From NCBI RefSeq assembly GCF_006345805.1, contig NW_021832380.1:62001-126000 (forward strand): 64,000 nucleotides of DNA, in the 5' to 3' direction. Shown in pieces: positions 1-64,000 of the stretch. Origin of the DNA: Octopus sinensis. Lineage: Eukaryota. Numbering within the stretch: position 1 is the stretch's first letter; the number at the start of each line of letters is the position of its first letter. The notes under the pieces were generated by a model that had not been told where the DNA came from, ran no database searches, and saw only the letters and a program-made list of their open reading frames with translations. Made by a program: the position numbers and the translations under genes.

Positions 1-178
1 ATAGGTTTGATTATTAATAATAATAGGTTTGATTTTGAAATAAATTATCAGAAGACGTGATATTTAAAATTATTTTTTTTATTGTTAAAATATAATTGAT
101 TAATTCAAATAAATTAAATTAAATTAGAATAAATAAAAATATAAAGTTAAATCTCTAAAAGGCAATAAAATATTTTTA

Positions 179-1231
179 ATGCAGTCGAATAATCAAGCTC
201 TTTTGAGCATAGGCACAAAAGTGCTCAACGAAATTCTCGAATCCCGCCATAAAGCAAATTTTAAAGGGTAACCACTATAAAACTATTTTTCAGGGTAAAA
301 CCAGATATAATTGATTGCACAGCACATGGTAATATAACCAAATATATTAAATCTAGACTTTTTTGACATTACATATACAATAACTAACCCACAAAACAAT
401 CGTCACCGAATAAAAGTATTTTTATCACTCGATGTAGATCGAAATGACGTTTCCTCTCATGAAGGATCAAAACAAAATAATAAAGCAGCCCCTCGTCGAT
501 TTTTATGCCAAAAACGTGTCTTTCAACTCAGGTTTGGTCATCCAGTCTCACCACAGAAAGCACTGCCATCCTCGACTATGACTTGATCGAAGACACTTTG
601 GAGGACATAAGGAAGGCTCAATACCTCAAAAGAACCTGCATTCACGCCCTTGTCGATTTCTACATCCAAGGAGCCCATATGTCAGATTCCAGGGAAAGTC
701 TGACTTTGTCTTTGGGGAGAACGGACAAATTGTATTGGTGGATACCAGTTTAGATACTTCCAAGTGAATGGAACTATTTTTGGGCAATTTTGCCATTTCC
801 AGCGACGACGCTGCCTATTTCCTATTTCTGCGACAGTTTGCTCAGGATTTGGGAATATTCGAAAATACAACTCCAAAGCCCCGTCCATCAACTACTACGA
901 CGAGCCTCCACAGGAGCTGAAGGAATTCAACCTTCGGGGGACTCCAACACTTGTTACATCACAATAAGTATAACTGTCCTTGTGAGTGCTCAGAAGTGGA
1001 AGAACGACACTTTTCAAAGCAGGGTCGAAACGTGATCTCAGATTTGCTGACAATCATGCCAATGCAGTTGTATTACAGTGTGACCAATTACAATGTATTT
1101 GAATGTGTTGAGTGTAGATGTTCTTCCTATCTCGCCTGCGTGATCAGAGTGTCTTCTTCATTAAGAGACTTAATAGATTTAAGTATGCCAGACTTCCAGA
1201 AAAAAAGACGGTCGGGTTTACGTTTAGATGA
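179..1231 (+). CDS. ARPC2: ARP2/3 complex subunit 2 (p34-Arc)-like, paralog A, multi-exon; contains two mutually compensating frameshifts near 770-860
   Basis: Hand-spliced peptide MQSNNQALLSIGTKVLNEILESRHK..TAHDFFDITYTITNPQNNRHRIKIEM..AILDYDL..KAQYLKRTCI..DDAAYFLFLRQFAQ..APSINYYDEPPQELKE..TCYITI..QLYYSVTNYNMFFLSRLRD..RLNRFK aligns motif by motif with ARPC2 (FADFDGVLYHISNP, LLYDL, LKRNC, DDDD..FMQEF, APQV..EPPLELK, GYITF, LHYHIK..HTRMR). Tiny GT-AG introns sit at the same positions as in paralog B. The 3' end is uncertain. Confidence 0.65.
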
Positions 1232-1384
1232 ATGTAGAGTCAATTTTGTTTATATAAATAGGATTTTTGTTACTTTATTATACATCTAGAGTTATTTCCT
1301 TTCCTACCCTCCTTTTAAGAGGTAAATTAAATGAGTATGGAAGCTTTTTATGTAATTTTTTACAAACTCTTGTAAAAGATTATT

Positions 1385-2200
1385 TCAGATGCTTATTATT
1401 TCTGCTTTTGTTTGGGATTTGCTCACTAGTCCAAACCCTCGTAATTTATACTTTATATAAGCCCAGATGTGCTCTATTGGATTCAAGTCAGGGCTTTGAG
1501 GAGGACAATCAAGAGTTTTAATATTTTTTTGCGTGTCCATTTGCAAACAAGCGGTATGCTTGGGATCGTTATTATGCATTAAGATGAAAGTATTTAGTCC
1601 CATTTCCGAAGCTCTTTGAAATAGATTTTGGGCCAAATGTTACTTATAAAATGCATTATTCATTTTATCGTCGATGAAAACAATTCTTCCAACGCCTTTA
1701 GACGAAATACAGCCCCATAACATTATGTTCCCACCACCGTGTTTGACAGTAGGGAGATTTTATCTGAATTATAATGTTCTAATGGATAATATTAATGTCC
1801 GTCACTCTGATATAAGTTAAATTTGTACTCATCGGAAAAAACTACTGTTTCAAGTTCCTCGTTTGACATACTCAAACATTTATCCGAGAATGATTTTCTT
1901 TTTTCAATGTTTACCCGTATTAAAAGTGGTTTTTAACTGGTGTTTTAGTAATAAGACCGGCAGATCGTAACGTATTTGATATACTTGATGTTGATATTGT
2001 GATACGATGATCGTATTCAATTTTATCCTTAATTTGTCTCAACGTAATTAAGTGATCGATATCATGATATTTAAAGCTATCGTGCTTTATGTCTTTTGAT
2101 AATTTTAATGGCCTTCCAGAACCTATTCTTCTTGACAAAGATTCATTATTTTGTATTTTTGAATGTATTTTTTGCACCGTCGATTTCGAAATCTTGTATT
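1385..2200 (-). mobile_element. Tc1/mariner (DD34E-type) transposase remnant
   Basis: ORF pieces carry GSGRPLKL (HTH region), HNNDPKHT and PPQSPDLNPIEHIW, typical of Tc1 transposases. Frameshifted, and no TIRs identified. Confidence 0.8.
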
Positions 2201-2224
2201 TTAGGGCAATAAGTCTTTAAGACA

Positions 2225-2372
2225 GTCCGTTCCTTAAATCTTTGGAGAGAAGAATCGCCAAAAGGAGAAACGACCCGAGAGAGTCCTTTTGGCTTCTTCA
2301 ACGCCTCTCCATTGCCGTAATCCGCGGCAACTGCTTTGCAATCCGTGAGGCTGGGAGGGCGCCCTAACCTGC
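2225..2372 (+). mobile_element. 3' end fragment of CRE-clade (RLE) non-LTR retrotransposon
   Basis: Translates as SFLKSLERRIAKRRNDPRESFWLLQRLSIAVIRGNCFAI, matching the CRE-type C-terminal FQRISVAIQRGN motif. Confidence 0.6.
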
Positions 2373-2732
2373 GTAGTCTTAAACAATCCTTCTCCCTTTT
2401 CTAACTGTCTTTTAATAAATTCGACAAGTGCTTAAGCAATGATAAAAAATTTAATATTTTAAGGAAATATTTAGGTGGTCACTTTATTAGTAGAAATAGA
2501 TTTTCAAAAAATCATCAAGACAAATTTTACAATGCGAATACTCAATTTTTTGAGTTAAATGTGTTTATCAATAGAAATAACAGATTGTTAGCTATGAATT
2601 TTTTTAAAAATGATTAGAACCATGATAAATTGCATTATTTCTAAGTGATCACTTTTTTTCTGCATTAAGTGTATGTTCAACTCATTTAAGACTGTTATAA
2701 AATATGCAAAAATTAAAAAATAAGAAAAAATA

Positions 2733-5700
2733 TCAGACCACGTCCTTTAGAATGAATTTAGGGACAATATTCATAGCCGTCATCTCCTGACATAGCAATT
2801 TGAAGGCATAAGGCATCTGTACTCGAGCCATTTCTGACCCATCCCGACAATTCTGACACCTCGCAGTGACAAAGAAGGAATACCAATTGGGCATGCCCAT
2901 CACCCCACACTTGCCACAAATATCCACAACAAAGTTATCACTGGACGTAACCAACCGCTCATGGATAAGCTGACTGGCCCCATATGCAATGAGACAGTCC
3001 CTCTCCATCTCCCCTATCCGCAGTCCTCCCTGCCTATTCCTCCCCTCCGTCGGCTGTCTCGTCAGATTCACCACCGGCCCAGTCGACCGGGCGTGGATCT
3101 TGTCCCCCACCATGTGCTTCAACTTCTGATAGTACACCACTCCGTTATAGATCTGGCACTGCAGAGGATTCCTACACTCCCCCAACACGAATACCCTTCC
3201 ATCCCCGTGTACATTATGTCCTCCCCGATGTAGTTGAATCCGTGCTCTTCCAATATCTTCTGAGTCAACTCGCGTTTGTCTCCCTGGAAGACTGCCATGC
3301 CTCACCAACACAACCCGTCGAGTCCACAAATTGACCTCCCACCGCCGCGGCCTTCCCGGTGATGATTTCCAACATCTTCCCCACCGTCATCCTCGAGGGG
3401 AATCCGTGAGGGTTCATAATCTACCATAACCACCCCTCCTTACAATGTCGGGAATCACTCCCTACCATCTCACACCACCAACTACCGATTCCGTGAAGGG
3501 CAGATCTTCTGGGGAGACAATGTTGCCAATAACACTACAAATGACAGCACAGGACACCCCTTCTGTCCATGCCGACTACTGAACTTGTCCCCTATTTCCG
3601 GGATTCGGTTTATTCTGTACTTTACTTTCAATATCGTCTTATCTCGCTCATTACACGTCAACATGACTCGGTCTACATGACAATCGTCCACTCCCCGGTA
3701 ACTGCCCTTCATTATTTGGACAAACCTGAGGGTGATCACATTCCTCACTGACTCGTCCTGCATTCTCATCCTCTTCACAAACAGACTGTCACCCGTTTTC
3801 ACCAACGCCCCTACACTTACACTAATTTAACACCAATCTCCGCAATTCCGTCATTTCCTATGGCCTTGAACCGATCCTTCACCCGATTGTCGGTCTCGGA
3901 GATGACTGGAGGTGGCTGACCCTCTTCCACTGTGGAGAAATCAAAATATGCCACTTCCTTCCTGTAAACCGTGGACCTCCCCAATCCCCGGTCGATGGAT
4001 GCTTTATTGAAGACCAACGCATCCTCCAAGTCGTACCCCGAAAAGCTCATTATGGCCACCAGAGCATTCTGTCCTCCCGGAAGTCGATCAAAACAAGCCA
4101 TGTCCATCACTTTGGTGGAAACAAGGGGTCGTTGAGGGTAGTTCAAATTATAAATGACTGAATCAAATCGTTTATAGTGGTTTTCAGCCATCAGCCCTAC
4201 GAATAGAAGGACATTCCAACCCTGTGCTTGTTTGCCCATAGCACACTGATAGGTCAGTCGAGGTGCCTGGTTGTGATTGGAGAAAGGCACTACACTCACA
4301 CACACACCCAGTAGAGCAAAATTAGCAATATCCATGTGAGTAGAATGCCTATATTACTCCCCACACACAACTCGTTAATGCTCTCCCTGTCGGAAGCCAC
4401 CACTGCGTCCTCCATTTCGTTGGCGTCCAAAAACTCGAGGACTCCATGTCTCCACAGCCAATCCAGCGGCCTACCACTGACTGGGACTACTCACGTGGCT
4501 TTGTCGGCCAGTTCTTCCTCCAGTTGAGGCGTCAACAGACATTGCTGGTTGTCCACCCGGAAGAACGGGCTACCAATACACGGAAACACCCACCGAATGA
4601 GTCTCCCACCATCACAGGACACCACCACAAACCGACGGGTCTCATCCAAGTTAATATTCACGTAGAAATGAATAATCCCACGCCTTCTCAACTCGCGGAT
4701 ATTACTGACCAGTTGACTGGGGTTGGCCGATATCCCCACTACCCTCCCTGTCCGTAGTCACCCTCCAATACCGTTCAGAAACACAATATAATTGCAGGGG
4801 GCTGTCAGTTGGTCACCCGACACCAAATCCAACGGCAAAGTCCCGAAATTCCGCAGAGTGTCCGCGATCACGGATTCCGTGCATTCCCCCGACACCTCCG
4901 CCAACAGGGACAGGTTCTTGACGAGACCACAACTCTACCACACTCAAACTGACACTAACCTCCCCCTCGGGTGTGTCACATGGACAAATCAAATAAAACT
5001 GAGTTCCGTGAATTGACCGTGGTCCCACCGATTTCCGTGTTTTCTCAAACTATGGAATTGGGTAGGGAAGGGGACTTGTGAGACAATTCTGGTGATGTGG
5101 GTTATCGTGGCCAAATAACAGCACCGACTGAGTACTTGGGTCACTCCAGATCTGTCCATTTTGAATCTCTTGATGGCCCAATTGCCCTGAATAGTGAGGG
5201 GGAGTACAGTGAGGAGTGCCAATTCAAGTCTATCGGTGATGTATCGTGGACTGATGTAAGTGTACAAGTCATATCCCGCATGTTTGCACATCCGTTCGTG
5301 CACTCTTTTCAAGTCAGAGTTGAAAGTGAGGAATAAATCCTCGAATAAAAGTGAGAGAAGAGAGGAAGCCAATTCCATTCGTTTATTGCCGTAGTGTTCT
5401 CGACTGTCCATTGTCTCTGGTCTCAGCTTGGCCGAGATGTATCGGTAGATCATGACACAGAGGAATATCCCCTTTTCTCGCAAATCCCTCCCGTCGCACT
5501 ACTCAATGACCACCACACATACTTCTATGTTCGGGAGGAGCACATCCGCCAGAACTCGGCCTAGCAAGTCCTTCTTGCTCATTTCTCCAATTCCTTGTTC
5601 ATGTCCACTGATCCTCACTTTGTCCTCCAAGTACTCCAAACACTATATTTATTAAATAATATAATTAATTAATTATTAATTAATTTAAATATTGAAATAG

Positions 5701-6813
5701 TAGAATAATACAGAAGTGGTGATGTGGACACATGCCACCTCGTGACAGTGATAGAGGCTGGGAGTCAACATTGTATAATTGTCTGGGGTGTGACCAATGT
5801 AGTCGAAAATCTCCTGATCAGTCTCAATGCCCAGTGCCTTAATGAGGACATAGGCAGGCACCAACTAGGACTAATTCAATCACTTACATCATTAAATGAA
5901 TTGTGCTTTATATAGAACACATCCCTCTTCATTAATAATGTCGTCTTGCTCTTCCTTTGAGAGGTAGAACTGAGGACTGAGGCCGTCAACAATTCTCCCT
6001 CTCCCTCCACAATAATCCGATTTCTGTTCATTTGTTCTTGTATCATGAGGACACGTTCGGCCCCCTTTATGACAAAGTACCCCCCGGGGTCGAGGGGACA
6101 TTCTCCCACTCTGTGCAGTTGGTAGTCCCTTATTAGCTTGTTCACTGTCAGGTTGCAGTTTTTGGAATGAATCATTATTGGAAGTCTACAATATATATTA
6201 TATCAATAAATATATATTTTATTTCTATTGTTTATTAAATAAATTTTTATCAATAAAATATATTTAAAATTTGTATCGATGTGTGCTTACCTTCCAATTA
6301 GAACATTCTCCCTTCTGACATAATTATCAGGCTCCCCTCTCTGGTAGACAATGTCGACGTATATGTCGGCTGCGTATGTGAGATCCCTTAGGCGGCACTA
6401 CAATATGCCACTGAGGTACCTCGTTGGGGAACACTGCCCTGGTCGTCCCCACTCCCTCGCAGATGTCTGGCGTGCCCACCCGGATATTGTGATATCTGCT
6501 GGGTTATGTGGAAGTACTGAAGGAATAGTCGGCCGTCTGAAGTGAGGTAATGATCTTTATGGGCGTCCACGATTTCTTGGAGCTAAAATAGAGGGAAAAA
6601 TGTACATTTCTCGAAACGAAGGAGTTAAATGAATTGATCTGCATTTTTATTAATCCACCCTTGGCCAGGTAAAGAGGAATGAACCGTTCTCTCCCCTATT
6701 TAATATTTTTGATAGTTTTACCTTAAAGTTTCGTAGGTTTGTTTTGTGTGTGAAGAATATCTCGCTTGTGTCTGGACGTCTACGAATAAATCATTACCCA
6801 CAACATACTGCAT
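2733..6813 (-). CDS. POLR3B: DNA-directed RNA polymerase III second-largest subunit (RPC2), many tiny introns
   Basis: Motifs [138 protein letters not shown]. Frame breaks are resolved by 22-29 nt GT-AG introns (e.g. 2860-2883, 4197-4220). The start at 6813 is inferred. Confidence 0.92.
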
Positions 6814-7069
6814 TGGAACTCACGATTTTTATTATTAAATTTAAATTTGTTATTTTATTTTTTTTATAAATTTATTCACTGTACAAAATTAACTAAGATA
6901 TATAATTAATTGACTTTTATTGTCCATAGTTCTTAATATATTATTTATAGAGTCGGGAATCCCCAGTGAATCCGATTTTTCTCCCGGTGAATATTAGGAA
7001 GGGAAACCCTGTATAAAAGCTTCAGAAAAGATCAGGGACTTGACACAAAGTCTTCAGAAGATTGAGCTT

Positions 7070-7478
7070 GGCTACACTTTTTTGGTGCTGGTGAGTTTTT
7101 CAGTGTTGGGTCTAATTAAATCTCAATATCAACTTTTATGGCGTCTTTCCGTCACTTCCCTAAAGTTTCAGTTTTGCAACCATATTCATTCAGTGTACTA
7201 ACATTTTTTTAAGAGTGTGCTAGTTGGTTAACTATAGTCTAACTTTCGTGATTAATGACAACATTTCTGGCAAATTTCGAGGACGGAGTAATACAGATCC
7301 CCCGCCTTTTTCTGTTTATCATCACTATCCTACCCTTATTTTAGATCATTCCATTTTGAAATATTTAAGCTGAATGCTTGCTTTAAGCACTCTATTTTGT
7401 TGAGGTAGTCTTATTAGCATACCAGCTTTGCAGCAACTTTACATTATTGGAATTGCCGTGGGTAGACTTCTCCCCAAC
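7070..7478 (-). pseudogene. Degenerate 18S rRNA gene fragment
   Basis: The reverse complement contains decayed universal 18S segments in the correct order: TATGGTTGCAAAACTGAAACTTTAGGGAAGTGACGGAA (cf. TATGGTTGCAAAGCTGAAACTTAAAGGAATTGACGGAA), AAAACTCACCAG, ATTTGCCAGAAATGTTGTCATTAATC, AAATAGAGTGCTTAAAGCA, AAAGTTGCTGCA. Many deletions lie between them. Confidence 0.75.
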
Positions 7479-7489
7479 TGAAGATCACA

Positions 7490-8245
7490 AAACTCGTTTA
7501 AGAATAGTTTCTTCAGATATTTGTAGAGATCTCCTTCAAAGTAGGTACTTTCAATCTTGAGAGTTTATTCGAAGGATTGGAAAGTTTGTTTGAGTTCAAA
7601 AACATTTTTACGAAAATATTATTTTTGGACCCTGAAATGATTGTAGTGTTTTACTTTACAAACATACTTTATCATTAAAATGACATTATCAGAAAAGTCA
7701 TTCGAAATTGTGACGTATTTTCATTACAAATATATCTATTTTTTAATTTTTAATGTACGTTGCTGATATGAATATTTTTATCTCTTCTACAAATCAAAAG
7801 TTTCAACTAAATCTTGTAGATCTAAACAAGTTTTTATAAATAGATTTCAACGTTCATTGGCAGGTTTTTAAACAATTTATTCAGATTTGCATTTATCAGA
7901 GCACTTTTTAACAAAGGAATATATAACAACTTAAGACCACTTGTTTACTTATGGACCTTGCAAATTTTTACAATCTGGTAATGGTCCAGAATTGTGTTTC
8001 TTTGAAAATTCAAATTTGATATAAATTTGATTAATAATTCTCACAAGCCGCTTTCAAGTGCCCGCAGCTGCTTGTTCAAAAGATTCAAGTATAAACGAGT
8101 TCCTTTCTATACCTCATTGTAATGTTCTATGACAAATACATTAATTAAAATTTAATAGAATTTAAAATTTTATCCCAAATCGAACGCCCTAAATTAAAAG
8201 TTCATCAGCTCATTTTGACGATATCGCCCACGTTGAGAACCACTA
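7490..8245 (+). mobile_element. Probable hAT-type DNA transposon remnant ending in a right TIR
   Basis: GTTGAGAACCACTA at 8232-8245 is the reverse complement of a typical hAT terminus (TAGTGGTTCTCAAC). The upstream sequence is only weakly transposase-like and the left boundary is unknown. Confidence 0.35.
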
Positions 8246-8678
8246 GGCTACATCGCTGCAACTTTTTGCCGAGGAATCCCCTACTTTTCAATGGTTGACG
8301 CAACATCGGAGGAAAAACAGAAATTGTTGTGGCATTTGTAAAAAATCTAATTTGAGCTACTCACCACCCCTTAACAATTTTTGAAAGTATGATTGCTCTT
8401 AAACTGAAGAAATTTGAAGAAAACGAGTTTGACAAAATTTATCGTTTACTTCAATCCATGTAGTATAAATTTACCTTTTCCCATCGAGTAACTTCTGAAA
8501 AAATTCTCGATGTGATGCGCTTTGATAAAAAATCTAAAGGACAAATCCCTCGCTTTGTCATTTTAGATGGGATAGGAAAAGTTGAATCTTTTTTAAAGAT
8601 GCTTATTGCAAAAAAATCAATGAAACACTTTTAATGGAAACTCTTGGTTAGATGGTTGCAGAATTTTACCATGAATAG
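8246..8678 (+). pseudogene. aroB: Bacterial-type 3-dehydroquinate synthase fragment, internally deleted and frameshifted
   Basis: GYIAATFCRGIP..SMVDA/IGGKTEIVVAFVKNLI*ATHHPLTIF (cf. AATxxRGI, MVDASIGGKT, KNLIGxxHxP) is fused in frame to ESMIALKLKKFEENEFDKIYRLLQSM*YKFTFSHRVTSEKILDVMRFDKKSKGQIPRFVILDGIGKVESF/KDAYCKKINETLLMETLG*MVAEFYHE* (cf. MxxDKK..RFVxLxxIGK). No introns. Confidence 0.8.
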
Positions 8679-8953
8679 AGGAAATAAATGGGCCCTTCGC
8701 ATCAAAAGAGCTGTCTTTAAGGCTTTTTAGAGATTCCACATCTATATTTCATACACTTTGTGCCATCCTCTTTGGGGTGATGGGCAAAGGAAAAACCACT
8801 GTTCGCAAGTAACTACAGTCTCATGATGCTATTGCTATGATAGAAGCGACTAAGAATTTTAGAGCGCTCATCACCATGTTACTCGATCAAGTCAAAATTG
8901 AAGGCGTTGGAGGTCAGTTTCATACCGTGGTTGATGTTGTCTACTCAGTAAAC
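8671..8953 (+). pseudogene. aroA: Bacterial-type EPSP synthase N-terminal fragment; ATG overlaps the aroB stop
   Basis: MNRGNKWALRIK/KSCL*GFLEIP/SIFHTLCAILFGVMGKGKTTVRK*LQSHDAIAMIEATKNFRALITMLLDQVKIEGVGGQFHTVVDVVYSVN matches the AroA N-terminus pattern (G.l.IPxSKSHTxRAIL..GK..ixnxLxSxDxxAMxxA..lGa.I..IeGv). ATG 8671-8673 lies 8 nt inside the aroB frame, which ends at TAG 8676-8678. Confidence 0.8.
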
Positions 8954-9971
8954 CCCCTAATAAACATTACTAATTGTTAGGTATCTAAAATATCTTTGGA
9001 AAAAAGACGTCTAAACAATCCTAGCCATTTACAGCAAAGAGGTTTTAAAAAGAGATTCCCAAAAAGATTTCAAAGCTTTTTGATTGCATGCTCTCTCAAA
9101 ACTTTGTGCTCAAATCAAAACATCGCACTGCTTAGATTGCATTCAGTTGTCACCTCAGATCGCTACCAGTTTTCTCCATTGCAAACCCTCTCTATTCTTG
9201 ATGAACTCTTATAAATCCAAGATTAAGATTTGTTTAGGAAAACATTGTTTCTGCTAAAGAGGAGCCTTTTTTGTGAGTGGTTTCTCAACCGTTGTTTGGA
9301 CGTGCGGTTATGCTTTTGGCCTTTCTTCTAATTCGACGCCTTGGGTAGAAATAAATTTATGAACAGGCGGTTGAATGGAAATTTGAGAAGCTGGTTGTCT
9401 ACGGATTTCAGAAGATTCTGCTATCGAAAAGATCGTCAAGTTCATTTTTATCTTCCGTGAACTCTGCAAAAAAACTTGATGGGGGAAGAGGAAGAGTTTT
9501 TTCTTTAACGTTCTCATCACCTTCTTCTTACCCTTTAGAAGGACGTTCCTGTCTCTTTTCAGCTTTATTAGACTCTTCAACTTTTAAGACATTCATAAAT
9601 TTCTTGTGAGCAACTTCTTTATCTGGCGTCCCGTTTCGTCTCTATTTTGTGCTGCGTCTGCAATGATTTCTAAACATTCCCCTTAATTTTTCAAATATTA
9701 TGCATAACACTTTCAATTTCATCTTTTTCAATAGCCATTTTGAGGTCAGCTGGGTTTATTTTTTGAGGGGATTGTTGAGGATATTGTTTGCGGTTAATGC
9801 GTTCAAGGAGAATTTTGTTATTAGTTCCTTTATTTCCGATGGTTTTTTTTATAGAAAATAAGTTTAGGATAGGGCAGTAGTGGAGTGCTAATGTGTTTTT
9901 GATGTTCCTGTCAGGGGTTGGTGTTGTCGTGAGATTGTGACTTGAGTGCTTTTTGATCATACTCGCGGAGG

Positions 9972-10067
9972 CAATATTATACCACTTCAAAATCTTAAAT
10001 ACCAAAATGGCGAGAAATATCGTGTCAATATTATACCACTTCAAAAATCCTAATTACCAAAATGGTC
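9972..10067. repeat. Two imperfect tandem copies of a ~54-bp unit abutting the Ginger element
   Basis: CAATATTATACCACTTCAAAA(A)TC.TAA.TACCAAAATGG begins at 9972 and again at 10026. Confidence 0.8.
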
Positions 10068-10077
10068 ATATATATTA

Positions 10078-11863
10078 TGTCGCGACCCACGCTGGCGACC
10101 ATCCCACGCTGGCGACCATCAGTTTGACAGGTTATGACCTTCAGTTTGACAGGTGATTAGTTTGATATTTAAACCGGAAAAAATTCATTTTAAGAAATGG
10201 TTTAGCGTCATTTTAGAAAAAAATTATGGTTTCTCTCAAAAGATGTTAGCTCATATAGTCTTAATTCTTAGGCTACGTGAAAAACGACAGTGAATACCAA
10301 AATCTGAGAAGTGTACTACTTCAACAACCAGTGATGACTACATCCAAGTCAGAAAAATACAAACTTATGAAAAAGCGACTCAATTTATCATTATTAATGA
10401 TCGGTATATTTGCGACTCCTAACTCATAGTCTTTATCTAAAGGACGAGAATAACCAAAAACACAAATTGGTCATTTGTCTGGACAATGAAATGGAGATGA
10501 GGACACTAGCATTCGCCATTCACCAAGAATCCCACTGGGGAATACGAAAGCTTCAGAAAAAGTGCAGTGAATTCTATTTCACTGTAAAACGTCCAATCAT
10601 CGAACAAATTATAAAAGACTGCGAAATTTGTAAATTTGCCCTACCATTGAAAGTATTTTAAAAAAATATACCTAGGTGTCGGATTCTAATTACCATGTAA
10701 CTGCAGGAAAACCCAATGAAAGATTCCAGGCGGATCTTATTGATGTAAGAAGATATAAAGAGTTTAATGATGGATGTAATTGGATACTTACAATTATTGA
10801 CATCCACAGCAAATTTGTTGTCTGCAAATCTTTAAAAAATAAAACTGCTTCTGGTAAGACTTAAAATTTATTTGAAGAAGTGGTGAATAAATTCCAAAAT
10901 TTGTTTTATCAAATTGGATATTGTCAGATCTTGCAAACGGACAACGGGTTGGAATTCAAAAACCAACTTATGGCTCAACTATGCGAGTAAAACAAAATTA
11001 AGCATATTTATGGAAGGCCAAACCATCCTCAGTCACAAGTTTGTTAGTTTATATAACTTAGGGTGTGATTGAGAGGTTTAACCAAACCTTAACTCGTGCT
11101 CTGGCCAAAATGATGGAAATAGAGGGAACTAAAAATTGGAAACAATTTTTAGACAAAGTAACTTTTTCTTATAATACGACACACCACTCGGCGATCAATG
11201 AGACCCCCTTCAAAAAGTTTAGGGGTATTTCTGGAATTAACACTGTGATTCATGAAATACCAGGTTATAATCTTATTTATAATTTAGATGAAAATAATGA
11301 GGCATCGTTTGTCGAAGATGAACTTAGTGGTAAATTTACGATGTATTTATTTTAGAAACGAATAACAAAATTTTTAATTTCACTCCTCCAGACATGAATT
11401 CATCTTATTTTAAAAGAATGAATACAAAGATGGGAGTACACAGGTCAAAATATGATTTTGAAATAGGGAATGAGGTATAAATAAATAATAACAGTTTAGG
11501 TTCGAATCTTGAAAGATTGTGGGACAAATCCGTCATTGAAGCTACACAGATTTGAATCCCCATATGAAGAAAAGGGAACAGTGAAAGAAGTAATGTCAAA
11601 TAACAGACTACTAGTGAGTTACCATTCCTAACATTAAGATCGAATTCCAAAATGAAGCTAGGATAGTTACTATGAACAGAGTTAAAAAGTGTTAATTTTT
11701 TAAGTGTTAACATGTCGTTAGTTTTTTTAATTAATACAAAAATACATCGATTAAAATATATCACCTGTCAAACTGATGGTCGCAATTAATGTCAAAAATA
11801 CATCACTGAAGGTCATAACCTGTCAAATTGAAGGTCGGATGGTCGCCAGCGTGGGTCGCGACA
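10078..11863 (+). mobile_element. Ginger-type (Gypsy-integrase-like) DNA transposon with intron-containing transposase
   Basis: TIRs TGTCGCGACCCACGCTGGCGACCATC..GACAGG at both ends (TGT...ACA) with a 5-bp TSD TATTA (10073-10077, 11864-11868). Integrase motifs: H2C2 (HQESHWG..CEIC), FQADLID, LQTDNGLEF, SQGVIERFNQTL. Introns at 10404-10429, 10653-10675, 10854-10877 and 11039-11061. One in-frame TAA at about 10988. Confidence 0.82.
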
Positions 11864-12037
11864 TATTATGTGACATGGGCGACTGGATACACATGGGCAA
11901 CCGGTTACATTTTCGACCTTTGACCAACGATTTTATTTTATTGAAAATTTCAAAGGATCTCACTTATGGGTTTCACGTTTTAAGGAAGAGTATAAAATAA
12001 AAACACTCATGATTTCTGGAGAAGAACGATTAGTGTT

Positions 12038-12330
12038 TTGCTTATAGAATCATATGAAGACTTTGCAGCCATGTTAAAAAAATATCGATCGAAAAATTTT
12101 TACAACTGCGATGAAATTGGCCTTTTTTCAAATGTGCTCGAAAAAACATTAGTTCTTGACTTCGAATCAAGGGCTTCAGGAACGAATAACACTGTTATTA
12201 TGCACAAATATGGAAGGAGATAAAGAGTCTCTGTTGGTAATCAGAAAATTCAAAAATCCTCACGGCTTTAAGAATATTGATATATTGTTTGGAGTGCATT
12301 TTGTTGAACAGTTAAATTCCAAAATAAGTG
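12038..12330 (+). mobile_element. pogo/Tigger (CENP-B-like DDE) transposase fragment
   Basis: FYNCDEIGLF and ERITLLLCTNMEGDKESLLVIRKFKNPHGFKNI are diagnostic Tigger DDE_1 segments. Confidence 0.7.
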
Positions 12331-12405
12331 TGGAAAATTTTTTGTTTAGTTGTTCTTCGCCATAATAAATAAAATAACTTAAATTGTGTTTGGTTACTGG
12401 AATTC

Positions 12406-13347
12406 ATGAATTCAAAATCAATTCTTATTTTAAAATGCATTCTAGGACTGGCAATGTTTACAATACTTATCATGAATTTCATCTCATACCAGAAAACGGT
12501 ATTGTTATACAAAAGTATTCAAAAGATTAACATCACTGAATCCCTCGAAGGGGAAAGCATGGTTTTAGTCACTGCCTACTACGTCATTGACCCCTTCAAG
12601 AAAGAAAAAGACGTTCTACGACTCTCATCTGATTATTTTCGGTGGATGGAAAAATTTAAATTTATATCGAATCATGTGGTGTTTTACTCAGACAGCATGC
12701 AAGTATTGAATAAAATGAAAACAATAAGAATGGGAAATCGAACATCAATTATCTTTTTGAATAGATCAGAATTAGTCGGATTTATGAACATTGACAGAAT
12801 CAAACACATTTTCACTCTCCCTGGATATGGCCAACACTTTCTCGAAACGGGCAACCCCGACTACTCGGCCATAATGCACTCCAAACATGACTTGCTCCGC
12901 AGAACCATTCACAAATATCAGAACATGTCCTCCTACTTTGTTTGGGTTGATGTGGGACTCTTCCGACACACCACTTTTGTGGGCAATCACGAACTGAGGG
13001 CTACACAGTACATGGATCAGACACGCGTCACGATGACTCAGATCTTTGGGTTCCACGATATTTCAATGGAGGAAATCACCAAGAATGCCCAAGTATGGGT
13101 TGGCGGGGGCATGTTTGGAGGACACTTCAAAACCTTACTCAAATTCTGCGACGTTTATAGCGAGTTTTTTGAAATTCTTTTGTCCATGAATTTGATTGCC
13201 ACTGACGAGCAAGCACTGTACTCGCTGTATTCCACTCAGGGACGGATTTTAAAGAACGACAGTGTCCCAATACAAGTCTATCAATGTGGGTATTTTGGAC
13301 TCTATTCGCTATTTACAGACGTGACCACCAATTTTGAATGTCCTTGA
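12406..13347 (+). CDS. HtrL/YibB (WlaTC/HtrL)-like putative glycosyltransferase, type II membrane protein, intronless, 313 aa
   Basis: Single long ORF with an N-terminal hydrophobic anchor (ILILKCILGLAMFTILIMNFI) and motifs VLVTAYY, YFRWM, DYSAIMHSK, YFVWVDVG.FR, VGGGMFGG and TDEQALY that I associate with the HtrL family. AATAAA follows just downstream. Confidence 0.68.
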   Translation: MNSKSILILKCILGLAMFTILIMNFISYQKTVLLYKSIQKINITESLEGESMVLVTAYYVIDPFKKEKDVLRLSSDYFRWMEKFKFISNHVVFYSDSMQVLNKMKTIRMGNRTSIIFLNRSELVGFMNIDRIKHIFTLPGYGQHFLETGNPDYSAIMHSKHDLLRRTIHKYQNMSSYFVWVDVGLFRHTTFVGNHELRATQYMDQTRVTMTQIFGFHDISMEEITKNAQVWVGGGMFGGHFKTLLKFCDVYSEFFEILLSMNLIATDEQALYSLYSTQGRILKNDSVPIQVYQCGYFGLYSLFTDVTTNFECP

Positions 13348-13849
13348 CCCCAATAAAATATTTTTGTTTTGTAGATGTGATATTCACTTAAATAAGCTAC
13401 TTTTATAGAAGGAGGGTGACTCATTAGGCAATTCAATGATTCAATTTTTGATAAGGACCTTACACTTACGGAGCGCTGGTCTAGAAGGAAGTCCTCAGCT
13501 TCTACGAACATGGAAGCATTCTTCCATCATACGAACGAAGATATAATCCAATCCCGAAGACCAGGGCTACACGTCCAAGACGCACTTGCGCAGGCTCACG
13601 TTATGAAAATCAGGCAAAGATGAGGACCCTTTTGAAGCATGTCAAAATCACGTGATTTTATCTGTTCTCGTTTTTGTGTTCCATTTGTGGATGAAAAAGT
13701 ATATTATTTTAACATGGTCTTACCCCTTTCTTGTTTTGGCGCAATATTTGAGGATAGATTAATTCAAGTTGGGAGAGTTGTCTATGATTTATCAGAGAAA
13801 ACAAAAAGAAAACTCTTTACTATAGCAAATATAATCTATCATAACACTG

Positions 13850-14380
13850 CACATACTACTTATGATGTTATTATGTTGTTGACGCCCCTGGACAGAATGT
13901 TCGCAGATAAACCGTCCAATCCAGATGGGTGTACCTAACCATTTAGAAAATCAACATTACTTTCGGTGGGAGGAATAAAGTGGTAAGAGAAGCTGGGAAC
14001 TGGCGGACATTGACAGTCAGTGGGAGAACTCTTCGTTCTATCGTAAAATGAAGTTTCGATGAAACATGTCTCATTATATGAACGACTATGACAGATATAG
14101 GCTTATGAGCGTCAAACAATAGGTTCAAGTCAATGATTCTCTTTTTTCAGATGAATAAGCGAAAGGTAAACTACCTCAAGTTTTTGAAGATCAGGAAGAA
14201 AGTCCTTCTTATAGAGGGAAAGCAGCATTCTTGGTCCTTATTTTTCTCGAAAGAGTCCTTATTTTTATTAATTAAAATGCCGAAGGCAATCTCCCGCGTC
14301 CTCGGAGATTTCAGTCAATCTGTTTATTTAAAGACAATGTCGTAAAAAGAATGACAAAAGATGAGGAATGAAGATATCAT
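13850..14380 (-). other. Possible spliced gene of unknown function directly downstream of ARPC2 paralog B
   Basis: Open segments (MLLSLYKKDFLPDLQKLE; LNLLFDAHKPISV..LFLPPK; VHPSGLDG..) are joined by short GT-AG candidates. No family recognised. Confidence 0.22.
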
Positions 14381-14435
14381 TAGCCTATTAGTCAACAATA
14401 ATTAGTTAATCGGTTTAGAATAATCTGTAATATCC

Positions 14436-15617
14436 TTATTTGTTAATGAAGGAGCGTCCCCTATTGTGAGTGAAAATGATATACGAAATGGTCTTCCTTT
14501 CGATGGGTTTGACGAGCTTGCTTCTGTTGATGTGTTTGAGAAGGACAATTCCCTGCTCTCTCAACCGTGCGAGAAAGAACATCTGCACTCCGCACACTAA
14601 CTTACGTTGTAACTGCTGATGCTGTAGTATAACTGCATCGGCATCAATGTCACCAAATCCACGGCCTTCTCCTTTTCCTTCGCAGATGTGAACCGGTCGT
14701 TGAATACTAGAGAGGGGAATTAAGGCCCACTATTACAAATAGTTATGTAATAAGTGTTCTCGGATGGCCTCAGTCTTTGTTGGGCGAGTTCCTTGGGTGG
14801 GTCCCGTTCAGAACAGAAACAGGACGGAGCATAACTGTTATATTTTTGTAGATTTCCCAACTCCTGGAATAGGCAGGAAAGATCAACCTGAGCGAAATTT
14901 TTAATAAACAAAAATTGTGCGTCGTCCTTGTTGTGTATGCTGTAAGTGAGGGAGACCCCCTCATTCAACTGAATGTACCTGCACTGAGTACTCATACTCT
15001 TACAGTTTATCCTGTCGCCCCACTGAAAGCACAAGACAGGGTTTTTGGGCCTTGTTGCGCAGTGCTTGGAAGTAGTCGTCCATTAGACCATGGATGCAGA
15101 CTCTTTTGAGGTATTGAGCTTTTGACATCTCTTCCCAATAACTGTCGGACGCCTCTGTTGGGAGAGTGTACGTCAACACTGCGGTCGATCCTGGTTTTGA
15201 TCTGAACTCTCTAACCTGGTGAAAACGACACTTTATCCCCGTAGTATGTTCTCAGAGACTATTATGTAACTAACAGTATTTCTCACGTTTTGGACTGTCT
15301 GTTTGCAGTTCTCAGTAAGCGGAAAATTCATTGAGATCTAAATATGTTTAGTAACTGTTTGTATCATCAAAACAATTGATCTAAAATACCATAATCGCGA
15401 ATCGGTTTTCTTTTACGTTCGTTATTTCATATGTTATGTCATAGAAATCTGCGAATAAAACACAGAGATTTGACCATGTGCAGTTATGTTGGCGAATTCA
15501 GGTTTGTTTCTACAACTCAGACACACAGACTGACCCGTTTATAGCCGAAGTATAACGACTTTGGAGGACTTGTGTTAATAATTTAGATCCTGTGTTCAGA
15601 ACGGCTTGGTTTTGCAT
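14436..15617 (-). CDS. ARPC2: ARP2/3 complex subunit 2 (p34-Arc)-like, paralog B, multi-exon
   Basis: Hand-spliced MQNQAVLNTGSKLLTQVLQSRY..NKPEF..ITAHDFYDITYEITN..AVLTYTL..KAQYLKRVCI..KDDAQFLFIKNFAQELG..APSCFCSERDPPKEL..NTYYITI..AVDLVTLMPMQLYYSISSYNMFFLARLRE..HINRSK..KTISGRSFINK* follows the ARPC2 layout, including the C-terminal KTIxGKTF-like end. Confidence 0.75.
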
Positions 15618-15699
15618 TTAGATTAATGGATTATTTTCGAAAGTTTATTTTAAGAAGCAAACCGATAAAAAAATTAATTATTTATTATATACATATTGT

Positions 15700-16360
15700 A
15701 TAAATAAATATTTGAGCCCAATCCAATCGACAAATGTATTCTTTGTATTTTTCAATAAGCAAAGGTCACAACATTGGGTAGGTACTTCGAGAAATAAGTT
15801 TCTTAAATTCGATGCTGGAGACTTTGATCTCCGATTCAAGAACAATCGAGTGGATCTACTCAAGTTTTTAGATTTTCCAAAAATAGTTTTTTAGTTTTCA
15901 AAACTGAGTCGTACTTTGTCTATCCAAGGTAAACTTTTTAAGAAACCAGAGGAAAATGTCAACTTCTTCAATATTTGACTAATTTCGACTTTCGACTCAT
16001 TTCGCTAATTTCGACTATTTTCTGTATCTCGGAGTTAATGGACTGTAAAAACGTTTTTGAGTAAAACAGAGATTTATAAGATAAATATTCAAAGCTTATG
16101 AACAATGAGATTGTAAATTGTCTAAAATTTTTATTAATATTCTTTGTGATGTCTGAGAAACGTACTAAAAAGGTAGAAAAATTATTTGAGAAAATCATGC
16201 ATTTAAAACCCCAAAGAGAAGAAACAAATTTTTCTTTTAAAGAAAATGGCAATGCACTTTGCCAGATTCGTCATTTTGCTATACATTGTCTAAATTCATG
16301 TAATGTCGAGAGGCATTTAATAAAACATTTATCCAAATACGATTTTTTTAACTGAACTAA
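15700..16360 (+). mobile_element. Decayed hAT-related transposase remnant
   Basis: SCNVERHL resembles the S-C-D-V-E-R-S-F motif of the hAT dimerisation region. The rest is heavily broken. Confidence 0.28.
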
Positions 16361-17169
16361 AAAGTCAAATTTCTACCTAGGAAATGAAATCGCGAACTAC
16401 AAACTATTTTGTTTAAACACCCCATGTTACCAAGATCCGTCACAATAGCTGCCTACAAAATTAGTCGTATACAGTCCATCGGGGGCTGAGGTTCCGGGAT
16501 TGTCTGGATAATTTCAGCTGGGAAGAGCAAATGGTTCTTTTCTTGAATGCTTTAGAAGCATTCTATGCGCCTCCAGAGTTGTAAAAACTGGTGAACCACA
16601 TGACGCTAATTTCGTTAATTTTCATTCTATCTCAAATTTGAAAAATATTATTCTAAGTCCGCTTGACCACCTTATTAAGAAAGATGACTGTCAAAGGACC
16701 ATCATATGTCAATTAGAAACCAGAAGCACATCACCCAGATCCAATTCCTTACGAAAACGGTTCCCCTTCCATTCCGCACTTGCGTTGGGTCCAGAGTCCA
16801 ACATCTGGAAAAGCTGAGAAAGATCTTTAGGATTGTTGGAAACACCTAATTAATTACTCTAATTAACTGTTTGTGATTCTTGGGTTAAATAAAAAAGTAA
16901 ACATCGGTTAATTGCATAACATTTGTCCACGGAAAATCTTATGCAAGAAAAGAAAATAATCAAAAACGTTAAAAAATCATTAATTTTTGACTATCTAGTC
17001 TTCTCGTTACCTGAAGAGTGAGCTTGGATGTTAAATCAGGACCGTCGTCGGTCCGAATCCGATGGAGGCTACTTTTTAGTTGTGGGTCAATTTTCATTAA
17101 CGTTCCCTTGCCCGTGAGGCGACGAGTCGTCCTGGTACGACAAAGTTGCGAATGGGGATCTTCTACTTT

Positions 17170-17390
17170 AGTGGCTTTATGTGGTCCACCATGTTATTTT
17201 GAACTTTCAATTGGATTTGTAAAAGCTCAGGGGGCACCTAATGCCTACCTACAAAGAACTTCTAGAACTCTGACCCCGGGGGACATTGTCGTCCCAGGTC
17301 GATCACTGTCGGCAGGATCGAACTTTTCCGGAGGATCTTCATCGCTTGCAAGGATCACGAGGATTAACTGGTTTACCCTCGTCTTTTGGT
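17170..17390 (+). repeat. Uncharacterised dispersed repeat, homologous to 49490-49720 in inverted orientation
   Basis: Shared blocks (CCACCATGT, GCTCAGG.GGCAC.TAATGCCT, GACCC.GGG.CAT.GTCGT, GGATCT, GATCACGG.ATTAACT) align with the reverse complement of 49490-49720. Confidence 0.6.
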
Positions 17391-17427
17391 CATTAAATAA
17401 ATGTCTTAAATAAACGCATTTTTTTAG

Positions 17428-18560
17428 TTAATAAAAGTTGTCCATATTCATTTTACTTGTTAAATAGCTTAACATTAAACATATTTCTTTATCGGACATG
17501 ATTCCGATACATTCGTCATCCTCATTAGCAACATCCATCGTTATTTCGTCACATTCAATGTCACTAAACATATTTTCCCCCAATTCCTCGTGGAATCCAG
17601 CCTTACAGAAACAGTTGTAAATTGTTGTTATTTTGACTTCCTTCCAAGCCATTTTGAGTATGTGTAGCCATCTAAGAAAGTGATAGAATTCACAACGAAT
17701 TTGAGACAGCGCGTCATTTGAATCAATTACGGAAATCACTCTGTAAAAATGCAAATCTGTAGTTGTGCTGTGGACCTTTTATAATCCCCATATCATATGG
17801 CTGAATGCATGTGAATATGTTTGGTGGATAGAATACAATCTAACATTTGATGAATTTTCTCCAACATCTTTTGAATGCGCAGCACAATTTTCAAAGACTA
17901 TATTTCTTTTTTGTATTTTCACTTTCAGGTCAAAACATGACAACCAGTTTCTAAATAACTGTAAGTGTTTTTATTCCTTTGAAGCACCTAAAATTCTTTC
18001 TTTTCCCAATGACATAAATGGGTCTTTGTCCGAACCCGTCATGTTGCAGGATACTATCACAATTATTCTATCCTTCATTTTTTACTCCCAATCGGTATTT
18101 CATTTTTAAAGTCCGGTCGGTGAACCTCTGAATATGAGTCCTGTTTCATCATATTTATAAATGTTTTCCGGTGTACGACCTTTGAAAAGATCTTTAAATG
18201 TCCATTGGCACTATTATTCAGCAGCAATTAGATCGGAATCATTTTTCTCCCCATAGATATGTTGATTCTTTCCAGCTCTGAAGCCAACCTCCAGTAGGAT
18301 AAAAGAGTTATCCATTTGCATAGTTTTAGAAAAGCTAATAGCTTTGTGGATTTTTATGGGATCATTTATTGATACATTTTTTTATCCTGGTTTGAGCAAA
18401 CCAGATGGACAATAAAGTTACTACGTTCTTCTCTTTGCCAACCCGTCTTCTTTTGCAACTGATACAATTAGATTCAACCGATAGCATAATTTCTTCGCTA
18501 TTCTTCAAAATCCGTGAAACTTGACACTGATATCAGTTGAATCTTCCAGATAGAACTACC
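17428..18560 (-). mobile_element. pogo/Tigger transposase remnant
   Basis: ENIYKYDETGL, KFKCPRCFKG, YLIKNDIKVVPFC..(DLSPLD-like), LKMAWKEVKITTIYNCFCKAGF. Multiple stops and frameshifts. Confidence 0.72.
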
Positions 18561-18879
18561 TGATTTTGACTTCCTTAAATAAAAAAATCGATTATTTCCA
18601 ATTTTTGAGAAAATGTAGAATCAGCGTGATAAAAATAACATGTGTAGTAATAATTAAATTTTAAAATTACGAATTATTATTATTAAATTATGCGAAAATT
18701 TTTATAAAAAATAGTAAATGTTCCCTATGAGAGTATGCAATTAACCAATTCTTTTGTCAGTTCAAAAAGACACTAATTTTTAAATTCACAAAAATCTATA
18801 ATTTTCCAATATTTATTGATGACAGTTATCAATTTTGCTCAAACATGACACGTTCGGTTAAAAAGTTGGTTATCGGAAA

Positions 18880-19110
18880 TTTCAAAACTCCCCAAGTACT
18901 TTAAAGGACCCAATCTTAATAGGTTGGCTGATTAGCGACATTCTTCTAAACCTTGGATGAACTAAGTGATATTTGTTTGTTAAATTGGGATTGAAATTTT
19001 TAAAAAAGTTTTATTAGTTGTGGACAACTGTCCATCACATAAAGTGACAGTGCAGTTAAAAAGAATTGAAATTGTGTTTTACCTCTTAAACTCAAATTCT
19101 AAATTAAATT
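18880..19110 (+). mobile_element. pogo/Tigger transposase fragment
   Basis: LLVVDNCPSHKVTVQLKRIEIVFLP, the catalytic D region of DDE_1. Confidence 0.6.
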
Positions 19111-19439
19111 CGGTTTTATTGGATGCAGTCGGGAATGCGTTCAGCTAGTTTAGTATTCTCCTTAATGAGTTTTGTCAACAATTAATGTTATTGAAAAAAG
19201 TTTATTAACATTTTTCCAAATTGGTTAAATTTGAGAATATTTCTTCATTTTAGAATGTAACATTACTCTCGATTTCAATTAAGCGTGAATGATTCTTAAA
19301 ATTTTCTCTATTGAATTCACAGTCGGTAAAATAAATAATTTGAAAAAATCCATTCTCAAAAAATATTTCAAGTCATTAAAAAGAGAGCAAATGGAATCAT
19401 TGTAATTTTTTATTACAAGTGAATTTAATTCAAAGAGAA

Positions 19440-20520
19440 TTTATTATACATCTTTATTTGAATTAATGAGGGGCGCAGAAATCAAGCCCCAGCCGAAGAG
19501 CAACCCCGATACGCAGTGTTTCGTTGTCTAATAGGGAACCCGTCGATGACGTTGGGTAAGCGTCGAACCAGGATCCACTATGCTCGTGTGCTGCAGCAAG
19601 CAAGGACGCCTGGCGGTGTTGGTCCAAGGCCGGTTTGAGCGTAGAGAACGAGTGTGCTGCCCAGATCTCGTCCCAATCCCTCTGTGAGGTTACAGAATTC
19701 CATGTCCTTCTTCGCCAGATGGGCCCTTAGGCCAGATGGGCTTAGAGGGCAGTCAAGGAATGTAGCTTCTGACATGTTGATAGTCTGAATGCCTGGGATG
19801 AGATCGGTTATGGACTTTTTCGAGTCGAGAAAATTTGCCAGCGGGTAGTTGACATTCATGAGCTCACATTTTTCTTCATTTACTTCAAGCCCAAGGTGTT
19901 CGAGGGCAGGGATTAGGTGTGAGAGGTCGCTGGATATATCCTCGATAGATCCACAAACCGAGGCATCATCCAAGTGCGAAGACGATTTCGTTACCAAAGA
20001 TAGGCGGGGACATACGACCTCGAGGCCAATTTAGCAGTCAGGCAGCGGAAGTAATTTCCAACTGCTATGGGACGGATTCCGCCATCCTTCTTCCGGAATG
20101 CAAGTAGATGTGCTGAGAAGAGCATGTTCCTCGCATAGTAGGGGATATCCAAGTTCAGTATCTTACCGACTAGAGCGGTTATAGCCGATATCAGAGAGTT
20201 GCCTGCCTCACCAGTTGAGGGAGAGGTGAGGTCCTTGATGTGGCCCGGGCGAAGGCCATCAAGTCCGCCGCAGCTGCTTTTGCCAAAAGATTGAATTGTG
20301 AACTTGATTTCATCTTCTGATGGATTAAGCGTGCAAGACACAGATGGGGGAGTAAGAAGCCGCATATCAGGAGGAGGATTTGGGTGTTTTGATCTCAGGT
20401 GGGCAAGGACAGTTGGTTGATTGAGACTGAGAGTTTAACACTGTGTCTCGTTTGAGACTGTGCGAACGACAGCCCGGACGTCACCCTCGGCTAGTTTGGC
20501 ACAAACACGGTCATTCAGGG
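19440..20520 (-). mobile_element. CRE-clade non-LTR retrotransposon RT fragment
   Basis: CAKLAEGDVRAVV, SFGKSSCGGLDGLRPGHIKDL, LLAFRKKDGGIRPIAVGNYFRCLTAK, YL..CEDDASVCG, LGLEVNEEKCE are hallmark CRE-like RT segments, with internal deletions. Confidence 0.82.
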
Positions 20521-21149
20521 TATCTTCCAGGCATTGTTATTTGGGGAGTGCTGGAAAAGTATCTTTCGACAATACTCCTACCGAGGTTTAGAGTGGAACG
20601 TTTCAAGAAATCTGAAAAAAATTTTCTGCCAAAAGAATTCTTTAAAAGCAGTGTATCTATTGGAACCTAAACGAATGAGCCTATTGACTCAAAATATAAT
20701 AATAACTATACTCAGACTGAGACTATAGATCTGGAAGCATCAGAAGTCTCAAATTCAACTCTGAAGAAAAAACCAACGATGGGAAGACATCTCAAAAGAA
20801 GTCCTCCTTAAAAAGAAACTCAAATGTAGATAGACAGGTAACTTAAGTCAATTGAGGCGAAAATCATTAAATTGTGCTTATTAAAAGATGTGACCTCTAA
20901 CGAAAAAGAGCGATATTTACGGGAAATGGTGACCCTCCTACGCGAAACCTACGCGAAAAAAAAACACTCCAAATTTTGACAGTTTACAGTAAAATAACTG
21001 GAACCCAAATAAAGGCTGAAGTAATTCGTTTGCGACTTCTGAGAGAATGCCTGTCAAGGCAAGAGAAGACTACTGAACTCATTCGCAATCAGCTTGCAGC
21101 TGTTTTTGAAGCAGATCCACCTGCCTCCTTATCAAGGCCTCCACCAAAC

Positions 21150-21560
21150 TACACAAGCAGATTGAAACGTTACCCAATTACTGAGTCTGATATTCGGGAA
21201 GCAATAAGGGCAGCCAGAAATGCGGCCCCAAGATATGACAAGATTCTAATACTTCCAAAATTGAAGTTCGAATGTTTCGAAATCCTAAGAAACCTAAAGA
21301 AGCCTCGAGCTTATAAGCCTAAATTGCTCATCAAAGATAATGAAGAAAATCATTTATAGAAGGCTAGTACTGCATATAGAAAAGAATCACGGACTCTCTT
21401 ACGGACCTGCGCTAACTGGATCTATCGACTGAATTCGATAGTATCTAAGGCACGAGATTCTGCACATTTCGCCCACCCCCAGAGACTGTGTTATTGATTT
21501 CCCAGGTAGCTATTCTTTCTGCACTGATGTATGGGCTAGAAGGGTGGATATTTTACCTTT
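21150..21560 (+). mobile_element. Highly decayed LINE (RT-like) fragments
   Basis: ITESDIREAIRAARNAAPRYDKI resembles RT domain 0 (I.EEEI..AI..LK.KAPG.D.I). VAILSALMYGLEGW resembles an RTE-like C-terminal motif. Confidence 0.4.
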
Positions 21561-21859
21561 CTAAGGCAAGAATGATAAAACTACTGAAAAACGAGATTAG
21601 CACTCAAGGTGGCTTTAGGCGTAAATCTGAGAGAAAATATCGAGCTGTGACGAAACTTTTCCAATGATTGGTGACTTTGTCGAAAGCCAATTCCTAAAGT
21701 TTATAGACAAAAGACGGAAATAGCCATTGACGACTTAGTGCGTAAGGCCTACTACTGGCCCTTAATTTTATGTCTAGTATCTCTTTGTGAAAATAAACCT
21801 TTCTTATTTATTTCTTAACGGTTTATTGGATTAGTTTGATTCTTGCCGGATAGTTAGGA

Positions 21860-22040
21860 AATTACTTGGATTGGTCGGCGGTAATTCCTTCCATAAGTAA
21901 CCAAGCTAGAGGGCCTCTCTGTTCCGGATGCCTCGAGTGCCACGGAAGGATAAATTTCGTAACCGACTAATCATTCCTTTGGTTTTTTTCGTCATAACAG
22001 GGCCACCATCTTGCGGTAATGCTGGCCAAACTATTCTATT
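21860..22040 (-). mobile_element. CRE-clade RLE-domain fragment
   Basis: The reverse strand gives PQDGGPVM and KFIPSVALEASG, homologous to the VFVPLAVETSG fragment at about 25320. Confidence 0.45.
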
Positions 22041-23479
22041 ATAACCAGCATTCCTGCACACACAAATTTATTACAAATTTACACAGATTGTGTCTTTTAA
22101 AGATTCAACAGATAATAACTTATCAGAAATTGTAAAATCATATTTAATCCGAGTCTTCCTGCCCACTTGTTAATTTCACAATGTTTTTCTTGTAGTTATC
22201 TCTTTAGAGCGTTCTTTTACTCAAATCATCGATCTCAATCTGTTGACAGTCGTCTTTGTCAATCCACTTAACCCGCATACTTTCTAGGATCCTCGTTATT
22301 AGAGTGTTTTGAACTTACACTTTGATTGAGTCATCTATTTTGAGAGTATTTTGGTGATGTTTGTAAAAAGTTGTTTACATTACCATTTCAAGTTTGCACC
22401 AAAGGTATTAAATTCACTTTCGCATTGTAAATCACTGCTAAATCACTGGTCGTATTTATGCATCTCTTCGACTTCAATTTATTTCAATTATTTTTGTAAG
22501 TGATCCCAGTCTCAATTAAGTTTATAGTTACGGGCGTATAACAACAAGCCCTGCTGCAAGATGAGAACGAAATGTTAACATCTCGCTTGGATCAGCCACA
22601 TTAGATCAAGACAAAGAGAGAACATGTTATTAAGAAACTAATTAATCCAAACAAAGAAGTGTGTCTCTGCTCCATCTATTTTTCTTTTCTGGTTCAGCTA
22701 CGGGCGTATCAAATAAAAAGTTGCACTATTAAACACGACATAACATTCCCTCACTTCGAGGAGGATGATTCCTCAACTTAAAAATAATATTTTAGATACT
22801 TAAACCACCGGGAAGACTCCGTAAGGTTCACATTCGTATCCATTAGATAATTAAAAAGTATTGAATGCGGCGACTTTCTTTTGATCAAAAAACCCATCGA
22901 TAAATTCCTAAAATGTTCGATTTTATATTTCCCGTTAAAATATTCTACAATTGTAGGAATATGTTTTTTCTTTGACTTAACGACAATATTTCACAATAAA
23001 GCATCTTTTCCCCCGCTTTCTCTACTAAACAAATATCCATTCACTCTTGTGTGTCATTGACACGAATCTTGTTTTTAGTTGGAATATGATAAATATACTC
23101 TTTTTTTATTAGATGTACCGACAATTTACTTGGATTCCACCTACGTTCTGATCAAGAATTTTAAACTCCGTTAATTCCACATCGATGATCACTATGTAAT
23201 AATTGTATAACGACAGGGCATGATCATTGATAGCTTAGACAGGTTATTGATTCAATTTGGTATTCAAAAAGTGACGATTCTATTGACGCACATAGCATAC
23301 TAAACAGTCGCTAATAGTTGGAAATATGATAATCCATAGTCTTTCTTTATTTGTCGACCTTTTGATTTTTTTCACCCCCCTAATATCTAATCCTAAGATG
23401 ATCCAACAATTTGGGCGGTTTCATTGCATTATTTGATAATGACATATTACACAGTAAACAACATGATTATTATTAAGCA

Positions 23480-23700
23480 CTTATTGTAGGGCCATAATTA
23501 TAGTCCCACCTGTGCAACAACCAAAACAATGTTAGTAACGAGTCTCCTCCATTTTCCTCGGTTAAGCGCTGTGAGCCGCAGCCTGTCCAAGTCATCACCA
23601 GTCTTGAAACAGGATTTGATTTAGCGAGGTCCGCATAGATTAACACGAGTCTCACAAAGGCATTGTAAAGCCTTGTCCGGAGTTGGATCTATTATCAAAA
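23480..23700 (-). mobile_element. RTE-like LINE 3' remnant
   Basis: RLYNAFVRLVLIY and LRLTALNRGKWRRL resemble RTE C-terminal motifs, followed by a TAA-rich tail. Confidence 0.4.
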
Positions 23701-23827
23701 GGATTTTTATAAATCCAAATGCTTAATATTCATTTTTATATTGCTAATTTTTTAAAGTAGAATGACGACTCATACAAAAACAAAATTGTAATAAAATAGT
23801 TATTGATCAAACTCAAGTATCTTGGTG

Positions 23828-25183
23828 ATGACAAGTATTGAATTAAACGATTTAACGAAAATAATGACATTCGAAGAACAAAACGGGGGCCAATTTCAAG
23901 GAAATTCTCTTTACTGGCCACTAGACGTAAGTACTGCTAACCACAGTCAGGAACACGACGTTCTCACATCATATGGGCCTATAAGAGTAGCCATTCAAGG
24001 AAACGTCCAAAATCCTGCAATTCTAACCTTCCACGACCTTGGAATGAATCGTAATCATTTCCTCTAACATCAGACATATCCTGCTTCCAGGGATTCTTCT
24101 CCCTCGCCGACGTCCAACCCCTCCTGGCCAGATTCTGTGTCTACCACGTGAATGCCCCTTCTCAACACCAGGGAGCAGCCACAGTCTACAAACAGTAATC
24201 CACTCATTTCACTTCAGAACCCCCTCCTTTTTAGACAGTTTTTTCAAGATTAGAGATGCATAGTGAGTCCTGGTGTAATTTGCAGTCACTATGAAGATTC
24301 CTCTCAATATCCCACTCTGGACGAGATTGCTGGCTCACTGTCCTCAGTTCTTGACTTTTTTGGGTTGGTTGTGGTGTTGTTCCAAGGATTCGTTCTTTTG
24401 TGGGGTTCGGAGTAGGAGCAGGAGCCAACATTCTCGCTCGTTTTGCAGTAGTTGATATTGTGAGTGTTTAGTTGTGTTGGCCTGGTTGTGTGGACGGACT
24501 GTACCTCATAAATTGTGACATCGGAGAGAGTTCCTGGAAAGAGTCGCTGGTCAGTCGAGTAAGGCGGTCCCTTCCTTCACTCTCAGTACAACCAGTGGTA
24601 TCTCAGGTCTGGACAGGCCAGTAAATTTGTGGTTGATTCGTACATGGACTATTGGTTTGGAGAGGTGATTTTTTTATAAGTTTTGCAGTACACGCAGAGG
24701 ACCAAGGAACCACTTGTGGCCTTCTACAGAGATCTTTTTTGTTCTTTTAAGTTCAAAAATTTAGCACTTTTTTCTGCTACTTTCAACGCGTTAATTCGGT
24801 GTGTTGATGTGTAGACGGAACTGCATTCAGTTGGAGAGATCGAGTGGGGGGGTTAATTTCAAATGTCCCACTGTGTTTGCTACTGGACAGTTCGCCCCAC
24901 TGTCTGAGCAAATTAGTCTGAATAGTGAGTTATTGGATCCTAAACTGTCTTCAGTGTTTGTGGTTGTGTTGCTTAGTGATCGGCAGATTTCCGACTGTGG
25001 GGGAATGCCATTGGAGGAACAGCCTTTGAAAGTATTGGAGTCTTTCACCTTGATGCTGCAAGGACTGGGATATGGTAAGTCAGGTCGGTTATTCTAGTCC
25101 CCTATTTGTCCAAGAAGCAGATGAGGAGTGAGAGTGTCATGTACTCGGGTGTTAGACTTACAGATCATTTCATTACTAACTAA
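23828..25183 (+). CDS. NDRG: NDRG family (alpha/beta-hydrolase fold) protein, multi-exon
   Basis: EHDVLTSYGPIRV..PAILTFHDLG.NH.SCF..F, CVYHVNAP, YPTLDEIA, FVGFGVGAGANILARFA, V.GLYLIN, LKCPT..ATG..APL, GGMPLEEQP.KV.ESF.L.LQGLGY. Tiny introns (e.g. GTAAGTACTGCTAACCACAGTCAG). Confidence 0.87.
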
Positions 25184-25260
25184 TATTTACTTAATCTGTC
25201 TTCACACTAACTAGTTTTTATTCCGCGTTCGACAGAGCAGTCTTCTATGGGATTAGACGT

Positions 25261-25557
25261 GAATTCACGGGCTGAGAAGAGAAAGAGTGAGAAATTCGCT
25301 GGAATTGGGAATGGCAGAGTGTTTGTCCCCCTGGCTGTCGAGACGTCAGGAATGCAGAGGCCTTCTACTCTGAGCCTATCCCAGCGGATTGGCTCACTAA
25401 TGGAAAGGATTAACGGCGACCCGTGTGAGCACCGGTATTTAACCGAACGAATAGCCACAGTCAGAGGCAATACTCTGGCTATCTGCCAATGACCAGTTTT
25501 CTTTAGTCCTTTTATTAATAAAACTTAAAATTCATTCCATTCACTCTACTTAAAATT
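25261..25557 (+). mobile_element. 5'-truncated CRE-clade insertion flanked by a 23-bp direct repeat
   Basis: Encodes RAEKRKSEKF..VFVPLAVETSG..RYLTERIATVRGN*. CAGTCTTCTATGGGATTAGACGT occurs identically at 25238-25260 and 25558-25580. Confidence 0.72.
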
Positions 25558-26422
25558 CAGTCTTCTATGGGATTAGACGTCAATTTATTTTTATTGACAT
25601 TTGAAGTAGAAATCTTTTCATCTCAATTTATTTTTACCAACTTATTCAAATAATCTTGGTCTATTAAACTAATTAATTGATTTTTCCAAGTCGAATCTGT
25701 GCACAAACTTCTTTTAAAGTGAACAAGGAAGGGAGAATTATTATTGGTCATATATCCGCAGTCCATATCGGGGGTATCCTGTAGTTGAGAATCGATTAAT
25801 TTAAAAATCTATAACAAAAATTATGAACATTTTAAAATGCCAAATGTTTTTAAATCAATAAATATTAACGTGTTGAGTTATTCGAAAATATAATAATGTA
25901 TTGACTACAAAAATTAACAACTATAACATTCTAGAAAATATATCTATCTATGTATTGACTTTTTCCAATGATCAGACAATAGGTCCTCAAGATCTGTTCA
26001 TTCAATAAACTCAATTTTTAAATGAATAATTTTAAAGACTAATTGGACAGTATAAACGGTGGCTCGGTTGGAAATCTCATTCCACGGTTCTATTTGTTCC
26101 GATGTGACATAATTCCCATTGTTTACAGTAAAATACGAAAATGCCACTTAACTCATATTTCAGCATTCCACAAATTTAGGAATTACAAGACATGAGCACG
26201 TTCCAATGGTATATAACTAACTCTTTCGATTAAAAAATATATCTCCCTATATTTCAATCTGTACGTTTTGAAAATTAAATTAAAAAGATCTGATTCCTCT
26301 TCAGATCAGCGAAAAAATTAAACTTACGATCTCGAATGGTTTACCACCTAGTGTTCAATAAAAGCCTTTTTAACGTAATGTTCTTGAGAAAATAATATAT
26401 TTGATAAATAACAAAATAGTCC

Positions 26423-29160
26423 TCAAAAAAAGCTGTTTCTTTCCAATCGCTTTATACGAGGCAAAGCACTCTCAATAGTAGCCTTGTCGATATATTCCAA
26501 GAAAGCATCGGCATCCTCGTTCCCAGTGAACAGCAAATGTAAATAATCCTTCTTCCGAAGCACAGATTGCGAGCAGACCAACTCCACACTGAGCAGCAAG
26601 TCGTTCACCGTCGGATAAGAAATGAGCCCTGTCAGTGAAGAGAGAGTTGTCTTGAAATGTTGACGCAAACTCGTGAAAGGGACACTCTGCACTCCTTCCG
26701 GCCGAACAGGTTTCGACTCCGCCAGCAACGTGATAGACGAAACAGTCAGCAAAAGTAAGAAAAAAGACACGTCCGTCAGACTCCCTCGCCCATCCCACAG
26801 TCTGTACACACTGATCAAGTCACTTGGGTTTTTCTGTGAAATGACAACCCAAAACAACCAGTTCCCGCAAGTTTACTTTTTGATAGAGATATGCCTTGAT
26901 AAGGTGCTTCTTCATCGAAACCACTCGGAGAGACTTGTCGACCAAAAGTTCCATAACTACCCTCTTGTGATAAAAAAACCATTTTTGATAGAATCTGTGA
27001 ATTCCCCGGTCACAGTGCGATTGCCCGTAAAGATTGTGTACTTTGTTGATGTGCCAGAGAAAGACAAGTAGAAACTGGCCGCCCCGAATCCAACAGCCAA
27101 TTTAATGACCTCATCGACGGAATGGTCTTCGAGTTGCCTCAACCGAGTCGAACTAGCAAATACAAAAGTGGAATCAACCCACGCAGTCTTTCTGCCAGAA
27201 GGATCCGTCGGTCCGTCAAAATGAGGCACCCGTTGATAAGCAGGTCGTTCTCCCAATTGAGCAGAGGAGTCTCAATTCCGTGAATGTACTTTTCCCCAAA
27301 ACGGACCACATTATTTTCCACATATTCCCTCATCGAATCCCCCAGTCTGTCCCCACACCCCAAAGCCACGGAAATCGGGACATCCTTCTCTCCTCGGAGA
27401 ATGGATTCAACCAGTCTGACAACTTCAAGATCCCCCAAATTGCCCCCAACACTGTCGCCCCACATTTTTGACAGGAAAGACACTCCAATAACATTCACGC
27501 ACACCACTGAGGGAGGAGATGACTCAGGGATAGATTCGGTTTGGTTAGAACAAGGCAAATTCGAGAAATGAACTCCAATGGTGGACTGGACATTGGGGCA
27601 CTTATTCCGAGAATCCTGGGCGAGGTCAATCAGATTCTCAAATCTCTGCAATGAATAATCACAAATAACTCGGAGTTCTCGGATTCCTTCAAAACTCAGT
27701 TTTAACATGTCGAGGTTTTCTTCTCCACGGAATTTGGCCACTTTCGGGTCAGTTTTTATGGTCACCACGTCATCAGCCATTTCGACCGTGACATCATCGA
27801 GTGGAATCTTTATTTCATATGACCCCAGTCGATCTCGCACAGACAGAGAGTGACAGTCGTTAAAAGAAAGGATCAGTTCCTTCGACCTCCTCCCAGGAGT
27901 GTACTCAAAGACCTTGAATGGAGCAGCCAACTCAATATCAGAGACATCAGATTCATCCACACTCTCCTCTTGAGGAAGCCGAATCTCACTCGGCAGAGAT
28001 TCTGACTCGACAGAAACTTTTGACGGAAATTCCTCTAAGCTGATGACCTCCGTCGGGGTATCTTCCTTGGTGGATCTGCACTAGGCTGGTCTGTGGTGGG
28101 CAGAGGGGCGTCACTGAGGTCGAGTGTGATGGTTTTCTTGGCTGTGGAATAAAGGAGTGGGGAATACTGCTTCGAAGACTGAGTTGATAGTCACATCGTA
28201 AAATGCCCTGAGGGTTATTTTGACAGAAACCTGCCTATCCCAACGGGAAATTGGCCGTCCGTTGAGCACAAAGTCAGTTATTGGCATTTGTTGCTGGACT
28301 GTCCCCCAAAACACGCATTTCAGAACGACTCTGCGAATTCGGGGCACATAGGCCAACGGATTGCCCGAAAAGTCGAACTAGACTAACTAGTAAGACTCGA
28401 CACGTTTTTTAGGTTTTTAAGAAGAGAGATGTCTTCCATTCTGCTCATGTGCTCAATGCAGTTAAGGGAGACGTCCAGATGCACCAGAAGGGGCAGTCTT
28501 CCTATGCCTTCCAACGATGTGAGCATATTTCCTCTCATTTTTAACATTTTAACTGGCCCGACAAGACTAGGCAGACTTTCCAACTTATTAAAGGACAAGT
28601 CGAGGATCTCCAGATGACTCATGTGCTAAAGGAGAGCTAAAAGACTACCTCAAGATGGTCGCCCAGGCAGCTGAGGGAGCAGAAAACCAGCTCTAGTTTC
28701 TTCAAATTGAGGAATCTCTGAGAATTAATTGGGAAATAAAACCAAAGAAGACAGAATGGAGGCATCGGTGCACTGAGTGATGCTCAACTCCTCGAGGAAA
28801 GGCCAGGAATAGTGTCTGAGAGTGGTCTAGAGGAGACAAAGTGAGGCAAACGCAAATATTGCTCGGACATTTGTAGAAAACAAGACTTTTGATTCCAGGT
28901 TGGATTAAATCAAAACTGTGAATAAAATTGATGTCAATTTGGACGAATTCGAGAGTCGAGACATTAGGGAACATTCCCACGTTGTAGAAATCGTTCCGCT
29001 CGTCCGAATCGTCGTATAACTAGTCAGTAGACACACCGCTCTGACACAAATCAGTGTGACTCGTCCAAGGAACTGCCCGACTGCCTCCTTTTCTTCAGTC
29101 GAGAGTGCACCCAGTGTGTTGTAGCATTCGCAAATTTCATTCAGTTTTGTAATTCCCAAA
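26423..29160 (-). CDS. STK11-interacting protein (LIP1)/nischarin-like leucine-rich-repeat protein, multi-exon
   Basis: LRRs (LEILDLSFNKLESL, LKMRGNMLTSLEG, LVHLDVSLNCI), LRR cap SGNPLAY..FVLNGRPIS, N-terminal MFPNVSTLE..IKSLVFYKC and a PH-like GCLILTDRRILL segment resemble the STK11IP architecture. The start codon was not resolved. Confidence 0.58.
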
Positions 29161-29396
29161 ATTAAATGTTTTGTCCCATTTATTATTTGGTTAACTATTT
29201 TTATTTCCTGCTCATTTTACTTTGTGTGTTATTTGATAGTCTAAACAGTCGTCTTATCAGGGACTTGACCATTCGATCTACAATTGCATAAAATATGGAA
29301 ATTGTTAATTTGAAAATTTTATTGTAATTAGTCACAATATATTTTACGAATACAAAAAGATTCGAACGCAGTGATAAATTAGAGAAATAATTTAAA

Positions 29397-30048
29397 ATGA
29401 ATAAATCATTGTTGCGTAGTCTCGTGTATTCACGTAATTATAGTAAAAAAATATGAAAAGACTCTTATCCATACAATACAGAACTATTTATATTTTCGAG
29501 AAATATATGCGGACACATTCCGACTACACAAGCAACAGTACTACGTAATGAGTGAGTCCAATTGCACTAGAAATGTGGGGATAAACAACTTGTCGGTTAT
29601 ATAAAGTCGGTTGTCAAAGATTTTCTGAGTCTCGTCGAGTTTGAGAAACCATTTTTCTTTTTTGTTATTTTGCTCGACAGGTCTTCAAAAACTCTGATAG
29701 AAAAACTCGTCTTTGAAATAAACCTCAAGCCCACATGCTCAAAGGAGTTTCCCGATCAAAGTCCCGTTTGGGGAAGTGTCGTCAAAATGTCTCAGATTCT
29801 GGGAAAAATCGAAAACTGTCTTTCTTGGAATCTCGAATTCGCCTGTCCTGCCTCTATTTGGAAAGATCACGTTGACACAAGTGAAGATGCAGAACTGGAC
29901 GAGCCTGGACAGGGGTTTATAGTTCCGCTGACGACCTTGAAGGACGGCGACTCGAGGGTACTTCATTAAGACTATTCGACAGATGCAAGTCTACATCGTC
30001 AGTTTTCGGATGCCTGAAGCTGTAACGAATACTATTAGTTCTAATTAG
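29397..30048 (+). CDS. MAD2L2: HORMA-domain protein, REV7/MAD2L2-like (missed by the ORF track at its N-terminus)
   Basis: Spliced MNKSLLLKKYEKTLIHTIQNYLYFREIY..KCGDKQLVGYIKSVV..FVILLDRSSKTLIEKLVFEI..IVPLTTLKDGDSRMQVYI matches REV7 (HLILYVREVYP, CHPELNQYI, VILDKE..VEKFVFEI, LIPLKTM..MQLYV). Confidence 0.65.
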
Positions 30049-30131
30049 CCAACTTTGTTCAAATTAGGCATAACTTAGTGTTTCCTGGTTGCAAAGAGAG
30101 TGAATGTTGATTAGTTATATGGCAATATAAA

Positions 30132-33100
30132 TTACAGGATGGTCACGGAGGGTGTCTGAACTGCATTGCCTTCCCTTCGTTGGGCGACCATATTGTTGAA
30201 TGCTTTAATTACTCGCAACTGCGACTGAATGCGCAATCCAGAACGAAGCCACAATATTTTGGCTGAGGGTATGTTTGCCGCGCTCTGACGGTCTTCCGTG
30301 ATCAACGTGATTTCGTCTTGTTGCATGCGTCCGACAGCAAGTCCTCTGGGCAGTTTTTTAGTAGGGATAAAAATCAGGAGTTGTTCCCAGAGTAGCCCCC
30401 CAATCCCGAATCCCAGACAAACCATCCAATCCACGAAGGGAAGTGGTCTCGTCTGGAAGAGAATCGAGCCAAACTGGACAATAATAACATGGACGACAAA
30501 TGTGGACCCCCAAATTGCCAGAAACATTGGATTTTTAAGAATGTTCTCAAACACGTTTCTTTCTCCATGAATTTTGCGACAATTGACTTGATTGAACAAA
30601 GTCATAATCACAAACACGTTGAAGATGGCAGTGTAGTCTTTGTAGGGGGATGGAGACGACAAAAAGTAGTTCTCTAAAAGTAAGGATTGACATCACTACC
30701 GAGGAAGAGGAACATAAAAATGACGATCAACTGGTAGACTGCATGTCCTACAATCGACTTCATCATATTCCGAGAGATCAGAGCTTTCGTCCGTCCGTAC
30801 GGGCGTCGTTTAAGCAATTTCTCCGTCGGTTTCTCGGTGGCCAGAGCAAGTGAGGCGAACGTGTCCATAATTAAATTAACCCACAGCATTTGAATGGCTG
30901 AGAGAGGACTATCCTACCAAGTCAGGAAATTAGACATGACCAGAGACACGGCAGATCCAATGAAGGCTACAACCACAGCGACCAGGTTGACTGTGAGTTG
31001 GAAGGTGAGGAACTTGGCGATGCTGTCATACACATTCCGTCCCCACATTACTGCCTTGACAATGCTTGTGAAGTTGTCGTCCGTCAGAATGATGTCGGAT
31101 GCTTGTTTAGCCACATCTGTGCCGGCCATTCCCTGCCCTGAGTCACTCCCAGAATACCATGGCGAACCCCACGTCTGCCTTTTTGAGAGCTGGGGCGTCG
31201 TTGGTGCCGTCGCCAGTCACTGCAACCACTTGCCGGTTGTTGGTGAGTTCGCTGTTGATTATTCCGTTAATAAGAGTGTATTTGTCCGTGGGGGAAGACC
31301 GGGCCAGCACTCTCAGTTGGGGCCAGATGGAGTCCAATAATTCTTGCTTGATCTGCGATGTCATGGGAGAAGACTGCCTTGTTGTTAGAGTCACGTATTC
31401 TGCGGTTGAACTCGCTGCTTTCGATGACCAGAGAATCGTCTCCCGAGATGATTATTCCACATTTGAGGGCAATAGATTTTGCAGTGTTCAAATTGTCCCC
31501 AGTTATCATTCTGACGACAATTCCAGCCTGTTTGACCTTTTCGATGGCCCCGGGGACCTCGTCCCTGATAGGGTCCTCAATTCCTGTAATGGCCAAAAAA
31601 GTCATTCCCCGCAACACCGAATCCTCGTCCTCCCAATTGGGCTCTCCTAAAAATGTAAAAGCCAACTCTACGACCTCGCTCTGTCGGAAAGTCCTTAAAT
31701 GCAAGACAGAGAGTGCGGAGGCCTGACGTGGACATGACGGCGATCACTGTGCGGTATATATTGTCTCTGCCTGTATTGGAGAGCGACCGGATGCCTCCAC
31801 CCTCCCCAAGGACATGGGAACATCTACTGTCTTAAAACTCCACTACCGAAGGAGAATAACTTCCGTGGCTCCTTTGCAGTACAGTCTAAACCCTTGGGGA
31901 GTCCTGACGACAGTAGACATGTACTTTCTGGTGGAATTGAAGGTGTAGAGCTTGTGGAAGGAGATGGTCGGGGTCTGTTCTCTGATTTCTGCGTAATCCA
32001 TGCCCAAAGTTTGTAACAGTCCGAGGAGGGCACATTCCGTCTTATTCCCCATCTGCTTAGGTCTCCCAGATGGGTCCTCCACTAGAACGGACGTATAGGC
32101 AGTGTTGACGGATATGGACTCAGAGAGGAGTTGGAGTGTGGTGGGAGGAATACTTTCGGCAGAAGGGACATATTTGAAATACTTATCTGCCATATTGACA
32201 GTGAGAATAAAACCAGCAATGAAGAGTTCGACGACAGTCATTCGATTAGTGGTGAGAGTCCCTGTTTTGTCCGAACAGATGGTTGTGGCACTCCCCATCG
32301 TTTCACAGGCGTTCAAATGTCGCACCAAGTTGTTGTCGTAAATCATTTTCTTGACAGAGTAAGCCAACGAGATTGTCACGGCCAAAGGCAGTCCCTCTGG
32401 AAGGGCCACCACAAGGACAGTTATCCCGGTTATGATATGTCCAAGCAGTACGTGGATGTGTTCTCCACTGTCCCATGACTTTTTCTCGGTCGCAAAAGTG
32501 TTGACCACAAACCTGAGTACGAGTGTCAGAGTAGTGAGAATAGCCATTGAGAGACCTTCATTGTGCAAATATGCAATACCGAAAATTCCGATTTTCAGTG
32601 TCAGTTTGGATAGTTTGCTTTGGAGGACAGACTGTTCAGTCGAAGTGTCCAAATGGTCCTCCTCCACTGGGAATAGTCACGTTAAACTATACAAAATTGC
32701 TCGGAAATTCCTTCCTGTTCTTCCTTGTCGACTGGAAAATAAATATACAAAAAAACCGATATTCTTAACTTTTTTCTTCTTTTTGTTATTTCCAACTGCT
32801 CCCAGGAGAGTGGCAATGATGCCCGACTGGGAATGGACCCCCACGGCGAGCACAATCATATTCCCACTCCCTTCCATCACTGTCGTTCCTGCAGAGATTA
32901 TGTGTTCCCTCGACCGGAATAGACGAGGGGATTATCCGTTTTATTTTTTTTGACAATATCAGATTCACCCGTAAGAGAACTCTCGTCCACTCGGAGGTCG
33001 TTTGAGTGGAGGATAAGTCCGTCCGTGGGGATAAGGTCCCCATATTTAAGGTGGCAGATATCCCCGACTACAATGTCCGACACATTCACGTTGATCAGTC

Positions 33101-33628
33101 TTCCTCCCCGAGTAATCGAAAAATGTTTGTCCTTTGTTATTTGTCCGTACAGTCCGATAAATTGCTTTTCTTTTTGATAGTCGTTGAGAGCAGTGACGAG
33201 GACCACGACGACCACAGCGAACATAATCCCCACTGTCTCAATCCACTGGTATTCGCTGTGTGGATCTGCAAGTAATGCGAGGACAGCACCTTTGCTGGGC
33301 ACGAAGGAGAGTGCAAAGGACAGTACAGCCGCTATAATAAGAATAATCAGGATTTTGTCATTGGCAGCTTCGAGGACGAGTTTGAGGAAGGTTTTTGGAG
33401 GTTTTGGAGGGATAGTGTTTGATCCGAACTGTTGTCGTCTTAGTTCGATTAAATTTGGATCGAGTCCTCAAAAGTCAAGTAAATCAGTTAACCTGAGGAT
33501 GGTTTTGAGTCGAGGAGGGTACAGATGTTGTCGGTCGATTGAAAGTGATCGGCGATGAATTGGGTGGCCTCCCGTCCTCTGCACTTGAAGAGTTGTCCCA
33601 GTCGAGCAATGTTGAGATTTTGCGACAT
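30132..33628 (-). CDS. ATP2B: Plasma-membrane Ca2+-transporting P-type ATPase (PMCA), multi-exon
   Basis: [17 protein letters not shown], phosphorylation site [68 protein letters not shown] and a calmodulin-binding domain [20 protein letters not shown]. Confidence 0.96.
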
Positions 33629-34859
33629 GCCAATGTGATCCGCTGCAGAATAAATATTAATCTAATAATCGGATTCTGATGTTATGAAGAGAAACTAACA
33701 GCAGGAGACCCGTTAAACAAGAGTAGACGGGGGCGGAAATATATTAAGTATTTATGGTATTGATTGCCACTTACTAGGTGTTATTGACTGCCAATTATGG
33801 CTATTCATTAGATCGGAGAATTGTCGGTTCAGCACTATATTTTGAAATTAATTGCTTTTATTTTATATTATTATTTCGCCCTAAAAATTTAATAATATTG
33901 ATTATATTTGTGTTGGATATCAGTTGTGTCATCAAACCTTGTCTCCTATCGCTATTGTCTCTATGATAATAATTGCGTGTTATTTTGATTGTTAAACACT
34001 TTTTCCAGCTTTCTTCCTGTCACCACTTGACTGCTACTCGATTAATATCTTTCTGTTCGATATTTTAAATTAGGCATTTATTAACCAAACAGGTTTAATT
34101 TCAAAACCTTAATTTACTTGATTTTTCGATAATTTACTGAATATTCCAGTTTGACTGACTTTTTATTTTTATCAGTTTTACATTTTATTTTAGGTAATGA
34201 TTGGTAAGACAAATTTAATACGAAAAGTCTGGAAATTAAATTCTAGGAGTTTTTCAATCTTTAATTTTGTTTTACTTTAATTAAACTGATTTCTTCTCCA
34301 TGAGAATCTCTTGGGTATACTCAAACTGTTAATCAGTTTAACTAGTCGGTTCTAAACTGTGTTTCTCTACGGGCATTGCAATATTGTTTTAGGCGATTTG
34401 CATTTCCTAAAATATGTCAATTATTATTATAATTTTGTGAATGGAATAATCTTTTCAAATATTTTAGAATTCCTACCAACAGGTAGTTTTTATTAAAGAA
34501 AAATTTATTAAATCAAAATCTTTCTATATTCCAATGTTGATAGTGCTCCACCAGACGTTATAAAATAGGTTTTTTCGAATATTTATTTGATCGAATCCAC
34601 TCTTCATCAAAAGACAGACATGAAATTAATCATTTATTGCGTGCACTTGATACACAATCACTTCTGAATTAACTTTTTTAGAAAACTAACAATAGTGGAT
34701 GGAGGAATATATAATAATGTTAAAGTTAATGATTCCCGACTATTTCATAACGTTTTTGATTTCTTATTCACATTTTAGACTAACTTTTTTTAATTGATGT
34801 GAATAAAAAACCCTGTTTTATAAACGATACGATTCCAACGATACGACTCACCTTGTTTT

Positions 34860-35446
34860 TATGCCACGAAAGTGCTGGAATTTTATGATTCCTTGGTTCG
34901 TAGATCTGCAGAGAAAATTCTCAATGTGCATTTCGACAATATTGCCTGGTGTCAGGCTAAACTTCCTGTGAGTCACGGAGGTCTGGGCCTCCGTTCCAGT
35001 ATTGATTTGGCTCTTCCTGCCTTTCTTTCTTCTGCGTCTGGACATATTTCATTGTCCAAAAGATTCTGGAAAAAACTACTGAATCATCGTTGGACTCTGA
35101 TATTGATCCGGCCCTCGCTCTTTGGAAACACAATTTCTCTGAAGTCCCTTCCGATGTCTTTTCTCAGCGAGATTGGGACAAAATTCTTTGCCGTCGATCT
35201 TCAACTGACTTAGAACCACTCCTCGACCAACACAGACTGGCTTGTTTCCGTTCCGCCTGTCAGCCATACTCAGACTCCTGGCTGAATGTACTCCCTTCTC
35301 CGCTTTTGGATACTGTCCTCGATAGGGATTCACTCCGTTTGGGTATCTGTAATCGCCTTGGACTCCCTGTCTGTAGACCTCACCCCTGTCGTTGAGGGGA
35401 TAAAGTTGACGCCTTTGGGCTACATTTTTTGTCTTGTCGTGAACGC
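34860..35446 (+). mobile_element. CRE-clade retrotransposon fragment (thumb to zinc finger)
   Basis: WCQAKLPVSHGGLGLRSS..LALPAFLSS, SDSWLNVLPS, LRLGI..RLG.PVC.PH.C, DAFGLHFLSC. Confidence 0.78.
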
Positions 35447-35572
35447 GAACCCATCGAGTTCAATCGGTGTGTGAGAACTCGCGGGTGTGCATTAAGGTGG
35501 ATACCCCCATACGCACCTCGATTGTTGTCCAGCACAACAGACCCGATATTGTGGTCCACGATAATTTTGAGT
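35447..35572 (+). mobile_element. R4/Dong-like RLE endonuclease fragment
   Basis: VDTPIRTSIVVQHNRPDIVVHD (HNRPD motif). An inverted homolog lies at 54550-54665. Confidence 0.55.
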
Positions 35573-35579
35573 TTACTCA

Positions 35580-35708
35580 CTTGAGATGCAGAGGTGGGTG
35601 ATTTGTCTCCCCAATTTGATATATTCCAAACAATTCGAGGTTATTGAAGAGAGTGGAATTGGATTCGTAGTCGGTGACCTCAAAGACGGGACAGTAGACG
35701 ACTTCGCT
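35580..35708 (+). repeat. Duplicate of the first ~130 bp of the protocadherin coding region
   Basis: Aligns ungapped with 37460-37588 with about 6 mismatches, including the start ATG. Confidence 0.9.
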
Positions 35709-36187
35709 ACAGTGCCAGTGCCAGAGAAGAAGGGGAGGAGGTGAGTGAAGTGCCACCCTTTGCTCACTCCGAAGGCTCTGGACTTAGTTAGAAAAATGAA
35801 TTAGTTAATTAGTTTCTTTTTATATTATTAAAAGCAATCCAGAATAATGAAGATGTATTTATTTCCTGAATTCAATTTGACATGAATGAATATTTAATAA
35901 ACTGTCCAAAAAAATCTGAGTTCTTAAACTAATGTCTTAAACACCCAATGAATATAATTAAACAGAGGTCCCCTCATTGACCTAAAATCAAAAATTAAAT
36001 AAAAATCAAAGAAAGACGACTATAAAAATTTCTCTGAAAGCTGACAACAATTTAAGACTCGAATGACGTCACTGATTGCCTGGTGACGGAGGTTTGATTA
36101 TAACAGAATTATTAAAGACAACAAAAAATAAAAATTATTAAATTAGTCAAAATTAATTATTCAAACTATTTAAATTTTATTATTAAA

Positions 36188-37300
36188 TTACAAATTAATT
36201 TGTCCCGGATGTTCGATGAGTTTGTTGAACATTCTGTCCTTGTTATGAACTATACTAAAGTGTTGTTCGAGGCCGCTCTGAGCAATGTTGGAGTATTTCA
36301 GTTTTCTTCGGAGGTCCATTACCTGAGGAGTTGACTAGGCCAATTTACCTCATATTTTAGCTTCTTGTTTTCCAGAAGAATTTGATCGTAGGATTGGCCG
36401 TTTCCAAAGGAATGCTTCCGTATCATTCCACTGCAACAAGAGCTACAATTTAAATATTTTATCCTACAATAAAATATAAGTTTGGTGGAAATTAATTTTG
36501 AGTTTACTTATTAATCCTCTTTAAGTAGCAAAATATTTAATTCTCATGTCAAAGTTTATATTATTTCTTTCTGTAAGAGAAAAATCGGACACGATTTAAT
36601 TGGTCAACCTAACTTTTATAAAAAGCTGGCTTACACATACTAATGTAATTTCCTCCTGAGTGAGACCATTTATGCTAGGTTAGGCAATTCTGTTGGTGGC
36701 ATATTTGAGGAACTGAGTTATGTTCCAAATAAAAATGAGCATTGCAAGAAAGCAGATCACATTGTTCAGTGAAAGTACAATTTCAGGAATTAAAGTCAAC
36801 TTATGAGGAATGTTGTTTGTGTGTTGAATTGAACTTTTATTCGTATTTTAAACTATTGACAGAACCGGTTATGTGAGAAACTCAAAGGCAGTTTCAAGAC
36901 CGATTTGAAGAGACGTTGAATTGACTTTGAGTGACTCTCCAACTGAGAAAGGAAAATTGGAGAATTTCCAGAAATGATGGGAATTAAAATTCAATAACAA
37001 GTTGATTTAAATGTCGGATATTTCCTGAATATTCTGAATCATAACTATCGACATATATTACTCATCGCTGACATGGCAGCCCATCTTTTTGTTAATTGAT
37101 TCCAATAATTATCTCCCACATGAATAAGTATTCCCTCGACGAGTAGATTTGCTAATTCGAGAACACCCAAAGTGCCATCCAACCACCACCTGGCTGTAAA
37201 AACTGTCTTCAATCGATCACTGAATCTTAGAAGACAGTGAATTGACACAACCCTCCCAACACAACCTCCACAAATATCAGTGCCTGTTACGTAATACTGC
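36188..37300 (-). CDS. Putative spliced gene of unknown function (hydrophobic segments plus C-terminal coiled coil)
   Basis: The last exons join through a clean 26-nt GT-AG intron: ..YDQILLENKKLKYE|VMDLRRKLKYSNIAQ..HPGQINL*. Upstream hydrophobic stretches (NVICFLAMLIFIWNI). The full structure was not resolved. Confidence 0.3.
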
Positions 37301-37465
37301 ATTTCGGACAAAATCGGGGATTTAATTAATGACTAAACAACACTTTATTTGTAAAATTGAATTTCCCGCTGAGGTTTAAAGGGGCTGAAGCAGCTGATTG
37401 CAATCAAATTGATTTGACAATTCTCGATTAGTAAAGGCGGGAATGCCGCTTTGAGCAAACTTGAG

Positions 37466-39877
37466 ATGCATTGGTGGCTGATTTGTCTCCCCAATTTGAT
37501 ATATTCCAAAAAATTCGAGGTTATTGAAGAGAGTGGAATTGGATTCGTAGTCGGTGACCTCAAAGACTGGACAGTAGACGACTTGGCTAACACGGCCGTT
37601 GTCCTGACTCGTTCATATGCGGAAAAGGGAGAAAGACTATTCGCGGATATGCTTAACATTGATGCTCGTTCAGGCCTAATCACTACGACAAAGAATTTCG
37701 ACCGCGAAGAGATTTGTCCGTCGACCACTCCATGCGAACTCGACATGCAAATATACATATTCCACGGAGACTCTGTCAGTTCCACATTCGAGGCAAAACT
37801 GTTAATTCGGGACATCAACGACCACGCCCCTCAATTCGAACACGCCGTTTACGAAATGGAGGTCGGTCAATGACATAACTCGGCAGGTATTTGAAAACAG
37901 TCCTCCGGGAGCAACGTTTCATCTCCCTGAGGCAGTCGATGCAGATGAACAATTCGGAGTGGATTACTACTCGCTTGAGGCAAACAAATATTTCACAATC
38001 AAAACAGAAAACAATTCCAAGGTCGTTTTAGTCAGTCTTGAGCCACTTGACAGAGAAAAAGTAAACCATTTCTGCATTTTTAGGTGGACAAGATCTCCCT
38101 CATGTTGACAGCGGTGGATAGAGGATCTCCTCCACTAAACGGGAGTATTACGTTGGTGATAAACGTGTTGGACGAAAATGACAACAAACCGACCTTTCCT
38201 ACCCAAAACTATTCTTTCTTTGTCGATCAACAGGAATTGGCAAAAACAAACGAAAAAATATACGTCGGGACATTGGAAGCATGGGATGTAGACATTGACA
38301 GCAAAATTAGATATTCGTTGGATGAGAGTACTCCATGGTACTACGCAGACCATTTCCAAATAGACGAGGTCAATTCTATTCATAATTTGCAGGAACGTGG
38401 AGATTTGTTTCTGATCAAGTCGAGACAGGTGAAGGAAAACCCCCTCAGGACTTACAAACTGACGGTGATTGCCTCCAATGTCCTCGGGTCGGACGAAATG
38501 AGGAGCACTACCTCAGTGAATGTCAACTTCCCTGTGAAAGACAAACGCCTTATTCTGCTGCTTAGACATAAAATACTGAACATTCAAGAAAATCAACAAC
38601 ACGGACAAGAAGTGGCCGAATTGGCAGTGTTCTCCCCTGATTCCCTCAACCCCGGGTTCGCTGACTGTGGGGTGGACAGTCCCTATTTCCGACTGATCTA
38701 CGCTTCCAAAGCGGGACAGTTCATTGTACTGACCAATCAGATATTCGACTATGAACAGACTAGTCGAGTTGTCGCCACCATTACTTGCAAATACGACGGT
38801 CTATCAGCCCAAACCAAGTTTACTGTCGACGTGATCAACGTCAATGATAATATCCCCAAGTTCAGGAGAAATACATATTTTGTCAATTCAACCGAAAATT
38901 CAGGAGTTGGGCAATACATGCTCACAGTGGTGGCCGACGATGCCGACCCCGACAGTCGTGTGTCCTATTCCCTCGACAGAACAGACATTTTGGCAATTGG
39001 ACGAGAAAGTGGGGAAATATACTCAAAGATTAACTTTGACTACGAACTGCAGTCGACTTATTATGTAAAACTGTTTGCCACTGACAATGGCTCACCTCCA
39101 CTCACGGGGACGGCTTGTTGGTCGTGCAAATTATGGACATCAACGACCATGCCCCTGCTTTTGTGAACGAAAAATACAAATTCGAAATAAACCGTTACAA
39201 TTCGACAGTCGGGCAGGTGAAGGCCACAGACCTCGATTCCTATCCCAACAACGTGCTCAAGTACACCATCAAAAACAATCGTCGTGTGGCCAGTTATTTC
39301 AAGATAAACCACACAAGTGGCCTCATTCACTACAATATATCCTATTTCGATAGTCTCTTCTCCTTGACTGAGTTGGAAGTGGTGGTCAGTGATGTCGGGC
39401 ATTTGTATTCAACCACTAATGTGACAATCTACAAAGTGGTGACTGAATGTGGGGACTCGACTCTCAACTGCACGCCAACCACCACTCCAAAATTACTCAA
39501 CTCGTCATTGATAACTCCGACTGGAATTGTGATTTGTGTGATTGGGACGGTCATTTTGCTGACCACAGTGATCATATTCCTCAAAAAACCCCACCTCAAG
39601 ACGATCATTTATTTCCGCAGAAACAAGGAAAATGACCCCAAGTTTTGCAGGGCACATTCCAACGGGCTAATCAGAATGAAAACATTTGAACTGGACAATC
39701 CAATGGAAAGTGTTCGCAGTAGTAACACGCACTCCAACGGCAATTCAGTAATGAGAAATTGCAATCGTTCACTGAAAAACATTTTGTATGACGTGGAGCC
39801 GACCGGTGAGTACTAATTAGTCATTCATAGATTTGAGGGAAGCCAGATTCGTCGGATTTCGAAAGAGTGATTTGTAA
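37466..39877 (+). CDS. Protocadherin-like single-pass membrane protein
   Basis: Signal-like N-terminus and cadherin repeats (DREE, DINDHAPQF, AVDAD, LDRE, AVDRGSPPL, DENDNKP.F, NVNDNIPKF, FDYE, ATDNGSPPL), then a TM segment (GIVICVIGTVILLTTVIIF). One apparent 1-nt frameshift at about 39105. Confidence 0.87.
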
Positions 39878-39971
39878 CCCAACAAATTTGATTATATATA
39901 ATTATATTTGTCAGTCTTACCCAACTAGGACAACAAACAAAATAATATATGTTAGTACCGTCATCTACGAA

Positions 39972-41464
39972 TCAGTGATTAGAACATTGCGGAAGACTAT
40001 TCCGAGACACAAAGGCAACCCCCGCCAAGTTCATTCTGCAAACAGAACAGCGGAAACATTCAGTGTGCCACGTCTGTCCGCCCAACGCCTCCACTTGGAT
40101 GTACCTATCCCCCGGGTCAATCCTGAGGCGGCAGTCTGCACACGACTTGGCGTAGATATACTCCCAATCTGCTCTCGTCTCCAAAAAGAGTACCCTTCGT
40201 GCAGAATATTGAGTTTTCATAAAAGTGGAATCTCCCATCGGAAATTGTCTCATTGCAGTGACAGCAACGGAAGCACTGAGTGTGCCACCGCTTACCCAGG
40301 GCAGCTATAGACTCCTGGCATGAATCCCCACACTACCTCGACAATTCCTTCCCCACACTGTTCACAGCGAGGGGCGTAGTACTGCGCGTAGTGTTCCCGA
40401 CAGTACAATTTGTCTTGATGCACTGAGAATGCCGTGTCCACCAGGGATACTCCACAATTGGAGACCGCACACGTAAAGTGATCACGACAGTAAGTCTTCT
40501 CCAATGCAGTCACGTATGGTCCTCTAACTGTTAGCCATTCTGGGGTACCGAATCAGATTCTTGCAAACATCGCAAATGGGTGTTTTCGATGGCTTCTTTC
40601 CTTCCTCTTTGCTTAAACGTATCGCTGAAATTTGATCACACACATTCTGTGCCTCTGTCTTCTTGCTTGAGTCACCAGAAGAGGATTTTGCCGAACCGGA
40701 ACATAAATTAGCTGACCCAAAAGCAGGATTTGATGACCCAAATGACGGTTTTGATGACCCAGAAGAAGGCTTGGGTGACACATAAGGAACATTTGAATGC
40801 TCAGAGGAATCCTTGGGTGAAACATAAGGAACATAGGAAGTCTTGGGTGACACATAAGGAGCATTTGAAGGCCCAGAAGAAGTCTTGGGTGACACATAAG
40901 GAGCATTTGAAGGACCAGAAGAAGTCTTGGGTGACACATAAGGAGCATTTGAAGGACCAGAAGAAAGTTTGGGTGACACATAAGGAGTATTTGAAGGCCC
41001 AGAGGAAGTCTTGGGTGACCCAGAAAGTGTTTTGGGTGACTGAAAAAAGACGGGCGTTTTTGAGGTTGAAGGAATACGACGTTCAGTCTTTTAGCCATAT
41101 AATGAATATCTCACCGTTTCATGGTATTTGGTAGATTCTGGTGTTTTCGGGATGAATGTAGTGCCGGAAACCACAGGGGACTCTCGTGCTCTGAGGAACT
41201 TAGAACACTCAACAACCTGCTTATCTTTAAAGTTAAAGTCTCCTGTGATGAAGAAATAATGTTTCTTGCCTCGTCATGAGTCATATTTTGTGTATCGATA
41301 TTGTTGATGCTTTCGATGATGTCACCAGTGACAAGTCCACACACATTTGCGACTCCACTCGAAACGACGTTGATGACACTAATAGGATAGCCCTGTTCGT
41401 GTCCCCCGTGCATTCGAAAACCCCAAGGAATTGATTTATTAGTTCTGGTTAGTTCAATTATCAT
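39972..41464 (-). CDS. PDZ-LIM domain protein (ZASP/Enigma-like, N-terminal PDZ plus three C-terminal LIM domains)
   Basis: PWGFRMHGG PDZ loop. LIM motifs CDVCKNLI, HFTCAVSNCG..LYCREHYAQYYAPRCEQC, CADCRLRI..WHTECFRCSVC. A Ser/Pro repeat linker separates them. Confidence 0.86.
40700..41040. repeat. Coding minisatellite, 42-bp (and 21-bp) units within the PDZ-LIM linker
   Basis: TTGGGTGA starts at 40771, 40813, 40843, 40885, 40927, 40969, 41011 and 41032 (spacings 42, 30, 42, 42, 42, 42, 21). Encodes PSNAPYVSPKTSSG on the minus strand. Confidence 0.92.
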
Positions 41465-41562
41465 AAGAATGTGTGACCACCACAATGATTGTGTATACTA
41501 TTTTTTTATATAAATTTATCCAATAATTTATGTTTTTTAAAATCGATCAAATAAACTTATAA

Positions 41563-42928
<1,366 letters not shown>

Positions 42929-43478
42929 TATAATGTTAACGCATAAAAAGACTAATTAATTATTGAATATGAACTTTTGAAATGTTAAAAACACTCCTTT
43001 TCTTGAGCTTTCTAAACCTCTGAGATATTGCTCAAAAAAGGGGATCCTGACAAAGTAATTGCAGTTCACTTTGGGGTCACATTGGGGGTTTAATTAGCTG
43101 GTTTTGATTACTCAACAGTCTGACGGCGCAATCATTCAGGCAAGTTAAAAGCGAGTCAAGTGGCTGCATTTTCTTGAATAAAACATCGTCCTAAAGTGCT
43201 GAAAATAAAGAAAACTGACAAAGTAGTCCTAGTTTTTTTTGATACTGTCAGGCTCACTAGTCCAGGCTAGATTGAACTTGGACATTCAAAGCCACTGAAC
43301 TGCTTATATAGTGAACTGATCTGTCAATGAATAAAAAAAAATTTTGTAAATCACATAGAAGTAACGAGGATAAGATTATGTTATAAATATATAAATAATA
43401 CAAAGTTTTATAGATTAAAAAGAACGAATTGAGCTGAGTGTCGTAGAGTGGACTAAGTGACTAGTAAAGGAGGTGTCC

Positions 43479-46082
43479 ATGCCTGACAATTTCAAAAATA
43501 ACAAAAAAGGACGCTTCCTCGATCTAAATGAAGTGGCCAGTAACTACGTGGCCAAATATGGGAAATCAATGTTCTCCAACCGAATAAAAAGTGCCAGCTG
43601 CAGCGGGGAAGAGACCTGTCGTTCCAAAACAACTTCCCCCGTCCGAATATCCTCAAATTCCCCAGTCCAAGAATGGTTTCAAATGGCTACGACTGTTTCC
43701 ACCACTCCCCCGACTGCCCCAACTGACCAAGTGGGTGGATTGGACCAAGCAAACCCTCAAATAACCATGGACCAGCTCTACACATCCCTCACAGTCGAGG
43801 AGGATGACAAACCAGAAGACAAAATTGTGGCCATTTCTCCTACAGGCTCATTTGTCAAGTTTGCCTCCGAGTTGGGGTCGGGGTCCTTCAAGACGGTCTA
43901 CCGGGGACTGGACACGGAGACGGGGGCTGCGGTGGCGTGGTGTGAACTGAAGGTTGACCCCCCTGAGGACTTGATAGAACACTAAATTGGGCAAAATTGA
44001 CAGGAAGCGGTTCAAGGAGGAGATTGAGTTGTTGAAAGGACTTCACAACCCAAACATTGTGCGATTCTACGACTTTTGGGAGACCAAGACGACAAAGGGA
44101 ATTGAACTTATTTTGGTGACTGAATTGATGACTTCGGGGACCCTCAAAACGTAGATTGAGTTGTCGATTGTAGATATATCAAACGATTCAAAAAAGTAAA
44201 GCCTCGAGTGCTGAATCGGTGGTGTCTTCAAATATTGAAGGGACTCAACTTCCTCCACACACTCAAACAGCCCATAATTCACCGGGATTTGAAATGCGAC
44301 AACATTTTCATAACTGGCCCCACAGGGTCGGTCAAAATCGGGGACTTGGGACTGGCGACCTTCCGAGATGGGGCATTTGCCAAGAGTGTGATTGGTTGGT
44401 GGGGAAATGTCAGTTCAGGCACTCCCGAGTTTATGGCCCCCGAGATGTACGCGGAGTGCTACGATGAGGCAGTGGACATTTACGCCTTCGGAATGTGCAT
44501 GTTGGAGATGGTCACGTCTGAGTACCCCTACAACGAGTGTAATTCTGCTGCTAAAATATACATGAAAGTAACTGGGGTCAGTCTGGGTGTCGATTGGTAG
44601 GGAATTCCCCCGGAAAGTCTGAATAAAGTACATGATGACTCGCTTAAGAACATTCTGGCCAGTTGCATTGCCTACGACAAGAAGTATCGGTAATATTTTG
44701 GTGGCAGTGCAGATACACTGCTGATGAGTTGCTGAGGATGAACGTGTTCAGTGAGGATATGAGTTCCCTCAACGTGGATGTGATCGGGCCAGGGATGGAC
44801 GACAACGGGGACTCGATAACCCTCAGAATATCGGCTGCTGACCTGACCAAGTCATGTGATCTGCTCATTAAGGACAAAGTGGGAATCTACCTCAACTACA
44901 ACCTGAAGGAAGACACGGCTTTCTCAGTGGCTGAGGAAATGGTATTGTTTTGGGTGACCGCAGGCCAATTCCAAATTCATAAGCAGTGAGAACACGAGTG
45001 CCATTGCCAAACACATTCTCATCAATGTTCATAGATATGTCGAGGAGTCCAGGAAACAGCACGAGAAGGCAGTCGTGTCCTCAGATTTAGTCGAGTTGTT
45101 TTTGACTGTTCAATAAAGACCCGTGGAGAGTGAGGTGAGGGAGCAGACTGAGAGTATTCAGCCCAATGGGGAGGAATCAGTCGAGAACGAGAGGAGTATA
45201 TCCCTCGAATTGGTGGAGAAGACGAACAACGACATAAAAGTCAAGTTCACCAACACCAAGGGAGATGCAGTCACGTTTATATTTGACTGTGCCAAGGAGT
45301 CTATCCCCGACATAATTTCCAACTTGGTCCTCCCTTCTTCTCATTTTAGGCCGACGAGAAGTATTTGGCCGATCACGAGTCGGACCAATTAGTTGAATTG
45401 CTTGAGAAATTGGTGGATAAAGTGTCAATTACTGGCAATGTGAGTGAGATGTGTTTATTTGTTGGACCCCGATCACGAGTCGAATAACCGGATTGAGGAG
45501 GAGGACGTCTCGTGTGCGCATGGGGAATATGTGAGTGAGAAGGCCTCGTCGAGCAAGGAGGGTGCGCCAGTCAACACACACGACTCGCTTGTCTCTTGTT
45601 TAGATAAGACTGAAATAGGTTGTGTCCATTCTAACTCTCAAGAGTCCGCAACTCGGGAGAAGCCTCAGAACTCGTTGGCTCGATTGAAGGAAGAATTGAA
45701 CAAGACATTCAATCCTCCCGAGTTTGTGCCACCAAACTCCCAAAAGACTGACAAACATGAGGAGGAAGTGCACGTTCGAGACAACGATGTCATGTCTTGT
45801 CACTAATTTAAGGAGACACAGCGATTTGGACGATTTGACGTGTCCAACGTACCTTCCGAGTGCAGTGCCACAGAATTGTCTGTCCTCCCTCCCATGACGC
45901 CCCTCACCACAAGGGGTAGTGAAATGGAGCAGATTATTGCCAGGGAACATCAGGCAATGCTGGAAAGGTAGTCTAAACTTCTGCATCTTAGACACTCGGA
46001 AGAATTGGAGGGATTGAAGATTCGACACTCGCGAGAGACAAAACAGTTCTTTGAGCGTCATTCGAAATACAGACATGCATAA
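43479..46082 (+). CDS. WNK: WNK-family serine/threonine kinase, multi-exon
   Basis: GSGSFKTVY (catalytic Lys in subdomain I), [59 protein letters not shown]-terminal RFDV (RFxV) motif and coiled coil. Confidence 0.93.
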
Positions 46083-46118
46083 TCAGTGACTAATCAAATA
46101 TTTATTATCCAAAAACTG

Positions 46119-47518
46119 TTACTGCCCTCCCCTACTGGGAATATTAGACATATAACTAAGATGTTTACGATTAACTCAACCTCCGACTAGACTTCCAATC
46201 GGATCTAAATATTAGTTTACATACTCACCCTCGAAGTGAGCTATTCAAAGTCGCCGATCTAAACTATTAAATCCCCAATCACCCTCTCTCGGGAATACTG
46301 TTGCTATTTGTGAAGGAAGTGTCCGATCTATAATATTAAATGCCACTTCACCCTCTCTCGGGAATTCTAAAGGAAGTGTCCGATCTATAATATTAAATTC
46401 CAATTCACCCTCTCTCGGGAATTCTGAAGGAAGTGTCCGATCTATAATATCAAGTGCCCCCTCACCCTCGCATGGGAAAGTTCTTTCCAAATGAACTGCC
46501 GGAACTACAATAATACTGCAAAGTCACCCTCTGTCAGGGAAGGATGAGGCCGATCTACTATATTAATTATTAAACTACCCTCGCTGGGGAATATTTCACT
46601 CTTTGAGAAGGCCGAACTAGAATGTACATAGAGAACTCACCCTCTGACTGGCACACCCTCGTTCTTGGAGAAGGACGTGTCGTGTCTACACTCATGTCCC
46701 AACACTACCCTCTCCTTGGAATCAGTTCCTCCAAAGTCCGTGACTTTCCCCGTGCAAACACTGCATTGCTGTCCCCGTAGTACGCGTCCTTCGATATCTC
46801 GAATTGCTGTCCCCGCTTAAACTCCAATGTGCTGCCCTCAGACAACCCAACTAGTCATAACATTCCCTCACATACATCTGCTAGACGATTCTCGACCAAA
46901 CCCTTTCATTTTGGGCAGTTCGGGGGTGGCTGGAATGTCACACAACACTACCCTCAGGCTGAGAGAATCGGGCTGCTGCAAAATCAAGTTCCACCGCATC
47001 ATCGTCTTTGAATCTGCTCTTTGTCCGGTCTAAATAGTGAATTGATCGTACTTTTTGGTTCCTGCACCAACTCCTTCGAACAGGGGGCTGTGTTGTGAGG
47101 AGGGGGGCATACCACTCAAATCCATAAGGGAGATGGTCACAGATCGGTTGTGTAGGAGTTCTCCGTTTAATTGGAGGACTGAGATCAGGTCCTGTCTGGA
47201 TGTAAGCTCGACCTTCCCCATTCCATTCCAGGACTCGAAAAATGTGAATTTGATTCCACTAAACAGTTTCTTTAGGTCCTCTTCTGTGGAATTGAAAGGC
47301 AGGTTTTTGAGATGTGCGATGAAAGGGCCAGTCTGGGGGATTTTTTCTTCGTCTATTCCGTCGTGGTAGAACGAGCTCGGGGCGGAGGGGAGAACTACGT
47401 TTGGCTGTTTTACTTCTCCTCCAAACTCTTCGACTAAATCGTAAAATTGGATTGTTTTCTTGGCTTTATTTTTATGTCCTATTATGTTTATAAAAATTGA
47501 TTTATCACCACGTCCCAT
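46119..47518 (-). CDS. EIF4B: Eukaryotic translation initiation factor 4B-like, with a micro-exon-encoded C-terminal repeat region
   Basis: KNKAKKTI..F, VLPSAP..ID..KIPQTGPFIAHLKNLPFNSTEEDL.. RRM matches the eIF4B N-terminus. Spliced continuation through ten 23-25 nt introns to ..GSDWKSSRSYMSNIPSRGGQ*. Confidence 0.8.
46156..46735 (-). repeat. Tandem exon+intron array (core 57-bp unit = 33-nt exon + 24-nt intron)
   Basis: Minus-strand units GAGG|GT...AG|(A/T)TC recur ten times. Two adjacent units are nearly identical (ATCGGACACTTCCTT(C/T)AGAATTCCCGAGAGAGG). Confidence 0.88.
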
Positions 47519-47629
47519 TACTATCCAGATGTACTATTATTTATTATGTAATTAAATTTTACTTAAATTAAATAGTATTACTTTTATTTTTAAACTTAAT
47601 TAATTCATTAAATTAAAACATGTAATTTG

Positions 47630-47850
47630 TTACTTCCTATTTCTTTGTCCAAGGGAAGTATGTTGTAGTAGGAGTAGAGGTATTTTTTGAGATGTGCTTT
47701 GGCCTGGAATATTCATAAGATGTATCTGAGCTCCATTCTGTAGTTTTAGACTGTCTATTTCACGCATAGTGAGTCCCCAGGTAGAGGAGTTGTACAGTAA
47801 AACTGGCTTTACAAACATATTGTATACACTCAACCCTCTCAAATTGGCCA
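47630..47850 (-). mobile_element. RTE-like LINE C-terminal fragment
   Basis: VYNMFVKPVLLYNSSTWGLT resembles the RTE Y...V.P.LLYG.ETW motif. Confidence 0.45.
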
Positions 47851-48559
47851 TTTTTAGTTCCTTTAATTTTGTTGGCCAATTAAAGAATAAAATCGATAAT
47901 TTTTCAAAGAAACTACTTTAATTTATCTTTAGTTAGCATAATTTTTTTTAATTTAAAGAAAATAAAAAAATCTTAATTTTTTAAAGTAAAATTTGATTCC
48001 AATTTGTTTTTTTAGATATCAGTATATTTTCTTTGTAACGTCTTATAGATGAGATTAGTAAGACATCATTCTTGTTTTCAATGTTTTTTAATAAATCTTC
48101 TTCAATTGTAGTTAACCTGACCACAATGTCATTTTTGTCAATTTCTTCCTCATGATTTATATTTTCATCATTTTCATCTTTAATGTTTCCGCCATTATCC
48201 ATCTCTTTTATTTTATCATTTTCTGCATATTCATATGCAAGAAATTCTTCAATATCCAACGAATCAAAAATATCTGTCCTTTCTATTGGTATACTATCTT
48301 CTGAATTATTTTTTATGTTATCATTATCTAGTTAAATATGCAAGTTTGTCGCTATCTAGTTAAATATGTTACTTTTCAGTTTTTGGACCGAGAGCACCCG
48401 ACGTTTCCGCCGCGATCGGCACCACGGAAAATTCCTCCGATAGGGCAGAATATTTTGATAGCTTTAAGGAGTTAATTAACTCCACAAAATCAGTTTTTTC
48501 GTAATCTAATGTATTTGGCTGCAATTTCCATTTCGGCCAAATCATATGGCGGAAAATAC

Positions 48560-49107
48560 AATGTCTTGGTCTTGTGGGAGCCTACAAAGACGTTTCATCG
48601 TGGGAACGAAAATTATTGAGGAAATGCTACCATTTAGCTCTCATCCCTGTGGAAAATGTTTTATTGGAATTTGAAAAATTTTCTCTTGATGCGACAGGAA
48701 AAGAAAACAACCAACAAATAATGAATTTTTTGATTTATTTTAAACAACAATTTATTGCTGACCCATCTTATGACGTCAGTTTTTGGAGTTGTTTTCATCG
48801 GGTATTAAAGTCAATGCCCAGGACGACCAATTCATTGGAAGGTTAGCATAAGCTGTTGAACAGTTCTTTTAACAGAGCGCATCCAAATTTGGCAGCTTTT
48901 GTCAATGTTTTGGCCATGAAAGAACAAAGACTTTTTGTGAAAATGACACAAATTAAGTCAGGAAGGTATCTTGAAGTGTCTGCGACAGACTGCAAAAAGG
49001 AACTTGAACTGAAAATAGCATGTGAAAATTTTCATGAATTTGAAGTAGATTGCTATTTTAAGCTAATTGCTGGTTTGATTTGCTTTAAAGTTCAGAATAA
49101 AAAGTAA
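48560..49107 (+). mobile_element. Mutator-like (MULE) transposase C-terminal remnant
   Basis: LALIPVENV..F, FLIYFKQQF, FWSCF..PRTTNSLEG*H..LN....AHPNL are typical MULE motifs. Confidence 0.72.
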
Positions 49108-49489
49108 TTGTTTTAAAATTTTATTTTATTTACCCTTAAAATATTTTTCTTTGTAGACGAGTTGTCGCTCAACGGTCAGGAATTTGTTTACCGCGTAACC
49201 ATACGTTGTTTAGTTTTCTGAGAGTGAAAGCTGGTAGTGATTTTTTTCTTAGTATGTCTTCTGTATCTCCTAAGAGATTGCCAGGTTTCTTTTCATGTCT
49301 CCATTCTTCATTTTTCGCTGTTTTTGTTGCCTAACTATAGTATTTTCGGTTTTTTCTGCGTTAATTTTTAGTTCTTCCAGATATATGAGCCCTAGATAAT
49401 GCAGAGAGTGGGATCTATAGAACACGTCGCTGAGGAAGTGACCTAACGAAAATGCAAGCTTCTTTATTATTATTATTATTTAAAGACCA

Positions 49490-49720
49490 ATACGGGCAAG
49501 CCGGTTAATTATAGTTAATCCCGTGATCGCCGATCCAAACGAGGGAGATCCTTCTGAAAGGTTCAATCCTTCCCGCAAGATCGGCCTGAAACGACGATGT
49601 CCCAGGGTCTGAGAAGCTAAGAGTCCTTTTTCGGAAGGCATTAAGTGCCTCCTGAGCGTTGCCATATCCGAAGGAATTTCCAACTGACATGGTGGACCCC
49701 GTAACGCCACGCTAAGCCCG
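49490..49720 (-). repeat. Second copy of the uncharacterised dispersed repeat (see 17170-17390)
   Basis: Nucleotide blocks align with 17170-17390 in the opposite orientation. Confidence 0.6.
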
Positions 49721-49780
49721 GAAGGTAAGAGAGTAATGTAAGGCGATTTTAAATTAATAAATGAATTCAATAACCGACTT

Positions 49781-49923
49781 GAAAATCCTTGAACTTTAAA
49801 ATCCCATATTGAATTTGGAAAATCCCACTTTGAATTTGGAAATCCCATATTGAATTTGGAAAATCCCACTTTGAACTTGGAAATCCTATATTGAATTTGG
49901 AAATTCCCATATTGAACTTGGAA
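49781..49923. repeat. Minisatellite of 20/21-bp units
   Basis: Six copies of AAATCCCA(TA/CT)TTGAA(T/C)TTGG(A), with alternating CATA and CACT variants. Confidence 0.9.
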
Positions 49924-49924
49924 A

Positions 49925-51390
49925 GGTATACATGTCTCTGAAGAAGACGTAAAAGATGGGATTCTCTCCTTCGTCCCGAGCAGCAGTGGTGGACTAGATG
50001 GGTTCCGTCCGGTCACCTCAAAGATCTCATTGCTCGTAACACGGGCAAATTTTTGGTCCGGCTCGTACTGGCTATCACCAAACTAATGAACAGGATGCTA
50101 TCAGGGACACTACCATAAACAATTCGACACGTAATGTTCTCCGTCAAATTAATCGGATTTGACAAGAAAGGAGGGGGAATACGCCCTATTGCTGTTTGCC
50201 TGGTTTTTCGTCGGTTGGCCTCAAAGCTTTTAGGCAGAGCAATCCTGCCTACGTTGATAACACAATTACAACCAGCCCAAATAAGGGTCGGCACACCGGG
50301 GGGATGTGAAGCGGCAGTTCATGCTGTACGAACATTCACCGAAAAGAACGAAAACACTCCTTTCGTAATCGTCAAAATTGACATTAAAAATGCCTTTAAC
50401 TCAATACAATTCTGGAGGATTGCTTCACATACTACCCATCAGTTTACAGCTATATTCATAGCTCATACGGAAAACCATCCAGTCTGGTGCACGGCCAATA
50501 TTACATCCCATCGTGTTCTGAAGTCCAACAAGGGGATCCACTGGGGCTTGGAAATTGCCCGTGTCACAAGATATTGTTCCACTTCCCTGAGGGTATGGTA
50601 TTTGGATGACTGCACCATGGGCGGTGAATGGGACTTGATATATTCAGATAGATCATTCCTAAAGCCACTAAAAACAAATCAGAACAATTAGAAATACTTG
50701 GATGCCCTCTTACTGATGCAGGAATCATTAACACTCTAATAATAAAAGAACATCAACTATGAACAACATTCAAACGTCGTGAGATGCTGGACGCACACAC
50801 TTCCATATTTCTGCTTCGGGGCGCACCCTGCTACCTGGAAATGCAACAGCTCGACGAAATTGATTGTCTCTTTCGGACCACCATTGAACATATCACCAAT
50901 GTGAAATTTGACGACCAAGGGTGGGACCAAGCGACCCTACCCGTTAACCTGGGGGGACTGGGAATTCCTTCACAGAAAGATCTAGCTTGCCCCGCATATC
51001 TATCCTATTTGGACTCCAGCCGACTACTGATCAGGAAATTCTCCAACTCCAAACTGAATCATCTAAAATCACAGACATGGAGCATTCGAGGGGGATGATG
51101 CCTGAGCAGAAAGACCGTTACAGGACCGTCTGCGAAGGTAAATATGAGAGGTGGGGCCACCGTCGATTGTTATGGACACCATGCCCTCTCTTGTAGAAGA
51201 AGTGCAGGACGATTTCAAAAATACAAGGCGATCAACAAAATTGTCAAGAGAGCCCTGAAGTCTGCAGGATACCCCATCGTTCTTAAACCTGTTGGCCTTG
51301 ACAGAGGAGATGGAAAACGTCCTGTGGTCGAGACAACTGGAGGAATAAGTAGGAAATTGCTTTGCTTCCTGAAGAAACTTGGACGCTTAA
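49925..51390 (+). mobile_element. CRE-clade retrotransposon remnant (RT, zinc finger, RLE)
   Basis: SSGGLDGFRP, KKGGGIRPIAVCLVFRRLASK, GTPGGCEAAVHA, KIDIKNAFNS, WYLDD, ATLPVNLGGLGI, VDCYGHHALSC, GLDRGDGKRP. Confidence 0.87.
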
Positions 51391-51539
51391 CCACATTAAA
51401 AAGCCTTCAAAGTGAACAAGGGGTGGTACTCCACACACTTCTTTCTTTTCTTCCTCCTATTTTCTGGCTCTGTAGACCTACGAGGTGGTGTAGTCCATCG
51501 CTGACTAAATTTCAGGACTGGGTTGGCGATTATCAAACG

Positions 51540-53460
51540 AGCATGATCATCAGGATCTCGGAAACCTTCCATGTTTTTGAGACATGACCCCATTTCAAAC
51601 TCGCCAAGAACAGTCACGCCAGGAACTTGTGTAGCTCCTCTGAGCCTTCCAGGCGCATAGGGAGCTTGTCTTGCCCAAGTGTGTTGTCTTTAGACGAACG
51701 GATAGTCCAGGTCACCTCTGTTGTGGTGATTGGGCAGTGTTTCGACGACAATGGGCACGACAGTGGCTTTGACATCGAGGATTGCGCCGTCCCTTGACAC
51801 TTTATGAAAACAGTCCCAGAAGCTTAGGTTTTGTGGTTAAGGTTTATACAAGCCTTCTCCCATTTTCTAGCGGCGTCCAGCTTTGTCCTGAAATTTATTT
51901 TTCCACTGATTTCAGTGGGCCAGTTATTTTTCATATTCTTGAGTGTGGCCCAGTCAGAGGAGTCCACAGAGCGTCTGAGTTTCTTTCTTAGACGCTTTCT
52001 CTCCGTCGATCTCGAGGACAGGGTCGTATCGGACACTGCTACTGTTGTCGCGTAGAAAGGCATTTAAGGAGCTTCTATAGTGTGGCCAGTTAATCTTCGA
52101 AAGAGAGAACCGAGTAAATTCGCGTTCTTACCTTTTAATACTGCGTGAATTTTGACCTCCATTGGTAGGTTGTCGCTCCCGATATCATCAAAAACTGTAG
52201 GCTCTTTCATAAGGTTGGCTATAGTGTACCTGCAGATACTTAAGCACAAGTTGTCCGTGCTGTTAGGCGAGTGGTGGTTCGGGAATTCAAAGGTTCTTAC
52301 AAATACACCGATTTTGTCAGTGACTTTCTTCAGTGTATGACCATCCTGGTTGTTCGTCCGACAGCCAAACACCGTGTGCTTTGAGTTTAGGTCTCCAACG
52401 AGAAGGCAGTGAGCTGTGCTTGAGAAAAAGTCATCAATCAAACTGGTGCTGGGGGAGAGGTTTTTGGAATATAAGCCTCCGACTTTTAGCCAGAAGGAAT
52501 CGGTTTTCACCTCAAGGGAATTCACGTGATTCCGTCTTTTGATAGATCGGGCATTCTCAGCGATGATTTTCAAGGGACTATGTTGTTGATGTGCTCCCTT
52601 CTAGCAGAAGCTGTTGGAGCATCTCCGTTTCTACACCGAGTTTTGTCAAGGCTCCTACACAACGGTGAAAGAATTCAATTAGGCCATCTCTGTTCTGCAC
52701 TTGGTTGCGGCAGTACTTTGTCTCGAAGAGTGTTTGCCTTCTTGCGGGGACACCCGAGCGGTTAACATTGGTGCTGGGACGATCGTCAGTATCTGACTTC
52801 CGGTTGATGTGGACAGCTGGGTCCGGCAATGTCTGAATCCACACATCGACTTTGGACGGACTCTGGGATGGTCTTTTGGTCCAGCCCGACTCAGTGCGTT
52901 TGGCTTTTGCCCAGCGAACGGGGCTTTAAGCCAGCGGGTTATTCGAAGTCCGTGAGGCTGCTGTTGCGGCTTTGGCAGATGGGGATCTACCGTAGCACGT
53001 CAGGTGCCCAGTGTTGTTACAATTAATGCAAGTTTTGCAGCTGGGAGATTGGGGAAAGGGTTTCGATTTCGGGCAGTTTTGGTGCCTGTGTTCGTCACCA
53101 AGAAGCAGAATCAAAATTTTTCCGTGCATCTGTGAGACGTATATACAAACTGGTTGCATCGGAAGCATCTTGGGGTCATTGGCTTGAGCCATTCACAACA
53201 GATATGACTAAAGCTGCAGTGATTCCAAAGTGGATGAGGAGCTGGCCTCGGCTCTAGAGTCCAGCGTAAGTTTTCCGACCTGAATGTCGACTCCATTGTG
53301 AGTGTACCTTTCGAACTTGAAGTTTGATTCAAGATGTTTCCGTAAGACGGGATTCTTTCAAACCGAAAAAGCACTTTGCCCGTGACGGCTTGACTGAATG
53401 ACATTTTTTCTTGCTGTTGAGCGCAGCTTTATTCTCGGAGTGAAAAGACGGAATCCAAAG
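51540..53460 (-). mobile_element. Jockey/I-group LINE: ORF1 zinc knuckles, APE endonuclease and start of RT; decayed and 3'-truncated
   Basis: ORF1 PRCFRCNQF..H..C and CINCNNTGH. APE LLVGDLNSKH..FG and SDNLPM (SDH-like). RT domain 0 PITTTEVTWTI..GQDK. Confidence 0.83.
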
Positions 53461-54239
53461 AAGCTGTGATTTATGAACTTATATTTTTTTTATTTTGAAT
53501 TATTAGATGGATGTAAAATAGAAAATTTTAAAATAAAAATGCACCGAGGCACACGAAAAAAATACGCCGTAGGACAGCCCGTATGGAACCGACCACACCC
53601 GAAGGCGACCCAAAGTGCAATGGGCGGCCAGCGAATGGCATATTTGCCTAATTGATAACAAACATGCACAACCAGGTAAGTAATTTGGCAGATGCACACA
53701 TTAAAAAATAGATATAACTAAATCATCAAAATGTGTTGTTTTTTAATTAGCTTTGAACTAAATAAATTTAATTATTTAATGTATTCTTTAATCGAATTCC
53801 ATAATATTTTACGATTAAAGTAATTATAAATTTATTTAATTTATATAAATCTGATTTTTTAATACTACTTGTTTATTTTTTGGTCGTTAAATAAAATTAA
53901 ATAAAACTTTCAGTTCAATTTAATGCTAAAATTACTTGACTTTACTTGACGAGCTTTATTAGTATTTATGTTTGTGTTGCCTTGTTTTTATAAAAGTTTC
54001 CAAAAAAGTAGAATAAGAGATCTCATTTAGAAAAATCAGATTCGTTAATTTGAGCTGTAAAACACTAGAACATCTTTACATATTTAGGGTGGAGCAAATA
54101 AAAACGCATTTTAAAATAAATTATACACAATCTTAGTCTGACAATTTTTTAATGTATTTGGTAAAATCTACTCAGATTGGAAATGTGTCCTAAGCTATAA
54201 TTTATAGTGAATTATCAGATTTTCTGAATTATAAGTGAC

Positions 54240-54430
54240 GGGTTCAAGCCAACTTTTCATCTTGTCAATGCATACGAGGTGGAATAGCGATATTTCTGTC
54301 TTTAACTATTCGTTCTCTTGTATTTTTCTCGTTAATTGCCGCTTGTACAGTAGCGATCATAAAATCAATTTCAGGATAAGAGTCTCTTATTTTCTCACAA
54401 CAATTGTGTAATAAATGAACGGTAGATTTT
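54240..54430 (-). mobile_element. hAT-related transposase fragment
   Basis: HLLHNCCEKIRDSYPEIDFMIATV resembles the H.LH...E.IR..FP.VD.LI..VK segment. Confidence 0.4.
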
Positions 54431-54549
54431 ACATAGGATAACTTAAATTTTTTTGCCAGCTAAAACATAAAATAAAATTTTCTTGATTTCATATAATTTG
54501 CGAACGGTCTAGGCATGTGATGCCCACCTCCACAATAACAATCTCCCCG

Positions 54550-54665
54550 GTGATTTCATCGTGGACCACAATATCGGGTTTTTTGTGCTAGACAACAATG
54601 ATGGTATAAGCTTTAATGCACACCATCGAGTTCTCACACACCAATTGAACTCGATGGGTTTGCAA
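54550..54665 (-). mobile_element. R4/Dong-like RLE fragment
   Basis: Reverse-complement homolog of 35447-35572 (ACCCGATATTGTGGTCCACGAT shared). Confidence 0.55.
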
Positions 54666-55203
54666 CTTTTTGGACGCCCTCAAGTTCATTAACAATAATT
54701 ATTTTCAAACTATTTTATCATTAAATGCACATTTAGAAATATAAACAAATCCTATTAAGAAAAACTATATGAAGAGTTCAATGTCATTCTCACAATGTGG
54801 AAGGCAGAAAATGGGGACGATCAAGAGACAAATATCAAGAATGATATTAAATAAAGTAATTAATTCTTTTTGTTTGTAATTTTACCAAGAGTTAAAATAT
54901 TTAATCTAAATTCTCAACTAGTTCTAGAGAAGAATCACTTAAAACTGCGCCTGAGTTATTAATGCTCGCACAAAATAGAAACAAACATTTATTGACGACA
55001 TTTCTAATTCCCATTAAAGCTGGGCATTGTACACGAACTGCTGGTCTATTGGTGTGTGATCTACAATTATTGAATATTTTTTTAGGAAGCGACAGACAAA
55101 CTCCTTAAAAAGTGATTGCGAGCCGAATTACACCGACAAATCCTGGGGAATGAGAGTATTATTTTTTTAATGATTGACTTCTTTAGAGTAAAAAAATAGA
55201 AAA

Positions 55204-56269
55204 TGTGACCGGTTTCTGAGCGGACCCGGTTTTTGGAAGGACCAGGTGCGTATATTAAAATAAAAAATGGATAAAATAATTTATTTTCATTAGAAAATAA
55301 AAATTGGTTTTATTTTTTATTATATTATTGTAATAATTAATTAATTAAATTTAACATAAAAAATGGATTTCGTTGTACTTTCAAAAGCAAATCTTCAAAA
55401 AATTAAAAAAAATCAAAGAGTTGAGGGATCTAGATGAAGTGATCGAAAAAAGAGAAAAGCGTAGATTTAGAATTCACGCAAAAAAATTTGTATTCTCTGA
55501 CTGAAAGGCATTTATTCGAAAAAACAATTGCTTACTAATCATTTTGGCAGAGATAGAATGATTAGTCAGCTGTCAGAAAAAATTTACGGTGTTACTCGAA
55601 ATAGATTGAAAATGTTATTAAAAACTGTGTTTTTTGTCAGGTATAATAATTAAAATAAGGCGATTAGTCACTGAGATTAATGGCAACAAAACCTCCTATT
55701 AGGCCAATCATTGCGAGAGGCCCGCGTGATAGATACATAGCCGATCTCATTGACTTAAGGAGATATTCGGAATTAAACGATTCAAATTCATTACAACTAT
55801 TCTTTAGAAGATGAAAATGGAAATGTCCATAAGAATATTAATATTTCTAGAATAAAAAAGTTTAACTAAATTTTAAAATTCTCTAAGTGAAGAGATACCG
55901 CGGCCGTAGGCCGCATAGGGGACTAGTTGAATTTTTATATCAAACCTTGTGGGTTAGAATAGTTTTTTATTGACAGTTATTTTAAGATTTGATTTTTAAA
56001 ATATTTAGGTTTAAAATCATTAAATAAAAATATAATGTTTTTTTAACATTTTACACAAAAATCAATTAAAATTACTTATTTAAAATTTAAAATGCACTTT
56101 TGAAGGGTATGTTGGTTTTGTGAGCAATGATAAAATCAGAAACAGCTTAAGAAATTATTTAAACATGGTCTAATTTATTGTATAACTATTTTCAGGATAA
56201 AATAAAACGATTTATACAATTTTTTGTGTGGTCCTTCCAAAAACCGGGTCCGCTCTAAAACCGGTGACA
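55204..56269 (+). mobile_element. Internally deleted Ginger-type transposon (second family)
   Basis: TIR TGT(G/C)ACCGGTTT(C/T)(T/A)GAGCGGACCCGGTTTTTGGAAGGACCA (about 41 bp), 5-bp TSD GAAAA (55199-55203, 56270-56274). Residual PIRPIIARGPRDRYIADLIDLRRY is homologous to the 10078 element. Confidence 0.8.
55900..55927 (+). mobile_element. Helitron-like 3' terminus (hairpin plus CTAG|T)
   Basis: GCGGCC-GTA-GGCCGC perfect hairpin followed 8 nt later by CTAGT. Confidence 0.5.
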
Positions 56270-56694
56270 GAAAATAACAAAATTTTGTTTTATTAAAATC
56301 AATTTATAAGTTTTTAAATAATTTTATTATTTTGTGATAAAACATTAATAGAACGTGTTTTTCTAGTTAGTTGGAATCTAACCCCAGTTGTTTTTTATCT
56401 CTGGTCTCACTATTCCATACATTATTGCCCGAGTTTCACAATAATCTTGAGGGTATAGTTCAATAATTTGGATGTTAACCACATCAAATTTTATTTGGTG
56501 TTCTACGAGTCCATAGAATATATCCCAATTATTTTTATATGGGAACATTTATTTTCTTTATATATTCAGTAGCAATTCGTGAATTTATTAAAGAAATATG
56601 TACTTTAATTATAACTATTGACCAGAAAGCCTCAATTTAACTTTTAAACAAACATTAATGTAATCAGTAATGTATTTTGAAACGAAAGAAATTG

Positions 56695-57372
56695 GGTACT
56701 TTTGTCGAAGTGGTCGCATTTTTTTTAGGCCTTTTAAAAAATCTAATAATTTTTGAGTGTAATATATTATATTTTATTTAAGTCGCTCTATCATAATTTA
56801 AAATATTATTAAATTTTTTACTAATTTATTTTCTAATTTTTTTAATATTATGGCGAGCATGTACCTAATATTGATATAAACTGGCACTATAGGTCACATG
56901 GAAAATTCTGTTGTGGACTTATGCAACATCAAATTCCGACAGCTCCCAATAAGTAAGGAGGATGCAGTGCATTTTCTGCAAAATGTGGATATCCTTTCAA
57001 AATCACGTATATGTCCGAAGGGACATCAGATGGAATTAGTCTTGGGACCGAAGCTCAATAAGACATCATCTGGGATCTTATTTCGCAGGTTTTTTTAGTT
57101 AGTTATTTTTTCAGAATTTATGTGGCGAAAACAAATACAGAACTATAAGGAATCTTTTGCACAGATTGTAAAAGACATAAATTCCTTCTACAGTCCTGGA
57201 ATTTGGATGCGCGTACTAAAATGACTAAATTGGTTAAATAAATTTTTAAATAATTTTAATAACCATTTAAATTATGATAGAGGGTTATAAATTAAAATAA
57301 TCTATTTTTCACTAAAAATTAATTAATTTTAATTATCTTCTAAAAAAACTGCGCCACTTCGACAAAAGTACC
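56695..57372 (+). mobile_element. Merlin (IS1595/ISXO2-like) non-autonomous DNA transposon
   Basis: TIR GGTACTTTTGTCGAAGTGG / CCACTTCGACAAAAGTACC with an 8-bp TSD AGAAATTG (56687-56694, 57373-57380). Residual N-terminal transposase EDAVHFLQ..IL....CP.GH.M. Confidence 0.8.
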
Positions 57373-57399
57373 AGAAATTGTTAGGGACAATAAGAAGAA

Positions 57400-57735
57400 G
57401 AACTGATGGCGATCCTGTTTTCCCTCACTATTGCTTGGGACACGTTCTGAGAGGCCATCTTGTCTCCAGAGGATTGTGTGTTCTCAGATCTTGAGACGTC
57501 CTATACTCTTGAGAAAGCACAACGACTCCTTCCCAATCGATCCCAGGGTTTCGACAGCAACCGGCCGGAAAGTAACGATCGTGAGCCCTCATATTTCTTC
57601 TTCTTGATGTCCTCTGCTCTATCCGCAGCTGGGCCAGCATTGCAGGCACTTTCCAACATGTTTGTCTTGGACAAGGATTCGGAACATGTTGAATCCCATA
57701 CGAGAGGCTTTCCTTCCAAAAACGGAAACAAACTA
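57400..57735 (-). mobile_element. CRE-clade RLE 3' fragment
   Basis: FPFLEGKPLVWDSTC..AGPAADRAEDIKKKKY, then VETLG-like and SIVRG-like remnants. Confidence 0.72.
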
Positions 57736-57825
57736 AATAGAATTTATGTGTTTAATAAATACAAAATCAGTTAGTTCCAAAATAGTAATCGAAAATCACG
57801 GCTATTTAGGCACAAATAAGCACAA

Positions 57826-58140
57826 ATGCAATTAGAAATGAAAATTTATAATTTATCGAAGATAGACAAGCTAGTCTTTTCAGCTTTCCAGGCTTTAAGG
57901 GATGATTTAATTCTAGTTTCAGGAACATTGTCAAAAAATATTTCGTTAAAAATTGCCGAAAGGCTCAACTTGAACTCTTTTAAAGCGTCAAATGGGTGGT
58001 TGAACCCTTTAAAAAGGAGGCATGAACTATTATTCAAAACTCTTTGTGGAGATGCCAAGTTGTCTAACAAATCATTGTTGCCTTCCGAGAAAAGGACAAA
58101 ATATTCTATGATGGATTTGAAACTGAGAAAATTGGAATGA
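57826..58140 (+). mobile_element. pogo/Tigger HTH (CENP-B) fragment
   Basis: VSGTL....KIAERL....FKASNGWL..LKRRH....TLCGDA. Confidence 0.68.
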
Positions 58141-58169
58141 TTGACATACTAAATAATAAAATAGAATAT

Positions 58170-58355
58170 TTTGTGTCTGTCTGTGCGCACCAATATACCC
58201 TCTACTAACAGCCTTTTTAAAATAAAATTTTTTCGAAAAAGTTTTTCGTGCAAACCAGGCCGTTTAATATATTTACATAGACTTATAGTTGTGTGATGAA
58301 ACAGGCCTTCCGCAGGAGCTAGGGCGCGGTGAGCGAAGCGAGCTGCCGAGCTAGT
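58170..58355 (+). mobile_element. Possible Helitron-like non-autonomous element
   Basis: TGTCTGTCTGT near the left end and a GC-rich GCGCGGTGAGCGAAGCGAGCTGCCGAGCTAGT terminus. The hairpin is imperfect. Confidence 0.3.
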
Positions 58356-58824
58356 TACGTAATAAAGCCTTTTTTCTTTAACCAAATAAAATATTGTTTG
58401 TGTGGTCCGCAAAGTTAGTCTTAATTATCGATTTGAATAGTCTGAATTTGAATATAGAATATTCTTAATTAAAAGCTAAGAACCCCTGATTTATGGTATG
58501 TATGTTTGATGCTGAACATTCCAATACATAATCTCTGTCTATTAAAATAATTTCTGACTACTAGAAGATTATACTGTAAATTAAAGTTTCTTTTAGTTCA
58601 TAGAAGATAATCCTCTTGTTTTTCGATGGGCTGAACAAATACATTTCAGTAATTAATCGTGTCTGCATTGCACCGAGTTCCGGAATCCGATTCAACTCGG
58701 CAAATAAGTGTTGAAGTTGCCACTTTTTGGAATGATTTGCATTAAGTATCAACTCTAAATAATAATTTTGGATTTTAAATAAACTTTTAAACTTATTTGG
58801 CGGGCTGCATTTATGACATTAGAC

Positions 58825-60517
58825 CAGGGGTGCGCAAGTGCGGCCGTGAGTCGATGAATGTGCGGCCGTGGGCACAATTAGGTCATCGAGCAACTAATCT
58901 TAAATATAATGCTCATTTAAATAAAATTCTATTTTTATATAATGGTTAACCTTTATTAAAAGTAATTATCATAAACGGCTTAATTAATTTATGGCATTAC
59001 CTGTTAAAAGACGACGTTCTTTGAATGAAGAAAAAAGAAAATTTAATATCAACTGGGAAAGTAAATACTTCGTAGTCGAAACAGACAACAATTTCTGGTT
59101 GATGTACTCACATATATCAATAATTTGAATATATCTTTGCAAGGTAAAGACCAAACAATTTGTCGAATGTATAAAAAAATTAACGATTTTATGGATACAT
59201 GCCGCCTACTGAAGATTCACATAGAAAAAATAAATTATTTCATTTTCAAAAAGTCAAAAATCTCATTAATGACAAAATAATTAATTATGACGATCTAACA
59301 CCAAATACATTTAATACTATATTCGATTATATTTTGAAACAATTTGAAGAGCGATTTAACAAATTAAAAAAAATTAAACTCAAACTTCAATAACTGCAGC
59401 ACCACATACTGTTTATTTATTTATTATTTATTTATTAACTCCAAGATCACCGAGAAAGATAGGTCAGAACTAACTAATTAGGTGATCCCTGCCTCCAACC
59501 ACAGCCGTACTTTCCTTACATGATCTTCTGATGACCCGACCGTAATCCGGAAAAGCCTTCTCTTCCTTCTGCAGAGGAACTCAATTGGAGTGCATTTCTT
59601 TATAACCGACCGAAATTCCTCTGCATGTGCCACCTTTTCCTTGAGTGGGTTTCCCACTTCCTTGCAGAAACGTAGGAAACCCTGTCCATTCTTCTGCGTC
59701 GCCTCCTCGGAAGCAAGACTGCCAACTGAGGTGTCAGTGTGGAGCATAATCTTCCTTCTGAGTGAGTTCAAACGTTCCGCTTTCGAACAAGCAATAGCAA
59801 ACCTCCAGGCTGAGCAGGCATACTCAACCGTCGGGGCAATCACTTGTTGGTAGACTTTGCTGACACAATCTTTCAGGGGGAAGGGTTTCGATTGAGAATG
59901 CGCCATTGGAATTTCAAATTGAATTATTGAAATTAAAAAATGATTTAATTTTGATAAAAAAATTTAATGAAAGCGAAGATTTGTTGAATGTATGGAAATC
60001 AGCGAACGATTATCCAAATTTACGTGAAATGGCAAGAAATATTCTCGTTTTATTCGGAAGCACATATTTATGTGAGTCTACATTTTCCAAAATGAAATAT
60101 TTAAAAAGTCAATATAGATCTCGAATAACGGATGCAAACTTAGAGTCATGTTTGCGCATAATGATATCTACCCTACCAGTGGATTTCAATAAGCTCGCAA
60201 AAATACCAAAGATCCTGGCCGTCATTAGAATAACTTGTATAATACATTTCTTTTAATTAATTTTCCTTCTTTCTTATCTTTTGTCCATGAAATAATTATT
60301 TATTTTAATAATATGATGTCCCTGATGAACGAGAGCATTTCCTGTCCAAGAACTCATTCGGTCTCGATGACAATGGGCAATTTATGCGGTCACTTTTAAT
60401 AATTAAAAAAAATTACTATATTAATATCGAAAAAATAATGCAGAAAATGTGCGGCCGTGGAAGAGAAGGAAAAAAAATGCTATGCGGCCGCAAACCCAAA
60501 AAGCTTGCGCACCCCTG
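58825..60517 (+). mobile_element. hAT (Buster/SPIN/GTF2IRD2-like) transposon, internally deleted
   Basis: TIR CAGGGGTGCGCAAG / CTTGCGCACCCCTG, 8-bp TSD CATTAGAC (58817-58824, 60518-60525). Dimerisation domain YPNLREMARNILVLFGSTYLCESTFSKMK..RSRITDANLESCLRI. Confidence 0.92.
59412..59905 (-). mobile_element. 5'-truncated LINE 3' end inserted in the hAT element
   Basis: VYQQVIAPTVEYACSAW (LINE post-RT motif) followed by a (TAAA/TAA)n tail at 59412-59437. Confidence 0.65.
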
Positions 60518-60789
60518 CATTAGACAAACAAAATAAAATTTTTTATAAATATAATATTTTACAAAGAGACGTCATCCATATTTTTTAAGAGAATATTTTG
60601 ACCAGAAGCTTGTTCCAGTACCTGCCAATCAGAATCGTCGTGTCATCAATCTTATCAGCCCTTGCTTTATAAATGTACATACGCAAAAAGTGGTTTATCA
60701 AGCAATTCAAAACAAAAATGGCTATAGAGACACGCTGAAATGGCAGCTAGCTTCTCTAAGGGTCACACATTCTTTTGAAGATAAGAGAA

Positions 60790-60900
60790 CCTACCAAGAA
60801 AATTAATTTCCGTGTTTTCATTCCGAGAATACTGCTGGACTCAACAGCAAGAAAGTGTCATTCAATCAAGCCGTTTCCCGTTTCCGTGATAGGCCTACAT
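60790..60900 (+). mobile_element. 5' fragment of the same LINE family as 51540-53460
   Basis: The reverse complement aligns with 53385-53455 (GACGGCTTGA.TGAATGACA..TTCTTGCTGTTGAG..CAGC..TATTCTCGGA.TGAAAA.ACGGAA). Confidence 0.6.
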
Positions 60901-60989
60901 GATAGAACGAAGAGTTCTTTGACACGCATAAGAAAGGGTGAAATCCTTCGAGACGAGAAGCATAAAGCCGTCCCACATTAAGACCCAAA

Positions 60990-61470
60990 CGAAGGCGAAT
61001 TCATCATCCAAGAGAAATTAAAAGGCGACCGAAGGAATAGCACCGAGCCAATCATCAGAATGGTCCTGACAAGCAATGTTCAAGGCTACAGGATCGAGTT
61101 GGTTCAAACGGAAGCGTAGATTTTTTAAAACAGATGTCCAGTAAATTTCGTCCCACTCCATTTGAAAAAATTTATTTCGTTGAATTTGCATGTTTAAGTC
61201 CGACCAGATGTCTAGAGCGCCCATGGAATCTGACAGAGCCCTCAGAGACGAGATCATATTGGCATACAATCAAAAACGACTTCTTTCTTAACAAAGGCTT
61301 TTTTGATTCCTCTCGAATGAAATGGGGAACCGAGAATAATAGAATCGTCGATTTTTGTGACTGAAAAGTCGTTTGATTCTCCTGAAAGTAGCAGAAAATG
61401 TTTGTTCGTTAATTCGAAAAAATCCTCTGATAGAAAAGCGATGGCTAAACATTTTGACATGAATTCCAAA
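60990..61470 (-). mobile_element. CRE-clade retrotransposon fragment
   Basis: ILGSPF, GALDIW, ACQDHSDDWLGAIPSVAFNFSLDDEFAF.LGL, the CRE post-RT region. Confidence 0.68.
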
Positions 61471-62599
61471 TATATCAGTAAATATCATATTGGATATCAA
61501 GGATCAAACGTTATAATAACAAATATAAGCTCGAACTAACCTAAAGTAAACTATCTCAGTCACAAGACACAATACATAAGAATTAATGCCAGAATATGAG
61601 CGTACTAACAAAAACACGAATCAAAAAAACATTTCATAAAAGAATTTATCAAATCTCACAAATCAAATCATATTTCGAGAAGGACTCATTTAAAACGGAG
61701 AGAACGATATATAAAACACAATAATAAAAATGTATTTGCAAAAAAGCATTATTTTGAATTGAAAACTTTCCTTTGATAAAGAGTTGTTTATTCGTGTTGA
61801 GAATTTATTCTCTTAGAAGTTTCAGCTTAAAAAGGCCATGTAGAGTTCGATGCCCTCTTTTTCAACTTTATAATGAGTGAAGTTCCGGGAGAAATTGCAA
61901 ATTAACACTCAAATGTATTTTGTGCGAACTGCTTACTACATGCTACCTTCAAAACAGTAAATTTGTAAATGAAAGTTTTTTTCAATTTTATGATGAGGTC
62001 CGTTTCTGAGTTTTTCGTCCTTGGTCGCGTCCTCTCCTTCAGTACACATTCAAGTGTGTCAAATTGCTATTTGAAAGTTGCTGATTATTGTGTTCTCTGT
62101 CTTCGGATTCGAGTTTTGTCGTGTTGGTATTAAAGACCGAAATGGTTTTTAAGGTCGCCTATTTGGTGCATCTCTCACAGCAAGCTCTCTTCTTGCAGTC
62201 AACTACGACTTCTATTTGAAAACTCAAAAATTGCGAAGAGTGGTGAGCAGTTCGTAAATGTGAAATACATAAATGAAACATCTATTCAAAAATAAAAATG
62301 AAATTATTCAGAAAATTAGAAATATGGCACTTTCTGGACAGACTATTAAGGTCAAGACCATTAAAATAGCAGAATGAAAATAAAAGGATAAACACAACTT
62401 ACCAGATGTCGGTATCTACTGACAGGCGACATGTATAAACTCTTTTCCTGATAGCTTTTAGGTCATTCTCAACAACAGCAGGTCCGTAGTTATGTCGTCT
62501 AATTAATATTCTTAACGTTTACTTGTTTGTTTACAATAAACCCTACGTAACAACGTCGGACTAGCAAACCTGAGACCCCCAAAACTTGAAAAAAAGGTA

Positions 62600-63208
62600 T
62601 CAATTATAAAAGTCACCACGATGTTGATCATGGCGTTTTTTCTTGTCTTTCTGTCTTCGATTACAAAACCACACTCGGAGAATGTCGATCTGGATTCCGA
62701 GATAGTGGGACGCACGTGTCATTTCAAGATTTGAAGGCTTTTGGCAATTGCGGTATAGTTTGTGTAAATATTCTTTGGCATCCTCAGTAAAGCAAGTCCT
62801 CTTCCGGCGTTTATAATTATACTTCTCTACAACTCGACATTTCATACTCAATTCGAAGTAATCCCGTTGGGGACAGTCTTGGGAACTTGTGATTGCCACT
62901 AAAAAATAGTTGAGAATATCCATCAATTTTGCCATAGACGAAAGTGAGAGTTTTTGAGATTCAAATCGACAAATAGTCGTTTGTGAGACTGTAAAACCGT
63001 ACTTCTCAAGCATAGAGGACACGGCCGACTGCGTGAGTCCCAATTTGTTCCTCTCGCACCTGAAATAATATGTGAATCGAAATATCTTGTCATTCACGTG
63101 TTCACTTTGTTCTGTAAAAACATGATCATCCAACATGCCTTGAATTGAAGAGTCGTCACATAGATCAGACCACTGGTAAAAATTTGGATTGCCATAATTT
63201 TGATTCAT
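62600..63208 (-). CDS. POU-domain homeobox transcription factor, intronless and divergent
   Basis: POU-specific domain F..F...R.KLGLTQ..V......SQTTICRFE...LS...M.KL plus homeodomain KRRKRT..LRVWFCNRRQK. First in-frame ATG at 63208. Confidence 0.92.
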   Translation of the reverse strand: MNQNYGNPNFYQWSDLCDDSSIQGMLDDHVFTEQSEHVNDKIFRFTYYFRCERNKLGLTQSAVSSMLEKYGFTVSQTTICRFESQKLSLSSMAKLMDILNYFLVAITSSQDCPQRDYFELSMKCRVVEKYNYKRRKRTCFTEDAKEYLHKLYRNCQKPSNLEMTRASHYLGIQIDILRVWFCNRRQKDKKKRHDQHRGDFYN

Positions 63209-64000
63209 AATGCATTTTAGCGCTAATAACGATTTATATACTTCCAAGTATTACACAGCCAAATCTATGAAATGCACATCTGAAAATTCGACGGTAAATT
63301 TGCAAAACATTTGAATTTTCATTCATAACGCGAAGCAATATGTTTCGTTCAATACACACGCAAATACTTTCGTCTGATACTATCCAACAAACAAAGTATT
63401 CTTTGCCAACTGCATACCAATACTACTTACTCAGAAATAGCCAGTATTTTCAGATAATTAGAATATCACTATGCTGATTCTTATTTGTGTCATTTCTTTG
63501 AGTTTTTAAAGTTTTCAAACAAAATCATTTTAGTAAAAACCTGTAATCCATTATTCAGAAGTGACTGTGGTTAAACTGGAGGATAAAATTTTAAATTCCG
63601 TCGATTCTTCAATTTTTTTACGAAATCGGTTCTTGTTCTCTCTTGATTTTCTAAACTGCGTGGCTGGTGCATATGAAGGCTCAGGTACATACGTTCCTGT
63701 ATTTTCGCGGTAGCGCTGTTACTACTTAATAAAAGAACGAGAATACCGCTAATTCATACAACCATTAATATTGAGAATGCATTAATTAAATTTGAAAAAG
63801 TCAATCAATTATGAATGGTGTAAACTTTACTAACTTAATAAAAATATACCGTATATACTCGCGTCAAGCCGGCTTTAGAACTATGAAAAACACTCACCAA
63901 ATTATGAGGTCGACTTATATGCCCATCAGATAGACGGGACATAAAAATATGTGATACTAAACAACTTATTAGATCGTGCAAAAGAACGATAACACCGCTG

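Follow-up and report, generated by a model that had tools for sequence, protein, structure and literature searches.

A probable relic of Simkania-like chlamydial aroB-aroA DNA in an animal, most likely dicyemid, genome

How does a piece of a bacterial shikimate operon come to lie between the genes of an animal, and does it still do anything there? This question is raised by a short segment of the 64-kb stretch of DNA analysed here, which is called the window in the following. The initial annotation had described the segment as a decayed aroB-aroA fragment of bacterial origin, taken up horizontally into a genome of animal type. Its identity, its donor, its condition and its surroundings were examined in turn.

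The fragment comprises 710 bases of the plus strand (8244-8953) and is a broken piece of bacterial aroB and aroA. The boundaries given at first, 8246 and 8953, lie within 2 nt of these coordinates, and the AroB and AroA peptides quoted with them were all recovered from a three-frame translation of 8100-9100, in frames +2, +1 and 0 of 8246-8953. The assignment to AroB and EPSP synthase was confirmed by Pfam, protein search and blastn in agreement. With the stitched translation, Pfam detected DHQ_synthase (PF01761) at E 7.2e-7 (29.3 bits, cut-off 24.2), DHQS_C (PF24621) weakly (E 0.014) and EPSP_synthase (PF00275) at E 1.7e-4, the 20.9 bits of the latter being slightly below the cut-off of 22.8. 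Membership of the aroA part in this last family was seen from its best protein match (P0008; 71% identity, E 2e-19), with gene DNA ~89% identical. The best AroB match (P0001; 86% identity, E 6e-47) is encoded by the same contig. The next AroB matches reached 61-64%, one of them named 'Simkania sp.' by NCBI, and remoter ones were labelled 'Chlamydiales bacterium'.

The contig that carries both best matches as adjacent genes is a JGI metagenome contig of 53 kb, Ga0180434_10000586 (L001). The metagenome was obtained from hypersaline sediment of the Salton Sea, California (PMC7449369, supplement). DNA identity between the fragment and the aroB-aroA junction of this contig amounted to 641/707 = 90.7%, counted over all aligned columns. 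Two blastn matches cover the fragment: window 8378-8948 corresponds to L001 10827-11400 (89.4%, 748 bits) and window 8244-8382 to L001 10344-10504 (78%).

DHQ synthase and EPSP synthase are neighbours in the eukaryotic AROM protein, too, so that a vertically inherited or eukaryote-derived remnant of AROM, or of a sugar-phosphate cyclase of the EEVS type, has to be weighed against a bacterial origin. The initial annotation had itself set these homologues as the counter-case. In the search of 5.8 billion proteins with the translated fragment, 17 of 17 matches were stand-alone bacterial AroB or AroA proteins, the named ones belonging to Simkania sp. and Chlamydiales. Furthermore, the DNA is ~90% identical to a bacterial operon including an out-of-frame overlap of 20 nt between the two genes, which is impossible in the fused reading frame of AROM. 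A neighbour-joining tree of AroB, restricted to the 144 residues kept by the window, placed the fragment within a bacterial clade. A eukaryotic source is, hence, extremely improbable.

In this tree the AroB of the window is sister to that of the Salton Sea contig, on a long branch, and the pair adjoins the Simkania sp. clade. Over 144 frame-corrected residues the two AroB sequences share 88% identity. On the Salton Sea contig, aroB and aroA belong to a set of genes that all point in one direction and encode DAHP synthase, chorismate mutase, prephenate dehydratase, AroB, AroA, AroK and AroC (aroG-pheA-aroB-aroA-aroK-aroC). Among 185,579 species genomes one related locus was found, on the 'Simkania sp.' MAG chromosome NZ_OZ244056.1 (L003). 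Its gene order is identical to that of the Salton Sea contig, and for 7/8 genes the protein identity is 76-86%. Within L003 1789-2040, just 84 residues match the 337-aa DAHP synthase of L001 (57% identity); the DAHP synthase gene of the Simkania sp. MAG operon may have been truncated or replaced. No donor relative closer than the lone Salton Sea contig emerged from the scans of genomes and metagenomes.

A donor among the environmental Chlamydiae had been suggested from the C-terminal tail of AroB. The comparison narrows this to a Simkania-like organism, and the tail, SFKDAYCTEIDE.LL.E.LGWMVAEFY (SFKDAYC..I.E.LL.E.LGWMVAEFY), is common to exactly the window and the Simkania-type group. Taken together, sequence comparison supports the view that the fragment is bacterial and that its putative donor was a Simkania-like member of the Chlamydiota. 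The remaining operon genes aroG, pheA, aroK and aroC are absent from the window, and blastn and tblastx detected nothing else of the 21-kb donor-type sequence, or of its Simkania counterpart, in the 64 kb.

The condition of the fragment was determined by base-level piecewise alignment to L001, from which all lesions and their coordinates were taken. The first part of aroB (8244-8377, plus strand; L001 10344-10504 by blastn, alignment and Pfam DHQ_synthase) corresponds to AroB residues 115-168 of 384. It carries an in-frame deletion of 21 bp after 8290, by which IPTSLLA was lost, a frameshifting deletion of 1 bp after 8303 and a nonsense mutation GGA>TGA at 8353-8355. The initial annotation had placed a central in-frame deletion of aroB at about 8382. 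This deletion is real; it measures 327 bp, has its junction at 8377/8382 with a breakpoint that is ambiguous inside a short T run, and removed AroB residues 169-277 (L001 10505-10831). The second part of aroB (8378-8705, plus strand; blastn and alignment) covers residues 278-384, with the tail of Simkania type at the C-terminus. Nonsense codons stand at 8461-8463, 8649-8651 and 8672-8674, and indels were located at 8589-8590 (+2 bp), after 8670 (-1 bp) and after 8696 (-2 bp). The ancestral aroB stop TAA has become CAA at 8703-8705.

The 5' part of aroA (8688-8953, plus strand; blastn, alignment and Pfam) encodes residues 1-90 of the 428 residues of EPSP synthase. Deletions of 1 bp follow 8705 and 8735, nonsense codons are found at 8718-8720 and 8810-8812, and homology stops at ~8953. 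Two details of the gene junction had to be corrected. The aroA start had been set at 8671; the homologous ATG is instead 8688-8690, within the 3' end of aroB. The TAG at 8676-8678, taken for the aroB stop, lies out of frame in the donor relative, where the bases read GTA GAG, and is in frame only after the frameshift. Thus, the description of two overlapping operon neighbours holds, with the aroA ATG 20 nt inside the 3' end of aroB in the Salton Sea relative, whereas the proposed overlap of 8 nt does not.

In total, six to seven small frameshifting indels were counted, or 8-10 indels overall including the deletions of 327 bp and 21 bp. Six nonsense codons interrupt the donor frame, four in aroB and two in aroA. 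A complete AroB frame is not present, as residues 1-114 and 169-277 are missing and several frameshifts accompany the four nonsense codons; the aroB part is a gene remnant rather than a gene. Likewise, no full-length two-domain AroA is encoded, residues 91-428 being missing and the remainder being broken by two nonsense codons and two frameshifts.

The substitutions bear on the history of the fragment as well. Between the window and L001, 65 substitutions were found in 702 aligned columns, distributed over codon positions 1/2/3 as 22/21/20 (chi-square p 0.94). In the same columns the two bacterial loci, L001 and L003, differ by 42/23/121 (p 2e-26). Leaving aside the six nonsense codons, the Nei-Gojobori omega between window and L001 was 0.59, versus 0.05 for L001 against L003. 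Polarised with L003, an outgroup saturated at third codon positions, 42 changes fell on the window branch (15/17/10) and 10 on the L001 branch (2/2/6), with 10 ambiguous. The window branch thus holds ~four fifths of the polarised changes, some of which could belong to the donor lineage, because the collections searched contain one close donor relative.

The changes are also directed. GC>AT changes numbered 47 versus 10 AT>GC changes, and sites with G and C changed at rates of 14-20%, compared with 3-4% for A and T, that is 4-5 times as often. A test for CpG-specific decay on the fragment gave no significant effect (p 0.23). At 36.5% GC, the fragment has moved from the 42% of the matching donor-type sequence towards the 34-35% of its flanks. 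Because codon positions are flat, omega is 0.59 compared with 0.05, six codons have turned into nonsense and changes run from GC to AT towards the composition of the flanks, the pattern appears to be that of neutral decay following integration and not of contamination. The decay inside a host genome that had been proposed for the fragment agrees with all of these measures. Splitting dS (0.136) and dN (0.081) between window and L001 into a bacterial part with omega 0.05 and a neutral part would suggest that the true donor and the Salton Sea organism had diverged by ~6% at synonymous sites. The same calculation would leave roughly 5-8% per site for neutral decay after integration.

A different reading is that the DNA was domesticated and is expressed, as a shikimate enzyme, as a new small protein or as an RNA. 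Other animals are known to carry functional genes from bacteria, and as the fragment lies upstream of a host gene, at a distance of ~1.5 kb, transcription or an action in cis is conceivable. Yet the longest open reading frame within the fragment has 47 aa, most of both enzymes is gone (AroB 1-114 and 169-277, AroA 91-428), nonsense codons are found in every segment, omega is near neutral and Rfam contained no family match for the fragment. We therefore regard domestication as very improbable. To judge from its sequence, the fragment would encode nothing and do nothing, and would be a fossil of contact between a chlamydia and a host.

The relic is placed in an AT-rich spacer of 5.6 kb that separates two divergently oriented genes. 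To its left, 6696-8243 is non-coding (34% GC) and lies upstream of the gene for RPC2, the second-largest subunit of RNA polymerase III, the mapped exons of which extend over 2739-6695 on the minus strand. To its right, 8954-10071 is likewise non-coding (35% GC). Neither flank showed homology to 21 kb of donor-type sequence in blastn and tblastx, and no repeat copies of the flanks were detected within the 64-kb window.

The right flank is followed by an element of 1.8 kb (10072-11869) with terminal inverted repeats of 74 nt that are 84% complementary. No coding region was recognised in it, and it probably represents a non-autonomous DNA transposon. Its terminal-repeat regions, 9972-10157 and 11750-11869, contain sub-repeats of 17 nt (CCCACGCTGGCGACCAT), 22 nt and 54-55 nt. 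A kinship between the left flank and this element, considered for a match of 17 nt, was rejected, the local alignment score being within the range of shuffled sequences.

Beyond the element, an intact and intronless ORF of 313 aa (12406-13347, plus strand) belongs to HtrL_YibB (Pfam E 2.5e-7). This member of a 'bacterial' family stands 3.4 kb from the chlamydial fragment, among otherwise intron-rich genes. Its only database relatives are two proteins with 56% and 49% identity, both labelled Octopus sinensis, and it could be a functional gene acquired earlier from bacteria. Exact-product look-ups with five ORFs in and around the fragment (including two alternative starts of the HtrL ORF, the 47-aa ORF at the junction and a 72-aa ORF of the flank) found no independent contig. 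In the window sequence as given, the fragment is thus flanked by host DNA on both sides, with the intron-bearing RPC2 gene on the left and the transposable element and HtrL ORF on the right.

Which host this is may be judged from the introns. In RPC2, GT-AG introns of 19-24 nt with support from homology were located at 6583-6605, 6498-6516, 6398-6419, 5865-5887, 3811-3833 and 3284-3305, and a further in-frame intron of 24 nt, GTTGGAATGTCCTTCTATTCGTAG, lies within 4168-4236. RPC2 had also been considered as an intronless, frameshifted retro-pseudogene. This was rejected, for each change of frame is an intron of the type just described. An intron of 24 nt was found, too, within 44382-44444 of the WNK gene (43473-45806, plus strand), where GTTGGTGGGGAAATGTCAGTTCAG separates KSVIG from TPEF. 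No less compact is the PMCA gene (30132-33302, minus strand), the short introns of which were predicted by a heuristic only. In lists of open reading frames such in-frame introns are read through, as a 10-residue insert within 4168-4236 and as WWGNVSSG within 44382-44444. The RPC2 protein reached at best 55-62% identity among the matches listed, spread equally over fungi, plants, nematodes and arthropods, a divergence that is expected for a very fast-evolving lineage.

Dicyemids are kidney parasites of octopuses and among the most reduced animals known. The only animals in which introns below 30 nt are known are myxobolid myxozoans and the dicyemid Dicyema japonicum (PMC13644364). The genome of D. 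japonicum, collected from Octopus sinensis, has 36.7% GC, 49% repeats and many LINE copies (PMC6736024). With 39% GC and several fragments of LINE reverse transcriptase, the window fits the published dicyemid genome in GC, repeat and LINE content. Fragments of LINE reverse transcriptase and endonuclease from one family (motif GGIRPIAVG) were noted at 19578-20365, 34872-35213, 50134-50691 and 52064-52573. A tandemly repeated coding-like unit at 40524-41134 (minus strand, for example SPKTSSGPSNAPYV; plus strand, for example WVTHKEHLKAQKKS) gives rise to long ORFs that overlap on the two strands, and a PDZ-like exon (41111-41485) adjoins this tandem-repeat region.

The window is further linked to contig VCDQ01001185.1 of assembly GCA_006345805.1, labelled Octopus sinensis, of which the range 108196-133576 (L004) was compared; it carries a relative of the HtrL ORF. 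Two repeats of ~160 bp are shared with 89% identity (L004 and window, 17391-17561 vs 23468-23633 and 23838-23994 vs 22540-22693). The type of LINE reverse transcriptase is common to L004 and the window, and the alanine aminotransferase gene of L004 (about 1800-4140, minus strand) is very compact. On L004, the annotated model LOC115229855 fuses a LINE reverse-transcriptase fragment (first 44 aa) with the single-exon HtrL ORF. A host identification as octopus, based on the HtrL matches and the shared repeats, was revised to dicyemid on account of the ultra-short introns. The simplest reading of L004 is that this part of the Octopus sinensis assembly is dicyemid-derived, and it may represent contamination of the host reference assembly by the parasite.

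Because of the introns of 19-24 nt and the links to Octopus sinensis contigs, the window itself is likely to be dicyemid DNA, and a myxobolid is a less likely source. Hence, the original description as an animal-type genome was right in that the host is a eukaryotic animal; more specifically, the intron size makes it most likely a dicyemid.

The repeats bear on a further possibility, namely that the fragment was carried to its place by a mobile element or arrived second-hand from the cephalopod host or a protist, and occurs in many copies. The genome is rich in repeats, the element with terminal inverted repeats is only 1.1 kb downstream, and repeats of the window recur with 89% identity in a contig labelled Octopus sinensis. 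Against this, the fragment is a single copy in 64 kb, and its flanks are unrepeated in the window and not similar to the element beyond what shuffled sequences gave. Transport by an element or a second-hand origin is quite improbable.

An assembly artefact, in which a contaminating bacterial read or contig was mis-joined into a host scaffold, deserves separate consideration. The published dicyemid assembly was made from pooled parasites washed from octopus renal sacs, by merging Illumina and PacBio assemblies, and was passed through a contamination-removal pipeline (PMC6736024). An artefact would nevertheless require two chimeric junctions within 710 bp, and there is no bacterial sequence on either side. 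The fragment is, moreover, not the sequence of a living gene, given its stops, its frameshifts, the 327-bp deletion, the flat codon positions and the AT bias towards the GC content of the flanks. The 65 substitutions by far exceed the ~8 small indels, unlike the errors of raw long reads. We consider a mis-join improbable.

The explanation that best unites these observations is that the fragment is very probably a non-functional relic of lateral DNA transfer, which passed from a Simkania-like chlamydia into an animal host genome, most likely that of a dicyemid, presumably by capture at a chromosome break in the germ line. All Chlamydiota are obligate intracellular bacteria, and for this reason the donor would have lived inside a cell. 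This cell may have belonged to a dicyemid, to the kidney of the octopus or to a co-resident protist. The DNA taken up would have been a chromosomal stretch across the aroB-aroA junction of the chlamydia, joined by end-joining at a chromosome break into an intergenic nuclear region of a germ-line cell of the host. The inserted piece would then have become fixed and, being unselected, would have accumulated deletions, frameshifts, stops and GC-to-AT changes.

A wider history can be imagined, in which germ-line cells of dicyemids harboured, or still harbour, a Simkaniaceae endosymbiont that left more chlamydial insertions, possibly functional ones. Near kin of this endosymbiont would still be alive, the organism behind the Salton Sea contig being one of them. 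This history builds on one fragment, and we hold it to be unlikely. If it were true, the host range of the Chlamydiota would reach the Mesozoa, and a second system of animal and endosymbiont with ongoing nuclear DNA transfer would be at hand.

Several consequences follow for work on this genome. If its junctions are confirmed, the relic would be the footprint of a Simkania-like bacterium meeting a dicyemid. The Salton Sea contig could serve as a probe for the living donor in the renal sacs of octopuses. The fragment should stay in the assembly and not be stripped as contamination. Matches to the shikimate pathway in this genome are no evidence for a working pathway.

That animal chromosomes can hold dead insertions of bacterial DNA is well known, with Wolbachia as the source in most cases. 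To our knowledge, chlamydial donors of nuclear insertions in animals have rarely been documented. Full-text searches of the literature brought up neither chlamydial DNA from the genome of a dicyemid or cephalopod nor an occurrence of Simkaniaceae in cephalopods. The relic itself is unreported, and its kind, a relic of DNA transfer from a bacterium to an animal, is already established.

The closest parallel are the 'nuwts' of Wolbachia, nuclear insertions that Dunning Hotopp et al. reportedly described in 2007 from insects and filarial nematodes. In both cases chromosomal DNA of an obligate intracellular bacterium lies in a nuclear chromosome of the host, dead, scarred by frameshifts, stops and deletions, and drifting towards the composition of the latter. 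In contrast to the nuwts, which stem from an alphaproteobacterium, the insert appears to derive from a Simkaniaceae-like chlamydia and to lie in a dicyemid genome. The window contains only ~0.7 kb of such DNA, and a living symbiont of this host is not reported in the literature searched.

With the Simkania-type operon of Ga0180434_10000586 and NZ_OZ244056.1 the fragment shares the order aroB then aroA, the aroA ATG within the 3' end of aroB and the AroB tail. Unlike these operons, the copy of the window is cut at both ends, internally deleted and riddled with stops, and the remaining operon genes are missing. Shikimate-pathway genes of microbial origin in an animal assembly have a precedent as well. 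Starcevic et al. are said to have found such genes in the genome of Nematostella vectensis in 2008, as intact genes with a proposed function, and the attribution of these genes was reportedly debated later. Unlike the genes of Nematostella, the fragment of the window is clearly dead and carries the signature of decay after integration.

Follow-up and report, generated by a model that had tools for sequence, protein, structure and literature searches.

Is the tandem repeat at the end of the eIF4B-like gene on the minus strand (47518-46119) part of the protein, spliced together from very small exons, or does it lie beyond the stop codon? The repeat had been proposed to be an array of frame-symmetric micro-exons, with an intron of 23-25 nt after every one. 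The window is the whole stretch of DNA that was analysed, 64,000 nucleotides in length. Here we describe the structure of the repeat and its relationship to the introns of neighbouring genes and to the repeat regions of other eIF4B proteins. Taken as a whole, the model of an eIF4B orthologue with a micro-exon and tiny-intron tail that arose from cassette duplication is likely to be correct.

The RRM and the stretch that precedes it identify the gene as an eIF4B orthologue, as the original prediction had it. The best match among solved structures was human eIF4B (residues 96-227, E=7e-11; further human eIF4B matches had E=2e-7 and 1e-6), whereas the match to eIF4H was far weaker (E=0.012). Pfam RRM_1 scored 22.4 bits against a cut-off of 20.7. 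An exhaustive search of a representative library with the N-terminal/RRM ORF recovered 180 homologues at E<=1e-3, many of which are canonical eIF4Bs with eIF4B hallmarks. The motif that precedes the RRM (LPTAP...IP..PP[FY].A[FY]L.NLP[FY]) is present as VVLPSAPSS...IPQTGPFIAHLKNLPFN, aligned to human residues 96-140, and it can also be aligned to the library homologues P0130, P0132 and P0135. In the N-terminal region a few library matches reach query residues 9-14. The basic stretch with KT[ILV].L.[DE]FL reads HKNKAKKTIQFYDLVEEFGG opposite human KKNKKGKTISLTDFLAEDGG, which scores only -1.5 bits when taken alone. The full spliced protein gave no match at E<=1e-3 in the protein collection, where the word pre-filter passed over distant eIF4Bs, and an exact-product look-up with the genomic ORF gave no match.

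The gene model is ambiguous between the RRM exon and the 142-nt exon that precedes the tail. The 3' boundary of the RRM exon may lie at 47113 or at 47082, and alternative downstream splice paths exist. Five minimal stop-free paths, of three introns each, lead from the RRM exon to the tail. The 22-nt intron used by two of them (Table 1) is also part of most of the four-intron stop-free paths shown.

Introns of 22-28 nt are the genome-wide norm in the organism from which the window derives. The 17 homology-validated introns of two conserved genes in the window, PMCA and RPC2, range from 22 to 28 nt in length (median 23). In PMCA, the alignment to human PMCA2 (residues 67-1108) crosses six frame switches, and a GT-AG intron of 22-28 nt closes each of them. 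The frame switches of RPC2 are likewise closed by tiny GT-AG introns. A spliced segment of this gene and residues 906-1038 of yeast RPC2 form a gap-free alignment (E=9e-52), which validates five introns of 23-24 nt as well as an 18-nt micro-exon that sits between two tiny introns. A longer intron of 105 nt is also found in RPC2. Across the approximately 2100 codons of the two genes the window assembly has no unexplained frameshift.

Among animals, introns of less than 30 bp are reported only for dicyemids and myxobolid myxozoans (PMC13644364, PMC6543705, PMC6736024), in which the median intron is 22-27 bp (PMC13644364, PMC6543705). The introns of the window share with those of dicyemids (Dicyema japonicum, Dicyema sp.) and myxobolids the GT-AG ends, the length of 22-28 nt and a weak further splice-site signal. 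The source of the DNA is an animal whose spliceosomal introns are ultra-short, most likely a dicyemid parasite. The dicyemid and myxobolid literature gives genome-wide intron lengths, and tandem arrays with one intron per repeat unit are not described there. When the GT-AG segments that connect long open frames were binned by length over the whole window, the histogram could not be told apart from dinucleotide controls, and it was set aside as uninformative.

The tail contains ten GT-AG segments of 23-25 nt on the minus strand, all in phase 2, within 46119-46735 (Table 1). They separate exons of 45, 38, 27, 39, 33, 33, 45, 30 and 24 nt and are packed into 553 bp (46156-46708). Introns 1-9 interrupt a glycine codon (GG|N) after Arg, and intron 10 interrupts AG|T. 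Removal of the ten segments leaves one open frame, save for a one-base break in the 38-nt exon. The resulting tail of about 115 residues is of low complexity (Ser 24%, Gly 11%, Arg 10%) and carries roughly ten copies of the pattern S-x-(S/T)-S-F ... (I/F/V)-P-x-R-G. The number, lengths and phase of the introns and the sizes of the exons agree to the base with the original prediction, which had also rightly placed nine of the ten introns in an Arg-Gly junction and found the two 33-nt exons to differ only by a synonymous TTC/TTT. Apart from the AATAAA downstream of the distal stop, the minus strand has neither AATAAA nor ATTAAA from 46800 to 45900.

Table 1. Features of the eIF4B-like gene and its tail, in window coordinates
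Feature	Position	Strand	Remarks
Proposed ATG start	47516..47518	-	First ATG of the ORF with N-terminal basic motif and RRM
Possible 30-nt in-frame GT-AG intron (uncertain)	47479..47508	-	AT-rich; removal gives MGRGHKNKAKKTIQF; stop-free, so splicing optional
Exon with eIF4B N-terminal motif, pre-RRM motif and RRM	47113..47478	-	Human eIF4B alignment
RRM domain, residues 61-117 of spliced protein	47138..47308	-	Pfam RRM_1
22-nt GT-AG intron 5' of array	46930..46951	-	In first and third of five minimal stop-free paths
25-nt GT-AG intron 5' of array	46851..46875	-	In 5/5 minimal stop-free paths
142-nt exon, ends ...ELIPRRG	46709..46850	-	Codon-usage score +6.8; two other frames negative
Tail intron 1 (probable), 23 nt, phase 2	46686..46708	-	GTAG...TAG; if retained, G then stop
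Micro-exon 1, 45 nt (HDTSFSKNEGVPVRG)	46641..46685	-
Tail intron 2 (probable), 24 nt	46617..46640	-	GTGA...TAG; if retained, G then stop
Micro-exon 2, 38 nt	46579..46616	-	Sole non-multiple of three; frame break; aligned with unit 1
Tail intron 3 (probable), 24 nt	46555..46578	-
Micro-exon 3, 27 nt (SASSFPDRG)	46528..46554	-
Tail intron 4 (probable), 23 nt	46505..46527	-
Micro-exon 4, 39 nt (SGSSFGKNFPMRG)	46466..46504	-
Tail intron 5 (probable), 24 nt	46442..46465	-
Micro-exon 5, 33 nt (SDTSFRIPERG)	46409..46441	-
Tail intron 6 (probable), 24 nt	46385..46408	-
Micro-exon 6, 33 nt	46352..46384	-	One base from exon 5, TTT for TTC, synonymous in Arg-Gly frame
Tail intron 7 (probable), 24 nt	46328..46351	-
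Micro-exon 7, 45 nt (SDTSFTNSNSIPERG)	46283..46327	-	Exon 5 plus a net 12-nt mid-exon insertion
Tail intron 8 (probable), 24 nt	46259..46282	-
Micro-exon 8, 30 nt (SATLNSSLRG)	46229..46258	-	Contains shifted-frame TGA 46245-46247
Tail intron 9 (probable), 24 nt	46205..46228	-
Micro-exon 9, 24 nt (SDWKSSRS)	46181..46204	-
Tail intron 10 (probable), 25 nt, AG|T split	46156..46180	-	GTTG...TAG; if retained, RLS then stop
Last coding exon (YMSNIPSRGGQ)	46119..46155	-	Stop TAA 46119-46121
AATAAA polyadenylation-signal consensus	46101..46106	-	13 nt past the TAA stop
Youngest array part, 57-bp period, 2.8 copies, 90% identical	46311..46469	-	Tandem Repeats Finder

The ten segments are probably introns of the eIF4B-like gene. 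They are read as such because of their near-constant length, the multiples of three among the exons, their AT-richness and faster divergence, the stops that appear if they are retained, and the position of the AATAAA. Length variance is 0.32 for introns vs 55 for exons. In alignment A1, which comprises 11 units, all larger indels (6-20 columns) fall mid-exon and intron lengths differ by no more than 2 bases. An in-frame stop follows soon after each of the ten tail donors when the intron is retained. In splice-site profile score the tail introns (mean 1.65) are on a par with the validated introns (leave-one-out mean 1.0) and far above background (-3.7). In chance tests that are not fully independent and overstate independence, the repeat units being mutual duplicates, the eight of nine exons that are multiples of three gave P=9.7e-4 (P=2.6e-3 with the two youngest copies counted once), the GC content of 0.32 in introns vs 0.51 in exons gave P=9e-6, and the differences among the youngest copies, at 2 of 95 exon positions and 12 of 72 intron positions, gave P=0.001. 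A stop-free spliced path with GT-AG introns of 23-25 nt only reached the tail in 8-18 of 5000 dinucleotide shuffles; this test was adopted in place of a permissive, weaker version with introns of 22-28 nt (49 of 2000 shuffles). Scans of metagenome and genome contigs for the exon 5-exon 6 junction pattern, spliced or unspliced, gave no match.

The frame really does break in the 38-nt exon as assembled, and the exon is one base short of the Arg-Gly frame as had been noted before. The apparently missing base probably belongs to the A-run at 46594-46596. Without the extra base, the spliced message runs ...EDRTLPSEFPRE... up to a stop, the TGA at 46247-45. Sequence inspection found no alternative GT-AG donors or acceptors that make the exon a multiple of three. 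A contrived stop-free path does exist as assembled, in which the frame is restored as the AT-rich intron 3 is read through, exon 3 is cut as a 28-nt 'intron' and intron 4 is read through; it is biologically unlikely and was rejected. The break is either an assembly or allele artefact, which is possible, or a real mutation. The original prediction named an assembly error as a possible cause, and such an error may be the explanation; there is no unexplained frameshift in the approximately 2100 conserved codons, so such an error cannot simply be assumed.

On the alternative of a genuine mutation, the array is real and spliced, but its tail is no longer intact and is shrinking or decaying. We regard this as rather unlikely. 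It may take one of two forms. The downstream tail could be translated in the other frame up to the stop given above, and decay would then be the probable fate of the message; or the 38-nt exon could be a dead unit that is skipped within an 86-nt intron. The break is present in the sequence without a clean GT-AG repair, and it has no counterpart in the conserved codons of PMCA and RPC2. Skipping of the exon keeps the frame, both flanking introns being in phase 2, and longer introns such as that of 105 nt in RPC2 occur in the window. However, the splice sites on both sides of the exon are intact, and the Arg-Gly frame is open until a stop that lies 13 nt before the only AATAAA. Codon usage downstream also clearly prefers the Arg-Gly frame by about 15-18 bits (for exons 3-7, +3.6 vs -14.8 in the as-assembled frame). 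Furthermore, a local indel error or a minor allele within the repeat becomes plausible should the DNA belong to Dicyema japonicum. The published assembly of that species is a hybrid that includes PacBio RS II data, and the heterozygosity of the sample was 1.24% (PMC6736024). For this species the paper also lists RNA reads and a transcriptome assembly (BioProject PRJNA496385, TSA GHAB00000000).

The exons had further been suggested to be skippable in any subset. This is correct as far as the frame is concerned: the nine Arg-Gly introns have phase 2 in common, and every donor-acceptor pairing among them rebuilds a glycine codon, GG|A or GG|T. Actual skipping was unsupported, and we think it improbable that regulated skipping of these frame-symmetric micro-exons generates many tail isoforms. 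To skip a single exon requires an intron of at least 74 nt, and the validated introns are overwhelmingly of 22-28 nt. If recognition across the intron is assumed, retention rather than skipping is the usual alternative, and retention here cuts the protein short immediately. The tail introns would be removed singly, presumably by recognition across the intron. All Arg-Gly introns are in phase 2 and open with either G|GTAG or G|GTGA; failure to splice any of them would therefore end the protein right after Arg-Gly or mark the message for decay.

The schistosome micro-exon genes (MEGs) are similar in that they contain series of very short, frame-symmetric exons (10.1101/2023.06.21.545858), which are skippable in principle without loss of frame. 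The introns of MEGs, however, are up to 5 kb in length, their products are secreted at the parasite interface, and alternative splicing has been described. The eIF4B-like tail has putative introns of 23-25 nt and belongs to an RRM-bearing cytoplasmic translation factor. Neither the long introns nor the secreted protein of a schistosome-type MEG is found in the eIF4B-like gene.

Least probable of all is that nothing is spliced, with the protein stopping at ...ELIPRRG* (TAG 46706-46704) and 46119-46705 being 3' UTR or intergenic minisatellite with chance GT...AG pairs: the in-frame TAG does stand directly after the 142-nt exon, the region is a tandem repeat, and chance would supply about 13 GT-N-AG candidates (22-28 nt) per 617 nt of one strand (from 2792 in 128 kb), but a neutral minisatellite would not place all the larger indels in the same half of each unit, leave the length of that half divisible by three in eight of nine cases, or fix the other half at 23-25 nt, the validated local intron length, while GT and AG are kept even in otherwise diverged units, the exon-like parts are more conserved than the intron-like parts, and the first AATAAA comes only past the distal stop.

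The predicted protein tail encoded by the micro-exon array is lineage-specific and Ser/Gly/Arg-rich, and presumably disordered. The eIF4B C-terminal motif SIFGGAKPVDT(A)ARERE is carried by 62 of 150 homologues among the matches listed, and a profile built from 61 motif-bearing homologues did not find SIFGGAKPVDT in the spliced window protein. The segment 'NAVFARGKSRTLEEL', matched to this motif by eye, was unsupported by the profile search and was rejected. No stretch after the RRM could be aligned to a DRYG-type region; the tail is of low complexity but differs in composition. Against solved structures the tail peptide gave only a chance antibody match (E=0.22), and no sequence similarity of the tail to the yeast Tif3 7-repeats or the mammalian DRYG region was detected. 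The tail is without detectable homology and the SIFGGAKPVDT motif is undetectable; its position relative to the DRYG region therefore cannot be established, and the earlier claim that it replaces that region was unsupported.

The yeast Tif3 7-repeats domain consists of seven copies of about 26 residues and binds the 40S subunit as well as single-stranded RNA; self-association and eIF3 binding are functions of the mammalian DRYG region (PMC8762332, PMC11464913). Like the tail, both are lineage-specific, short, imperfect repeats that are charged and Gly/Ser-rich and lie C-terminal to a conserved RRM. The repeat of the tail is shorter (9-15 residues), Ser-rich and ends in Pro-x-Arg-Gly. The mammalian eIF4B arginine-rich region is a further repeat-rich disordered region to which the tail can be likened. 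By analogy, the tail plausibly has a role as in the other eIF4B repeat regions, in binding to RNA, the 40S subunit or a partner. If RNA confirms the model, the tail would be a third, independent lineage-specific repeat region behind the eIF4B RRM, which would fit the idea that a repeat-like disordered character is needed and not a particular sequence.

The 11 units of alignment A1 are arranged head to tail, and conservation extends over the exon ends, the GT, and the A/T-rich 3' part of the intron with its terminal TAG. Judged by this alignment, the units are homologous across exon and intron and go back to duplication. The 57-bp repeat, the alignment and the common phase bear out the view of a frame-symmetric array that arose from a cassette of one exon and one intron, some 57 bp long. 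This cassette was duplicated repeatedly in tandem as the array grew. Its founder was probably the end (...IPRRG|GT) of the 142-nt exon that precedes the array; the last 17 nt or so of this exon resemble the 3' ends of the repeat units and are included in the alignment as 'unit 0'. No further copy of the repeat unit was found elsewhere in the window when it was tested as a dispersed element, and an Rfam scan of the window gave 0 matches.

Exons are known to have been duplicated in tandem within genes together with their introns, and introns to have arisen through tandem genomic duplication (reviewed in PMC3443670; cases in PMC3265369, PMC4974935). The eIF4B tail is probably a compact variant of this process. 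The unit spans exon and intron, a single phase is kept, the exons are multiples of three, and the product is a short-motif repeat protein, as in the known examples. A further example is given by the classic arrays of 54-bp exons in the fibrillar collagen genes. Measured against their exons, the introns of known exon-intron tandem duplications are longer than those of the tail by factors of tens to thousands; the whole cassette here is only 49-69 bp, and thus minisatellite-sized, because the intron is about 24 nt. If RNA confirms the model, the tail would be an unusually clear and compact case of intron multiplication by tandem duplication, and would indicate that an exon and its intron, where spliceosomal introns approach their size floor, can evolve together in the manner of a minisatellite. 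It would also provide a stringent natural substrate for the recognition of introns of 23-25 nt and exons of 24-45 nt, ten back to back. Software for gene prediction or read alignment that keeps to a default minimum intron length would cut the gene off at ...IPRRG*.

A more tentative suggestion, which we hold to be possible though doubtful, is that in a genome with introns of about 24 nt an exon+intron cassette acts as a minisatellite unit and expands and contracts through unequal exchange or slippage. In that case functional introns would increase in number, and be lost, inside a coding tandem repeat, and cassette number would be expected to vary among individuals and species. Retention of single introns would produce a ladder of tails, all ending in Arg-Gly. 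The eIF4B tail would be a live example, with ten introns in 553 bp, the youngest three units 90% identical, and one frame-breaking indel.

The C-terminal part of the eIF4B-like gene (47518-46119, minus strand) is probably an array of micro-exons at 46735-46119, interrupted by ten tiny GT...AG segments whose layout is exactly that of the original prediction. The exons between these segments measure 45, 38, 27, 39, 33, 33, 45, 30 and 24 nt. Each of the first nine segments splits a GG|N glycine codon 3' of an arginine codon, and the tenth splits AG|T. As had also been claimed, the two 33-nt exons differ solely by TTC versus TTT, and removal of all ten segments reproduces the predicted repeat peptide, given one base added to the 38-nt exon. 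In this frame, the Arg-Gly frame, the protein ends in GGQ-TAA with the stop at 46121-46119 (minus strand), and the tail contains 24% Ser, 11% Gly and 10% Arg. The youngest part of the array (46311-46469) has a 57-bp period with 2.8 copies at 90% identity (Tandem Repeats Finder). Exon 7 carries a net 12-nt insertion relative to exon 5.

Predicted introns of the eIF4B-like tail and LINE-type fragments of the window
Feature	Position	Strand	Length
Intron 1	46708-46686	-	23 nt
Intron 2	46640-46617	-	24 nt
Intron 3	46578-46555	-	24 nt
Intron 4	46527-46505	-	23 nt
Intron 5	46465-46442	-	24 nt
Intron 6	46408-46385	-	24 nt
Intron 7	46351-46328	-	24 nt
Intron 8	46282-46259	-	24 nt
Intron 9	46228-46205	-	24 nt
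Intron 10	46180-46156	-	25 nt
LINE-type reverse transcriptase fragment	50134-50691	+	
LINE-type endonuclease fragment	52064-52573	-	

Introns of this size are validated by homology in two conserved genes of the window. For the plasma-membrane Ca-ATPase (PMCA), three-frame translation against solved structures recovers human PMCA2 residues 67-1108 as seven blocks in collinear order; a GT-AG segment bridges each of the six frame switches between them (26, 23, 28, 22, 25 and 26 nt). The gene for RNA polymerase III subunit RPC2 has the same pattern of frame switches bridged by tiny GT-AG segments. Removal of five of these (23, 24, 23, 23 and 23 nt) yields a 134-residue peptide that aligns without gaps to yeast RPC2 906-1038 (E=9e-52). 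The alignment validates an 18-nt micro-exon (GVIPDI; 3444-3461, minus strand) between introns of 24 and 23 nt, so the genome copes with micro-exons shorter than those of the eIF4B tail. The 17 homology-validated introns range from 22 to 28 nt (median 23), and a 105-nt, very AT-rich GT-AG intron of RPC2 (6186-6290, minus strand) is an outlier to this range. PMCA also has an in-frame tiny intron with a stop codon at 30909-30949 (minus strand); its boundaries are ambiguous among four candidates, and it is most likely 27 nt long (30940-30914).

The window is animal DNA, because it encodes cadherin repeats, a POU-homeodomain protein, LINE-type fragments, PMCA and RPC2. Animal introns below 30 bp are described only from myxobolid myxozoans and dicyemids (PMC13644364), and the median intron of Dicyema sp. 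is 27 bp (PMC6543705). The DNA is probably dicyemid, a reading favored by the cadherin-repeat and POU genes and by the lack of any named myxozoan protein among the PMCA matches listed, most of which are nameless. In the D. japonicum genome GC is 36.7%, repeats make up 49% and LINE-1 copies are numerous (PMC6736024). In the window a 21/41-bp tandem repeat (49789-49924) adjoins the LINE-type fragments, the whole stretch spanning 49789-52573. A 313-residue intron-free ORF (12406-13347, plus strand) matches Pfam HtrL_YibB (E=2.5e-7), a family described as bacterial, which is unexpected in an animal genome.

The tail segments are very likely spliced, with an intact frame and a real frameshift in the 38-nt exon counted together. 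GT and AG are kept in all ten, even where the interiors have diverged beyond recognition. Their lengths (23-25 nt, variance 0.32) lie on the validated local mode, while the exons span 24-45 nt (variance 55). In an alignment of 11 units of the array all larger indels (6-20 columns) fall mid-exon, and intron lengths differ by at most 2 bases. Eight of the nine exons are divisible by three (P=9.7e-4, or 2.6e-3 with the two youngest copies counted once), and the segments are more AT-rich than the exons (GC 0.32 versus 0.51; P=9e-6). With a splice-site profile for which the 17 validated introns were the sole training set, the tail segments average 1.65, compared with 1.0 for the validated introns (leave-one-out) and -3.7 +/- 3.65 for the background, the full set of 2792 GT-N-AG candidates of the window. 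Pairwise comparisons of the three youngest cassettes, each a micro-exon plus its intron, differ at 2 of 95 exon versus 12 of 72 intron positions (P=0.001), the pattern expected if exons were constrained and intron interiors were not. Retention blocks the frame in every segment, with G-stop in introns 1-9 and RLS-stop in intron 10. When only GT-AG introns of 23-25 nt are allowed, 8-18 of 5000 dinucleotide shuffles give a stop-free spliced path of comparable length. The only AATAAA/ATTAAA on the minus strand from 46800 to 45900 is at 46106-46101, 13 nt 3' of the predicted stop. These lines of evidence are interdependent because the units are copies of one another.

As assembled, the 38-nt exon shifts the frame, and the message reads ...EDRTLPSEFPRE... 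to a TGA stop at 46247-45. No alternative GT-AG site gives this exon a length divisible by three, and against unit 1 the missing base falls within or close to an A-run at 46594-46596. Codon usage over exons 3-7, modeled on 1944 validated codons from the window, scores +3.6 bits for the Arg-Gly frame versus -14.8 for the as-assembled frame (+2.5 versus -12.7 with duplicates counted once); selection has therefore acted on the Arg-Gly frame. This preference fits an assembly or allele artefact and a recent real mutation alike. We lean towards an artefact or minor allele, since the break lies in a repeat and a homopolymer and, should D. japonicum be the source, in a hybrid assembly that includes PacBio RS II data, with heterozygosity of 1.24% (PMC6736024). 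However, the roughly 2100 codons of the two conserved genes contain no unexplained frameshift. If the break is a real mutation, the frame would survive skipping of the 38-nt exon within an intron of 86 nt. The only stop-free route through the sequence as assembled needs two AT-rich introns read through and exon 3 deleted, and does not look biological. The further proposal that skipping of micro-exons gives a combinatorial tail holds in that skipping is frame-neutral in principle, but it is unsupported and would need introns of at least 74 nt in a genome where they are overwhelmingly 22-28 nt.

The assignment to eIF4B was borne out. An RRM is recognized in the ORF at 47518-47030 (minus strand; Pfam, 22.4 bits), and among solved structures human eIF4B matches the spliced N-terminal half best (E=7e-11; eIF4H, 0.012). 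The human alignment takes in both the RRM and the LPTAP motif N-terminal to it, with a gap of about 9 human residues in the loop that follows the second strand. Among 1.84 billion representative proteins, searched exhaustively, 180 were homologous at E<=1e-3. The canonical layout, seen in those inspected, is a basic N-terminus with KT.xL..FL, then LPTAPK, the RRM, a repeat region of DRYG type and SIFGGAKPVDTAAREREIEERL; the window protein has LPTAPK and the RRM in common with them, and possibly the basic N-terminus. The C-terminal SIFGGAKPVDT motif is present in 62 of 150 listed homologues. Because a profile search of the window protein detected nothing of this motif and no DRYG region could be aligned, the predicted product of about 345 residues is read as a divergent, short and strongly reduced eIF4B, with everything C-terminal to the RRM lineage-specific. 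Joining the RRM exon to the tail takes at least three further tiny introns, and several paths are possible. The minimal solutions are five three-intron paths; the intron 46875-46851 (25 nt) and a terminal 142-nt exon, ...ELIPRRG, are common to all of them, and the intron 46951-46930 (22 nt) to two.

In the 11-unit alignment the 142-nt exon already ends (...GATTCCAAGGAGAGG|GT) in the 3' signature of the unit. The cassette would have been duplicated repeatedly as the 3' part of an exon, an intron and the 5' part of the next exon, most recently three times. Each copy would have added one S-x-S/T-S-F...Φ-P-x-R-G repeat and one intron. Since the introns are phase 2 and start with GTGA or GTAG, any splicing failure would end the protein just past Arg-Gly. 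The tail probably has a role in RNA, 40S or partner binding, by analogy with the 7-repeats domain of yeast and the DRYG and arginine-rich regions of mammals (PMC8762332, PMC11464913), to which no sequence similarity was found.

Tandem duplication of exon-intron units and intron gain by tandem duplication are already known (PMC3443670, PMC3265369, PMC4974935), as are symmetric micro-exon arrays in the schistosome MEGs (10.1101/2023.06.21.545858) and ultra-short introns in such animals. The unusual feature is scale: about ten copies of a complete exon and intron cassette, each 49-69 bp long, pack ten predicted introns into 553 bp of a housekeeping translation factor gene. A non-exhaustive literature search found no description of an intron-bearing cassette of minisatellite size. 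A useful contrast is the coding minisatellite at 40524-41098 (minus strand) in the same window, a 42-bp repeat of 6.7 copies (SSGPSNAPYVSPKT...) with two overlapping open frames and no Pfam match, whose units lack introns.

No open frame crosses the array region on the plus strand. A convergent kinase gene (43473-46082, plus strand), whose catalytic motifs look WNK-like, has its end near 46082, some 40 nt away from the eIF4B stop. Four eIF4B tail introns contain plus-strand ATTAAA signals (46266, 46335, 46392 and 46569), so a kinase 3' UTR extending antisense across the array is possible.
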